A stretch of 53,338 nt of DNA from Hyphomicrobiales bacterium (GCA_016744975.1 JADGDI010000006.1:1-53338), one strand, 5' to 3'. Shown: positions 1 to 53,338, counted from the stretch's first letter. Numbers and translations are program-made. The notes: generated from the sequence alone by a model not told the origin.

Positions 1-109
1 CACCTGCGGGTTGCACAATATTAGGTTCAACATGCCGATAACCAAGCTCGCTTGCTAATGCAGTTACGCTTTCATTGATATATTTTTCGTAATCTTTTTT
101 ATCATTCAT
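1..109 (-). CDS. hisZ: ATP phosphoribosyltransferase regulatory subunit, N-terminus only (runs off the window edge)
   Basis: Manual translation from ATG at 109 gives MNDKKDYEKYINESVTALASELGYRHVEPNIVQPAG. The EPxIxQPA motif and the position directly after hisS fit the alphaproteobacterial hisS-hisZ-hisG order. Confidence 0.7.
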   Translation of the reverse strand, partial: MNDKKDYEKYINESVTALASELGYRHVEPNIVQPAG

Positions 110-150
110 TATCTTCAACCTTTCATCATCATATTTGGCATTTTTAAAAC

Positions 151-1653
151 TTAATTTTGATGATGGGGTTTTGCCAATATTTTTTTGACATTTTCGACCA
201 ATGTTTCTGATTTAACTAGCATTTGTGCAACTTGTGAGCTGCGCCATTCTTGATTGTCTGCAATATCTTTAGAGGCTTGTGAACCAATGACTAAATCTTT
301 TATGGTAATCTGGCCATTATTGCGTTCATCTTCACCTTGAATGATCACTAGTGGCGCGCCGCGCTTGTCGGCATATTTAACTTGGGCTTTCATGCCGCTG
401 CTGCCCATATAAACCTCGGCGCGGATACCAGCTTGGCGCAATTGCATTGCCATATTGTGGTAAACTGCCCGCTCGGATTTATCCATTACGGTAATAATAA
501 CTGGTGGCATGACCTCTGATTTTTTATGCTTGCCAAGTTTCTGAAGTGCAGCATAGAGCCTACTCACCCCAATTGAAATGCCGGTTGCAGGGATTTCAAT
601 ACCCTTAAAGCGCGCAACCAACCCGTCATAGCGGCCACCGCCGCCAACCGAACCAAAGCGTACTAAATTGCCTTTTTCATCTTTAATCTCAAAGGTTAGC
701 TCCGCTTCCATCACTGGCCCTGAATAATAACCCAAGCCCCGAACAATAGATGGGTCAAAACATATACGATCTTCGCCATAACCTGCGGCGCTGACAAGGG
801 CATTAATTTCGGCCAACTCGGCAATGCCTTCTTGCCCAATTTCGCTGCCTTCAATTAATACTGAAAGGGCATCAAGTGTTGCTTCGTTGGTGTTTTTTCC
901 AGCTTCAACAAAGGCAATGACTTTATCAATCGACGCGGCATTAAGACCAGCACCTTTTGTATAATCACCGCTTTCATCTTTACGGCCATCACCTAGCAAT
1001 AAACGCACACCCGCGCTGCCCAATCGGTCTAGCTTATCCATAGCGCGCATGACGGTGAGGCGACTCTTAACCGATGCATCATCCTCGCCAAGTAGGTTGA
1101 TTTTATCCAGAACACCGTCTAAAATTTTGCGGTTATTCATGCGGATCACATAATCTCCGCGCTTAATATCGAGCGCTTCCATGACATCAGCCCACATCAT
1201 CGCCAGTTCAGCATCCGCTGCCATTTCGGCACTGCCAATTGTATCGGCATCAAATTGTACAAATTGCCTAAAACGCCCTGGCCCTGGTTTTTCATTGCGC
1301 CATACATTACCTGTTTGGTAGCGTCTAAAGGGTTTGGCCAAATGGTCATAATTTTCAGCTACAAATCGTGCGGTTGGGGCCGTTAAGTCATAGCGCAATG
1401 ACATCCATTGCTCATCATCATCTTGTAAGGCAAACACCCCTTCATTTGGGCGGTCTGCATCGGGTAGAAATTTGCCCAAACATTCAGCAAATTCCATAGC
1501 TGGGGTTTCGAGTGGCTCAAAGCCATAAAGTTCATAAATATCGCCAATTTTTTTAATCATTGCTGCCATAGTACGCAATTCATGGGCATGCACATCACCA
1601 AAGCCACGTGGTAATCTTGCTTTTGGACGGAATGATTTTTTCTTTTTGCTCAT
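151..1653 (-). CDS. hisS: Histidine--tRNA ligase
   Basis: Motifs [47 protein letters not shown] and a C-terminal anticodon-binding domain. Start moved from 1743 to the ATG at 1653 (MSKKKK). Confidence 0.97.
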
Positions 1654-1791
1654 GATAGGCCTGCTGTTGATTATATGCACACGACTTTTAACCCAGCAGG
1701 GTGAGGCTGTAAACCATAAAAGCAGATTTAATCGCTGGCGCATAAGCTAGGGTTAAGTGCTTATCAAGTATAGATGGCTCGGGCTTGGGTT

Positions 1792-2763
1792 TTAGAAGTT
1801 CTTAGAAGCAGTCATAATCGTCGGGCCAAGGATAACCACAAAAATAACGGGTAAGAAAAATAAGATCATCGGCACTGTGAGTTTGGGTGGTAATGAGGCG
1901 GCCTTTTTTTCGGCTCGGGTCATCCGCGCTTCGCGATTTTCGGCTGATATTACGCGTAGTGCAGAACCCAATGGTGTACCATATTGCTCGGCCTGTACCA
2001 AGCTGGTGGTGAGAGATTTAATCTCTTCAAGCCCTGTTCGACGTGCAAAATTTTGATAAGCCTTTTTGCGTGATGATAAATAGGATAATTCTGCAGTTGT
2101 AAGGGCTAGCTCTTCTGACATTTCTACGCTTTGAGCAGCAATCTCTTGGCTTACTTTATTAAACGCACCTTCGATTGCCATACCCGCTTCAACGCAAATT
2201 AGCAACAAATCCATCGTGTCTGGAAATACCATGCGTAATATTTCTTTGCGTTTGGCAATGGCATTAGAAAGGTAGATATTGGGTACATAAAAACCAATAA
2301 TGGTAATGCCAAAAGAATATACCAATTTCATTGTGGTTGTATTGTTACCTTTGCTTAGTGAGAAAAAGTAGATTAATGAGGCAATTAGCAATAAAATGGG
2401 TACTGCTAAACGGAAGAAAAGAAAAACATGAATGGGTGTTTGACCACGAAACCCTGCATTGCGTAATTTATAGACGGTTTCTTCATCTTCAAAAGCTTTG
2501 CGCAAGTTGAATTTTTCAACCACTTTTTTGACAAAGTTGGCCTTGCTTGAGGGCTGTTTTGCTAAGGTTTTTTTGTTCATTTCATCAAGCTGACGCTCGC
2601 GTAGCCGTTTACGCTCATCGGCGACCGACTTCATTCGGGTGTTGAGGTTGTTGTTGGCAAACATTGGCCCTGCTAATGCCATAACGGTAATAAAGCTCGC
2701 AATTCCAACGACGATCATTACGATATTTTGGCTATTGGTCATATAGGCGATAATCGTATCCAT
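1792..2763 (-). CDS. tadC: Tad pilus inner-membrane platform protein TadC (T2SS F family)
   Basis: FPDTMDLLLICVEAG, QAEQYGTPLG and AEKKAASLPPKLTVPMILFFLP; follows tadB. Confidence 0.93.
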   Translation of the reverse strand: MDTIIAYMTNSQNIVMIVVGIASFITVMALAGPMFANNNLNTRMKSVADERKRLRERQLDEMNKKTLAKQPSSKANFVKKVVEKFNLRKAFEDEETVYKLRNAGFRGQTPIHVFLFFRLAVPILLLIASLIYFFSLSKGNNTTTMKLVYSFGITIIGFYVPNIYLSNAIAKRKEILRMVFPDTMDLLLICVEAGMAIEGAFNKVSQEIAAQSVEMSEELALTTAELSYLSSRKKAYQNFARRTGLEEIKSLTTSLVQAEQYGTPLGSALRVISAENREARMTRAEKKAASLPPKLTVPMILFFLPVIFVVILGPTIMTASKNF

Positions 2764-2772
2764 AATGCGCTC

Positions 2773-3768
2773 CTAAATTTTCATATTGATCATTTGACGC
2801 ATTACCAAAACACCACATAGCATCCAGAAAGCTGAGCCGCCAATCATAAAATGCCCTGTGCTGGTGTTGAATAATGGATCCATATAATTGGGGTTCATTG
2901 CACTAATGCCACCCATAATTAAAATAGGCAGGGAGCCAATAATTGCCGCACTGGACTTGGCCTCTGTTGACATAGCATCAATTTTTGCACGCATTTTCTT
3001 GCGCCCTCGAATAATTGTAGATAGCCCCGCTAATGTTTCTGATAAGTTGCCACCCATGGTTTGTTGAATGGAGATAACAATGGCTAAAAAATTAAGCTCA
3101 GACAGCTCAATGCGGTCATTCATCCGAAATAGGCCTTCTTGAATGGTAATGCCCATTTTTTGCTCATCGATTAAAATACCAAATTCACTGCGCAGCGGCT
3201 CTGAACTTTCTTCGGCAATCATTCTAATCGCATCATTTAATGGTAGGCCAGAACGAACTCCGCGCACAACAACGTCGATGGCATTGGGAAATTCACTAAG
3301 GAATTTTTTTTGCCGTCCAGATTTCATTTTATTGAGTACCAAACGTGGAAAGCCTAAGACGCCTATGAATAAAGCCCCTAACGCCACTATTAATGATGCA
3401 TTGAAAATTAAAGCGCCTAAAAAAAACATCACTCCACTCACCAATGATAGGGCGTAAAAAGTGGTCGTTGAAATACCAACACCTGCTTGTAATAGACGTT
3501 GCGGCAAGGTTATTTTTTTGTTGGCCTTATCTTTTTCAGCTTGTTTTAGTTTATTCTGAATTTCTTTACGCTTTTGGTCGCCTTGTTTTACCGCATTGAC
3601 TGACTGGTTGCCATTTGGTGCAACCACACGGTTATTGGAAATATTTTTTTGCCGAACATCTGCTTTGGACTTAAAAAATAATTCATTTAATATGGTGTAA
3701 ATGATTGCTAGCACAGCAAGGCTAATAATAATGGTGGTCGCGATTTTGATAAGTTCGGGGCTAAGCAA
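2773..3768 (-). CDS. tadB: Tad pilus inner-membrane platform protein TadB
   Basis: FPNAIDVVVRGVRSGLPL, IQQTMGGNLSETL and transmembrane segments; TTG start overlaps the cpaF stop. Confidence 0.93.
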   Translation of the reverse strand: MLSPELIKIATTIIISLAVLAIIYTILNELFFKSKADVRQKNISNNRVVAPNGNQSVNAVKQGDQKRKEIQNKLKQAEKDKANKKITLPQRLLQAGVGISTTTFYALSLVSGVMFFLGALIFNASLIVALGALFIGVLGFPRLVLNKMKSGRQKKFLSEFPNAIDVVVRGVRSGLPLNDAIRMIAEESSEPLRSEFGILIDEQKMGITIQEGLFRMNDRIELSELNFLAIVISIQQTMGGNLSETLAGLSTIIRGRKKMRAKIDAMSTEAKSSAAIIGSLPILIMGGISAMNPNYMDPLFNTSTGHFMIGGSAFWMLCGVLVMRQMINMKI

Positions 3769-5254
3769 AGTTACCTCCTACAGTGCTTTCAGCAGCGCTA
3801 TTGGTGAGTGCTTCGGCTAATTTTTGATCCTCATTATAATATTTGGCTTTATCCCAGAAATGTGGTTTTACAATACCCGTACTTTGATGCTCGCCAATTA
3901 GTTTGCCATTCGCATCTTCGCCCATAATAACATAATTAAATAAATCCTGTAGAACAATGACATCGCCCTCCATACCGACCACTTCGCTAATGTGGGTGAT
4001 ACGCCTTGAACCATCGCGCAGCCGTGCAGCTTGCACAACAATGTCAACGGCACCTGCAATCATCTCTTTTATAGTAACGCTAGGCAGGTTATAGCCCATC
4101 GAAATCATACTTTCCATCCGCGACATTGCTTCGCGTGGGCTGTTGGCATGCAATGTGCCCATTGAGCCATCATGGCCTGTATTCATCGCTTGCAATAAAT
4201 CAAACGCTTCGGGGCCACGCACCTCACCAACAATGATCCGCTCTGGGCGCATCCGCAAACAGTTTTTAATCAGTTCGCGCATGGTTACTTCGCCTTCGCC
4301 TTCCAAATTGGGTGGACGAGTTTCAAGGCGCACAACATGGTCTTGTTGCAATTGTAATTCGGCTGTATCTTCACAGGTAATTACCCGCTCATCCGCTTCA
4401 ACAAAGCTGGTCATGCAATTAAGCAAAGTCGTTTTACCAGAGCCCGTACCGCCCGATATCAGAACATTACAGCGTGAACGCCCGACGATTTGTAAGATGG
4501 TTGCGCCATCTGGTGTAATGGTGCCGAAATTAACCAAATTAGCCAAGGTCAATTTATCTTTTTTAAATTTACGAATGGTAAGAGTTGGGCCATCAATTGC
4601 CAGTGGTGGCGCGATAACATTTACCCGAGAACCATCAATCAGACGTGCATCACATATTGGGCTGCTGTCGTCAACCCGCCTACCAACTTGGCTTACAATA
4701 CGCTGGCAAATATTCATTAATTGGTCATTGTCTTGAAATCTTATATTGGTCAATTCCATCCGACCTTCGACCTCAATATAGGTTTTTCCTGCGCCATTTA
4801 CCATGATGTCTGCAATGTCATCACGGGCTAATAGTGGTTCTAATGGGCCATAGCCTAATACATCATTGCAAATGTCTTCGAGCAATTCTTCCTGCTCAGA
4901 AATTGACATGACCCCACCTTGAATGATCAAAATCTCATTGACTATGTCTGCAATTTCGGCACGGGTAGAATCGCTGTCCAGCTGCGCCAATTGAGACATG
5001 TCGACGGTCTCAATTAGGGTTTCAAAGACGGTTCGTTTTGTCGCATAATATTCGTCGGTTTTATCACTAATAATTTTTGTAGGGTTTATATCTGGCACAG
5101 GTGTTGAAACTGGGATTTTTGGTGCGCTGGGCGTTATAATTGCACCACTTTGTGCATTAGCCATATCTTGCGAGCCAGCTGTGCTTGGCATAGCCGCAGG
5201 GTTGATTTGTGGTTTTTTCGGTGCGTTACCAAATTCATTACGCTTTCCAAACAT
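3761..5254 (-). CDS. cpaF: Tad pilus assembly ATPase CpaF/TadA
   Basis: Walker A GGTGSGKTT, EDTAEL, LRMRPERIIVGEVRG and His box MNTGHDGSMGTLHAN. Confidence 0.96.
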   Translation of the reverse strand: MFGKRNEFGNAPKKPQINPAAMPSTAGSQDMANAQSGAIITPSAPKIPVSTPVPDINPTKIISDKTDEYYATKRTVFETLIETVDMSQLAQLDSDSTRAEIADIVNEILIIQGGVMSISEQEELLEDICNDVLGYGPLEPLLARDDIADIMVNGAGKTYIEVEGRMELTNIRFQDNDQLMNICQRIVSQVGRRVDDSSPICDARLIDGSRVNVIAPPLAIDGPTLTIRKFKKDKLTLANLVNFGTITPDGATILQIVGRSRCNVLISGGTGSGKTTLLNCMTSFVEADERVITCEDTAELQLQQDHVVRLETRPPNLEGEGEVTMRELIKNCLRMRPERIIVGEVRGPEAFDLLQAMNTGHDGSMGTLHANSPREAMSRMESMISMGYNLPSVTIKEMIAGAVDIVVQAARLRDGSRRITHISEVVGMEGDVIVLQDLFNYVIMGEDANGKLIGEHQSTGIVKPHFWDKAKYYNEDQKLAEALTNSAAESTVGGNFA

Positions 5255-5265
5255 AGTATTAACCT

Positions 5266-6729
5266 CTAACCTTTAGCCTGTTTTTTTCTTTTAAACATAT
5301 CCATGAGGCTTGACTTACCTGTGGATTGTTGTAATTTTTTCCCGACTATTATTTGTGCCAAATCGTTAAATTGCTCTAATATTCGATCGCTCTTGGTAAA
5401 CTCTTGTATCATTTGACCATTATTTGCTGCAGTACCAAATAATCTAGGGTCATAATTAATCTCGGCACTAATCATCACCCCAACCGTATCTGCAAAATCT
5501 TTTGACTTTATCTCTGGTTTTTTGGTCATTCCGACTTGATTCATGATGATAATTGGATCAACATCATGGTTGCGATTGGCCTTTAGATAGTCAACCAAAT
5601 TTTTGGTGTTGCGCAAACATGCAAGGTCAGGTGTTGCAGTGATGACGATTTGATCGGCCTGGACCATGCAAGTTTTCACCCATTCATTCCAAACATGTGG
5701 CAGGTCAACAATAGAGTTGGAAACGGTTTGCGACATGCAACTAAGCAATTGAGTAATGGCATCAACGCTGATATTATTACCCTTTTCCATATTACCACTA
5801 TTGGCTAGCAGGTTTAAATGGCCCCCATGCTTTAATAACATTTTGTCAATTGTACCTTCATCAATACGTTCAGGGGTTGATAAAAGGTCGGCAATGTCCT
5901 GCATTGGGTCTTGATTGAAATTTAAACCCAATGTGCCAAAAGCGAAATCCAAATCGGCTACGGTTACGCTATCTTGGATGTTATAAGCAATGGTATAGCC
6001 TAAATTATGGGCAATGCTACTTGAGCCAACGCCGCCTTTGGCGCCAAAAAATGCAATTTTTTTACCAAGTGGTGCGCTTTCGGGGTCGTGGTAAATATTA
6101 TACACGCTCTCAATAAAATTAATGGGTGAGGTGGGCAAGACCATATAGTCACTAACCCCCTTTGAAACCAAACCGCGATAGAGCCGAATGTCATTTTCAT
6201 GACCCATGATAAAGACTTTTGTACCACTATCACAAACAGCAGCCAATTCGTCCAACTTTGCCAATAAATCGCTGTATGCCAACCGGCTTTCGATAACGAT
6301 TAAGTTTGGTGTGGGTGCGCTTTGATAAAAGTTAATAGCGGCCACAATACCACCAGCTTGCATGGTAATATGGCTTCGCGACATGCGCCGATCCGCGGCA
6401 CTTAATTGCAATAATTTAGCCGTTGCGGGGGTTTCAAAAAAAGCCTGTAATGATATCTGCGGAATATGCAATGCTTTTTGAATATTCTCTTCTTCAAAAC
6501 TATTATGATCAAAAGCCGGTTCTTGTAGTGCTTGGCGCAGTGGTTCTAGCGTAGCTGTTGAAGTAGCTGATGTAGCGGCGTTAACGCTTTGATCGCCCAG
6601 CGGTGTGCTTTGCACTATGCTAGACTGCTCAACGCTGTTTTCACGAATAATTGGCTCAGCCTGTTTGTTGTTGCTGAGGGAAATATCCATATCACCAGGT
6701 AGATTATCAAAAAAATTATGATCGCTCAT
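5266..6729 (-). CDS. cpaE: Pilus localisation protein CpaE/TadZ (pseudo-receiver plus MinD-like ATPase)
   Basis: Receiver-like region (GHENDIRLYRGL...GVSDY) and deviant Walker A GAKGGVGSS; lies between cpaD and cpaF. Confidence 0.92.
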   Translation of the reverse strand: MSDHNFFDNLPGDMDISLSNNKQAEPIIRENSVEQSSIVQSTPLGDQSVNAATSATSTATLEPLRQALQEPAFDHNSFEEENIQKALHIPQISLQAFFETPATAKLLQLSAADRRMSRSHITMQAGGIVAAINFYQSAPTPNLIVIESRLAYSDLLAKLDELAAVCDSGTKVFIMGHENDIRLYRGLVSKGVSDYMVLPTSPINFIESVYNIYHDPESAPLGKKIAFFGAKGGVGSSSIAHNLGYTIAYNIQDSVTVADLDFAFGTLGLNFNQDPMQDIADLLSTPERIDEGTIDKMLLKHGGHLNLLANSGNMEKGNNISVDAITQLLSCMSQTVSNSIVDLPHVWNEWVKTCMVQADQIVITATPDLACLRNTKNLVDYLKANRNHDVDPIIIMNQVGMTKKPEIKSKDFADTVGVMISAEINYDPRLFGTAANNGQMIQEFTKSDRILEQFNDLAQIIVGKKLQQSTGKSSLMDMFKRKKQAKG

Positions 6730-7511
6730 TTTGCCACCTTACTAATTGCTACTTTTTCATCTGAACTTCTTGTTGCACCAGTTGGCGTGCCTTTAATATA
6801 TTTGTTCCATACAATTCTGCGTCGCTCAGCAGAAGCTGGCCCCATTGAACCTGGAGATAATAGATCCCGAGGGTTGGACACCATTGCTGCAATATTATTT
6901 TGATAGGCACAACCAAATGTAGAATAATTTCTATTCGAAAAATTGGTAGCCATATTTTTTTGTATCTTGCCACATTGTTTGGTGGTTGCAACATAGCGGC
7001 CAAATTTCAGGCCAATAGGTGCAGCATCATTGCCGTCAGCATCATATTGATGATAGTCAATCTGCGTGCTAGCAACACCCGCATCATAGAGAATTTTACG
7101 AAGTTTTTTGTGTGCGCTTTTGACTGCTGCACCGTTTAAATGGCCACGAGGTTGCCAAATTTCAAACTTACCTTCGCCTTTATTGACATAGTCCAATATA
7201 AATTGTGCGCTGGCACCCACTTGATTATTGCTTAAACCACCAGATTTTTTTGGTAAAATTAAATCTATCTCTGCCAGTGATTTGTTGACTTTTATTGGAT
7301 GTGTTGCACGGTAATCGGTTAATTTTGTTGCCTTTTGGGAGTTAGCGGTTTGCATGCATGCGCTAAGGCCAATGCTAATGAGGGCGACTGAACTGACTTT
7401 AAACATTTTACGCAGGCCTTTTGACGGCTTAATATCTGAATTTGGCACTTTATTTCCTAAGTGTATTTGCGATAATTTTTTGAGTGTTTTTAAATGCATA
7501 TCATTCTCCAT
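6726..7511 (-). CDS. cpaD: Pilus assembly lipoprotein CpaD
   Basis: Lipobox LSAC, HPIKV and FGCAYQNNIAAMVSNPRDL. The true start may be a downstream Met. Confidence 0.88.
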   Translation of the reverse strand: MENDMHLKTLKKLSQIHLGNKVPNSDIKPSKGLRKMFKVSSVALISIGLSACMQTANSQKATKLTDYRATHPIKVNKSLAEIDLILPKKSGGLSNNQVGASAQFILDYVNKGEGKFEIWQPRGHLNGAAVKSAHKKLRKILYDAGVASTQIDYHQYDADGNDAAPIGLKFGRYVATTKQCGKIQKNMATNFSNRNYSTFGCAYQNNIAAMVSNPRDLLSPGSMGPASAERRRIVWNKYIKGTPTGATRSSDEKVAISKVAK

Positions 7512-8976
7512 CCACTAGGCCAAAGTTGCCAGATAAGTGATTTGCGCTATCAGACCCGCTACGATCACCATCGCCATAAATCGCGTTAATTTGCCCCATA
7601 AAGCTAGACTCAAAATCATTGGCAGTTTTAAAGCCTGTATCAGGGCGTTCAAGTTCTTGCTCATTCACAGGGTCAACCAAATATGGTGTTGCAATAATCA
7701 CTAATTCTGTTTCATTATTTATGAAATCAACACTGCGGAATAATGTGCCTAAAACTGGGATATCCTTAAAGAATGGTATGCCAGAAATTGATCGTTTGGT
7801 TGATTCTTGAATTAATCCAGCAAGGACTAAAGAGCCACCTGTTGGTAGTTCAACCGTTGTGGTTGCGCGCCTTACTTTTATAGCAGGCAGTGATAAATTT
7901 TCATTGATGGCAAATGACCCTTCAGAGGATAATTCACTCACCTCGGTATTTACTTTTAAGCTAATTCGCCCACCCTCAAGTACCACAGGAGTAAACGTGA
8001 GGCCGACACCAAACGGCTTATAATCTACTGATACTGAACGGGTTTCTTTATCATAACCCGCTGGGATTGGGAATTCTCCGCCCGCTAAGAAATTGGCCGA
8101 CTCGCCAGATATTGCAGTTAGCACTGGCTCAGCTAAAGTTTTTACCACGCCAATGGTTTCAAGCGCTTTAATAATAGATGGCGTGCTACCAGCAGAATTT
8201 TTAAAGCTTGTAGAAAGTCCGCTTGTATTGGCGCCAAAAGCGAATGGGTTGCTGTTTGCAAAAGACACAATGGATGACCCAATATTGGCAACGCCGCTTA
8301 TATCAACCCCAAGTTTTTTAACACTACTACGCTGCATTTCAACAATGGTTACTTTCAACATAACTTGTTCACGGGCATTATAAGTCAGCATGTTGATGAC
8401 ATTCTGAGTATCTCCATTCTCACTCGCCAAAGAACCACGGTTGATATATTTGCCAGCAATTGTGACCGCGCGGCCAACTTGTGATGCTGAGCTAACACGG
8501 CCAGATAATACAACATTACCGTTAATGGCCTCCACCTTGATGCGTGAGCCTGGCATTTTACTAGAAAATAATTTAGATAATGCAGCTACATCTGGTTCGA
8601 TGTTTAAAATGATATTGGCAATGCGATGGTTGCGGGCATCAAAATAAATGATATTAGTTGTGCCATGCTTTTTGGCAATGATATAGGACTTACGTGCACT
8701 TCGAGCCACAACTTCTGCAATTTCTGGATTTCCGATTAAGATATCACGCGCGTTGCGCGGCAAATCAATGATAATGCTTTTGTCTTTGCCAAGGTTAATG
8801 GTTCGAGTTACCACATTTTTTGAGCTGGGAATTTTAATAAAACTCTCATCTGCAAAACTAGAACTCACAAAGAACGAGCAAAATAAGCCAAGTAAACTTA
8901 GTAATATTATATTACTTTTCAACCTTCGAAAGCCAGTTGCTGTAATAATATCGGGATAATTCATAGATTTCACCAT
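7501..8976 (-). CDS. cpaC: Tad pilus secretin CpaC/RcpA
   Basis: N-terminal pilus-formation and BON domains, then secretin motifs AEPVLTAISGESANFLAGGEFP and IPVLGTLFRS...ETELVIIATP. Confidence 0.95.
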   Translation of the reverse strand: MVKSMNYPDIITATGFRRLKSNIILLSLLGLFCSFFVSSSFADESFIKIPSSKNVVTRTINLGKDKSIIIDLPRNARDILIGNPEIAEVVARSARKSYIIAKKHGTTNIIYFDARNHRIANIILNIEPDVAALSKLFSSKMPGSRIKVEAINGNVVLSGRVSSASQVGRAVTIAGKYINRGSLASENGDTQNVINMLTYNAREQVMLKVTIVEMQRSSVKKLGVDISGVANIGSSIVSFANSNPFAFGANTSGLSTSFKNSAGSTPSIIKALETIGVVKTLAEPVLTAISGESANFLAGGEFPIPAGYDKETRSVSVDYKPFGVGLTFTPVVLEGGRISLKVNTEVSELSSEGSFAINENLSLPAIKVRRATTTVELPTGGSLVLAGLIQESTKRSISGIPFFKDIPVLGTLFRSVDFINNETELVIIATPYLVDPVNEQELERPDTGFKTANDFESSFMGQINAIYGDGDRSGSDSANHLSGNFGLVDGE

Positions 8977-8979
8977 TGT

Positions 8980-9735
8980 TTATGACTTTCCATGACGAAG
9001 AATGGTCAGTTTCTTCTTTTGTTTTAAGCCTTGATCGCCGACTATATTGCGATCAGCTAGCGAACGTAAGCTTAGTGTTAAACTGCCTTCATTATTTGCC
9101 ATTGCCAATATTTCGCTTTGTGAGCTACTTAATTCAAGCGTAGCTGTTTTCCCAACCACCACCTGTTGGCCATCTTCTTCTCTAATGGTTTGGTCAATTG
9201 CTAATACTTTGATATTGACTAAAATGGTTCGGGTTTTATTCTGATTTTGTTGGTTTTGCATGGTTAATAAAACGTCAACTTTATCATTGGGTAAAATAAA
9301 CCCACCAGCGCCAGTCTCTGGCGAGATCGGTGTTGATATGGCCCGCATGCCAGGGGCTAACAATGCTGATAATAAACCGCCACCTTTAGGGTCTATCAAT
9401 TTTGAAAATCGAATAGGGTCCCCTTCATCTATTTGAGTTTTTACAACAGAGTCAACGGCTTCTTGCATTTTATTTTCTTGTTCATTGCGTACAATCATAT
9501 TGTCATAAACCATATCTTTTGGCCATTTTTGCCATTTAATATCATCAACACCAACTTTATGACCCATTAACATCATCGTGCTGGCCACCAAAATATCGAC
9601 TGTCTCTGTCTCTTGTATGACCGTCTCAACCTGCGCGATAGGTGCTGGCGTTGAATTTAGGCTATTTGCAAGCATCATTGCGCCAATCGCTGCACCTAGC
9701 GCGACAATAATAATGATTATTTTTGACATATTCAT
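8980..9735 (-). CDS. cpaB: Flp pilus assembly protein CpaB/RcpC
   Basis: SAF-like domain, GMRAIS, AGGFILPNDKVDV, KVLAIDQ and TATLEL. Confidence 0.93.
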   Translation of the reverse strand: MNMSKIIIIIVALGAAIGAMMLANSLNSTPAPIAQVETVIQETETVDILVASTMMLMGHKVGVDDIKWQKWPKDMVYDNMIVRNEQENKMQEAVDSVVKTQIDEGDPIRFSKLIDPKGGGLLSALLAPGMRAISTPISPETGAGGFILPNDKVDVLLTMQNQQNQNKTRTILVNIKVLAIDQTIREEDGQQVVVGKTATLELSSSQSEILAMANNEGSLTLSLRSLADRNIVGDQGLKQKKKLTILRHGKS

Positions 9736-9782
9736 TGTAAAACCTTTATTCCTCTGTGCCTATCTGGCGGTCAATTATTTAT

Positions 9783-10298
9783 TTATAAAATCCATTTATC
9801 TGGGGCATATAAAACCAACCCAGCTGCACCAATTGCAACACCGTAAGGCATGCGCATTTTTGGTGTAATGATGGCATTGACCCATGAAATATCGTTTATT
9901 TTTTTAGGCAATATGGCTTTTATATTGAGCAAGCGAATAAGCAATAATATGCCAGCGAGAATTCCACCAAAAATTGCCATTATTAACATGAAATAGATTA
10001 TATCCAATTCCCAGCCAACCCATGCGCCGATAGCCGCCACGCTCTTTGCATCGCCGCCACCAAAAAAATTAGCAGCAAATACAGCAAAACCGATCAACAA
10101 CAATATTGCAGCTGTTAATAAATGCCAGCCAACTTGCTCATAGGGCATTTTTACTAAAAATGCGGTTCCAATAAACCCAATAAACAATAGTGCATTAAGC
10201 CAATTGGGGATAATCATTGTAAAAAAGTCGAACAAAATTATCGCAACCATAATGGCAGGGAAAAAATATTGGATTATAAAGCTACTTAAACTATTCAT
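9783..10298 (-). CDS. cpaA: Prepilin peptidase CpaA/TadV (A24)
   Basis: Hydrophobic protein with D...IPNW, GGGDAK and C-terminal MPYGVAI. Confidence 0.93.
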   Translation of the reverse strand: MNSLSSFIIQYFFPAIMVAIILFDFFTMIIPNWLNALLFIGFIGTAFLVKMPYEQVGWHLLTAAILLLIGFAVFAANFFGGGDAKSVAAIGAWVGWELDIIYFMLIMAIFGGILAGILLLIRLLNIKAILPKKINDISWVNAIITPKMRMPYGVAIGAAGLVLYAPDKWIL

Positions 10299-10343
10299 TT
10301 TCTAGACCCGTGACTCATTTAGGTCAAAAGATCGCATGTTATG

Positions 10344-10360
10344 GTAAATCATTCCTTAAC
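10344..10360 (-). promoter_or_regulatory. CtrA-like box upstream of cpaA
   Basis: Minus strand GTTAA-GGAATGA-TTTAC, one mismatch to TTAA-N7-TTAAC, about 45 bp before the cpaA start. Confidence 0.6.
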
Positions 10361-10417
10361 AATCTAAATAATGTCAGTTTACTGACTCATTTATTCTAGT
10401 CCATTAGTCTAAGCCAC

Positions 10418-10452
10418 AAAAAAAACGGCTCTAGCATCGCTAGAGCCGTTTT
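10418..10452 (-). terminator. Rho-independent terminator after the flp pilin gene
   Basis: Perfect stem AAAACGGCTCTAGC-atc-GCTAGAGCCGTTTT with an A8 run that reads as a U-tract on the minus strand. Confidence 0.88.
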
Positions 10453-10483
10453 AAACTTTTAAATAATACGAGTGATCTCGTTG

Positions 10484-10651
10484 CTATTTTTTAAGTTCAG
10501 TATTGATTGATGTAAATTTGGTATTTAAAGTTGAACCAATTAGGTTCACAGCACCAATAATAGCAACAGCAATACCTGCAGCAATTAGGCCATATTCAAT
10601 AGCAGTTGCACCAGACTCGTCATTTACAAAACGTTTTACTAAATTCTTCAT
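10484..10651 (-). CDS. flp: Flp family pilin
   Basis: MKNLVKRFVNDESG/ATAIEYGLIAAGIAVAII carries the Flp cleavage motif. ATG at 10651 has a GGAG RBS. Confidence 0.96.
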   Translation of the reverse strand: MKNLVKRFVNDESGATAIEYGLIAAGIAVAIIGAVNLIGSTLNTKFTSINTELKK

Positions 10652-10701
10652 AATATACTCCATACACAATATTTAATTTAAGCACCATTCTCTGTCATTC
10701 A

Positions 10702-10897
10702 ATAACATCGAATTAACAACAATATATACCTCAAGTATTACCGAGTTATTAATGCGAACTTTTAAATATATATATACTTTAGGCTTGTAGACAAAAAGTA
10801 TTATTAAAATTATTACTAGAAAAAATTAGAATATCATAGTTACTTATTTATTAAGCTAAAATTATTACTAAGGTTATTATAGTTAATAATTTATTAA
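10702..10897. promoter_or_regulatory. Cluster of CtrA-like boxes in the flp promoter
   Basis: Perfect minus-strand TTAA-N7-TTAAC at 10882-10897; near matches at 10839-10854, 10738-10752 and 10702-10717. The region is very AT-rich, so some may be chance. Confidence 0.6.
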
Positions 10898-11163
10898 AGC
10901 AAATATATACTAATTTATATACAATAAGCCGGCAACCAAAAGGCATGGAATGATTTGATTAAACTGCTGATATTATGTGCCCGACCTGACAGATTTATCC
11001 AATTTGTTTAGCTCTGTATTATTATGATACGAAAATTTTAAATATTTGCAATTCGTTCACCTTTAATGCGTATTGTTAAGGAAAGAAAACACGCCTTTAT
11101 TTTTTTGAATTTATTATGGTTAATAAATAAAGGCATTAAAACCCAAATTAAAGCGAGTGATTA

Positions 11164-11799
11164 ATGTCCATTTTAAAGCTGTCCTTGTTTCAAAGTCATG
11201 TTGCCAAATATCTGATCAGTGTAATATTCATTGTAATATACCTTTTATGGTTTGCAATGGCGCCCAGCGCACAGACCATTCGGATAGAGGTTAATAAGGC
11301 AAGTATTTTAAAACTTACCCAAACCCCTTCAACGATTATCATTGGCAACCCCGCACTTGCTGACATTACCCCACAAGACAACAATGTCCTTGTTTTGGTT
11401 GGAAAAGCCAGTGGCCGCACTAATATTATTATATTAGATGACGCAGGTAATGTGATGCACAATTATGATATTGCCATTCAAGAGGAGCAATCTGGCAACT
11501 TAACCATGTTTAGAGCTGGTAAGCAGTGGAGCTATTCTTGCGCGCCTTATTGTGAACGGGTAATCAACCCGAATGATGATAGTGATGCATTTGGAGCCAA
11601 CTTAAGCCAAGTCCAGGCAAAAGCTGACCAAATGAGCGGAGCAGCAAACAGTGAAAATACCACCGAGGACGCAGGATTTGGTGGATCTCTTAGTGGTGCT
11701 CCCACCAATGGTGCAGCATCAGCTGGTTTTGGCACACAAGGTAATGGCATGCAAGGAATGGGCGCTCAAATGTTTAAGGTTTTGCCACCGACTAACTAG
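11164..11799 (+). CDS. Pilus assembly N-terminal-domain protein (CpaI-like)
   Basis: Signal peptide, IIIGNPALADI, GKASGRTNIIILD and YSCAPYCE; divergent from flp; Gly-rich C-terminal tail. Confidence 0.8.
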   Translation: MSILKLSLFQSHVAKYLISVIFIVIYLLWFAMAPSAQTIRIEVNKASILKLTQTPSTIIIGNPALADITPQDNNVLVLVGKASGRTNIIILDDAGNVMHNYDIAIQEEQSGNLTMFRAGKQWSYSCAPYCERVINPNDDSDAFGANLSQVQAKADQMSGAANSENTTEDAGFGGSLSGAPTNGAASAGFGTQGNGMQGMGAQMFKVLPPTN

Positions 11800-11821
11800 C
11801 CATTGGTTAACTTCCAAAATC

Positions 11822-11872
11822 AAGCCCTTTTAAACCTGTTTAGTCATTATAAACTTGTTTGAGAGGGTTTTT
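11822..11872 (+). terminator. Probable terminator hairpin after the cpaI-like gene
   Basis: AAGCCCTTTTAAAC pairs with GTTTGAGAGGGTTT (G-U pairs), followed by T residues. Confidence 0.55.
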
Positions 11873-11925
11873 ATTTGCTTCCTGCTGGCCTTAGCGATAA
11901 GAAATATTATGTGCTCTAAACACAA

Positions 11926-11955
11926 TTTGACAAAGCCAATTTTGACAAAGCCAAT
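11926..11955 (+). repeat. Perfect 15-bp tandem duplication
   Basis: TTTGACAAAGCCAAT occurs twice in tandem, immediately before the truA RBS. Confidence 0.9.
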
Positions 11956-11968
11956 AAGGATAAAGTAA

Positions 11969-12706
11969 ATGCCGCGATATAAACTAACCATAGAATATAA
12001 TGGGGCGGGCTTTTATGGGTGGCAAATTCAGGCAACGGGAAAAACTGTTCAGGGGCAAATAGAGATTGCGCTAAGCAAATTCACCAAACAAAAACCTAGA
12101 GTTAACGGCTCTGGACGCACGGACTCAGGCGTACATGCACTGGGGCAGGTTGCTCATCTGGATTTAGACAAATCATGGCCTGTACAAAAATTGCGTGAAG
12201 CATTAAATTTCCATTTAAAACCAGACTTGATTTCGATTTTAAATGTTGAGTTAGTGGATGAGCAGTTTGATGCTCGGTTCTCGGCCATCAGGCGACATTA
12301 TATATATAAGATTGTTAATCGCCGATCACCGCTTGCCATTGGGGCGGGATTGGCTTGGCATGTTCGGCAACCGCTTAATGTTACCGCAATGGCTGAGGCA
12401 GCAAAATATTTAGAAGGCCTGCATGATTTTACAACATTTAGATCGGTCCATTGTCAGGCGAAATCCCCAATTAAGACGGTTGACTGTCTTGTGGTTAGCG
12501 CATGTGCAGAACAAATAGAAGTTACCGTTTCGGCCCGTTCTTTCATGCATAATCAGGTAAGGTCATTTGTTGGAAGCCTCAAGAATGTTGGCGAAGGGCG
12601 CTGGCCTGCAAAGCAAATGCAGATAGCGCTAAAAGCCCAAGACCGCCACCAATGTGGCGAGGTTGCACCAGCTCATGGGCTATATTTTGCCAATATTGAA
12701 TATTAA
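11969..12706 (+). CDS. truA: tRNA pseudouridine(38-40) synthase
   Basis: YNGAGFYGWQ, catalytic GRTDSGVHA, FDARFSA, GLHDFTTF, SFMHNQVR and APAHGL. Confidence 0.97.
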   Translation: MPRYKLTIEYNGAGFYGWQIQATGKTVQGQIEIALSKFTKQKPRVNGSGRTDSGVHALGQVAHLDLDKSWPVQKLREALNFHLKPDLISILNVELVDEQFDARFSAIRRHYIYKIVNRRSPLAIGAGLAWHVRQPLNVTAMAEAAKYLEGLHDFTTFRSVHCQAKSPIKTVDCLVVSACAEQIEVTVSARSFMHNQVRSFVGSLKNVGEGRWPAKQMQIALKAQDRHQCGEVAPAHGLYFANIEY

Positions 12707-12774
12707 TGTAATTTTTATTTATTTATCCAATGCGTTCGCGCTCACATTAATGTGTTAGTACTCACAATAATGTA

Positions 12775-13125
12775 TTAGTTTTCACAATATAGATTGACCA
12801 TTTTACACATATTCAGATTAGATTTGGTCAATATTTCTTTTAAATGGTTGCTTAATGTATACTGATATTGGTTTTTGTTAAGCTCAACCAGTAAATAAGC
12901 CTCTTTTCCACTTTGGCAAATTACTTTTTTAAGCGCCATTGTATTATTCTTAATATAGTTTTTATCGATTATATTCCAATATTGCGAAATGTAAGCGATT
13001 GTTTGGCAAGTTTCATATTCTGGTAATTTAGCATCATCTGCATGTGGTGAAAAAGTTAGCATTGCAGAAAAGCTGCATATGATAACGCGTAACCCTCGGT
13101 ATAAATTCTTGTACAAAAATGTCAT
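12775..13125 (-). CDS. Hypothetical protein, possibly exported
   Basis: 116-aa AT-rich ORF that fills the gap between truA and tadD. It has a signal-like N-terminus and several Cys; no family recognised. Confidence 0.5.
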   Translation of the reverse strand: MTFLYKNLYRGLRVIICSFSAMLTFSPHADDAKLPEYETCQTIAYISQYWNIIDKNYIKNNTMALKKVICQSGKEAYLLVELNKNQYQYTLSNHLKEILTKSNLNMCKMVNLYCEN

Positions 13126-13219
13126 AATAGTTTCGCAAAGTTAAGTCTTAAACTAAAGTATGAAATATTATTGTGTCAAGATTAAGGATGAAGCAATTTA
13201 TTACCCATGAGTTAGATTA

Positions 13220-14008
13220 TTAACCCTTAGAACGAATTTTTTTAATCTGCGCGATGTTGGCCTCGACTTGATTTAATGGCAAATCCTGCATGAATATTTT
13301 TTTAGATTGTTCATATTTACCTTGTAGGCCAAGTATAAATGCATAATTTTGGCGCATTTTGGCAGTCGCATTTGTGTGCTTTACTGCGATTGCTAGATGT
13401 CGTTCAGCAAGGATGAGCTGTTTATTCATCATATAGGTAACACCTAAATTGGTGTGGATTTGCGGATTATTAGGGCTAAGTTTAATTGCTTTTGTATAGC
13501 TCGCTACGGCAAGCTTTTGCTCGCCCATTTTACTATGTAAACCACCAATATCATTATATATACGCCAATCATTTGGGGCATAATTAACCGCAACTAATAA
13601 TTTTCGAAGTGCAGGGCCGACTAACCCTTGGCTGGACAATATTTTGGCATGCACCCGGATTATTTCTGCGCTTTTTTTATGTATCTGCGCGCCATCATTG
13701 AGTATTTTTGTTGCGTTGCTGGTTGAGCCGATGGAGGCTAATGCTTTTGCATAGCCAATGATATTGGCTAATGAAGTTTTATCAGCCTCATACGCATCCC
13801 CCCAAATTTGAACATTGCGAAAAGCCTTTGCTTGGCCATCCACAACAGGGTCACCCGTTAGTTTGATTTCACTTCGTTTGTCATTTAATGGGCTGTTGGC
13901 GTTGTTAAAAATATTGCTACTGCACCCACCAAGCCATAAAATATTTAGCAATATAAGGGCTTTAACACTGTTTTTTAGATATGTATGATATTTTTGATTG
14001 AGCGGCAT
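13220..14008 (-). CDS. tadD: TPR lipoprotein, Tad secretin pilotin TadD/CpaO-like
   Basis: Lipobox LGGC, TPR repeats (PNDWRIYNDIG, PNNPQIHTNLG, RQNYAFILGLQG) and DLP...VEANIA tail; divergent from an M17 peptidase. Confidence 0.8.
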   Translation of the reverse strand: MPLNQKYHTYLKNSVKALILLNILWLGGCSSNIFNNANSPLNDKRSEIKLTGDPVVDGQAKAFRNVQIWGDAYEADKTSLANIIGYAKALASIGSTSNATKILNDGAQIHKKSAEIIRVHAKILSSQGLVGPALRKLLVAVNYAPNDWRIYNDIGGLHSKMGEQKLAVASYTKAIKLSPNNPQIHTNLGVTYMMNKQLILAERHLAIAVKHTNATAKMRQNYAFILGLQGKYEQSKKIFMQDLPLNQVEANIAQIKKIRSKG

Positions 14009-14076
14009 ATTGAGTATCTTTGATTATAACAGATTGATTCGTGCAGAAACATAGAAGCCTATAATGCTGTGTGTTT

Positions 14077-14094
14077 GTCAATAAAGCGTTAACC
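14077..14094 (-). promoter_or_regulatory. CtrA-like box upstream of tadD
   Basis: Minus strand GGTTAA-CGCTTTA-TTGAC. Confidence 0.55.
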
Positions 14095-14137
14095 ATATTT
14101 ATAAATCCCGCTATAATAGTAATATGAGGAGAAACCA

Positions 14138-15538
14138 ATGAATTTACTTAAATCTGCCAATAATGCCATTTCAATAAAACTAATATCAACGGATGATTTT
14201 CAGCAAATGTCATCAATACCGAGGCATCATAAAAAATGGATGCAACTGCACCAGTTTGAAGCCAATGAAGGTGATTTAATATCTATCGCTAGCGCAAGTG
14301 GTGACGTGGAACAGGTATATTTTGGTGTTGGAAAGCAAGGTAGCGATGTATTTTTGCTTCAAGATCCGTTTAATTTGGCCAAATTAAATCAATTACCGCC
14401 AGCAACATATAAAATAGAACAAAAATTAACCAACGCTGAGATTGCATATTTTGCATTTGCTTTAGCAGATTACAAATTTGATCGTTATAAAAAAACAGAT
14501 GTAAAGTTAGAAAGTGAAAAAGTCTTACTGGTAATTGAGCCAGGTTTGGACTTCAATGATATTGAAAATCAAATTGCGGCAATTGGCCTGACGCGGGATT
14601 TAATAAACACGCCTGCGAATGATATGGGGCCAGAAGAATTGGCATTTGCCATTCAAAATTTGGCCGATAATTTTAATGCGGAATATCGAGATATTATTGG
14701 TGACACGCTTTTAGAACAGGGCTTTAATTTGATCCATACTGTCGGCCGAGCAAGTGACCGTGCGCCGCGTTTGGTTGAATTGAAATGGCGATCTAACAAA
14801 CAGGCCAATTTACCGAAATTAACTTTAGTGGGTAAGGGGGTTATATTTGATACAGGCGGGTTAGATTTAAAGCCAGCTGCTGGTATGTTGCTTATGAAAA
14901 AAGACATGGGCGGCGCTGCCAATGTCATTGGTTTGGCCCAAATGATTATGACGGCAAATCTTCCTGTGGAACTGACATTATTGGTTGGCGCAGTTGAAAA
15001 CTCAGTTTCATCCAATGCATTTAGACCTTCGGATATTTTAACGGCCTATAATGGTACAACGGTTGAAATTGGCAATACGGATGCGGAAGGGCGGCTAGTG
15101 TTAGCCGATTTATTAGCCCTAGCAGATGAAGCGCAGCCAGATTTAATGATAGATATGGCGACTTTAACAGGCGCGGCGCGGGTAGCCGTTGGGCCAGAAA
15201 TTGCAGCATTTTTTACCGATGATACAGAATTGGCACAAGATTTAGTCATTCATAGTGCAAAAACTGAAGATGCCATTTGGCAGTTGCCACTTTATCAGCC
15301 CTATTTAAAGACTATGAATAGTAAAGTTGCAGATATGAATAATATTTCATCCATGCCATTGGCGGGTGCGACCAGCGCTGCTCTATTTTTAAAGCATTTT
15401 GTAAAAAATACCAAAAGTTATATACATTGGGATATAAATGCATGGAACATTAGTGAGCGCTTAGCACGGCCTATCGGCGGTGAAGCAATGGGAATTAGAG
15501 CAATATTTTCTATGCTGAAAAGCAAATATGAGGTTTGA
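14138..15538 (+). CDS. Leucyl aminopeptidase family (M17)
   Basis: VGKGVIFDTGG, MKKDMGGAA, NTDAEGRL and ATLTGA. Confidence 0.95.
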   Translation: MNLLKSANNAISIKLISTDDFQQMSSIPRHHKKWMQLHQFEANEGDLISIASASGDVEQVYFGVGKQGSDVFLLQDPFNLAKLNQLPPATYKIEQKLTNAEIAYFAFALADYKFDRYKKTDVKLESEKVLLVIEPGLDFNDIENQIAAIGLTRDLINTPANDMGPEELAFAIQNLADNFNAEYRDIIGDTLLEQGFNLIHTVGRASDRAPRLVELKWRSNKQANLPKLTLVGKGVIFDTGGLDLKPAAGMLLMKKDMGGAANVIGLAQMIMTANLPVELTLLVGAVENSVSSNAFRPSDILTAYNGTTVEIGNTDAEGRLVLADLLALADEAQPDLMIDMATLTGAARVAVGPEIAAFFTDDTELAQDLVIHSAKTEDAIWQLPLYQPYLKTMNSKVADMNNISSMPLAGATSAALFLKHFVKNTKSYIHWDINAWNISERLARPIGGEAMGIRAIFSMLKSKYEV

Positions 15539-15555
15539 TTTAGCCTAATATCATG

Positions 15556-15572
15556 GTTAATAAATTCTTAAC
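15556..15572. promoter_or_regulatory. Perfect symmetric CtrA box
   Basis: GTTAA-TAAATTC-TTAAC matches the consensus on both strands. Confidence 0.65.
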
Positions 15573-15925
15573 TTGCTAGCAAGCTTCGAGTCTTGCTAGC
15601 GGGTGAAGCCTCAAAAATGTTGCTTGGTCATAAAAATACCCAGATATTTGTCGCGACTTAGCGTATATTAACAAAACCCATTTAAATAGTTGCTGAAGGC
15701 AAGCTATTGTTGATATTTATTGATGTAATGGATGGCGCGCTCAATTCATTTTGATATATTTTTTTAATAAACCATTCAATTTATGCGGCTGTAAGCGCCG
15801 ACCTGTGCATAAAACACGATGAATTATGAGCTTTTTCAGCAATATGATTCGATTCTTGGGTTTATTTGGGGAAAACGACTTTATTTACCTGCCCGACCTT
15901 GCCACAGATTCACCATATGGTGTAG

Positions 15926-15942
15926 TTTACTATTTGTTAACC
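15926..15942 (+). promoter_or_regulatory. CtrA-like box in the gcrA promoter
   Basis: TTTA-CTATTTG-TTAACC about 60 bp before gcrA, with GANTC sites nearby (15846, 15851, 15907). CtrA repression of gcrA is known in Caulobacter. Confidence 0.6.
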
Positions 15943-16000
15943 ACATTATGTGGGGTGATGGTTGGCTAAATTGCGGAATTTAGTTAAATGAGGAGGCTAC

Positions 16001-16522
16001 ATGGCGTGGACAGATGATAGAGTCGAACTGCTTAAGAAATTGTGGAATGACGGGTTAAGTGCGAGTCAAATTGCAAACCAAATGGGCGGTGTAACCCGCA
16101 ATGCGGTAATTGGTAAAGTTCATCGTTTAGGACTATCAGGTAGAGCGACATCTACTCGAGGTAGAGCAGCAAACAAGGCTGGCAAAACTGCGGCATCTAA
16201 ACAGCGCAGTCAACGCCGTGAACCCAAAATGCCTTCTATGGGTAATGCTGCATATAAAGTAGCGCCTGAAACCAAGGCAGAAGCCATTATTGAACCAAAA
16301 GTTTCACCAGTAAAATTGGTTGAAACGCCAACAGGTAATAATATCGGTATTTATGATTTAACCGAATATACTTGTCGCTGGCCTGTTGGTGACCCAACTG
16401 AAAATGATTTTCATTTTTGTGGTGGCCGAAATAACGGCAGTGGTCCATATTGTGAAAGCCATGCCCAAGTTGCTTATCAGCCAGCAATTCGACGTAAGAC
16501 AGGTAAGAAAAATGTTGCTTAA
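16001..16522 (+). CDS. gcrA: Cell-cycle regulator GcrA
   Basis: MAWTDDRVELLKKLW...SASQIA...TRNAVIGKVHRLGL and C-terminal CRWPVGDP...FCG...YCESH; GAGGAGG RBS. Confidence 0.97.
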   Translation: MAWTDDRVELLKKLWNDGLSASQIANQMGGVTRNAVIGKVHRLGLSGRATSTRGRAANKAGKTAASKQRSQRREPKMPSMGNAAYKVAPETKAEAIIEPKVSPVKLVETPTGNNIGIYDLTEYTCRWPVGDPTENDFHFCGGRNNGSGPYCESHAQVAYQPAIRRKTGKKNVA

Positions 16523-16560
16523 CCAATAATGTGCAGCAACAGTAAAATATATGATACATC

Positions 16561-16590
16561 AAGGCCTCATTTTTTAATGGGGCTTTTTTT
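16561..16590. terminator. Terminator between convergent gcrA and phoB
   Basis: AAGGCCTCATT-tttt-AATGGGGCTT followed by a T run. Confidence 0.75.
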
Positions 16591-16621
16591 ATAGGGTGTT
16601 TTCAATATCAATTTATGTCGG

Positions 16622-17326
16622 TTAAAACTTATCGTCAAAACTATAGCCAGCACCGCGAATGGTACGGATTGGATCGGCTAATTTATCTGGGTTGTTTTTG
16701 TTCAATTGCAAGGATTTCCTCAAACGGCCAATATGGACATCAACGGTTCGTTCATCTACATAGACATCTTGACCCCAAACATTGTCGAGCAATTGTTCCC
16801 GGTTAAAAACTCGACCTGGTTTTTGCATAAGAAATTGCAATAATTTAAACTCGGTTGGCCCCAAATCCAGCTCAATATCAGCACGGCTAACACGTAGATT
16901 TTGGTTGTTCAATATAATATCCCCAAGTTTGATTTCATCATTCATTGTTGCTGGGATGGTGCGTTTGAGCAATGCTTTTATCCGAGCGATCAATTCTTTC
17001 ATGCTGAATGGTTTGACTAGGTAATCGTCAGCACCAACATCAAAGCCGCGCAGTTTTTCATCTTCCGCGCCGCGCGCTGTGGTCATGATAACTGGAATAT
17101 TTCGAGTGTTAGGATTATTGCGTAAACTTTTACAAATTTCAATTCCCGATTGTCCTGGCAACATCCAATCTAGTAGGATTAAATCGGGCAGTTTTTCAGC
17201 GATATAAATACCAACTTGGTCACCATGATTGCACAAACGAATTTCAAAGCCCGCTTCTTGCAAATTGTACACAAGTAAGATACCGAGTGCCTCCTCATCT
17301 TCAATAACCAAAATTGAAACGCGCAT
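16622..17326 (-). CDS. phoB: Phosphate regulon response regulator PhoB
   Basis: Receiver domain (VIEDE, LLDWMLPG, ADDYLVKPF) and winged helix (RTVDVHIGRLRK, TIRGAGY). ATG at 17326 preferred. Confidence 0.96.
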   Translation of the reverse strand: MRVSILVIEDEEALGILLVYNLQEAGFEIRLCNHGDQVGIYIAEKLPDLILLDWMLPGQSGIEICKSLRNNPNTRNIPVIMTTARGAEDEKLRGFDVGADDYLVKPFSMKELIARIKALLKRTIPATMNDEIKLGDIILNNQNLRVSRADIELDLGPTEFKLLQFLMQKPGRVFNREQLLDNVWGQDVYVDERTVDVHIGRLRKSLQLNKNNPDKLADPIRTIRGAGYSFDDKF

Positions 17327-17350
17327 GTCAGACCCTAATATTGCCAAATT

Positions 17351-18043
17351 TTAGCTAATTTTGATTAGATCAGATTTTGGTCGGTCATCACTAAGCATTT
17401 CGCCGCGTACCATATAATGAATATTTTCGGCAATATTGGTTGCATGATCTCCAATACGTTCAATATTTTTTGCCGCAAAATGCAAATGGGTGCAATAATC
17501 AATATGGTCGCCATTTTTTTTCATATGCTCGGTAATTTCCTTAAATATGCTATTATAAAGCGCGTCTAAATCTTTGTCATTTTGCCAAACAATAATAGCC
17601 TTGTCGACGTCGCTAGCCGCGAAAGCATCAAGGATATTTTTGACGGATGTTTTTGCCAGTTCACCCATTGCAGAAAAGCCACTAACCAGACTTTTAGGAG
17701 TGCGGCCATTAATTTTAATCACCCGCTTGGCAATATTTTTTGCCAAATCGCCGATGCGCTCTAAATCAGAACTAATTCGGATAGTAACAATGATACGGCG
17801 CAAATCCAGTGCCATTGGTTGGCGCTTGGCAATCATTAAAATTGCTTCTTCCTCAACCTCTAACTCCAGCTTATCTATGCTCTTATCTGACAAAATAGCC
17901 CGTTTAGCGAGTTCATAGTCGTTGTTTTCTAAAGACTTAATCGCCATTGTCAGCTGATTTTCTGCCAAACCACCCATTTTAGAGATTTTTTGACTAAGGT
18001 TTTGAAGCTCTTCTTCAAAAGCGGTAACAATATGTTTTTGCAT
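17351..18043 (-). CDS. phoU: Phosphate signalling protein PhoU
   Basis: Two PhoU repeats: RQPMALDLR...LERIGDLAKNIA and IERIGDHATNIAE. Confidence 0.97.
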   Translation of the reverse strand: MQKHIVTAFEEELQNLSQKISKMGGLAENQLTMAIKSLENNDYELAKRAILSDKSIDKLELEVEEEAILMIAKRQPMALDLRRIIVTIRISSDLERIGDLAKNIAKRVIKINGRTPKSLVSGFSAMGELAKTSVKNILDAFAASDVDKAIIVWQNDKDLDALYNSIFKEITEHMKKNGDHIDYCTHLHFAAKNIERIGDHATNIAENIHYMVRGEMLSDDRPKSDLIKIS

Positions 18044-18058
18044 GCCTATCTCCTAAAA

Positions 18059-18832
18059 TTAACCGTAACGGCCTGTTATATAATCCTGAGTTTGTTGATT
18101 ATGTGGGTTGGTGAAAATCTGATCGGTATCGCCAAATTCTACTAATTTACCCAGATGGAAAAACGCCGTTTTTTGGCTAACCCGCGCTGCTTGTTGCATG
18201 CTATGGGTCACTATTACAATGGTAAACTTTTCTTTTAGCTCATCAATTAACTCTTCAATCCGCGCGGTAGCAATTGGGTCAAGCGCGCTACATGGTTCAT
18301 CCATTAAAATTACTTCAGGGCTAACTGCAATAGCCCGAGCAATGCACAATCTTTGTTGTTGTCCGCCTGAAAGGCCGGTGCCAGGCGAGTCTAAACGATC
18401 TTTCACTTCTTCCCACAGTCCTGCGCGTTTTAAGCTGGTTTCAACAATCTCATCGCCATCACTCTTATGTTCTATCATACCATGAATTTTAGGGCCATAA
18501 ACCACATTGTCGTAAATTGATTTTGGGAAAGGGTTGGGTTTTTGAAATACCATACCAACCCTTGCTCGCAGCTCCACCACGTCAATTTTTTTGCTATAAA
18601 TATCTTGGCCATCAAGCAAAATATCACCGCTAATTTTACAAACATCAATCACATCATTCATGCGGTTAAGGCAGCGTAATAAGGTTGATTTACCGCAGCC
18701 TGAAGGGCCAATAAGCGCGGTTACTTGGTTTTCTAGAACATCGACTTCAATATTAAACAATGCTTGTTTGTCGCCGTAAAAAACATTGACATCGCGGACT
18801 TGGTATTTGTTGGCAATTTTATTTTCAGACAT
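18059..18832 (-). CDS. pstB: Phosphate ABC transporter ATPase
   Basis: [26 protein letters not shown] and DEPCSALDP. Confidence 0.98.
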
Positions 18833-18865
18833 ATTTTAATCCAATTTTTAAATCTCTAATCATGG

Positions 18866-20152
18866 CTACCATCTTCTTTCATAACGGCGGCGTAACATAA
18901 CTGCAATGGCATTCATTACGACTAAGAAAAACAGCAATACTAAAATGGCTGCGCTCATTTTTGCTTGAAATGCCCGCTCTGGGCTATCGGCCCAAATGTA
19001 TATTTGTACAGGTAAAACAGTTGCAGGATCGGTTACCCCTTGGGGAATGTCGACAATGAAAGCCACCATGCCGATCATCAGCAATGGTGCGGTCTCGCCA
19101 AGTGCTCTGGCCATACCGATAATGGCGCCAGTGAGCGCACCTGGCATTGCAAGTGGCAATACATGGTGCAAAATTGTTTGCATTTTGGAAGCACCAATGC
19201 CAAGGGCGGCCTCGCGAATAGAAGGTGGGACAGATTTTAAAGCAGCGCGAGTAGTGATGATAATTGTTGGCAATGTCATCAGCGATAATACCATACCACC
19301 AACCAATGGCGCACTACGCGGCATGTTGAAGAAATTTAAAAATAATGCCAGACCGAGCAAGCCAAATACGATAGAGGGCACAGCGGCCAAATTGTTAATA
19401 TTCACCTCAATAAAGTCAGTAATTTTACTCGGTTTTGAAAATTCTTCTAGATAAACAGCAGCTAAAACACCTAATGGAAAACTTAGCACCAAGGTAATCA
19501 ATAAAGTGAAAAACGAGCCCACCACTGCACCTCTTATGCCAGCATCTTCTGGCGACCTGCTATCAGCAAAAATGAAGAAATCCCAATTAAAACGGCGTTC
19601 TAGGCGGCCATCGGCTTGTAACTGATCAATCCATGTGATTTGATTGTCCTTAATGCGCCTTTTATCCTCATCAATATCGCGGTTAATAAAACCCTTGATA
19701 AAACTATCCACATCATCGGATGACTTTACCCATATTTCGCGCTTTGTATCTATAAAGCCCAAATCTGGTTTGTCGCCCGATAATAATGCGCTGCTAATAT
19801 GATAGCCCGCTTCGCTAGACAGTAAGGTTTTAAGTTTCTTTTTGGCCTTGCGTTTTGTCACCTCTGGAAAAAGGTCGTAAATCCCTTGGCGGATAATTTT
19901 TTGAAAATCGCTTTTACGCATTTCAACCACGTTGCGCTCGCCACTTTTATCAATCACCTTTTGGTCAAATTCTACATTCAATTTAATGTAAGTTTGGGTA
20001 AAGGCAGGAATAGCGCTAACGGTAATGGTAACCAGCATGATTGCTAAAAAGCCAAGTGCAAAAATAATTGCCGCAAGGCCATAGGCTTTAAACCGCCGTT
20101 CGGCTGCATAACGTTTTTGTAAATGCTGGTGTCGCTGTTGCAAATCAGTCAT
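18866..20152 (-). CDS. pstA: Phosphate ABC transporter permease PstA
   Basis: NLAAVPSIVFG, REAALGIGA and ARALGETAPL. Confidence 0.97.
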   Translation of the reverse strand: MTDLQQRHQHLQKRYAAERRFKAYGLAAIIFALGFLAIMLVTITVSAIPAFTQTYIKLNVEFDQKVIDKSGERNVVEMRKSDFQKIIRQGIYDLFPEVTKRKAKKKLKTLLSSEAGYHISSALLSGDKPDLGFIDTKREIWVKSSDDVDSFIKGFINRDIDEDKRRIKDNQITWIDQLQADGRLERRFNWDFFIFADSRSPEDAGIRGAVVGSFFTLLITLVLSFPLGVLAAVYLEEFSKPSKITDFIEVNINNLAAVPSIVFGLLGLALFLNFFNMPRSAPLVGGMVLSLMTLPTIIITTRAALKSVPPSIREAALGIGASKMQTILHHVLPLAMPGALTGAIIGMARALGETAPLLMIGMVAFIVDIPQGVTDPATVLPVQIYIWADSPERAFQAKMSAAILVLLFFLVVMNAIAVMLRRRYERRW

Positions 20153-21551
20153 ATTTTTCTCGATATTTATTCACCACTTTAAGCGCTAAAATATTTAGCC
20201 CCAATGTGATGATGAATAGAACAAAGCCTAAGGCAAATGCCGCTAGGGTTTTGGGGCTATCAAACTCTTGATCGCCAACCAATAATGTTAAAATCTGCAC
20301 CGTAACTGTGGTTACAGCTTGGAACGGATTGGCGGTAAGATTGGCCGCTAAACCAGCAGCCATTACCACAATCATCGTCTCGCCAATTGCCCGCGATGTG
20401 GCCAGTAAAACTGAGCTCACAATGCCCGGCAAGGCAGCAGGTAGCAGCACCAACTTAATCGTCTCGCCGCGCGTTGCGCCAAGTGCATAAGAGCCATCTC
20501 GCATGGTTTGCGGTACAGCATTAATCACATCATCTGATAAGGATGATACAAATGGGATGATCATCACGCCCATCACCAAACCTGCGGCCAATGCACTTTC
20601 ACTTGAAATTTCCAAACCAAGTTCAAAGCCCCAACCTCGCATTAATGGCGCAACGCTTAATGCCGCGAAAAAACCATAAACCACGGTTGGGATCCCCGCT
20701 AAAATCTCCAGCAAAGGCTTGGCAATATTACGAAATTTTGGACTGGCATATTCGGACATATAAATGGCTGAAAATAAACCAATTGGTACGGCGATTAGCA
20801 TTGCGATGAAGGTGATTAATAATGTGCCTGCAAAAATTGGCACGGCACCAAATGAGCCACTACTAGCCACTTGGTCTGCACGCAAAGCAATTTGCGGTGA
20901 CCAATGTAGCCCAAATAGAAACTCGCTAACTGAGACATGGTCAAAAAACCGAATGGTTTCAAACACTAAGGAAACCACCACGCCAAATGTGGTCAGCACC
21001 GCTACCAAAGAAGATAGCAGCATGATAACAGCAAATATATATTCAACTTTATGACGCGCCATAAACCGCTGCGCAATATTGCGCTGGCTGATTAAAAGCC
21101 CGATAATGGCGGCAGAAACAATCAGCACCATGCCGGCAATATTGGCTTGGTTTTGGATGTTTTTATAACTTTCAACCACGGCTAGTAAGGCTGTATCTAC
21201 AGGGAATTGGCTATTTTCGGCCGCGCGCCTTATAGAAGATTTGAGCAGCTCAACTTTGCCGTCAGCCATCCCAGAAATTTGCTCGCCCAACTGTTTTTCA
21301 AGCAATAAAGACAAAATATTTGGCTCTAAAAACAACCACACAAACATCAATATAAAGCTAGGAATACCGCACCATAAAGCCACATACGCGCCATGAAAAC
21401 CTGGCAATGAATGTAATTTATGTTCGGGCAATTTGCTGTTTAATTTTGGTTTGACAGCCTTGGCGCGCCTTTGGCCGATTTGATAGCCAGCAACAATCAA
21501 GCCAAATAGTATAATGAGTAGGGTTAAATATGACATAACATCATTCCGCAA
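20145..21551 (-). CDS. pstC: Phosphate ABC transporter permease PstC
   Basis: LAGIPTVVYGFF, SYALGAT and SRAIGETMIV. The start may be the ATG at 21536. Confidence 0.97.
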   Translation of the reverse strand: MRNDVMSYLTLLIILFGLIVAGYQIGQRRAKAVKPKLNSKLPEHKLHSLPGFHGAYVALWCGIPSFILMFVWLFLEPNILSLLLEKQLGEQISGMADGKVELLKSSIRRAAENSQFPVDTALLAVVESYKNIQNQANIAGMVLIVSAAIIGLLISQRNIAQRFMARHKVEYIFAVIMLLSSLVAVLTTFGVVVSLVFETIRFFDHVSVSEFLFGLHWSPQIALRADQVASSGSFGAVPIFAGTLLITFIAMLIAVPIGLFSAIYMSEYASPKFRNIAKPLLEILAGIPTVVYGFFAALSVAPLMRGWGFELGLEISSESALAAGLVMGVMIIPFVSSLSDDVINAVPQTMRDGSYALGATRGETIKLVLLPAALPGIVSSVLLATSRAIGETMIVVMAAGLAANLTANPFQAVTTVTVQILTLLVGDQEFDSPKTLAAFALGFVLFIITLGLNILALKVVNKYREKYD

Positions 21552-21574
21552 TTAATTTTCTTGACCTTTTTACG

Positions 21575-21645
21575 CATGTTTCATCAAAAAATCAATTTCA
21601 TATGAACATGCAGTGGGCAAAAACTGTATATTGGCTCTTGCCCAC
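21575..21645 (-). other. Two intergenic hairpins between pstS and pstC (probable mRNA stabiliser or attenuator)
   Basis: GTGGGCAA/TTGCCCAC (21613-21645) and GCATGTTTCAT/ATGAACATGC (21575-21611). Confidence 0.5.
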
Positions 21646-21651
21646 CGATTT

Positions 21652-22728
21652 TTATTCACTATCTAGATTAACGGGTATTTGCTTCTCGGCCGTTTCAATG
21701 ACCAGCTCTAGCGTATCGTCATCTAATGGAATAAGGCCTTTATCAAGTAAATAGCCGTCTTCGCCGATGGCTTTTTCGCTTAAATACTCTTCAGTAAATT
21801 CTTTAAGCCCAGGAATTATACCGATATGTTGCTTTTTAACATAATAATATAACGCCCTTGATATACCATAAGAGCCATCGGCAATATTATCAAAATCAGG
21901 TTCAGCACCATCGATGATTGCGCCTTTAATTTGGTCTTCATTTTGATCTAAAAATGAAAAACCAAAAATACCCAATGCGTTGTGATTGGCTTTTAACTTT
22001 TGCACAATCAGATTGTCATTCTCGCCAGCTTCAATAAATGCGCCATCCTCGCGGATGCCATGTGCGACGGCTTTAAACTTTGTTTTATCGTTTTTCTTAA
22101 GGGCTGCAAGTGATGGAAAATGCTTAGCCCCGCCTTCCATAGCCAATTCTACAAAGGCATCCCGTGTGCCAGAAGTTGGCGGCGGGCCAAGTATTTCGAT
22201 TTTAATATTTGGCAATGATGCGTCAATGTCTGACCATTTTATATAGGGGTTAGCAATTAATTTGCCATCGGCATCGGGTAATAACTTAGCCAAGGCCATA
22301 AAAATTTGTTTTTTGGTTAGTTCAAACGCATCGCCTTGTGCTGCGTTGGCGAGTACTATGCCGTCAAAACCAACTTTAATTTCAATGGCATCAATTGCAT
22401 TTTTTTTGCAATTTTCAATTTCTTTTGCCTTAATACGCCTAGATGCATTAGAAATATCTGGGTAAGCATCGCCAATGCCAGAGCAAAATAACTTCATACC
22501 GCCGCCTGTGCCGGTTGCTTCAACCACTGGGGTTTTAAAACCGCCAACCTTACCAAATTTCTCAGCCACCAAAGATGAGAATGGAAATACGGTGGACGAG
22601 CCAACAATTTGGATTTGATTGCGGGCAAATGTTGTGCTTGCCATTAATGGAATGCTTAGGCTAAATACGGTCATTAATGTGAGCGATTTTTTAATCTGCT
22701 TGCTTAACCGCTTTTTATATATATTCAT
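21652..22728 (-). CDS. pstS: Phosphate ABC transporter substrate-binding protein
   Basis: Signal peptide, VGSSTVFPF, TGTGGGMKLFC and GPPPTSGTRDAF. Confidence 0.96.
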   Translation of the reverse strand: MNIYKKRLSKQIKKSLTLMTVFSLSIPLMASTTFARNQIQIVGSSTVFPFSSLVAEKFGKVGGFKTPVVEATGTGGGMKLFCSGIGDAYPDISNASRRIKAKEIENCKKNAIDAIEIKVGFDGIVLANAAQGDAFELTKKQIFMALAKLLPDADGKLIANPYIKWSDIDASLPNIKIEILGPPPTSGTRDAFVELAMEGGAKHFPSLAALKKNDKTKFKAVAHGIREDGAFIEAGENDNLIVQKLKANHNALGIFGFSFLDQNEDQIKGAIIDGAEPDFDNIADGSYGISRALYYYVKKQHIGIIPGLKEFTEEYLSEKAIGEDGYLLDKGLIPLDDDTLELVIETAEKQIPVNLDSE

Positions 22729-22798
22729 AAGAGTCTCCTATCGACTATATTATGAGAATAATCTGTCTAACGAACAATATTGAATATATAGGTCATAT

Positions 22799-22816
22799 AT
22801 TACAGTTTTATGACAG
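22799..22816 (-). promoter_or_regulatory. Pho box upstream of pstS
   Basis: Minus strand CTGTCAT-AAAA-CTGTAAT, one mismatch to the CTGTCAT-N4-CTGTCAT consensus. Confidence 0.93.
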
Positions 22817-22835
22817 GCTGTATTTATAAAAGATA

Positions 22836-24107
22836 TTATAAAACTTTGTTAAAATATAGTGAAACCTTTGTACCATCGCCCAACTTGCTTTGGAATTTTA
22901 TCTCTCCGCTATGGCGTGCCACAATATGTTTAACAATGGCTAAACCAAGCCCCGTTCCACGGGTTTTATGGGCGCTTGAAATTCGGTAAAACCGTTCGGT
23001 CAAACGTGGTAAATCTTGCTCAGCAATGCCGCGGCCAAAATCTGTAACGCTAATGGTAAATTGGTTTGTATTTGGCGCTTGAGTTAAGCTGAGTATCACT
23101 TTATTTTCTACCCGCGTGGCAATTTGGCCATATTTAAATGCATTGTCTAACAAATTATTGAGCAATTGAACCAATTGGTCATGATCACCTTTAATCATTG
23201 CAATTTTTATTTCGGCATTAAATTCTAGTGTGATATTTCTTTCTTTTGCCAGTAATTCAAGGCTGTTAAAACATGAATAGCAAATATCATACAGGTTGGT
23301 GCTTTGTTGCGGTTTGATGTGTAAATTCATTTCCAATTGTGATAATGATAATAAATCATCGATCAACCGACGCATCCGTTTTGCTTGTTCTTGCATGATG
23401 CTTAAAAACTGTGTTCGCGCGTTGATATCATCTTGTGCGGGGCCTTGTAAGGTTTCAATAAAGCCGCTGATCGAGGCGAGGGGGGTTCGAAGTTCATGGC
23501 TGGCGTTAGCAACAAAATCTGCTCGCATTTGATCCAATTGTTGGTCTTTGGTTAGATCACGAAAGGTAAAGCAGTATAATATCTCAGAATCTGTAATTTT
23601 TATAGGCTTGATGTTTAGTGAAAAATGTCGCTCGACATGATTGGTTAGCTCAAAGTCAAATTGTGCCGCCATGCCGTCACGCTTTACCTGTTCATAAACT
23701 GTGATTACTTGTGGAATGCGCAATAGGCTTGAATAATGTGCGCCAATATAGTTGGGCAGTTGCGCATCACTAGCATTTTCGATAAATGCATTTAATAATG
23801 CCAGATTTAAATGGGTTATCTGGTCTTGTTGATTGATCAAAAGCGTCGGAAATATTTGCGCCTTTATATAATGACTAAGCACTTGATTTGACTGATTAAC
23901 AGATTCTATCGGCTTTAAACTTTCTTTCAACTTTTTACGTTGAATATGATAAGCCTTATAAAAAACATAAGTTAATTGACCCAATATGCATATGATAATG
24001 GCAATATACCAATGGGTAACGCCAATATAATAAGCGCCAATTAGCAATAGGGCGGCAAGCCCTAAAATTTCTATAATCGATTTCTTTATGATTTGATAAA
24101 TTTCCAT
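22836..24107 (-). CDS. phoR: Phosphate regulon sensor histidine kinase
   Basis: N-terminal TM segments, PAS-like region, H-box FVANASHELRTPL, NLLDNAFKY, DFGRGI, ERFYR and GTGLGL; sits upstream of pstS. Confidence 0.92.
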   Translation of the reverse strand: MEIYQIIKKSIIEILGLAALLLIGAYYIGVTHWYIAIIICILGQLTYVFYKAYHIQRKKLKESLKPIESVNQSNQVLSHYIKAQIFPTLLINQQDQITHLNLALLNAFIENASDAQLPNYIGAHYSSLLRIPQVITVYEQVKRDGMAAQFDFELTNHVERHFSLNIKPIKITDSEILYCFTFRDLTKDQQLDQMRADFVANASHELRTPLASISGFIETLQGPAQDDINARTQFLSIMQEQAKRMRRLIDDLLSLSQLEMNLHIKPQQSTNLYDICYSCFNSLELLAKERNITLEFNAEIKIAMIKGDHDQLVQLLNNLLDNAFKYGQIATRVENKVILSLTQAPNTNQFTISVTDFGRGIAEQDLPRLTERFYRISSAHKTRGTGLGLAIVKHIVARHSGEIKFQSKLGDGTKVSLYFNKVL

Positions 24108-24258
24108 CGTCTCACCAAATTGTTGGGTTTTTATAGCTTAAATGCGCTAATTTACCAATCCTATTTCCATGAAGCCAAGCTTTAAACGAAGCTTTTTTTG
24201 ACATATACATTACTTCAAAGCCCTTCTTGAAAAAATGTTTAGCAGCTAGAAGTCACAT

Positions 24259-25404
24259 CTATAAATTCTTTAAAAGCTCAGATCGAAAATCACTTGGGGT
24301 TTTACCTGTATGCTTCTTGAATGCAGTATTGAATGTTGATCGAGAGTTAAACCCTGATTCATAAGCGACTTGGAGTAGGTTAATATTTTTGTTTTCAAGT
24401 TTTGAGGAAGCGTCTTTAATTCGCCAACTATTTACGAAATCATAAAAATTTTGTTTCATAACTTGGTTTAAAACTTGTGATATATTATTTTCGGTAATAC
24501 TGGTTTTCGTTGATAGTTTACCTAGAGTTAACATCGGGTCACGATGTAATTGATGATTTGCCATAGCATTGACCAGCTTTCGCTCAATTCGCAATCTATC
24601 TTCAATACCAATTTTGGATTTTAAGTATGCTCTTTTTTTGGCTTGCTCATTGGTTTTGTTTGGCACGTTGATGGGGCTTTGTCGCATCGCAAGATGGCCA
24701 AATGAAGCAATCCAACACAGCTCTGTTATCGTGAAAACTGTTTTATCAATGCCCACACCCAAAATATTTTCAGGCAAAAACCAATAAAGTGTAGAAACAG
24801 CAAAGGCCAAAGTTAATACTAACATCATCCAGCGTATCCATGACAGGTCTTTGTTTTTTAAGTTAGAAAAATAGGCTTTAATGTTAACAAGGTTTTTCGT
24901 TAAAGCCATGAATGTCAGACACAAATATGTGAATGAAAACGGGATATAAATAATCAGCGCAAATATTGGCAAATATGTAATATATGATAAATGCTGCAGA
25001 CTTCCTTTTTGTTCACTTAACCGTTCAATTTTAATTTCGTTATCCAATAGAAAATAAGGGAGGCATAAAAAAGCTGCAACGAAAAACCCTCCCCATAATT
25101 TTATATATTTCTGAATTTTTGGCTCTACCTCGGCATTGGTTAAAATACGGATATAGTAGTAAATGGATGGGGTAAGTAAAAAAAGAAATGGAATATAAGC
25201 ATTGACAAGCCATGGGCTATATTTCCATAAATCATGCATCCAAATTAAATCATCAAGCTGGCTAATTGTATTACAGGTAAAAAAAGTGGCTAGATACCTA
25301 AAGCGAGGGGTGTTTGACAGTAAGACTGATTGATATGTCAAAAATGCTGTCATCCCTATCAGGGCGCATAATAGACCAAAGTTTATCGCTTCAATAAAAT
25401 GCAC
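24259..25404 (-). CDS. Membrane-anchored AraC-family regulator (about 6-7 TM segments plus C-terminal HTH)
   Basis: Hydrophobic N-terminal 240 aa; C-terminal ISQVLN...NFYDFVNSWRI...VAYESGFNSRSTFNTAFKKHTGKTPS; GTG start. Confidence 0.92.
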   Translation of the reverse strand: MHFIEAINFGLLCALIGMTAFLTYQSVLLSNTPRFRYLATFFTCNTISQLDDLIWMHDLWKYSPWLVNAYIPFLFLLTPSIYYYIRILTNAEVEPKIQKYIKLWGGFFVAAFLCLPYFLLDNEIKIERLSEQKGSLQHLSYITYLPIFALIIYIPFSFTYLCLTFMALTKNLVNIKAYFSNLKNKDLSWIRWMMLVLTLAFAVSTLYWFLPENILGVGIDKTVFTITELCWIASFGHLAMRQSPINVPNKTNEQAKKRAYLKSKIGIEDRLRIERKLVNAMANHQLHRDPMLTLGKLSTKTSITENNISQVLNQVMKQNFYDFVNSWRIKDASSKLENKNINLLQVAYESGFNSRSTFNTAFKKHTGKTPSDFRSELLKNL

Positions 25405-25507
25405 AGAAATCCCAACAAATAATGTCCTATCCGACTGGTTAGGACGACAATATCAACTTACCAAAGTATTTTTTCTTTTCTGATAACATATTGAAAAGGA
25501 AAAATTA

Positions 25508-26335
25508 ATGAATAGATTTAACTTACAAACCACTTGTGATCAACAAAAGGAATTTAGAACGATAAAAAAGGCACGGTTTTGGAGTCAGCTATTGCTTTTT
25601 GTAACGGCACTTTTATTGATAGTCATTTCAAGAGAGTATTTTTTAAATCAGTTAATTATAGCAAAAGTTGAATCTTATCAAACGCATACATTTTTAGGGA
25701 TTGGTGCAAATATAGTTTTAATTTTTGTTTCACTATTTTTCATAAAAACAAACGGACTTTCAAAAGTTGCAGGAATAAGTGATGTGAGTTTAAGCAGGTG
25801 GCCTTTATTGTTGTTTCCATTTTTATATTTAGTGCTACTTAACGCCTTAACGATGGATGCCTTAAATTTTGAATTGATTTTACCCAATTTATTAACGCTA
25901 ATAGTTTATGTAATTTCAGTTGGAATAGCTGAGGAATTAAGCATCCGAGGTTTCCTCCAGTCACATTTGTTAAGTATATTTAGTAAGACCAAAAGGGGTG
26001 TTGTTTTTTCTGTATTCATTGCTTCCTTATTCTTTGGGGTTATTCATTTGATCAATTTTGATAAGGGACTTTATGGTGAAATATCCCAAGTGTTTTATGC
26101 AACTTTTATTGGCTTAACTTTTGGGTTTCTACTGATCATAACTAAAAGTATTTATCCCTTAATTATTATTCACGCCATAAACAACTTTATAGCAGGTTTG
26201 GATTCGGCAGGCGCTCCAATTATAGAAAAGATAAGCAACCCGACATCACTCGAAAATGCCATTTTGATAGTTTTTTTAGCATTGCCATGTTTTCTGTATG
26301 GGTTATTTTTAATTAGAAAAATGGATAAAATATAA
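25508..26335 (+). CDS. CPBP (CAAX protease/Abi) family intramembrane metalloprotease
   Basis: Motifs EELSIRG, FGVIH and HAINN in a multi-TM protein. Confidence 0.92.
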   Translation: MNRFNLQTTCDQQKEFRTIKKARFWSQLLLFVTALLLIVISREYFLNQLIIAKVESYQTHTFLGIGANIVLIFVSLFFIKTNGLSKVAGISDVSLSRWPLLLFPFLYLVLLNALTMDALNFELILPNLLTLIVYVISVGIAEELSIRGFLQSHLLSIFSKTKRGVVFSVFIASLFFGVIHLINFDKGLYGEISQVFYATFIGLTFGFLLIITKSIYPLIIIHAINNFIAGLDSAGAPIIEKISNPTSLENAILIVFLALPCFLYGLFLIRKMDKI

Positions 26336-26455
26336 ATTTATTATTGAAAAGACTGTAGATTAAGGCAAATGTTCGCTGGCGGGGCATTATTCGGTGAGGG
26401 GCGCATTATAAGAATTGTTTATTGTGCAATTATTTGGATATGTTGCTGGGTTTTA

Positions 26456-26482
26456 AGTGTCCGCTTAATTTAAGTGGACACT
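26456..26482. repeat. 27-bp palindrome
   Basis: AGTGTCCGCTTAA-T-TTAAGTGGACACT, 12 of 13 Watson-Crick pairs plus one G-T. Confidence 0.8.
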
Positions 26483-26661
26483 ATCTACGGTCAAAAGAAC
26501 CTTATTTTTATAATGTTTAAACTTGATCAATCATCATCATATTTTAATAGGCTGCCCAACCATAGATTATAAAAATTCTAATAATGCGGCTAACTGACTG
26601 ATTTGTATTTGCTGATTTTAATCAAGTAAACCTAAGTTAAGCATATGATATAAATATATAT

Positions 26662-26768
26662 TTTTGAATCATTATAAACTAAAACTTATCCCAAGTTTTT
26701 TGGTTGGGTATGCACGATTCATCTTGCATATCATTATCAACATCAAATATGATGCGAACAATTCTTAA
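26662..26768 (+). promoter_or_regulatory. Iron-regulator boxes upstream of the imelysin operon
   Basis: Fur-like TTGCATATCATTATCAA (26724-26740) and ATGCGAACAATTCTTAA (26752-26768); Irr/ICE-like TTTTGAA-TCA-TTATAAA (26662-26678). Confidence 0.65.
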
Positions 26769-26804
26769 TTGCTATTTGCTAATTATAACCAACAGGATAA
26801 GCCA

Positions 26805-28064
26805 ATGAACAAACTCACCTTAGCCGCAGCCATCGCCGCTTCGCTCTTTTCGACCAGTGCCATAGCAGGTACTGCGCCAGATGCTAAAGCAGTATTAAAC
26901 ACTTATGCAAATATTGCATATGCAGGTTATGAAGACAGCCTAAACACTGCAAAAGCTTTAGAAGCTGCAATTGGTGCATTGGTTGCAAAGCCTTCTGACG
27001 TAACTTTGGCGGCTGCAAAAACCGCATGGCTTGCAGCGCGTGTACCCTATCAACAAACTGAAGCTTACCGTTTTGGTAACGCCATTGTTGATGATTTTGA
27101 AGGAAAGGTGAATGCTTGGCCGTTAGATGAAGGTTTGATTGATTATGTTGACGCCTCTTACGGAACAGAATCAGACGAAAACCCATTTTTTAATGCCAAT
27201 GTAATTGCGAATGCAAAATTAAACGTGGCTGGCAAAATGGTAGATGCAAGTAATATCACTAAAACGTTATTAGCAGAAACATTGCAAGAAGCCGATGAAG
27301 TTGAAGCAAATGTTGCGACAGGCTATCATGCAATCGAGTTTTTGCTTTGGGGCCAAGATTTAAACGGTACAGATGCTGGTGCAGGCAACCGCCCAGCTTC
27401 TGACTATGACACAGCCAATTGTACAGGTGGCAATTGTGATCGCCGCGCACAATATTTAACCTCTGTTACTGCTTTGCTAGTGGATGATCTGGTTGAGATT
27501 ACTGCCGCTTGGGCAGAGGGTGGTGCTGCTCGTGCTGAACTTGCAGATAATGGCGTTGCAGCCATATTTACTGGCCTTGGTTCTCTGTCATATGGCGAGC
27601 TTGCAGGTGAGCGCATTAAACTTGGTTTGATGGTGCATGACCCAGAAGAAGAGCATGATTGCTTCTCTGATAACACGCATAACTCCCATTATTATGACAT
27701 TCTTGGAATGCAAAATGTTTACACTGGTAGTTATACACGTGTTGACGGCAGTGTGGTTGAAGGCCCATCGGTTGAAGACTTACTTGCTGCAAAAAATGCT
27801 GATTTGGCCAAATCGCTTACTGCCAATATCGCAGCTTCCGTAAAAGCCGGTGCTGACATGGTTGCGCGTGCTGAAGGTGGTGAAGCCTATGACCAAATGA
27901 TCGGTGAGGGCAACACAGAAGGCAACCAAGTGTTGCAAAATGTAGTAGATGCTTTGATTGTACAAACCAAATCACTTGAAAAAGCAGTTGCGACGCTTGG
28001 CCTTAAAGCCATTGAATTTGAAGGGTCAGACAGTCTGGACGCACCAGAAAAGGTTGCTGGCTAA
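26805..28064 (+). CDS. Imelysin-family (peptidase M75) iron-regulated protein, IrpA-like
   Basis: Signal peptide from ATG 26805 (AGGA RBS), VNAWPLDEGLIDY, GYHAIEFLLWGQD (GxHxxE) and EEEHDCFSDNT. Confidence 0.93.
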   Translation: MNKLTLAAAIAASLFSTSAIAGTAPDAKAVLNTYANIAYAGYEDSLNTAKALEAAIGALVAKPSDVTLAAAKTAWLAARVPYQQTEAYRFGNAIVDDFEGKVNAWPLDEGLIDYVDASYGTESDENPFFNANVIANAKLNVAGKMVDASNITKTLLAETLQEADEVEANVATGYHAIEFLLWGQDLNGTDAGAGNRPASDYDTANCTGGNCDRRAQYLTSVTALLVDDLVEITAAWAEGGAARAELADNGVAAIFTGLGSLSYGELAGERIKLGLMVHDPEEEHDCFSDNTHNSHYYDILGMQNVYTGSYTRVDGSVVEGPSVEDLLAAKNADLAKSLTANIAASVKAGADMVARAEGGEAYDQMIGEGNTEGNQVLQNVVDALIVQTKSLEKAVATLGLKAIEFEGSDSLDAPEKVAG

Positions 28065-28147
28065 ATAATTTTTTCCAACATTTTGTTGGCAAGAAGTTAT
28101 TCAGGCAATTTACGAATGTAGTATTCGCTAATAAATTGTCTTAATAT

Positions 28148-28193
28148 TCGTGTTCAAATGCATTGTGGGGGTGCGTTTGAACGCGATTTTTTT
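28148..28193 (+). terminator. Intra-operon terminator or attenuator hairpin
   Basis: TCGTGTTCAAATGCAT pairs with GTGCGTTTGAACGCGA (G-U pairs on the + strand), followed by T7. Confidence 0.7.
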
Positions 28194-28208
28194 GTTTAGA
28201 GCTAGGAG

Positions 28209-29723
28209 ATGTTGATGCATATCAATATATCAAACAAACTGCTACTGTTGATAAGCTTGAGTGCTGTAATCATACCTATTTCAAATTCTACAAATGCTGA
28301 GATATTAACCAAACGCCAACAGCTCGTTGTCCCGACACAAGACTTTAACCAAGCAGAGAAATTTGAGCATTACCCTGGTGGTACAGTTGGTAAATTTATC
28401 AAACAAGGCCGCAAAAGCTTATCGCAACCCTCAGCAGGATTATCTGCAGATGACGCGATGGATTTTAACATTGGCCGCAGCATGTTTAAAAAGCTCTGGG
28501 CGCCAGCGCCTGCGGCAACCCAGGCATCCAATGGTTTGGGGCCATTATTCAATGCTAGGTCATGTTTGTCCTGCCATATCGGCAATGGGCGCGGCCATGC
28601 GCCAGATGTTGGTTTTCCCAATGAAGATGCCAATTCGATGCTCATTCGTCTCAGCATAAAACCGCAAAATAAAGCAGACGAAGCTTTGCTGAAATCTGGC
28701 AAAGTAACTTCCATTAATGAGCCAACTTATGGCGGCCAGTTGCAAGATATTGGTATTACTGGTTTTGCTCCAGAAGGTAAGATATCGGTTAACTGGGCGT
28801 ATAGTTTGGTTGAACTGCAAGATGGACAAAAAGTAGAGCTTAGAAAACCTGAGTTTTCAATCAACAATTTGGCATATGGCCCGATGCATAAAGACATGAT
28901 GCTGTCCCCGCGTATTGCAACGCAAATGGTTGGCATGGGGTTGATTGATACAATTGACGCGTTGGATATTATGGCAAATGCTGACCCAGATGATCTAGAT
29001 GGTGATGGCATATCAGGCAAGGCCAACATGGTGTGGGATGAAGACCAACAAGAAACCATGCTTGGTCGATTTGGTTGGAAGGCAGGGCAGCCCAATTTAC
29101 ACCAGCAAGTTGCTGCCGCATTTTCTGGTGATATCGGCATTAACAGCCCGTTATTCAAAGCGCCATCAGGGGATTGTACGGTAAACCAACAAACATGTTT
29201 GGGCGCGCCAAATGGCAACACAGATATTATGGGGAAATTAGAACTTTCTGAAGAATTACTACGTCTAACCAGTTTTTTCAACGCCAATTTAGCGGTGCCG
29301 CATCGCAAATCAGCAAACCAAGAAAATATCCTATTAGGCAAACAAGCTTTTTATCAATCAGGTTGCATATCCTGTCACAAACCGAAATTTGTCACTGGCG
29401 AAACCTCACCTTATAGCAACTTGTATAATGAGCTAATCTGGCCATATTCAGATTTTCTATTGCATGATATGGGCAGTGGGTTGGCAGATAACCACCCCGA
29501 AGGTAAAGCCACTGGCACCGAATGGCGCACCGCACCATTATGGGCGCTGGGCGATTCTAAATATTTGGGAAAAAGCTGGCAATTATTACATGATGGCCGC
29601 GCCAGAAACATTGAAGAAGCTATATTATGGCATGATGGTGAGGCGTTAAATGCCAAAGAAAACTATAAAAGTTTGAATAAAATTGAGCGGAAAGCACTTG
29701 TTGAATTTGTAAAATCACTTTAG
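28209..29723 (+). CDS. Di-haem oxidoreductase family protein (DUF1111/DHOR)
   Basis: Two CxxCH motifs (CLSCH, CISCH), GLGPLFN, GRFGWKA, LLHDMG, WRTAPLW and LHDGRAR. Confidence 0.93.
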   Translation: MLMHINISNKLLLLISLSAVIIPISNSTNAEILTKRQQLVVPTQDFNQAEKFEHYPGGTVGKFIKQGRKSLSQPSAGLSADDAMDFNIGRSMFKKLWAPAPAATQASNGLGPLFNARSCLSCHIGNGRGHAPDVGFPNEDANSMLIRLSIKPQNKADEALLKSGKVTSINEPTYGGQLQDIGITGFAPEGKISVNWAYSLVELQDGQKVELRKPEFSINNLAYGPMHKDMMLSPRIATQMVGMGLIDTIDALDIMANADPDDLDGDGISGKANMVWDEDQQETMLGRFGWKAGQPNLHQQVAAAFSGDIGINSPLFKAPSGDCTVNQQTCLGAPNGNTDIMGKLELSEELLRLTSFFNANLAVPHRKSANQENILLGKQAFYQSGCISCHKPKFVTGETSPYSNLYNELIWPYSDFLLHDMGSGLADNHPEGKATGTEWRTAPLWALGDSKYLGKSWQLLHDGRARNIEEAILWHDGEALNAKENYKSLNKIERKALVEFVKSL

Positions 29724-29742
29724 AATAAAGGTTAAAAATATA

Positions 29743-30858
29743 ATGGGACATATTATGACATATTACTTTAAACATTTGATAAAAATTAATAAAATTCTAT
29801 TGTTGCCATTGATGTTAATTGGGTTAAGTGCTTCTACGCAGGCAGACGAAGCACTTAGTCGCAAAGTTCACAAACAATTTATTGATCAATATATTTTAGC
29901 AAATTTGGAAATACTTAATGTTGAAGCAACCAATTTTGATGACATCGCTTTGGATGCTTGCAATGAGCAAGAGTTGGGCTTTATTCGTCCCATATTCGAG
30001 CGGACAGTAGCGGCTTGGATGCCTTTGCAATCCTTTAGATTTGATGCGTTTGAAAAAAACAACCGCGCATTACGGATATATTTTTGGCCAAATAGTCGCG
30101 GTGAAAAACAGGTCAAAAAGTTTTTACTAAAAATGGATGCTACAAAAATTACACCTAAATATTTCCCCAATATAAGCGTTGCAGTTCAAGGGTTGCCAAT
30201 TGTTGAATGGTTGCTTTTTCATAAAGACTCGACTTTAAACAGTGCAGATAAAGCCATTAGAACTTATTCTTGCCAATTTTTAAAAGCAATTAGCCTAAAT
30301 ATGAAATTGCTGAGTGAGGCGCTAATCACTGAATTACAGCCATATGGTAAAATGCGGCTAAAATTGTTAAATCCCTCTGCAAATAATGCCGATTATAACA
30401 CCATACCAGAAGTAACATTGCAGTTTTTTAAAGCCATTCATGCCATGGTTGAGTTGGTGCATGGTCAAAAACTAAGTCGCCCAATTGGCAAAGAGTTTAA
30501 CAACTTACGCCCCAAACGGTTCGAAATGTGGCGATCGGGCCTGACTAAAAATAATTTAATGTCAAATATCTCAGCCATTGAACATGCTTATGATATTTTC
30601 TCTCCGCTTATTATTGCAGGTCATAATGGCCAACAGACCAACCAACAAGTCAGGCAAGAATTTGCAGCAGTCATAACGCAAATTAATCTGTTGCCAGATG
30701 ATTTATATCATGCCTTATCGAGCCCAAAAGCCAAAAACACTTGGATATTAGCCCGCGATTTGATTGCAAAATTAGAAAAGTTACAAAAAACCTTGGCAAT
30801 AAAAGTTACCGATGCATTGGGCATTCCGTTGGGGTTTAACGCATTAGACGGCGATTGA
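29743..30858 (+). CDS. Second imelysin-like protein
   Basis: YFWPNSRG, QGLPIVEWLLF (no His in the GxHxxE position) and C-terminal LGFNALDGD. Confidence 0.88.
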   Translation: MGHIMTYYFKHLIKINKILLLPLMLIGLSASTQADEALSRKVHKQFIDQYILANLEILNVEATNFDDIALDACNEQELGFIRPIFERTVAAWMPLQSFRFDAFEKNNRALRIYFWPNSRGEKQVKKFLLKMDATKITPKYFPNISVAVQGLPIVEWLLFHKDSTLNSADKAIRTYSCQFLKAISLNMKLLSEALITELQPYGKMRLKLLNPSANNADYNTIPEVTLQFFKAIHAMVELVHGQKLSRPIGKEFNNLRPKRFEMWRSGLTKNNLMSNISAIEHAYDIFSPLIIAGHNGQQTNQQVRQEFAAVITQINLLPDDLYHALSSPKAKNTWILARDLIAKLEKLQKTLAIKVTDALGIPLGFNALDGD

Positions 30859-30859
30859 T

Positions 30860-31999
30860 ATGCAAATTAGCAGGCGTGGATTACTAAAGTCAGCGGCACG
30901 GCAGGCATTGATCGTGCCCGCCATTGGTCTATTGCCCAATATGGCATGGGCAGAAGACGAAAAGCAGCGCTTGAACGGTCAATATATGTTATGTGCAAAG
31001 CATAGTGACGGTGGGCATGTGGCGGTAAGAATTGGTGGAAATGGCGAAATTATTCAGCAATTTAAATTACAAGATCGCGCTCATGGCCATGCTAAAAATG
31101 CAGCAGGTGATGTGGTTGTTTTCGCTCGACGGCCAGATAATCAGCTCTACCACATTCGCCAAAACGGTTTATTAACCACGCTATATGCACCAACCGGTCG
31201 CCACTTTTTTGGTCATGGTGTATTTTCACATGATGGAAAATTACTGTATTGTGCAGAGAATGATTTTGACCATGAAGACCCAAGGCAAACAGGAAAAATT
31301 GGTATTTGGGATTTGACCAAAGGTTTGAAAATAGGCGAGTTTTTATCAGGCGGCATCGGAGTGCATCAAATTAGACTACTGCCTGATGGAAAGACGTTAG
31401 CGATTGCCAATGGCGGTATTTTAACCCACCCAGATTTGCCAAGGCAAAAACTCAATTTATCCGATATGCGGCCAAATTTAGCCTTGGTAAATGTTACTAA
31501 TGGTGAATTAATCAGCAAACTGACACTGCCAAAATCACTGCACCAATTGTCAATAAGGCATATTGATGTCGCGCTAAATGGCGATATATGTGTTGCGATG
31601 CAATATCAAGGGGCTAAGGCAGATCAGGTTGCACTAATTGCAATGGTTGATAATCGCCGCCAATTAAAAACCCTCTCAATGCCTAATGATATATTGGCAC
31701 AAAATCGCCAATATATTGGCTCAATTTGTTATGACATTAGCGGTCAGTTTTTTGCGGCAACCTCACCTCGGGGCAATTTGGCAACATTTTTTAGCAAAGC
31801 AGGTGACTATATTGATCAATTTAATATACAAGATGTTTGCGCCGTAGCGCCTAGTAAATATGCTGGGAACTTTATTTTAGCTTCTGGTGAAGGTGCGGTT
31901 GTTTCATATAATATCATTAAAAAGACTCATAAAAACCTATTTATTATGCAGGATAGTTCGCCTAAATATCAGTGGGATAACCATATGATGGCAATCTAA
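30860..31999 (+). CDS. DUF1513 beta-propeller protein with Tat signal
   Basis: SRRGLLK twin-arginine signal, FARRP, HFFGHGVFS, ANGGILTHP, LSIRHI and WDNH. Confidence 0.92.
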   Translation: MQISRRGLLKSAARQALIVPAIGLLPNMAWAEDEKQRLNGQYMLCAKHSDGGHVAVRIGGNGEIIQQFKLQDRAHGHAKNAAGDVVVFARRPDNQLYHIRQNGLLTTLYAPTGRHFFGHGVFSHDGKLLYCAENDFDHEDPRQTGKIGIWDLTKGLKIGEFLSGGIGVHQIRLLPDGKTLAIANGGILTHPDLPRQKLNLSDMRPNLALVNVTNGELISKLTLPKSLHQLSIRHIDVALNGDICVAMQYQGAKADQVALIAMVDNRRQLKTLSMPNDILAQNRQYIGSICYDISGQFFAATSPRGNLATFFSKAGDYIDQFNIQDVCAVAPSKYAGNFILASGEGAVVSYNIIKKTHKNLFIMQDSSPKYQWDNHMMAI

Positions 32000-32382
32000 T
32001 CGAACCTAAATATCAAGCATTTAATATTGATTGTTACGGTTAAAAACGCTTAATTGCCGCACTTTATAAGCCATTGGCAGCTTGTTGGATTCTTTCCACA
32101 ATTTTTTAACTAAATTTTTGTTTAGACCTAAATCGGGCAAAATTTTTGATAAACTATAATTATAAGCTATGCTTTTTTTGCATATAGTTTGTGGAACCCG
32201 ACTTAACGGTAGTTGCGGGTAATGGAATTTAAATATTGTTTTTATCCGGTTTAAAGTGGTTTCTACTGTAAATTGGCCAAAAATGACGGCTGTGGGGCTA
32301 AACTATCTAAAGACAAGCGAATATTGGTTTGAAGAAAATAGACAAATAGAAATATTTTTGCTAGTTAATAGCCATAAGATTG

Positions 32383-32398
32383 TGGCATGGGTAATGCA
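32383..32398 (+). promoter_or_regulatory. Sigma54 (-24/-12) promoter
   Basis: TGGCATGGGTAATGCA has the correct GG-N10-GC spacing against the consensus TGGCACG-N4-TTGCW. Confidence 0.7.
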
Positions 32399-32693
32399 TA
32401 TTATGCATTTAGCATGCGTCCATAGGCAATTTGGTTTACGATAAACCAAAAGATGCAATGCAACATGGGTGAGTTTATTAATCACCACAATTATTATCTG
32501 ATTGGTTGGGATATTTCTGAAACCAAACCCATGACCAGATGAGCTTGACTGTATCGGCGCTAGGCTATTGCGCCACTGATAAAAGTCTGAGCAAATGTTA
32601 TAGAATTTATGCAGTTTGATATGCTTTTATTTGGGCATTATTCACTGTCTATCGCTAAGAAAAATAGAATATCTTGGTAGAAGGAAGAAATGG

Positions 32694-35600
32694 ATGAGTA
32701 ATTTTGATACTGATTTTGTTGCTGATGTTGAAGATCGTAAATTATATGATCATGAGAAATATAGCGATAGTTGCGGCGTAGGCTTCATCACCAACAAAAA
32801 ATCCATTCAAAGCCATGATATTTTAGTTAAAACTCATGAAGCATTATGCACCATTCCCCATCGGGGCGGCATGAGCGCTGAAGGCATTGGCGATGGCGCT
32901 GGGGTGAATATAGATTTGTCGCAACGGTTTTTTCGCAAATTAACCCAAGATAATAAACTTGAATTGGGTCAATTTGCAGTGGCAAACTTTTTCCTGCCCA
33001 AAGATTCAAGCTTTGATGATGATGCCGTAAGTTTGGTTGAAGAAAAGTTACGAAAATTCCGGTTTCCGATTATCATGTGGCGCGATATGCCCGTTAATAA
33101 CAGCATTTTAAGTGACGCATCTGTGCGCGCTCAACTTTCAATCAAGCAAGTGATATTTGAGCGCTCTAGCAAATTAGCGGATGCTAGTTGGCACGAATTT
33201 GATATGGAAATTGCCCGTTGTTTGGCGGCTATTGAAGGTGAATGTTATGACATTAGCGAATTAGATGGTTTTTACCCCTGCTCCATGTCTGCACGCACAC
33301 AAGTGCTAAAGGGGCGATTAAATTCCAACGAGGTCATCCCATATTTTGAAGATTTACGTGACCCTGACCATGAAATTCATTCAATATTTTTTCATACCCG
33401 TTATTCAACCAATACAGAGCCTGCTACCATGATGGCGCAACCTTTTAGGCGCATGGCACATAATGGCGAACTAAATACCGATAAGAAAAACCGCTTATCT
33501 GAAGCGTCAATTGCCAAACAACAAGGCCGAAAATTAAATTTCCCCAAAGGCCAAAGCGACAGTGCGCGGCTTGACCAAACCATTGCACGGCGCATTGTCG
33601 ATGATGGTTACACCGTGGTTGAGGCAATTGTCGCTATGATGCCCCCTGCGTGGGAGAACCAAACCAATATTGACCCTAATATAAAGGCAATGCTCGAATA
33701 TTTCAGCCTTTATGAAGAGAAAAATGACGGCCCAGCAGCGATTATATTTGGCAATGGTCAATATGTTGGTGCGCGGCTTGATCGCTTGGGTTTGCGCCCA
33801 CTTCGCAGCGTTGAAACGGAAGATTATCTTGCGGTTATGTCTGAGGCAGGGCAAATTAATTTCTCTGCCGAAACGATTTTAAACCGAGGCCGTATTGAAG
33901 CGGGTGACATGCTGTTTTGGAGCCATGTTGAAGGCCGCGCCTATACAGGTGTGCAATATTTAACCAAACTGGCAGCCCGCCATGACTATATTGCCATGCT
34001 GAATGCCGCAAAAGTTGATATTGAACATCTTGAAACTGCCGATGAAAGCTTGCTTGGCAAAAATGATGATCTTAGCCTTGACCAGCAACATATTGCATAT
34101 AGTTTAAATGATGAGAGCTTTCGGTTTTTGTTAGACCCAATGTTGCAAAATGGCGCTGAACGCGTTTACGCAATGGGTTATGGCTTAACCCCTAATGCCT
34201 TGTCCAATAAAGAAGGCGGTATGAGCCAATATTTTAGTCAGAGATTTGCTCAAGTCACCAACCCGCCATTAGACAGCATTCGTGAAGCCGACGGCATGAC
34301 GTTAAGGGTTGCTTTAGGCGGTAAGCCGGGTTTTGTTGAAGGTCAGATGCAAATCATTTTGCAATCGCCTATATTATTGCAACAAGACTTAGCCAAATTA
34401 TTATCGCAAAAAACCGTTGCAACGCGGGTGCTAGACATTAGTTTTAACCCCAATTATGAGCAAGAAAGACGCAATGCTAGCCGTTTGGAATTAGCCATTG
34501 ATGAATTATGCGACGAGGTAGAGGCAGCAGCGCGGGATAATGTTGGCATTATCATTTTAAGCGACCGCAAAATTTCCGTAAAAAAAGCAGCTATGCCATT
34601 GCTTTTATGCATCGCAGCTGCCAATCAAAGGCTGATTAAATGTGGTTTGCGCTTCAACTCAAGCATTGTGGTTGATAGCGGCCAGTTGGTATCCACCCAC
34701 GATGCCGCAACGGCATTAGGCTTTGGTGCATCGGCACTATTTGCACTTACTGCACAAAATCGTGCAGGCCAAATGGATGCTGAAAATCAAACAAATTTGA
34801 TGAAGAATTTCAAAAAATCGATTGAAAAATCTCTAATGAAAACCATGGGTAAGTTTGGTTTATGTACTGCTGAAAGCTATATTGGCGGTGAATTTTTTGA
34901 AAGTAGCTTTTTAGACACCAAAGAGCCGCGCCTAAAACGCACTTTCCCACATATCGATAGCCCCGTGGGCGGTGTGCATTTTAGTGATATTGCCACTTCT
35001 GCAGCAAAATGGCATCATCAGGCTTGCCAGTTAGACGGTGAAAATATGCCAAATATTGGCCTATTTAAAGAGCGTGGTGATGGTGGTGGCCATAGCTTTG
35101 GCGTGGCATCGGTGCGTGAATATGGCCATATGTTAGATGAAAAGATCACTTATATAGAACAAGATGAACCGACGCATTTGCGCTTGTTGGGTGATGAGGC
35201 AGATGAATTGGGTTCCGATTTAGCCTATCGTGATTTTGGTTATGAAGCCCGCAGCCCTGAGCAAATTGATGCCCATAAAATTACCCAAGGCTATCATCAA
35301 TTTAGCCAAGAAATGCAAAAAGAACGGATGCAGCGCCCTGCAACTTTGCGTGATGTGATGGCTTTGCCTGTAGATGTATCAGATGCCCAAACGCGTGAAG
35401 AATTTGACCAGATTTTAGGCGCTCAGCATATTAAGGGCAATTTAAACTATTTTATTTGCGGTTTGGTGATTGCCCCTCAAAGTTCCGGTATTTATAAAAT
35501 TTCATTTGCGAATGACGCTGATGAGAAAAATAATGCAAAAAACAACTCCCGCAGCCGCTTAAAGCAGCTGGCCGAGCATTTTAAAGCGCGTTTCTCTAGT

Positions 35601-38225
35601 GCCGATTATAAAATTAAAGTTCAAAGCGACCATCTATATGTCGCAGCGGCTCATACATTCTTACATTATCTTAGCCAAATAAAGACAGCGCCTGGCGCTA
35701 TAGGGCTTGATAAGGTGCAACCAGCTCATCAAATTACGCGCTACTTCTCCTCAGGTGCTATGAGTTATGGAGCGCTTGTCAAGCCCGCCCATCGCGCGGT
35801 TGCGCAAGGCACAAACATTGTTGGCGGCCTATCGAATTCAGGTGAGGGTGGCGAGGAGTTTGCTCGTGCTAACTCTATATTATCCAGCCGAATAAGGCAA
35901 TTTGCTTCAGGCCGTTTTGGCGTTTGGGCAGGGTATTTGGCCGACCCGCTACTTGAAGAAGTTGAAATTAAAATCGCCCAAGGCGCGAAACCTGGCGAGG
36001 GTGGGCAGCTGCCCGCCAAAAAAGTAACCGTAGAAATGGCATCAATGCGCGGCGGTACACCAGGTGTTGAACTGGTTTCACCGCCCCCACATCATGACAC
36101 TTATTCGATTGAAGATTTGGCGCAATTAATCCATGATTGTAAAGCCACGCGCCGCAGGGTGATCGTTAAATTAGTATCCTCAGAAGGCATTGGCACTATT
36201 GCGGTGGGTGTTGCCAAAGCAGGTGCCGATGTGATTAATGTTGCTGGCGGCACAGGCGGCACGGGCGCGGCGCAAGTTACCAGCTTAAAACATACTGGCC
36301 GTGCTGCTGAAATTGGCATTGCCGAAGTGCATAAAGCATTGTCGCAAAATGGCCTGCGCGATAAGGTTATCCTACGCACCTCTGGCGCACATCAGATTGG
36401 TTTAGACGTGGTTAAATCTGCAATTTTAGGTGCAGATAGTTTTGAATTTGGCACGGCAGCATTGATGATGCTTGGTTGTGTTCAGGCCAAAACTTGCAAC
36501 ATTAAATGCCCTGTCGGTCTGACCACAAACCCAGAAGTTTATGACGGCGATGCCCGCATTCTGGCACAATATTATATGAGCCTTGCCCATGAAGTGCGCC
36601 AAATATTAGCTAAAATCGGTGCTGAAAGCTTGGCTGCCATTCGTGGTCGCACCGATTTACTGCATTTGCTGGACCATGATAAAATGGTTGGCGCGTTAGA
36701 TTTACGCGGCCTATTGCAGCAAGTGCCTATCGTTAAAATTGACAAGCCGATTTATATTGAAGCAGAGTTTAAACATGATGATAAGGCTTATGCTCTTGTT
36801 CAGAAACATATTTTTTCTGGCGATGTGGCTAACATTAACATTGACGGTAAAAAGTGGCGCTTGAATAACCGCCATAAAACCGTCGGTGGGCAATTAGCCA
36901 TTGATATAGAACGGGCGCTAAATCATGAGCTTGATGATGGTGCACGCAGCAAAATTAAATCATTATACCGTGGACATAATGGCCGTTATCATTTGGGTGA
37001 AAATACTGTTAACATTATCACGACAGGCAGTGCAGGGCAAAGCTATGGCGCATTTAACATTGTCGGCATGAATTTGTGCCATCAAGGCACCTGCAATGAT
37101 GGCGTAGCGAAAGGCATAAGCGGCGGCACCATTGCTGTAACGCCACCCAAAAATGACGGTGTAAAGCTGGGTGTTCAAAATACATTGATTGGTAATTTTG
37201 CATTATTTGGCGCCACTGGCGGCATGGTATTTATCAACGGTGAGGCGGGAGATCGCTTTGCTGTGCGTAATTCAGGCGCGATGTCGGTGGTTGAAGGCGT
37301 GGGAGATTTTGCTTGTGAATATATGATCAATGGCATGGTGCTCAATATAGGCACTTATGGCAAAGGCTTTGCCAATGGCATGTCTGGCGGTAATGCATAT
37401 CAATATGACCCAGATAAAAAGTTTGAGCTTCTGCATGATGCCTCATCCATCCGCTATGGCTATTTGAAAGATGAAGGCTCCGTAACAAAAGACGAGGTTT
37501 TAGCGCATCAAGATATTGTAAAATATATGCTGGAGCAGCATATTGAGGCCACACAAAGTGCCCATGCAAAACAATTATTAGCCAATTGGGATATAGAAGC
37601 AGCTAATTTTGTTTATATGCAACCATTGGCGCTCGAGCAAACCCAATCTGCAAGCCACTTAGAAACACTTGGCCGTAAAACTTTGGTGGAAGAATTAAGC
37701 CATGCCATGGCAGAATATCAGATTAAGCCATTGCGTGACGCATTTACACAAGGCAAAGCTGTGTTAGCGGGGCGTGTGCCAGCCTATCAAGAAGTGGATA
37801 CTGAGCTGAGTTTTGAATTGCTAAACGCTTATGGCGTGATGCGCATTGCCAAACAAGTTGTACATTCGTTGGCCAAAAAACAAGGCGTTGAGGTGAACCC
37901 AATATTTGAAACCAAAGCCGCTAAAAATTTGGTTAAAACCGAAGATTACGCCCTTGTTGATGCCCTTGCTAAAGAATGTAAAAAAGCACTTGATAAATTT
38001 AGTGAGCAAGAATTGGCCATCATGCTGGCTGATAAACGCATTCGGGATTATAAAAAGAGCTTAATTTTGCGCGACGTGCAATCAATCTACTCGATGGGGT
38101 CAATGGCATGGATTATCGCACAAGATCGCCAAAACCGTGAAAAGATGGGACATATCCCAGATTTTAGCGAAACATTAGCTGAACAATTGGTAAAAACTAT
38201 GTTAAAAGCCAAGCAAGCAGCGTAA
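32694..38225 (+). CDS. Divergent, enlarged glutamate synthase large-subunit homologue (1843 aa)
   Basis: Propeptide then CGVGF (Ntn amidotransferase Cys), HNGELNT, FAQVTNPPLD, FMN barrel (GAMSYG, AQGAKPGEGG, SPPPHHD), Cys triad CVQAKTCNIKC and a C-terminal GXGXG beta-helix. ATG 32694 preferred over TTG 32616. Symbol withheld because of the divergence. Confidence 0.9.
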   Translation: MSNFDTDFVADVEDRKLYDHEKYSDSCGVGFITNKKSIQSHDILVKTHEALCTIPHRGGMSAEGIGDGAGVNIDLSQRFFRKLTQDNKLELGQFAVANFFLPKDSSFDDDAVSLVEEKLRKFRFPIIMWRDMPVNNSILSDASVRAQLSIKQVIFERSSKLADASWHEFDMEIARCLAAIEGECYDISELDGFYPCSMSARTQVLKGRLNSNEVIPYFEDLRDPDHEIHSIFFHTRYSTNTEPATMMAQPFRRMAHNGELNTDKKNRLSEASIAKQQGRKLNFPKGQSDSARLDQTIARRIVDDGYTVVEAIVAMMPPAWENQTNIDPNIKAMLEYFSLYEEKNDGPAAIIFGNGQYVGARLDRLGLRPLRSVETEDYLAVMSEAGQINFSAETILNRGRIEAGDMLFWSHVEGRAYTGVQYLTKLAARHDYIAMLNAAKVDIEHLETADESLLGKNDDLSLDQQHIAYSLNDESFRFLLDPMLQNGAERVYAMGYGLTPNALSNKEGGMSQYFSQRFAQVTNPPLDSIREADGMTLRVALGGKPGFVEGQMQIILQSPILLQQDLAKLLSQKTVATRVLDISFNPNYEQERRNASRLELAIDELCDEVEAAARDNVGIIILSDRKISVKKAAMPLLLCIAAANQRLIKCGLRFNSSIVVDSGQLVSTHDAATALGFGASALFALTAQNRAGQMDAENQTNLMKNFKKSIEKSLMKTMGKFGLCTAESYIGGEFFESSFLDTKEPRLKRTFPHIDSPVGGVHFSDIATSAAKWHHQACQLDGENMPNIGLFKERGDGGGHSFGVASVREYGHMLDEKITYIEQDEPTHLRLLGDEADELGSDLAYRDFGYEARSPEQIDAHKITQGYHQFSQEMQKERMQRPATLRDVMALPVDVSDAQTREEFDQILGAQHIKGNLNYFICGLVIAPQSSGIYKISFANDADEKNNAKNNSRSRLKQLAEHFKARFSSADYKIKVQSDHLYVAAAHTFLHYLSQIKTAPGAIGLDKVQPAHQITRYFSSGAMSYGALVKPAHRAVAQGTNIVGGLSNSGEGGEEFARANSILSSRIRQFASGRFGVWAGYLADPLLEEVEIKIAQGAKPGEGGQLPAKKVTVEMASMRGGTPGVELVSPPPHHDTYSIEDLAQLIHDCKATRRRVIVKLVSSEGIGTIAVGVAKAGADVINVAGGTGGTGAAQVTSLKHTGRAAEIGIAEVHKALSQNGLRDKVILRTSGAHQIGLDVVKSAILGADSFEFGTAALMMLGCVQAKTCNIKCPVGLTTNPEVYDGDARILAQYYMSLAHEVRQILAKIGAESLAAIRGRTDLLHLLDHDKMVGALDLRGLLQQVPIVKIDKPIYIEAEFKHDDKAYALVQKHIFSGDVANINIDGKKWRLNNRHKTVGGQLAIDIERALNHELDDGARSKIKSLYRGHNGRYHLGENTVNIITTGSAGQSYGAFNIVGMNLCHQGTCNDGVAKGISGGTIAVTPPKNDGVKLGVQNTLIGNFALFGATGGMVFINGEAGDRFAVRNSGAMSVVEGVGDFACEYMINGMVLNIGTYGKGFANGMSGGNAYQYDPDKKFELLHDASSIRYGYLKDEGSVTKDEVLAHQDIVKYMLEQHIEATQSAHAKQLLANWDIEAANFVYMQPLALEQTQSASHLETLGRKTLVEELSHAMAEYQIKPLRDAFTQGKAVLAGRVPAYQEVDTELSFELLNAYGVMRIAKQVVHSLAKKQGVEVNPIFETKAAKNLVKTEDYALVDALAKECKKALDKFSEQELAIMLADKRIRDYKKSLILRDVQSIYSMGSMAWIIAQDRQNREKMGHIPDFSETLAEQLVKTMLKAKQAA

Positions 38226-38251
38226 AGAATAAAAATCTAATAAGGTTAGAT

Positions 38252-39994
38252 ATGTCTGAAAAAAGTAAAATTGATCACCCGTTTAATGAAGATCAACAAC
38301 AATGGTTGAGCGGTTTTTTTGCTGGTGCAAATACGCGCCTGTTGCAAGATGGCGGCCAAGAGCTTAGTAATCTACGCCCGTTAACTGTGCTGTTTGGAAC
38401 ACAAACAGGCAATAGCGAAACCATTGGCGAAGGCATTATATCGATGGCCGCTGACTATGGCTTAAGCGCAACTTTGGTCGATATGGACGATTTGGAAGTT
38501 GAAGATTTAGCTAAAATTGAACGCTTATTACTGATTTGTGCTACCTATGGCGAGGGCGAAATGCCTGATAATGCTGAAATATTATGGGAGGCGATCAGCG
38601 AAGATGATGCGCCAAGGCTTGAAGCTACAAATTTTTCAGTACTGGCATTAGGTGATAGCTCTTATGATGACTATTGTAAAGCAGGCATAGATTGGGATAG
38701 CCGCTTAGCTGAGCTTGGCGCTAAGCGCATTCATAACCGCGTTAATTGCAATGTAGATTTTGAAGATGATGCCGATAAATGGTGTGCTGCTGCCTTAGAT
38801 GCCATTAAAGACACGGGTTCTGCCCCAGAAGCAGGCGCGGCAATTACTGCAAAACCAACATTAAAAGCAGGAGCCAGTGACAAACCAAAATATGACCGTA
38901 AAAACCCATTCCCTGCTACCATGCTTGTTAATCGCCGCATATCTGGTGAAAATTCGAGCAAGCAAATCATGCATTATGAGCTTAGCTTAGCGGGTAGTGG
39001 CCTTCGCTATGAGGCAGGCGATGCGCTTAATATTATTGCCCAAAATGACCCAGAATTGGTGCAGTTAATTTTGGCACATTTAGGCCTAAGCGGTGATGAA
39101 ATGATCGATGGCTTAAAGCTTAAAACAGTTTTGCAAAATTTTTATGATATTAAATTGCCAACAGGCCCGTTCTTAGATGCTGCAGCTAAAAAATCAGGCG
39201 ATGAAGAATTAAATCGCTTGCTTGAAAATGCCGACAGAGAAGCCTTGAATGCCTATCTATGGGGTCGTGATGTGTCTGATTTTATCATCGATTTAAAACT
39301 AACCTTTGGCGCAGATGAATTTGTGCAATTGTTGCGCAAATTACAACCGCGGGCTTATTCCATCTCAAGTTCTGCCAAAGCCCATCAAGATGAGGTGCAT
39401 CTGACCATCAGTTCTGTGCGTTATAACAGTTTTGGCCGCAAACATGAAGGTTTGGCCTCTTGTTATTTGGCCGACCGTTTGGGGAAGAATGGTAAAGTCG
39501 GGGTATATTTTAGCCCCAATAAAGCATTCAGAGTGCCCAATGATGGTGATTTGCCGATCATTATGGTTGGCCCAGGTACTGGCGTTGCGCCATTTAGAGC
39601 CTTTTTAGAAGAGCGCGAAGCAACGGGCGCAACAGGCGATAACTGGCTAATTTTTGGCGATAGAAACGCCAAAGACGATTATATCTACCAAGATGAGATT
39701 GAGGAATGGCAAAAATCAGGACTTTTAAACAAGCTAGATTTGGCATTTTCGCGCGATCAGGCGGAGAAAATCTATGTTCAAACCCGCATGAAAGAAAATG
39801 GCGCAGAGCTGTTTAACTGGCTTGAACGCGGTGGTTATTTTTACGTTTGTGGTGACGCAACCTATATGGCCAAAGATGTTGACCAAACTTTGCAAGATAT
39901 TATTGCAGAACATGGAAAACTTGACCCAGCAGGGCTAAAAGATTATATGAATAGCCTAAAAAAATCCAAACGTTATGTGCGTGATGTTTATTAG
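38252..39994 (+). CDS. NADPH-dependent diflavin (FMN/FAD) reductase, sulfite reductase flavoprotein CysJ-like
   Basis: Flavodoxin motifs GTQTGNSE, TYGEGE and LGDSSY; FAD motif PRAYSISS; NADPH motifs GPGTGVAPF, AFSRDQ, KIYVQ and YVCGD; ends RDVY. Confidence 0.93.
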   Translation: MSEKSKIDHPFNEDQQQWLSGFFAGANTRLLQDGGQELSNLRPLTVLFGTQTGNSETIGEGIISMAADYGLSATLVDMDDLEVEDLAKIERLLLICATYGEGEMPDNAEILWEAISEDDAPRLEATNFSVLALGDSSYDDYCKAGIDWDSRLAELGAKRIHNRVNCNVDFEDDADKWCAAALDAIKDTGSAPEAGAAITAKPTLKAGASDKPKYDRKNPFPATMLVNRRISGENSSKQIMHYELSLAGSGLRYEAGDALNIIAQNDPELVQLILAHLGLSGDEMIDGLKLKTVLQNFYDIKLPTGPFLDAAAKKSGDEELNRLLENADREALNAYLWGRDVSDFIIDLKLTFGADEFVQLLRKLQPRAYSISSSAKAHQDEVHLTISSVRYNSFGRKHEGLASCYLADRLGKNGKVGVYFSPNKAFRVPNDGDLPIIMVGPGTGVAPFRAFLEEREATGATGDNWLIFGDRNAKDDYIYQDEIEEWQKSGLLNKLDLAFSRDQAEKIYVQTRMKENGAELFNWLERGGYFYVCGDATYMAKDVDQTLQDIIAEHGKLDPAGLKDYMNSLKKSKRYVRDVY

Positions 39995-40382
39995 TTAGTG
40001 CGCTGGGCTAGTCACCAAGCCAAATAACAAAATATCAATATTTTCTGACAGCCAAAAATTTCGGTATTTGAGGTTGCCAATAATATTTTCTTCGACATTT
40101 TTGTCTAAAAGCGATGCATGCAAAATCTGATTGCCCAATCGATCAAGCAAAAAACCCGGTATCATTACAATATTTAACGTTGGGCGCAAATGCCCTGCTT
40201 GCTTGCAGATAGCGAGGCGGCGATGGGGGATATGTTTTCTGGTTCTGAAATCACCTCCATGAAAGACGTCGTAAACGCGTATTGCCATTGTGTTATGGGG
40301 CAATTGAATGAGAAAATTTTAAGGCTTTACCGATCAATCTAATAGTTAGGCGGAAGTAATTATATGGTTTCCGCCCAATATG

Positions 40383-40913
40383 CTAAAGAATATCAAATTC
40401 TTGATAAATAATTCCATTATCGTGAATTTTAGTATCCGTTAAATTGGCGGAAATTCTTGTGCCATTGCCACCAAATAATTGAACACCATAACCTAATAAA
40501 ATGGGCGCACGCTTTAACCGTAATTTATCAATAGCATTGTTCGCAAGTAACCAACCTGCCAATTCGCCACCACCACACAAATAAATTGGGGCAGAACAGT
40601 TTGCCTTGAGCTTGTCGATTTCGGTTAAGATGTTGCTCGATATTTGTTTAACATCGGAATTTGAAGGCAGTTTGACAGAACTAGAAACAACTAAAGATTG
40701 CATACTAGGATATGGGTTTTGACCTGCTTCTAAACCATATTGATAGCCAAACTCATAGGTATTTCGACCCATGATGCAATGCGAATAAATTGATAGGCGT
40801 GCTATATAATCATCGACAATACTGCCTTGATGTGGGAATAGCGAAATATCGCCCTTAATGCCAGAAATAAAGCCATCTGCTGAGACCGCGACATCGTAAA
40901 TAAGAGGTTGCAT
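40383..40913 (-). CDS. Dihydrofolate reductase-like (RibD C-terminal domain) protein
   Basis: AVSADGFI, IMGRNTYE, IYLCGGGELA and PILLGYGVQLF. Confidence 0.9.
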   Translation of the reverse strand: MQPLIYDVAVSADGFISGIKGDISLFPHQGSIVDDYIARLSIYSHCIMGRNTYEFGYQYGLEAGQNPYPSMQSLVVSSSVKLPSNSDVKQISSNILTEIDKLKANCSAPIYLCGGGELAGWLLANNAIDKLRLKRAPILLGYGVQLFGGNGTRISANLTDTKIHDNGIIYQEFDIL

Positions 40914-40988
40914 AAATGCTCCTGATAATAATTGAATTTATTGTTTAATATTTTCAATTATTTGTTCATTATCAGGATCCTCCTATTT

Positions 40989-41022
40989 TTGACTATTTTA
41001 ACTTGCATGTTAAGATTGTCAA
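40989..41022. promoter_or_regulatory. 34-bp palindromic promoter/operator
   Basis: TTGACTATTTTAACTTGCATGTTAAGATTGTCAA pairs at 14 of 17 positions. The minus strand reads TTGACA-N16-TAAAAT towards the DHFR-like gene. Confidence 0.75.
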
Positions 41023-41025
41023 GAT

Positions 41026-42468
41026 TTAGATATGGATGGCGTGACCAAGTGCGGCCATGGCGCTTTCCATAAAAGCTTCATTCATGGTAGGGTGCACATG
41101 AACGGTGTCTGCAATATCCTCTAACCGTGTACCCATTTCGAGCGCCAACGCAAATTCCCCGCTCATTTCACTAATATGCGGCCCAACGGCTTGAATGCCA
41201 ATAATCACATGATTATCCGCCCGCGCAACCACCCTGATAAAGCCGCCCTCTTTGCCAATTTGTTGCGACAATGCGCGGCCATTGGCTGCTAGCGGAAATT
41301 TACCAATTTTAACCTCAATATTTTGTGTTTTGGCATCATTAGGCGACAGGCCAACGCTGATAATCTCAGGCTCAGTAAAGCAAATTGCCGCAATCGCAGC
41401 TGGTTCAAATTTTCGTTTTTGACCTGCAATAATCTCGGCCACCATTTCGCCTTGTGCCGAAGCCTTATGCGCTAACATAGGCTCACCAACAATATCGCCA
41501 ATTGCCCAGACATTGCGCATGCTGGTATGGCATCGCGCATCGACTTTAATGAAGCGGTTATCATCAAGCAGATCAACACCCATTTTATCCAGCCCCCAGC
41601 CATTCAAATTGGCTTGCCTGCCGACCGTTACTAGAATTTTATCCGCATCAATGATTTCAACCTTGCCATCTTTGGTTTCAAATTCAAACTCACCATGCTT
41701 GTTTAACCCCTTTGCCTTGGCATTTAAATGCAGCGCAACATCATGGGATTTTAACCAATTGGCAACGGGGCGGGTTAGCGCTTTATCAAAGCTTGGTAAT
41801 ATTTGCTTGCCCGCTTCAATGAACGTTACCTCACTGCCAAATTTTGCAAAGGCAATGCCCAATTCTAGGCCAATATAGCCCGCGCCAACCACTATTAATT
41901 TGTTTGGCAACTGTTTAAGGTCAAGCGCTTCGGTAGAGCCGATGACTTTGCCGCCAAACGGTAAAAATGGCAGCTCTGTGACTTTTGAACCGGTTGCTAA
42001 TATCACATGTTCAGCAGTGATTTTAAATTCTTCAGCCTCACCATTGGCGTTAGAAGTTTTAACCACGCATGTTTTGCCGTTTCGAAATGTTGCCCAACCA
42101 TGCACTATTTGCACATTGGCTTTTTTAAGCAGCATCTTAACACCGCCGCTTAATTGTTTAACAATGCCGTCTTTCCATGCGGATGTTTGGCTTAAATCTA
42201 AACTTGGTTGATGGCTTAAACGAATACCCAACTCACCGTCAACATTTGTGGCAATTTGCTTAATCTCATCAAATTTACTGGCGGCGTGGATGAGTGCCTT
42301 GGAGGGGATGCACCCGCGGATTAAGCATGTACCGCCAAGTTTTTGGTCTTCTACCAAAATAACATCGAGGCCTAGCTGACCTGCTCTTATGGCCGCCACA
42401 TAACCACCAGGGCCACCACCAACCACTAAAACTTGGCAATTTTTACGGCTTAAATTGACATGTGTCAT
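41026..42468 (-). CDS. lpdV: Dihydrolipoamide dehydrogenase (E3) of the branched-chain 2-oxoacid dehydrogenase
   Basis: GGGPGGY, redox disulfide GGTCLIRGCIPSK, GAGYIG and HPTMNE; last gene of the bkd operon. Confidence 0.93.
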   Translation of the reverse strand: MTHVNLSRKNCQVLVVGGGPGGYVAAIRAGQLGLDVILVEDQKLGGTCLIRGCIPSKALIHAASKFDEIKQIATNVDGELGIRLSHQPSLDLSQTSAWKDGIVKQLSGGVKMLLKKANVQIVHGWATFRNGKTCVVKTSNANGEAEEFKITAEHVILATGSKVTELPFLPFGGKVIGSTEALDLKQLPNKLIVVGAGYIGLELGIAFAKFGSEVTFIEAGKQILPSFDKALTRPVANWLKSHDVALHLNAKAKGLNKHGEFEFETKDGKVEIIDADKILVTVGRQANLNGWGLDKMGVDLLDDNRFIKVDARCHTSMRNVWAIGDIVGEPMLAHKASAQGEMVAEIIAGQKRKFEPAAIAAICFTEPEIISVGLSPNDAKTQNIEVKIGKFPLAANGRALSQQIGKEGGFIRVVARADNHVIIGIQAVGPHISEMSGEFALALEMGTRLEDIADTVHVHPTMNEAFMESAMAALGHAIHI

Positions 42469-43814
42469 GCGCCATCTCCCATAAATAATGTTGCAGGTAC
42501 TTCAAGTAAGCTTTTAATATATTGAATCATTAATGCCCCATCATAACCATCAACAATCCTATGATCAAACGAGCCAGAAATATTCATCATTTTACGAATG
42601 ACAATTTCACCATTGATGACCATCGGTCGTTCTACCAACTTGTTATTGCCAATGATGCACACTTCAGGGGCATTGATGATCGGCGTGGTAACAATGCCGC
42701 CAATTTTTCCCAAACTGGTTACTGTAATGGTTGATCCAGTAAGTTCATCACGCGCTGCGCTGCCGCTTCTGGCTTTTTTAGCGAGCTCTTGTACTTTGCT
42801 TGCATATTGCCAAATATCTAAACTTTCAGCATGTTTGATCACAGGAACCATCAGCCCATTTGGGGTATTGGCCGCCATGCCGACATGCACCGCATCAAAT
42901 TGGGTAATCATGCCTGTTTCACTATTATAATGAGCATTGCATTGGGGGTATTTAGCAGCTGCTTTAACAATTGCCTTCATTAAAAACGGCAGTAAAGTGA
43001 GCTTTGGCTGATCAAGCCCATCTCCTGAACAAGCGCGGCGCTCGGAATTTAACTGCCCACGCAATTTTTCCAAATCGGTTAGATCGACTTCCTCAACATA
43101 GGTATAATGCGGAATATTGCGTTTTGAAAATGCCATAGCTTCGGCGATTTTGCGCCGGATACCGCGCAGAGGAATTTCTTTTACCCCTATTTTCTTCAGC
43201 CCAGATTTTGAAGGCTTTGCGACTCTAGTTGCACCATCGGTTTTAGAGCGGCGATCGACATTCGAGATATACGCCCCGCCAGATGCGATAAACCCATTCA
43301 AATCATCATGGGTTAAACGCCCAGCTGGCCCAGAGCCAACAATTAAACCCAGTTCAATATTCAATTCTTGCGCGCGGCGACGCAAGGAAGGTGATGCCAA
43401 AATATCGGTATTTATAGGCGGCTCATCGGTATTTATAGACGGCTCAATTGTAGTTCTTGCAGGAGCAGAAGACGCTTGCATGGGTGTGACAGCTTCTACG
43501 GTTTTGGTTTTTGGACTGGGTTGAGTGTTGGTTTTTTGGTTAGGTTTAATGTCTGAAGGTTGCGCAACTCCGCCCTCAACGTCAAAAGCAATTAAAACAC
43601 TGCCAACATTGACAATATCACCCACATTACCTGCAATTGAGGTGACAATACCATCGACAGGTGAAGGCAGTTCAACGGTGGCTTTATCGGTCATCATGGC
43701 GATAAGAATGTCATCTTCTTCGATTTTTTGGCCAAGCTTCACATGCAGTTCTACAATCTCTGACGTCACAACCCCTTCACCAAGGTCGGGTAATTTAAAT
43801 TCATATAGTGCCAT
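42465..43814 (-). CDS. bkdB: Branched-chain 2-oxoacid dehydrogenase E2
   Basis: Lipoyl domain MTDKAT, E3-binding ASPSLRRRA and catalytic FDHRIVDG; ATG 43814 with GGAGG RBS. Confidence 0.93.
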   Translation of the reverse strand: MALYEFKLPDLGEGVVTSEIVELHVKLGQKIEEDDILIAMMTDKATVELPSPVDGIVTSIAGNVGDIVNVGSVLIAFDVEGGVAQPSDIKPNQKTNTQPSPKTKTVEAVTPMQASSAPARTTIEPSINTDEPPINTDILASPSLRRRAQELNIELGLIVGSGPAGRLTHDDLNGFIASGGAYISNVDRRSKTDGATRVAKPSKSGLKKIGVKEIPLRGIRRKIAEAMAFSKRNIPHYTYVEEVDLTDLEKLRGQLNSERRACSGDGLDQPKLTLLPFLMKAIVKAAAKYPQCNAHYNSETGMITQFDAVHVGMAANTPNGLMVPVIKHAESLDIWQYASKVQELAKKARSGSAARDELTGSTITVTSLGKIGGIVTTPIINAPEVCIIGNNKLVERPMVINGEIVIRKMMNISGSFDHRIVDGYDGALMIQYIKSLLEVPATLFMGDGA

Positions 43815-43816
43815 TT

Positions 43817-44830
43817 TCAAGCCTCCATAATGCGGTTAATGGCATCAACAACACGGTGTGGCCCAGGGAAATATTCCCATTCAAACGCGTGCGGGTAAGG
43901 TATATCCCAGCCCGTTACGCGCTCAATTGGGGCGCGTAATTTCCAAAAACAATTTTCTTGAATAATCGATAATATTTCGGCTCCGAAACCACCTGTCTTT
44001 GTTGCTTCATGCGCAATGAGGCAGCGGCCTGTTTTGTTAACGCTGTTGATAATGGTATCATAATCAATCGGTGATAAGGTTCTAAGGTCTATAATCTCCG
44101 CATCAACTCCAGTTTGTTTAACCGCCGTTTCAACCACGTGTACCATGGTGCCATAGGTGATAATGGTCATCGCATCGCCGCTGCGGCAAATATCAGCCTG
44201 ACCCAGTGGAATGCTATAATAACCTTCAGGCACTTCGCCTTTATCATGGCTATCCCAACCAACAGAGGGTGTGTCAGGGTTACCGTAAAACGGCCCATTA
44301 TAAAGCCTTTTGGGTTCGAAAAACAATACAGGGTCATTGCTTTCAATTGCGCTGATTAACAAGCCCTTGGCATCATATGGGGTCGATGGCATGACCACTT
44401 TTATGCCAGAAACATGGGTAAAAATCCCTTCGGGGCTTTGGCTGTGAGTTTGTCCGCCGCGAATGCCGCCCCCGCAAGGTGTGCGAACGGTAATATTGGT
44501 TGAAAATTCACCCCCGCTTCGGTAGCGCAAGCGCGACGCTTCGGATACAATTTGGTCAAAGGCTGGGTAAATATAATCGGCAAATTGAATTTCAGCCACA
44601 GGCCGGATGCCGTTAACGCTCATGCCAATCGCGGTGGCAATAATGCCATTTTCTGAAATTGGCGTATCAAATACCCGCTCGGTTCCAAATTGTGATTGCA
44701 GGCCGTCAGTCGCGCGGAACACCCCGCCAAAATAACCAACATCCTCACCGAAAATCATCACTGCATCATCACGTTCTAACATGATTTTTTGCGCCGATAA
44801 AATTGCTTCTAACATATTCATTTGTGCCAT
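43817..44830 (-). CDS. bkdA2: Branched-chain 2-oxoacid dehydrogenase E1 beta
   Basis: GEDVGYFGGVFRAT, EIQFADY, GGQTHSQS and FFEPKRLY. Confidence 0.95.
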   Translation of the reverse strand: MAQMNMLEAILSAQKIMLERDDAVMIFGEDVGYFGGVFRATDGLQSQFGTERVFDTPISENGIIATAIGMSVNGIRPVAEIQFADYIYPAFDQIVSEASRLRYRSGGEFSTNITVRTPCGGGIRGGQTHSQSPEGIFTHVSGIKVVMPSTPYDAKGLLISAIESNDPVLFFEPKRLYNGPFYGNPDTPSVGWDSHDKGEVPEGYYSIPLGQADICRSGDAMTIITYGTMVHVVETAVKQTGVDAEIIDLRTLSPIDYDTIINSVNKTGRCLIAHEATKTGGFGAEILSIIQENCFWKLRAPIERVTGWDIPYPHAFEWEYFPGPHRVVDAINRIMEA

Positions 44831-44832
44831 TT

Positions 44833-46098
44833 TTATAACCCCAATTCTTGACGCTGGCGAACAAGGTTTGGCGTCATTTCTTCAAACACATCTTCAAACA
44901 TCGTGGTCACATCGGGGCGGCCACCACCTTTTAATGTGCCATAGCTTTCAGCCTCTTTATACTGGCTTTTTATCATGGCCGTATAATCTTCAATCAGTGC
45001 CTTATGTAGCACCTCACTCCATGCGCCAGTTTTTATTAAATGTGCCTTTAGCCGCTCAATTGGGTCGCCCAATGGCCATGTTTTTTCTTCATCGGCTGGG
45101 CGGTATGCAGAGGGATCATCAGAAGTTGAATGCGGCGCAACCCGATAGGTGAAAAATTCAATCAACGTTGCCCCATAACCTGATCGAGCGCGGTCAGCAG
45201 CCCATTTAGAGGCTGCATAAACTGCCAAAAAATCATTGCCATCTACCCGCAGGCTTGGCAAACCAAAACCGATGCCGCGCGCGGCAAATGTGGTGCGCTC
45301 CCCCCCAGCAATACGTTGACTGCTAGAGATTGCCCATTGGTTGTTGACAATGTTTAAAATAACGGGCGGATTATAGGTAGCGGCAAAATTTAGCGCACTA
45401 TGAAAATCCAGTTCAGCGGTGCTGCCATCGCCAACAAAACTGGTTGCAAGGCGATTGCCGCGTTTACGCGCCTCGGCCATTGCCCAGCCCACTGCTTGGC
45501 TAAATTGAGTGGCTAAATTACCTGAAATTGAAAAAAAGTTTAAATTCTTAAAACTATACATAATTGGTAATTGGCGGCCTTTGCAATTGTCTTTAACGTT
45601 AGACAAACACTGGCACATCAAATCAATTAACCGCTGACCGCGCGAGATTAAAATACCTTGATTTCGGTAAGATGGAAATACCATATCTTCATCATCAATT
45701 GCCAAGCTATGTGCCACGCTAATGGCTTCTTCGCCAGTGCATTTCATATAGAATGAAATTTTACCAACTCTGTGCATCAGCTGCATTCGCTCGTCAAACA
45801 TGCGCGTTAGCAGCATGTCTTTTAAACCCTTAATTAGAATGTCATCTTCTATGTTGATGTGCCATTCGCCCCCCGCATTGGCATCTTCATCCAACACACG
45901 AATTAAGCCATAGGCAAGGTCGGTAATATCATTCGGTTTAGCGGTAAAAGGCGGCATTTTGCTAGCACTAACAGGCGGAATATAAACATGGCTGAAATCA
46001 TTAACCTCGCCAGGTCGATAAGGCGGTTCAGGAACATATAAGCCTTGATGTTGGCCAATATCGCCAATATGTGTGTCATTAATTGTCTTATTATGCAT
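44833..46098 (-). CDS. bkdA1: Branched-chain 2-oxoacid dehydrogenase E1 alpha
   Basis: VPEPPYRPG N-terminus, KGRQLPIMYS, TPP motif GDGST...NNQWAIS and HSTSDDPSAYR; ATG 46098 with GAGGG RBS. Confidence 0.95.
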   Translation of the reverse strand: MHNKTINDTHIGDIGQHQGLYVPEPPYRPGEVNDFSHVYIPPVSASKMPPFTAKPNDITDLAYGLIRVLDEDANAGGEWHINIEDDILIKGLKDMLLTRMFDERMQLMHRVGKISFYMKCTGEEAISVAHSLAIDDEDMVFPSYRNQGILISRGQRLIDLMCQCLSNVKDNCKGRQLPIMYSFKNLNFFSISGNLATQFSQAVGWAMAEARKRGNRLATSFVGDGSTAELDFHSALNFAATYNPPVILNIVNNQWAISSSQRIAGGERTTFAARGIGFGLPSLRVDGNDFLAVYAASKWAADRARSGYGATLIEFFTYRVAPHSTSDDPSAYRPADEEKTWPLGDPIERLKAHLIKTGAWSEVLHKALIEDYTAMIKSQYKEAESYGTLKGGGRPDVTTMFEDVFEEMTPNLVRQRQELGL

Positions 46099-46226
46099 GT
46101 TGCCCTCATTCAAACCTTAATAATAAGACATAATAGCTTACCTAAAAGAAACAGCTTCCCTAATTGACTTGTCGTTGATATTATATTGGAACAGAATCAC
46201 GAAAATATAATAAAAAAGAGAATGAT

Positions 46227-46709
46227 GTGCCGAGTATAACTGAACTGGATAGAAATATCCTTAAAATATTACAAAATGATGCAACAATATCAATTGCAGA
46301 TATTGCGGAAACTATTGGCTCATCCAAGTCTGTTTGCTGGCGGCGCATTCAAAGAATGACTGAAAAAGGCATCATCAAGCAAAAAGTAACCTTGCTAGAT
46401 GCCGAAAATCTTGGTTTGCGCGTGGTGGTGTTTGCCAATGTGAAACTAACCAGCCACGGCCGAAAAAACCTTTCGGATTTTATGACCAAAATTAAATTAT
46501 ACCCCGAAGTGGTGGAATGTTATACGATGATGGGCGGTATTGATTTTCTGCTTAAAATAGTGGTGCGTAACGTTAAAGAATTTGAAGATTTTTACTGGCA
46601 TCAATTGTCCCAAATAGAAGGGGTGCAGGAAACTAGTTCCCACATTGCCATGACTGAAGTTAAACTAACCACACAGTTACCTCTTAGCAATTGTGACACG
46701 GTAGATTAA
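46227..46709 (+). CDS. bkdR: Lrp/AsnC-family regulator, BkdR-like
   Basis: LDRNILKILQ HTH, CWRRI and AsnC domain PEVVECY; divergent from bkdA1. Confidence 0.8.
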   Translation: MPSITELDRNILKILQNDATISIADIAETIGSSKSVCWRRIQRMTEKGIIKQKVTLLDAENLGLRVVVFANVKLTSHGRKNLSDFMTKIKLYPEVVECYTMMGGIDFLLKIVVRNVKEFEDFYWHQLSQIEGVQETSSHIAMTEVKLTTQLPLSNCDTVD

Positions 46710-46820
46710 GCAATTTACTGTGAGATTGATCAAAGTTATTGAAGCATATATCAAGCAATTTCACTGGACAATTTGGTAAAATAGATGCATTTTGCAGCCT
46801 TTCATTGTCAATGAGGTTAT

Positions 46821-48038
46821 ATGTTTTCGCTTACCAAGCAATTTAACAAAACCATTTGGTTGATTATTATTTCGACCTTTGCTGCGCGATTTACTTTTTT
46901 TATGATTTGGCCATTTATGGCACTGATCTTACATAACAAATTTGCGTTGGATGAATTTGAAGTTGGGTCATTTTTAGCTTTTTCAGTATTCATTGGCATC
47001 AGTTGTGGGTTTGTGGTTGGTAATATCTCGGACAGAATTGGCCGCCGAAAAATCATTATTCTTGGTCTTATATTACAGGTAATTTCATTAATATTATTGG
47101 GTATTGCAGATGGTTTGATATTAATGCTATTGGCATCGACCTTGCAATCCATCGCCAGAACCATGACTGAAAACCCAGGTAAAGCACTAATGACCGATAT
47201 GATGCAAGACCGCGACGTGAAAGATATGGCGTTGCATATGCGTTATTATATGCTTAATGTTGGCGCGGCTTTAGGCCCTGTAGCGGGTGTCTTTATAGGG
47301 GTAACAGGACAACAAACCACGTTTTTTATTGCAGCGGCAATGTATGGCCTATATCTCATTGCGGCAGCAGTTATTTTCAACATTGAGAAACCTATTAAGC
47401 GTAGCAAAATGTCTGCTGACCATTCATTTGGGCATTTGTTTAAGCTTTTGCGCCAAGATTATGCCTTTCTATTATTTGTTTTGGCAAGCCTTTTAGCTTT
47501 TGTTACCTATGCGCAAATAGATGTCGGTCTTTTGCAATATTTACAACAAGAAAACATTTCAAACATAACGCAATTATTTGCGCAACTATTGTTCATTAAC
47601 GGCTTAACCATTATAATTTTTCAATTTCCAATGTTGAAATTGCTAAGAAATACTGAGCCCATGAGACGTGCAATATATGGTGTAGTGCTATTTTTTATTG
47701 CCCATTTAATTTTTGCATTTTCCTCTGCAAATCAAACCTATATGCTTATGCTGGCGATATTCACTTTAAGCTTTGGTGAGGTCATACTATTTCCTACCAT
47801 GACCATATTGGTTGACCGCATGGCGCCAGAGCATCTAAAAGGCAGCTATTTTGGAGCCGCAGCGTTGGGCGGTTTAGGTTTTTCCTTAGCGCCATTATTG
47901 GGTGGTTTAATGTTGCATCAATTTGGGGGCTTTATAATGTGGTTAAGCATGGCTGGTATTACGGTTATTGTAGGTTTACTGCTTTATATTGCTCAAACTG
48001 CCAAACGGCCTGAGCTTTTAAAACAAAAGGTGGGTTAA
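46821..48038 (+). CDS. MFS transporter (MDR-type), paralogue 1
   Basis: About 12 TM segments and motif A GNISDRIGRR. Confidence 0.92.
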   Translation: MFSLTKQFNKTIWLIIISTFAARFTFFMIWPFMALILHNKFALDEFEVGSFLAFSVFIGISCGFVVGNISDRIGRRKIIILGLILQVISLILLGIADGLILMLLASTLQSIARTMTENPGKALMTDMMQDRDVKDMALHMRYYMLNVGAALGPVAGVFIGVTGQQTTFFIAAAMYGLYLIAAAVIFNIEKPIKRSKMSADHSFGHLFKLLRQDYAFLLFVLASLLAFVTYAQIDVGLLQYLQQENISNITQLFAQLLFINGLTIIIFQFPMLKLLRNTEPMRRAIYGVVLFFIAHLIFAFSSANQTYMLMLAIFTLSFGEVILFPTMTILVDRMAPEHLKGSYFGAAALGGLGFSLAPLLGGLMLHQFGGFIMWLSMAGITVIVGLLLYIAQTAKRPELLKQKVG

Positions 48039-49267
48039 TGTTTGCGCCGGTCAAATTTTTTAATAAATCGGTATGGTTTATTTTACTGTCGGGTTTTTGC
48101 ATTAGCTTTGTTTCCCAAATGGTTTGGCCATTTATGGCGCTCATTTTATATCGAAAATTTAACCTTAATGAGTTTGAAATTGGCCTATATTTAGCTTTTG
48201 CAGTGACAGTAAGGGCGATTTCTGGCTTTTATATTGGCAATCTGTCAGACCGAATTGGCAGGCGGGTGATTATTTTAATTGGCTTTATGATCAGTACAAG
48301 TGGTGCTTTTATATTAGCCTATGCCGATAATTTATACTTTATGTTGCTTGGTTCAACTTGCGTGACTGTGGCATTTGGTATGGTTCAAAACCCAAGCAAA
48401 GCTTTAATGACTGACATGATGGAGAACCGAGATGTCAAAGATTTGGCGCTACAATTAAAATTTTTCTTTCATAATGCAGCACTTGCACTTGGCCCTGCGA
48501 TTGGCGCCTATCTTGGCATTGCCGGGCAGCAATCTACTTTTTACTATACGGGAACTGTGGTTTTCATCGTATTTTTGGTAGGCCTTTATATATTCAACAT
48601 TGAAAAGCCGCCCAAGCGCACAAAAAGTGGCCAAGATCAGTCTTTTAAAGCGCTATTTGCATTGCTTGCAAAAGACCATGCATTTATGATTTTTGTATTG
48701 GCCTACGCGCTCAGTTTGGTGGCATATATGCAGGTTCAGGCGGGTTTGCTGCAATATCTTCGTTTAAGTAATATAACGCCGATAGAACAAATTTATGCAA
48801 ATTTATTGATGATAAACGGTTTGGTTATCATTATTTTTCAATTTCCAATGATGCATTTATTGCGCAAACTTAAACCGATGGACAGGGTTAGTATTGCGGT
48901 TTCCTTATTCTTCATTTCTTATATGCTATATGCATTATTCACCCAAAATGGTGGCTACATGCTCTATGTTGCTATGCTATTTTTAGCGCTTGGCGAGGTC
49001 ATTTTGTTTCCAACCATTATGATCTTAGTCGACCGTATGGCACCAGAGCATTTGAAGGGCAGCTATTTTGGTGCTGCTGGTCTCACTTCATTTGGTGTTG
49101 CCGCCGCACCACTAATTGGTGGCTATCTATTGCAAAATTATGGCGGTATGATTTTGTGGCTCGCTATGGCGGGAATTTCTATTATGGTGGGGCTTTTATT
49201 TTATATTGCCCAACATGCCAAACGGCCAGATTTTGCATTAAAACGAGACCAAAATAGCCGCATATAG
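48038..49267 (+). CDS. MFS transporter (MDR-type), paralogue 2
   Basis: Motif A GNLSDRIGRR; TAATG stop/start overlap with paralogue 1. Confidence 0.92.
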   Translation: MFAPVKFFNKSVWFILLSGFCISFVSQMVWPFMALILYRKFNLNEFEIGLYLAFAVTVRAISGFYIGNLSDRIGRRVIILIGFMISTSGAFILAYADNLYFMLLGSTCVTVAFGMVQNPSKALMTDMMENRDVKDLALQLKFFFHNAALALGPAIGAYLGIAGQQSTFYYTGTVVFIVFLVGLYIFNIEKPPKRTKSGQDQSFKALFALLAKDHAFMIFVLAYALSLVAYMQVQAGLLQYLRLSNITPIEQIYANLLMINGLVIIIFQFPMMHLLRKLKPMDRVSIAVSLFFISYMLYALFTQNGGYMLYVAMLFLALGEVILFPTIMILVDRMAPEHLKGSYFGAAGLTSFGVAAAPLIGGYLLQNYGGMILWLAMAGISIMVGLLFYIAQHAKRPDFALKRDQNSRI

Positions 49268-49315
49268 CTTTTTAGTGGGATTGCTTCTAGATCAGTTATC
49301 TTAATAAAACCCTTA

Positions 49316-50569
49316 TCATTGGGTTAATGCCATGCCGCCAGCTTTAACAAACTCTACAAATATACTATCAAATGCTTTGTTAATATCACTAACATTGCGG
49401 GTTTGGTAAAAGCTATTTGGCGACGCGCATTTGCGCATATCAGGCTCTAAATTTCTTGCATGAGGTCGAACCAACCTTCTATATGCCCAGTGATTTATAT
49501 ATTCATAGGTTGTGTAAATCACCATTAACCGAACTTTTTGAGCCTTTATACCTGTGTTACAATCTGCTACGCGCATTGTGTTGGTTCGGTAAACCCAAGG
49601 TGGCATGTCATATAACCCATCGGATAAAAATACCACCATTTTTTGGCGATCATCTTTTGAACTGCCAGTGCCTTGTTTCCCAATCACACTTCTTAAATAA
49701 CTCATCGCTGCGCCTAGATGGGTGTGCGCATTTTGCACGCCTGCTCTGCTTAAAGCGCCGTTAACTGCATCCATATTACCTGTAGGTGATAATATTGTCC
49801 AAGCTCTATGAGTGAAGCCATAAAGGCCAATACGATATTGATCAGCAGTCTCAGAATCAAGTTTTTTAATTTTTTTGGCTATATCATTGACAGCGCGTTT
49901 AACCACATCCATACGCAAGTCAATGCCATTTGCTTTGGCTATTTTCGCATAGTTTGAACCATCATGGCAGGTGAATGCACAACCTGCCTTTTGCGTTAAT
50001 TGAGTGATACCGCTAGGTGTTGCGGCAATTCCCATTGAGGATGAAAAATCCATCATAAAGTATAAATCAATATATTTAGCCTGACCAATTGGCAGCTTTG
50101 CCACAACAGTGTTGGATAAAGGATAGGAATCTATACCAAATAATGAAGTGAAATAAGCAGGGCTTGTGGCCTTCCAATTTACCCTTGCGGAATAGGACTT
50201 TTTACCATCCTGAGAAAACGCCACATTAAATTTATCGAGTTTAATCCCCTTGTCAAATAAGTTAGCTTGTAAAATATTCAAAGCCGCTTTGTTTGCCTTT
50301 GCTTTGCGGTCTTTTTTTAAATCTTTATTACCATAAACTTTTAAGCCAGCCAGAATAGCGGTGTCGACAGCGTTTGAAATTCTGGCGTTGTTTAAGAATG
50401 CGGCTGATAAATCGACACTTGCGCCAATAAACCCAGCGATCACGGGTAGTAATAAAGCAAACATAATAGCGATATTGCCATTTTGATTGCCAATAAATTG
50501 CCGAGATATGGTCATTATATTCGATATTGGGTGGATCAATTCATTCTCGATTCTAAATAAAAGTTGCAT
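49316..50569 (-). CDS. TadG/CpaL-like pilin-anchored vWA protein
   Basis: Pilin-like GNIAIMFALLLPVI, MIDAS DFSSS, GCAFTCH and FLSDG. The start may be the ATG at 50515. Confidence 0.85.
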   Translation of the reverse strand: MQLLFRIENELIHPISNIMTISRQFIGNQNGNIAIMFALLLPVIAGFIGASVDLSAAFLNNARISNAVDTAILAGLKVYGNKDLKKDRKAKANKAALNILQANLFDKGIKLDKFNVAFSQDGKKSYSARVNWKATSPAYFTSLFGIDSYPLSNTVVAKLPIGQAKYIDLYFMMDFSSSMGIAATPSGITQLTQKAGCAFTCHDGSNYAKIAKANGIDLRMDVVKRAVNDIAKKIKKLDSETADQYRIGLYGFTHRAWTILSPTGNMDAVNGALSRAGVQNAHTHLGAAMSYLRSVIGKQGTGSSKDDRQKMVVFLSDGLYDMPPWVYRTNTMRVADCNTGIKAQKVRLMVIYTTYEYINHWAYRRLVRPHARNLEPDMRKCASPNSFYQTRNVSDINKAFDSIFVEFVKAGGMALTQ

Positions 50570-50804
50570 GTCATCTGGTTCAGAAAACTTGAAAATTATC
50601 AGCTTAAAACCTTAATAAATTAAATAAAAATAGCCTGTAATTCGGAAATCCTGCTAAACAATTAGTTCAATAACAGTTTTTTATTGAGCTTTAACAAAGG
50701 TTTATACCTTGGAGCAAATATCTAACCACTACCAATTGATTAGAGGGGAGGAAGCGGTTATGGCTTGTAATATATTTAAAAAATAATTGATTGTAAATAA
50801 TATT

Positions 50805-51468
50805 GGCTCTGTTGCAAATAAATTGAGTTTGATGTAGATTTTAATTCTGTTAAGTTTTATATGAATTTGTTCAAGCATCGCCACTTTCAATATGACATCA
50901 TCATATGGGCAATCCGCTGGTATTGTAAATATGGCATCAGTTATCGAGAACTAAAAGAAATGCTCCATGAACGTGGTGTTACTGTTCATCATTCAACAAT
51001 TTATCGTTGGGTTCAGAAATATGCACCTGTGATGGAAAAACGTCTAAAATGGCATTGGCATCCAAAGTTTGGTATCAGTTGGCAAGTCGATGAGACTTAT
51101 ATTAAAGTCAAAGGCAAATGGGTGTATTTGTATAGGGCTATTGAATAATTAAAGATGGAAGGCAAGTGTCCCAAGGATTTAGAGCACAGACAAGTTAAAT
51201 ATTTAAACAACAGAATTGAAGCGGATCATGGCAAATTGAAACGATTGATTAATCCTGTTAGAGGCTTTAAATCCTTGAAAACTGCTTATGCTACAGTCAA
51301 GGGATTCGAAGTGATGCATATGTTTAAGAAAGGCCAGTTTAATGTTTGGTTGCATGGAAATAAGGTCAATGCAGAAATCCGTCTAATAACCAATGCCCTT
51401 TTAGATTTCTAGAAAAAATAGTGAAAACCCGAATAAACTCGGACTAAATTATTATTTGAAACAGAGCC
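50805..51468 (+). mobile_element. IS6-family (IS26-like) insertion sequence, internally deleted, 664 bp
   Basis: Terminal inverted repeats GGCTCTGTTGCAAATAA (50805-50821) and GGCTCTGTTTCAAATAA (reverse complement of 51452-51468) match at 16 of 17. No target-site duplication. Confidence 0.93.
50861..51412 (+). pseudogene. IS6-family transposase pseudogene
   Basis: Two fragments in the same frame (RWY...DETYIKVKGKWVYLYRAI and KYLNNRIEADH) separated by TAA at 51146-51148. The central segment with the second catalytic Asp is missing. Confidence 0.93.
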
Positions 51469-51476
51469 CTAAAAAC

Positions 51477-52136
51477 TTATTGTGTCAAAAATATATGAGG
51501 GTCAAGATAGTATTTTTTACGAGAACCATGAGTTTCATTGGTCGCTGCCCAAGGCCGCGGATATAAGGTTTTTATAGTATAGTGCAAATGGGCAGGCTTG
51601 CCCTTTGCATTGCCACTATTTCCAACCGTGCCAATCTTTTGGCCAGAACGAACCCACTGCTGCTTGCTAACCAAAATACTGTCTAAATGCGCGTAATAAT
51701 GGATACGCCATTTCGGTCCGATAATGAAGATATGTTTACCAGCCTTTTTCCAATTGCCGACCTTCCACACAAACCCATCAACGCTAGACAGTAAATCTGT
51801 GCCCTTTTTTGCGAAAATATCGATGCCCTTATGGGTTTTAGAGCTGCCCCACGGTTCAAACCAAAAGCTGTTTTCTGCCCAATCGGCAGTGGTTGCACCT
51901 TTAACAGGAATGGTTTTTGTTTCAGGCCAAATAAAACCTGCCGCGATCAATATTATTGGCAAACTCACTATAAAAGCCACTATATAAGCAGCATTGGTAA
52001 TATTTATATTTTTATATTTTAGGCTCTTACCTCTGCCGACCGCTTCTGGTGGCATTGGCTCGTTATCCTTTTCAATGTCTCCAGCCAAAGGTAAGTTTTT
52101 GTCTGGTTGAATATTGTTTTTATCAGAATCAGTCAA
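51477..52136 (-). CDS. M23 family metallopeptidase with a single TM anchor
   Basis: HKGID (HxxxD), YYAHL, VGNSGNA and HLH. Confidence 0.92.
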   Translation of the reverse strand: MTDSDKNNIQPDKNLPLAGDIEKDNEPMPPEAVGRGKSLKYKNINITNAAYIVAFIVSLPIILIAAGFIWPETKTIPVKGATTADWAENSFWFEPWGSSKTHKGIDIFAKKGTDLLSSVDGFVWKVGNWKKAGKHIFIIGPKWRIHYYAHLDSILVSKQQWVRSGQKIGTVGNSGNAKGKPAHLHYTIKTLYPRPWAATNETHGSRKKYYLDPHIFLTQ

Positions 52137-52138
52137 TT

Positions 52139-53176
52139 TTAAAATATCTCAACAAATTGATCAATAATATCAGCATGATCATTATACAATTGCATTGTCT
52201 TAATTTTATCAATAGGCATCCAAATTGCGTCCTTTAAATGGCTTGTTTTATTTAGTTTCGGTAAAGATTTATCATTGGTGTTACCCAATTCACAATAATA
52301 GGCCATACATGCCCTATTGACGCCGATATTTCTGCTGGTTAGGTCAAATAACTGTTGCGATTTTATAGCATTTTTAAGATTCAGGCCATCCATTAAAATA
52401 ATTTCTTGGATTTCGAGTAAATTTACTAACGCTGCTTCCATATAGCTTTGATCTGTTTTGACATTTCCTCCTGGCAATGCCCAGCAATCTTTACCAGGGG
52501 TTTTGAGCCTTTTGATAAGTAATATATGGCCTTGCGTAACGATAACAATACGACAGGAAAGAAATTTTAAATAATCAGAAAAAGCACAATCTATAACAAG
52601 CTGCTGTTCATTTTGGTAATATAAATAATCATCGAGTAAATTACGATGGGCGGGGCAGGAATTTGACAGATCATTTATAACATTTTGAGGTAAATATTTT
52701 TTAACGGTGCCAATATTTTTAAGATGAGCGGAAAACCAAGCGTTGCGTATGGTTGTAGCGCTTATGCTTATGCTTTGCGCGATACCCTCAGACGCCCATT
52801 GCGGGAAGCTTTTTAAATAGTAGGATGACTGATCTTTTTCATGGCCGACTAATGTTACAGTATCGGAGTGAGTAATTGCATTTTGAACCTTTTTTTCAAG
52901 TTCATTTTCCCATTTTTGCTCTCTGTAACGATAATCATTCAAAGGCAGAATTGTAAGTTTTGGCACTAGCTGCTTTTTTGCAGCCATTAATTTGTAACAG
53001 GTTTCAATCCAACTTTTTCGTAGTTCAAAGTCAAAAGGGTTTTTAATCGAGGCTGCTTGATTGACCGAACCTACCATGACTATGATGTGATGATAATGCG
53101 ACATCATATGTTCAATTACAGTCAAATGACCAATATGCAGTGGTTGGAATCGACCAATATAGACACCAACTTTCAT
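52139..53176 (-). CDS. NMN adenylyltransferase-Nudix fusion (NadM-Nudix) with degenerate Nudix box
   Basis: IGRFQPLHIGH, KNPF, VGHEKDQSSYYLKSFPQW and SATTIR; C-terminal WALPGG Nudix fold ending DHADII. Confidence 0.88.
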   Translation of the reverse strand: MKVGVYIGRFQPLHIGHLTVIEHMMSHYHHIIVMVGSVNQAASIKNPFDFELRKSWIETCYKLMAAKKQLVPKLTILPLNDYRYREQKWENELEKKVQNAITHSDTVTLVGHEKDQSSYYLKSFPQWASEGIAQSISISATTIRNAWFSAHLKNIGTVKKYLPQNVINDLSNSCPAHRNLLDDYLYYQNEQQLVIDCAFSDYLKFLSCRIVIVTQGHILLIKRLKTPGKDCWALPGGNVKTDQSYMEAALVNLLEIQEIILMDGLNLKNAIKSQQLFDLTSRNIGVNRACMAYYCELGNTNDKSLPKLNKTSHLKDAIWMPIDKIKTMQLYNDHADIIDQFVEIF

Positions 53177-53338
53177 ATTTCACTCCAGCTTTACAGATTC
53201 ACATTTTTAGCGCTATAAATTTATAGTATAGTTGCATATTGAATGTTATTATATAGCAAAAATAGCCAAATTAAGCATATTGCAATTTTTTACAAAATAC
53301 GCGTAAAGATTGAATTTATTTTTACCAATTAAAAGAAA

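What the first reader, a model, noticed from the sequence alone, without database searches (positions are those of the whole stretch)
32694..39994. Candidate new glutamate synthase class: GltB homologue paired with a CysJ-like diflavin reductase instead of GltD
Seen: a full-architecture GltB homologue is followed after only 26 bp by a complete FMN/FAD/NADPH diflavin reductase. No gltD, ferredoxin or sirohaem subunit (cysI/nirA) is present in the window. Established: bacterial GOGATs take electrons from GltD (FAD plus two [4Fe-4S]) or from ferredoxin, while CysJ normally serves CysI. Inference: here NADPH->FAD->FMN feeds the GltB [3Fe-4S]/FMN centre, giving a dedicated, iron-free small subunit. 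That would save iron, and the pair lies directly downstream of an iron-uptake operon. I do not know of a characterised enzyme with this pairing, but I cannot verify novelty.
Basis: partly seen in the sequence, partly recalled or inferred. Interest (0 to 1): 0.88.

Follow-up and report, generated by a model that had tools for sequence, protein, structure and literature searches.

The report
Glutamate synthase with a diflavin reductase partner
An unusually long glutamate synthase large subunit is always encoded next to a CysJ-like flavin reductase, mostly in bacteria that lack the usual iron-sulfur small subunit, which points to an undescribed way of powering a central nitrogen-assimilation enzyme.

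Summary
Window 32694-38225 encodes a 1843-aa GltB homologue. After a 26-bp gap, 38252-39994 encodes a 580-aa FMN/FAD/NADPH diflavin reductase of the CysJ family.

The GltB is a distinct "long form". It has a ~100-aa inserted domain, a ~190-aa helical C-terminal extension, and a CX5CX3C cluster motif instead of CX5CX4C.

The pairing is conserved. A CysJ-like gene lies downstream on the same strand in 78 of 80 genome loci (one alphaproteobacterial genus, Methylophaga, Methylococcales methanotrophs). It also does so in 2 of 2 metagenome loci and 4 of 4 further genomes.

In a 101-genome order sample, the 24 long-form genomes have no GltD and the other 77 do.

The linked reductases form one clade, separate from CysI-linked CysJ. 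One genome carries both paralogues. Two genomes carry canonical gltBD directly beside the long pair.

No paper describing this was found. Public records name the genes "glutamate synthase-related" and "sulfite reductase subunit alpha".

Best reading (about 0.7): an NADPH-GOGAT in which a diflavin reductase replaces GltD. This is not biochemically tested.

The iron-uptake context is not conserved, and no Fur-box signal was found, so the iron-saving rationale stays speculative.

The parts
31999..32693 (+). 694-bp intergenic region upstream of the long gltB (presumed promoter region)
   Evidence: ORF map. Sigma-70-like and terminator-like sites over 31800-40500 are at shuffle level: 26 vs 22.2 +/- 4.6, and 14 vs 10.3 +/- 3.1. 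No Fur-box or sigma-54 pattern above chance.
32694..38225 (+). Long-form glutamate synthase large subunit (GltB homologue), 1843 aa
   Evidence: Translation. Four GltB Pfam domains. PRK11750 1038.9 bits, just under the cut-off of 1047. It is the only GltB in the genome. It belongs to one clade of 23 long forms separated from 12 GltD-linked GltBs with SH-aLRT 100.
32772..32774 (+). Codon of Cys27 in the CGVGF motif, the presumed N-terminal nucleophile after removal of a 26-residue propeptide
   Evidence: Motif position. CG[VI]GF is present in 59 of 59 long forms and in 4 of 4 further lineages. Propeptide cleavage is inferred from knowledge of Ntn amidotransferases.
35331..35705 (+). Family-specific inserted alpha/beta domain (residues ~880-1004) at the start of the FMN-binding domain
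   Evidence: The gap against solved GltB lies between query 806 and 1003, matching chain positions 805-849. AlphaFold2 on alignment A5 gives pLDDT 83.1 and pTM 0.76. Foldseek against PDB gives 0 matches at E <= 0.001.
36477..36509 (+). [3Fe-4S]-type cysteine triad Cys1262/Cys1268/Cys1272 with CX5CX3C spacing
   Evidence: It aligns to the CX5CX4C triad of solved GltBs with a one-residue deletion. CX5CX3C occurs in 59 of 59 long forms and 4 of 4 further lineages. CX5CX4C occurs in 12 of 12 GltD-linked GltBs and in the canonical copy of G367.
37626..38222 (+). Family-specific helical C-terminal extension (residues ~1645-1843)
   Evidence: The alignment to solved GltBs ends near residue 1653. The segment is helical with block pLDDT about 70-89 in the partial model. 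It was found in only 75 proteins at E <= 0.001 among 1.84 billion cluster representatives.
38226..38251 (+). 26-bp spacer with an AAGG purine run 9 nt before the ATG; no terminator-like site
   Evidence: Sequence. No terminator-like site is listed in this spacer. Co-transcription is inferred, not shown.
38252..39994 (+). CysJ-like diflavin reductase, 580 aa (N-terminal segment, FMN/flavodoxin domain, FAD domain, NADPH domain)
   Evidence: Pfam. TIGR01931 616.7 bits, under the cut-off of 668.15. Best solved relatives are E. coli-type CysJ chains, E 4.5e-123. It is a member of the GltB-linked clade, SH-aLRT 100 with a stem of 1.11. FSRDQ..K.YVQ and the C-terminal RYVRDVY are invariant across the family.

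Best explanation
The two genes encode a two-subunit glutamate synthase (GOGAT) of an undescribed subunit composition.

The 1843-aa protein is the catalytic large subunit. It has the glutaminase domain, the ammonia-tunnel/central domain, and the FMN plus [3Fe-4S] synthase domain. The 580-aa CysJ-family diflavin reductase takes the place of the iron-sulfur flavoprotein GltD.

Proposed electron path: NADPH -> FAD -> FMN on the reductase -> [3Fe-4S] -> FMN on GltB. This reduces the 2-iminoglutarate formed from 2-oxoglutarate and glutamine-derived ammonia.

The GltB-specific additions are proposed to adapt the large subunit to the new partner. These are the inserted alpha/beta domain, the helical C-terminal extension and the shortened cluster loop.

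What is shown: domain content, conserved catalytic and cluster residues, conserved adjacency, phyletic complementarity with GltD, separate clade of the reductase, and joint inheritance including transfer between classes.

What is inferred: physical binding, the direct FMN-to-cluster electron step, NADPH specificity, and co-transcription.
For: 1. Anatomy.
- All four GltB domains are present.
- The Cys-nucleophile motif is present, and the three cluster cysteines are kept.
- The reductase has all three diflavin domains, and its NADPH-site motif is invariant in 34 aligned sequences.

2. Adjacency.
- A CysJ-like gene lies downstream on the same strand in 78 of 80 genome loci found with the C-terminal extension.
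- Of the two misses, L067 ends 29 residues into a CysJ-like gene. L079 has an unrelated 168-aa ORF and then the contig ends.
- The same pairing holds in 2 of 2 metagenome loci of a 51%-identical relative.
- It also holds in 4 of 4 further genomes from a 401-genome phylum sample.
- No other neighbour is conserved.

3. Displacement pattern.
- The window's own genome has one GltB, no Fer4_20, three glutamine synthetase genes, and only a 1622-aa ELFV-type ORF.
- Five genomes (Methylomonas, Methylotuvimicrobium, Methylobacter, Methylomicrobium, Methylophaga) have no Fer4_20 over cut-off and no other full-length GltB.
- In 101 genomes of the order of G041, 24 have the long form and none of those has a strong GltD match. 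The other 77 all have one. This count includes the unpublished genome G080 among the 77.
- In the window's order, the long form was found in 0 of 33 genomes outside the genus, and 32 of those 33 have Fer4_20.
- The Fer4_20 proteins of three genus members sit beside PreA, so they are PreT-like, not GltD.

4. Paralogy.
- G042 has a second CysJ (777.7 bits, over cut-off) overlapping a true CysI (861.7 bits), as well as the GltB-linked copy.
- In a 121-genome class sample, 9 of the 10 other near-full-length CysJ homologues are next to CysI.
- The 23 GltB-linked reductases form one clade (SH-aLRT 100) nested in CysI-linked CysJ.

5. Co-inheritance.
- The GltB and reductase trees share the same topology. 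The alphaproteobacterial genus groups with Methylophaga (support 100 in both trees), and that pair is sister to the Methylococcales clade.

6. Partner-linked cluster motif.
- CX5CX3C occurs in 63 of 63 long forms and CX5CX4C in 13 of 13 GltD-linked forms. Both occur within one genome, G367.

7. Complex prediction: weak support.
- Score 0.33 (runs 0.46, 0.27, 0.33); best of 3 controls 0.00.
- The mark was reached by 58 of 80 solved complexes and 2 of 110 mismatched pairs. At 0.60 or under it was reached by only 7 of those 80, and by both mismatches that passed.
- The runs agree in at least 42% of contacts, and partner pLDDT is at least 80.
- The job used my own alignments and three chains, unlike the calibration.
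Against: - There is no biochemical, expression or interaction data. No RNA run holding the locus was listed.
- G367 and G407 carry a GltD (650 and 646 bits) and a canonical GltB immediately upstream of the long pair. The long form therefore coexists with GltD in some lineages, and use of GltD by the long form there cannot be excluded.
- The 24 long-form genomes in the order sample are kin, probably one or a few clades. The clean 24/77 split is not 101 independent observations.
- In four of the five named genomes, and in the window's genome, the GltB-linked reductase is the only CysJ homologue while a NirA-like sulfite/nitrite reductase is present. A second client cannot be excluded.
- The complex score is only a weak pass. 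The partial GltB model was poor (mean pLDDT 54.4), so no docking geometry is available.
- One genus member, G002 (94% complete), has neither the long form nor any GltB over cut-off.
Confidence: 0.72

Rival explanations
1. The CysJ-like protein is a general NADPH-driven flavodoxin-like electron donor with several clients. These would include the NirA-like sulfite/nitrite reductase and GltB. It happens to be encoded with gltB. GltB would then be one client, not a dedicated partner in a fixed complex.
For: In the window's genome and in G041, G043, G044 and G045 it is the only CysJ homologue, while a NirA-like haemoprotein exists elsewhere. The family descends from CysI-serving CysJ. The complex prediction gave only weak support (0.33, best control 0.00; 58 of 80 solved complexes and 2 of 110 mismatches reached the mark).
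Against: Adjacency to gltB, and to nothing else, is kept through at least six lineages and across a transfer between classes. G042 keeps a separate CysJ for its CysI. The haemoproteins of the window's genome and of G041 score 52-120 bits on the CysI model against a cut-off of 756. From general knowledge, not tested here: that enzyme type occurs widely in bacteria without any CysJ.
Confidence: 0.13
2. The long GltB is a ferredoxin- (or flavodoxin-) dependent glutamate synthase that works alone, like cyanobacterial GltS. The neighbouring reductase only regenerates the soluble carrier, or has an unrelated role.
For: One public record names a family member "Glutamate synthase (ferredoxin)" (P0062). 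A large subunit without GltD is the hallmark of Fd-GOGAT (general knowledge).
Against: The 27-residue stretch between positions 910 and 938 of the solved Fd-GltS chain has no counterpart here; the query has 4 residues at that place. From recall, that stretch is the ferredoxin loop. The strictly conserved same-strand adjacency and joint phylogeny are unexpected for an unrelated neighbour. A diflavin reductase already carries its own flavodoxin-like domain.
Confidence: 0.07
3. The long form is not a glutamate synthase. It is a GltB-derived enzyme with another substrate. The reductase and the extra domains serve that other chemistry, and glutamate is made some other way.
For: It scores just below the NCBIfam equivalog cut-off, and NCBI names it "glutamate synthase-related protein". 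It has extra domains of unknown fold. It coexists with a canonical gltBD in G367 and G407.
Against: It is the only GltB homologue in complete genomes of Methylomonas, Methylobacter and Methylomicrobium and in the window's genome, all of which lack GltD. The window's genome has three GS genes and no small anabolic-type GDH hit. The catalytic Cys, cluster Cys and FMN-domain core are conserved. In G367 and G407 it sits directly beside the canonical GOGAT genes, which fits an isozyme.
Confidence: 0.05

Closest known systems
Bacterial NADPH-dependent glutamate synthase GltB/GltD (solved: Azospirillum 1ea0/2vdc/6s6s, Bacillus subtilis 7mfm)
   Same: The large subunit has the same four-domain architecture, Cys nucleophile motif, three cluster cysteines and FMN domain. 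Phmmer E-values are 1e-232 to 1e-220. The presumed overall reaction and NADPH as ultimate donor are the same.
   Different: There is no GltD in the genome. The partner is a diflavin reductase. The large subunit carries a ~100-aa inserted domain, a ~190-aa C-terminal extension and a CX5CX3C cluster loop. It forms a separate clade. It scores under the equivalog cut-off.
Ferredoxin-dependent glutamate synthase GltS (Synechocystis, 1llw/1ofd)
   Same: The large subunit works without GltD. A one-electron carrier delivers electrons to the [3Fe-4S] centre. Here the flavodoxin-like FMN domain would play the part of ferredoxin.
   Different: The stretch between positions 910 and 938 of the solved chain is missing. 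The donor is encoded next door as a complete NADPH-linked reductase rather than a soluble photosynthetic ferredoxin.
Assimilatory NADPH-sulfite reductase CysJ/CysI (E. coli type; CysJ chains 6efv, 9c91, 1ddg)
   Same: The reductase belongs to the CysJ family. Its best solved relatives are CysJ chains (E 4.5e-123), with the same three domains and C-terminal motif. It is nested among CysI-linked CysJ in the tree. The logic of a diflavin reductase feeding a metallo-flavo/haem enzyme is the same.
   Different: It is linked to GltB, not CysI. It scores under the cysJ equivalog cut-off (616.7 vs 668.15), whereas the CysI-linked copy in G042 scores 777.7. The window's genome has no CysI-type haemoprotein.
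Other diflavin-reductase systems (cytochrome P450 reductase, P450 BM3, nitric-oxide synthase, methionine synthase reductase)
   Same: An FMN/FAD/NADPH module passes single electrons to a separate catalytic metal or cofactor centre. These are the next-best solved relatives (E 1e-75 and weaker).
   Different: The acceptors are haem or cobalamin enzymes. No case with a glutamate synthase as acceptor turned up in nine full-text searches.

Membership tests
Glutamate synthase large subunit (GltB / alpha) | Class-II (Ntn) glutamine amidotransferase domain with an N-terminal catalytic Cys | tested here: met
   GATase_2 27-432, E 5.2e-90. CGVGF with Cys27. The motif is in 59 of 59 family members. Propeptide removal is inferred.
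Glutamate synthase large subunit (GltB / alpha) | Central domain, FMN-binding synthase domain and GXGXG beta-helix domain | tested here: met
   Glu_syn_central 1e-71, Glu_synthase 1.8e-106, GXGXG 2.1e-47.
Glutamate synthase large subunit (GltB / alpha) | Three cysteines that bind the [3Fe-4S] cluster | tested here: met
   All three align with the triad of solved GltBs. The spacing is CX5CX3C instead of CX5CX4C throughout the family.
Glutamate synthase large subunit (GltB / alpha) | Score over the curated NCBIfam equivalog cut-off (PRK11750) | tested here: not met
   1038.9 bits against a cut-off of 1047. A narrow miss, caused by the split alignment around the insertion.
NADPH-GOGAT holoenzyme (GltB + GltD) | A GltD small subunit (FAD plus two [4Fe-4S]) encoded in the genome, usually next to gltB | tested here: not met
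   There is no Fer4_20 match in the 95%-complete genome. None over cut-off in 5 of 5 named long-form genomes. No strong TIGR01317 match in 24 of 24 long-form genomes of the order sample. Exception: G367 and G407 have gltD beside a canonical gltB.
Ferredoxin-dependent GOGAT (GltS) | Insertion in the FMN domain relative to NADPH-GltB (the ferredoxin loop; the name is recalled) | tested here: not met
   Chain positions 910-938 of 1llw have no counterpart. The query has 4 residues there.
Glutamate synthase activity | Glutamine + 2-oxoglutarate + reductant -> 2 glutamate | not testable with these tools
   Needs an enzyme assay or genetics.
CysJ, sulfite reductase (NADPH) flavoprotein | Flavodoxin-like FMN domain + FAD domain + NADPH domain | tested here: met
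   Pfam. Alignment to CysJ chains over residues 42-580.
CysJ, sulfite reductase (NADPH) flavoprotein | Score over the curated equivalog cut-off (TIGR01931) | tested here: not met
   616.7 against 668.15. G041's linked copy scores 643.4. The CysI-linked copy of G042 scores 777.7.
CysJ, sulfite reductase (NADPH) flavoprotein | A CysI haemoprotein partner, normally the next gene | tested here: not met
   The next gene upstream is gltB. The genome's only NIR_SIR protein is NirA-like (52-58 bits on the CysI model for its two fragments, cut-off 756). In the class sample, 9 of 10 other CysJ homologues do sit next to CysI.
Diflavin reductase superfamily | NADPH-binding motif and C-terminal aromatic residue | tested here: met
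   S500 R501 D502 Q503 K506 Y508 are invariant in A4. The C-terminal RYVRDVY is in 59 of 59. Reading these as NADPH determinants is from recalled knowledge of the family.

The most novel reading that the evidence does not exclude
A further class of glutamate synthase, beside NADPH-GltBD, Fd-GltS and the eukaryotic NADH form. A CysJ-derived diflavin reductase feeds the [3Fe-4S]/FMN centre of a remodelled large subunit directly, so the electron-input subunit contains no iron.

It would be the sole GOGAT of the Methylomonas / Methylobacter / Methylotuvimicrobium group of methanotrophs, of Methylophaga, and of the window's alphaproteobacterial genus. It moves between classes as a two-gene cassette. 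In some bacteria it sits beside the canonical enzyme as an alternative isozyme.
Probability: 0.65. Interest if true: 0.85.

Novelty: new variant of a known kind. Interest (0 to 1): 0.8.

Why it matters
GOGAT is one of the two enzymes through which most bacteria and plants bring nitrogen into biomass. Its classes are defined by how electrons reach the large subunit. A diflavin-reductase-driven form would add a class. It would also show that the large subunit's cluster can be served by a flavodoxin-like domain.

Practical consequences:
- It would correct the annotation of thousands of records that now read "sulfite reductase subunit alpha" and "glutamate synthase-related protein".
- It would fix the cofactor bookkeeping for nitrogen assimilation in metabolic models of industrial methanotrophs. 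The family includes Methylotuvimicrobium buryatense 5G and several Methylomonas strains.
- It would remove a spurious CysJ from their sulfur pathways.

It also offers a natural experiment on why an iron-sulfur subunit is swapped for a flavin one. Iron economy, oxygen tolerance and NADPH preference are all open. G367-type genomes hold both modules side by side.

Tried and rejected
- Iron context. Only the two genes are conserved across loci. The imelysin/DHOR cluster accompanies the pair in 1 of 3 full-length loci of the genus and in 0 of 35 others.
- Regulatory motifs. A scan of 60 upstream regions with a recalled 19-bp Fur-box consensus gave a mean best match of 11.58 of 19, against 11.56 in shuffles. 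A strict sigma-54 pattern gave no hit. There is no support for iron or NtrC control, but alphaproteobacterial iron regulators were not modelled.
- Promoter and terminator scans of 31800-40500 were at chance level.
- Expression. No RNA holder was listed.
- Structure of GltB residues 740-1843. The model was poor (mean pLDDT 54.4, pTM 0.38), so the additions could not be placed relative to the cluster.
- Fold of the inserted domain. The model was good, but Foldseek against PDB gave 0 matches at E <= 0.001 and a best TM of about 0.38. The fold is unassigned.
- Methylotrophy link. The named carriers are methane or methanol users. However, the window's genome has no PQQ alcohol dehydrogenase match (95% complete), and four unnamed lineages also carry the pair. 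The idea was dropped as a rule.
- GltD in genus relatives looked at first like a counter-example. It turned out to be PreT next to PreA in G001, G002 and G003. G006 and G007 were not checked individually.
- Literature. Nine full-text searches found no paper on a GltB-diflavin or GltB-CysJ enzyme. Passages were read in three papers. PMC12160114 notes gltD missing from a Methylomarinum MAG, without comment on a replacement. PMC6474228 has only a figure legend listing gltDB. PMC10623323 shows that Methylococcus capsulatus Bath has gltB and gltD. The library lacks most subscription journals. Supplements were not requested.
- The older enzymology of methanotroph GOGAT (Murrell and Dalton 1983) is known to me only as a reference-list entry and was not read.
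- The taxon names of divergent members (P0129, P0171, P0173) could not be obtained.

Full report
**What is there.**
The + strand carries an ORF from ATG 32694 to the stop at 38225, giving 1843 aa. After 26 bp, a second ORF runs 38252-39994 and gives 580 aa.
- The first protein has the complete domain set of a glutamate synthase large subunit: GATase_2, central domain, FMN-binding Glu_synthase domain and GXGXG domain. It scores 1038.9 bits on NCBI's gltB model, just under the cut-off of 1047.
- The second has a flavodoxin-like FMN domain, an FAD domain and an NAD(P)H domain. It is closest to CysJ: TIGR01931 gives 616.7 bits, under the cut-off of 668.15, and solved CysJ chains match at E 4.5e-123.

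**How the large subunit differs from known ones.**
Against solved GltB chains the alignment breaks into two pieces, 16-806 and 1003-1653, and stops about 190 residues before the C terminus.
- The extra material is an inserted segment whose structured core (about residues 889-1001) folds as a small alpha/beta domain. Modelled alone it gives pLDDT 83.1. It has no Foldseek match in the PDB at E <= 0.001.
- The C-terminal extension is helical.
- The three cysteines that hold the [3Fe-4S] cluster are kept, but the loop between the second and third is one residue shorter. This CX5CX3C spacing is in 59 of 59 family members and in 4 of 4 further lineages. By contrast, 12 of 12 GltD-linked GltBs and the canonical copy of G367 have CX5CX4C.
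- The stretch of the solved ferredoxin-dependent enzyme between positions 910 and 938 has no counterpart. By that criterion this is not a GltS-type protein.
- The catalytic Cys motif is present at residue 27.

**Is the pairing conserved?**
The C-terminal extension is rare. It was found in 75 proteins at E <= 0.001 among 1.84 billion cluster representatives, most of them fragments.
- A scan of species-representative genomes with the extension gave 146 confirmed stretches. The best 80 were kept. They come from MAGs labelled Hyphomicrobiales/Alphaproteobacteria (the window's genus, about 80% identity), from Methylophaga (about 70%), and from Methylococcales such as Methylomonas, Methylobacter, Methylomicrobium, Methylotuvimicrobium, Methylomarinum and Methyloprofundus (about 57%).
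- In 78 of the 80 loci a CysJ-like gene follows on the same strand.
- Of the other two, L067 ends 29 residues into such a gene. L079 has an unrelated 168-aa ORF and then the contig ends. In L086 two ORFs are inserted between the pair.
- In the 58 loci with both genes complete, the spacer is 8-66 bp in the genus and in Methylophaga. In the 48 Methylococcales loci it is 12-219 bp (mostly about 70-140), apart from L086 at 1922 bp.
- No other neighbour is shared between lineages.
- A 51%-identical metagenomic relative has the same arrangement in 2 of 2 loci.
- A 401-genome sample of the phylum turned up four more carriers in three families. All four have the reductase gene directly downstream.

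**Does it stand in for GltD?**
- The window's genome (95% complete) has this one GltB and no Fer4_20 domain. It also has three glutamine synthetase genes, and its only ELFV-dehydrogenase match is in a 1622-aa ORF.
- Four Methylococcales genomes (three of them titled complete chromosomes) and one Methylophaga genome have no Fer4_20 over cut-off and no other full-length GltB.
- In a sample of 101 genomes of the order of G041, 24 carry the long form. None of the 24 has a strong match to the GltD model; two have only a 1e-44 match in a 563-aa paralogue.
- All 77 others have a match at E <= 1e-101. Of these, 64 are over cut-off and 13 belong to a second GltD type. That type sits next to a canonical-length gltB in the two cases I looked at. 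One of the 77 is the unpublished genome G080.
- In the window's own order, none of 33 genomes outside the genus has the long form, and 32 of them have Fer4_20.
- Genus members G001, G002 and G003 do have a Fer4_20 protein, but it lies beside PreA and is PreT-like. G001, G003, G004 and G007 have no GltB other than the long form.
- These genomes are related to one another, so the split is a pattern, not a statistic.

**The exception.**
G367 and G407 (one genus) have a GltD over cut-off. There, a canonical gltB (CX5CX4C) overlaps gltD by one base. The long gltB-cysJ-like pair follows after 460 bp in G367 and about 890 bp in G407, on the same strand.
I read this as two GOGAT modules side by side, which fits an isozyme. 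It also means the long form is not always a replacement. Use of GltD by the long form in those genomes cannot be ruled out.

**Is the reductase a sulfite-reductase subunit?**
- G042 has two CysJ homologues. One follows the long gltB. The other (45% identical, 777.7 bits, over cut-off) overlaps a true CysI at 861.7 bits.
- In a 121-genome class sample, 9 of the 10 other near-full-length CysJ homologues lie next to a CysI homologue.
- The haemoproteins of the window's genome and of G041 are NirA-like and far below the CysI cut-off.
- In a tree, the 23 GltB-linked reductases form one clade (SH-aLRT 100, stem 1.11) nested among CysI-linked gammaproteobacterial CysJ.

So the family arose from CysJ and then specialised. 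A second client in genomes with a single copy cannot be excluded.

**Inheritance.**
The long GltBs also form one clade (SH-aLRT 100) apart from 12 GltD-linked ones. Both trees put the alphaproteobacterial genus with Methylophaga (support 100), and that pair beside the Methylococcales. They share several inner groups. The two genes have therefore travelled together, including between classes.

**Binding.**
A three-chain prediction (C-terminal extension, inserted domain, reductase) gave weak support.
- Score 0.33 (runs 0.46, 0.27, 0.33); best of 3 controls 0.00.
- The mark was reached by 58 of 80 solved complexes and 2 of 110 mismatches. At 0.60 or under it was reached by only 7 of those 80, and by both mismatches that passed.
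- The runs agree in at least 42% of contacts, and partner pLDDT is at least 80.
- The job differs from the calibration in using my own alignments and three chains.

This raises my odds only slightly.

**Mechanism proposed.**
NADPH reduces FAD. Electrons pass one at a time through the reductase FMN to the [3Fe-4S] cluster, and then to the FMN of the synthase site. The rest of the reaction proceeds as in other GOGATs.
The NADPH-site residues are invariant in the family. Reading them as NADPH determinants is from recalled knowledge of diflavin reductases.

**Iron.**
The swap would remove the two [4Fe-4S] clusters of GltD (general knowledge). The contextual argument fails, however. The upstream imelysin/di-haem oxidoreductase cluster is not conserved with the pair, and no Fur-box signal was found. 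The idea remains plausible and untested.

**Novelty.**
Public names for the two proteins are "glutamate synthase-related protein" or "large subunit", and "sulfite reductase subunit alpha" or "flavodoxin domain-containing protein". Nine full-text searches found no description of the pairing.
I rate it a new variant of a known kind of enzyme.

**Verdict.**
- Confidence in the paired-GOGAT reading: 0.72.
- Interest: 0.8.

Noticed in passing
window 26769-31999 (+): Four-gene cluster: imelysin (Peptidase_M75), di-haem oxidoreductase (DHOR), a second imelysin, and DUF1513. I recall such clusters as iron-regulated. It is not conserved next to the gltB pair.
   Followed up: partly
window 1792-9735 (-): Pilus or secretion gene cluster with T2SSF, a T2SSE ATPase, an AAA_31 protein and a secretin with a pilus-N domain, reminiscent of a Tad/Flp pilus locus. 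A histidyl-tRNA synthetase lies at 151-1743.
   Followed up: no
window 18866-24107 (-): Two phosphate-ABC-type permease genes (DUF3333/DUF3708 + BPD_transp_1) and a HisKA/HATPase histidine kinase, probably a pst-pho region.
   Followed up: no
window 40383-46113 (-): Convergent with the pair: a RibD_C-domain protein, then dihydrolipoyl dehydrogenase, an E2 acyltransferase and a transketolase-like E1 beta. This is a 2-oxoacid dehydrogenase complex operon.
   Followed up: no
G000 C116:2-964 (-) and C71:1114-1845 (-) (L002, L003): The genome's only sulfite/nitrite reductase haemoprotein is NirA-like and is split over two contig ends. The C71 piece is followed by a 200-aa ORF and a PAPS-reductase-like ORF. 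The last ~40 residues of the C116 reading frame do not look like the reductase.
   Followed up: partly
G000 C149 (L005:1-2004 +): A membrane protein with a PepSY_TM region fused to flavodoxin, FAD_binding_6 and NAD_binding_1 domains. It is the only other flavodoxin/FNR-type reductase found in the genome.
   Followed up: partly
L086:9443-10965: In one Methylococcales MAG, two same-strand ORFs (312 and 204 aa) are inserted between the long gltB and the cysJ-like gene. This stretches the spacer to about 1.9 kb. Their family was not tested.
   Followed up: no
G042:C1:2195194-2196114 and 1818422-1819504; G045:C43:68798-69778; G003:C2:94312-95250: Short (518-558 aa) proteins made essentially of the Glu_synthase FMN domain alone occur in some long-form genomes. 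Their role is unknown, and they lack the amidotransferase domain.
   Followed up: no
L128 (G367:C1:511000-528000), L129 (G407): Canonical gltB-gltD and long gltB-cysJ-like lie in tandem on one strand. This is a natural pair of alternative GOGAT modules in one genome.
   Followed up: yes
G002 (same genus as the window): A 94%-complete genus member has no GltB over cut-off at all and no long form, yet keeps PreT/PreA. Either the region is unassembled or glutamate is made differently.
   Followed up: no
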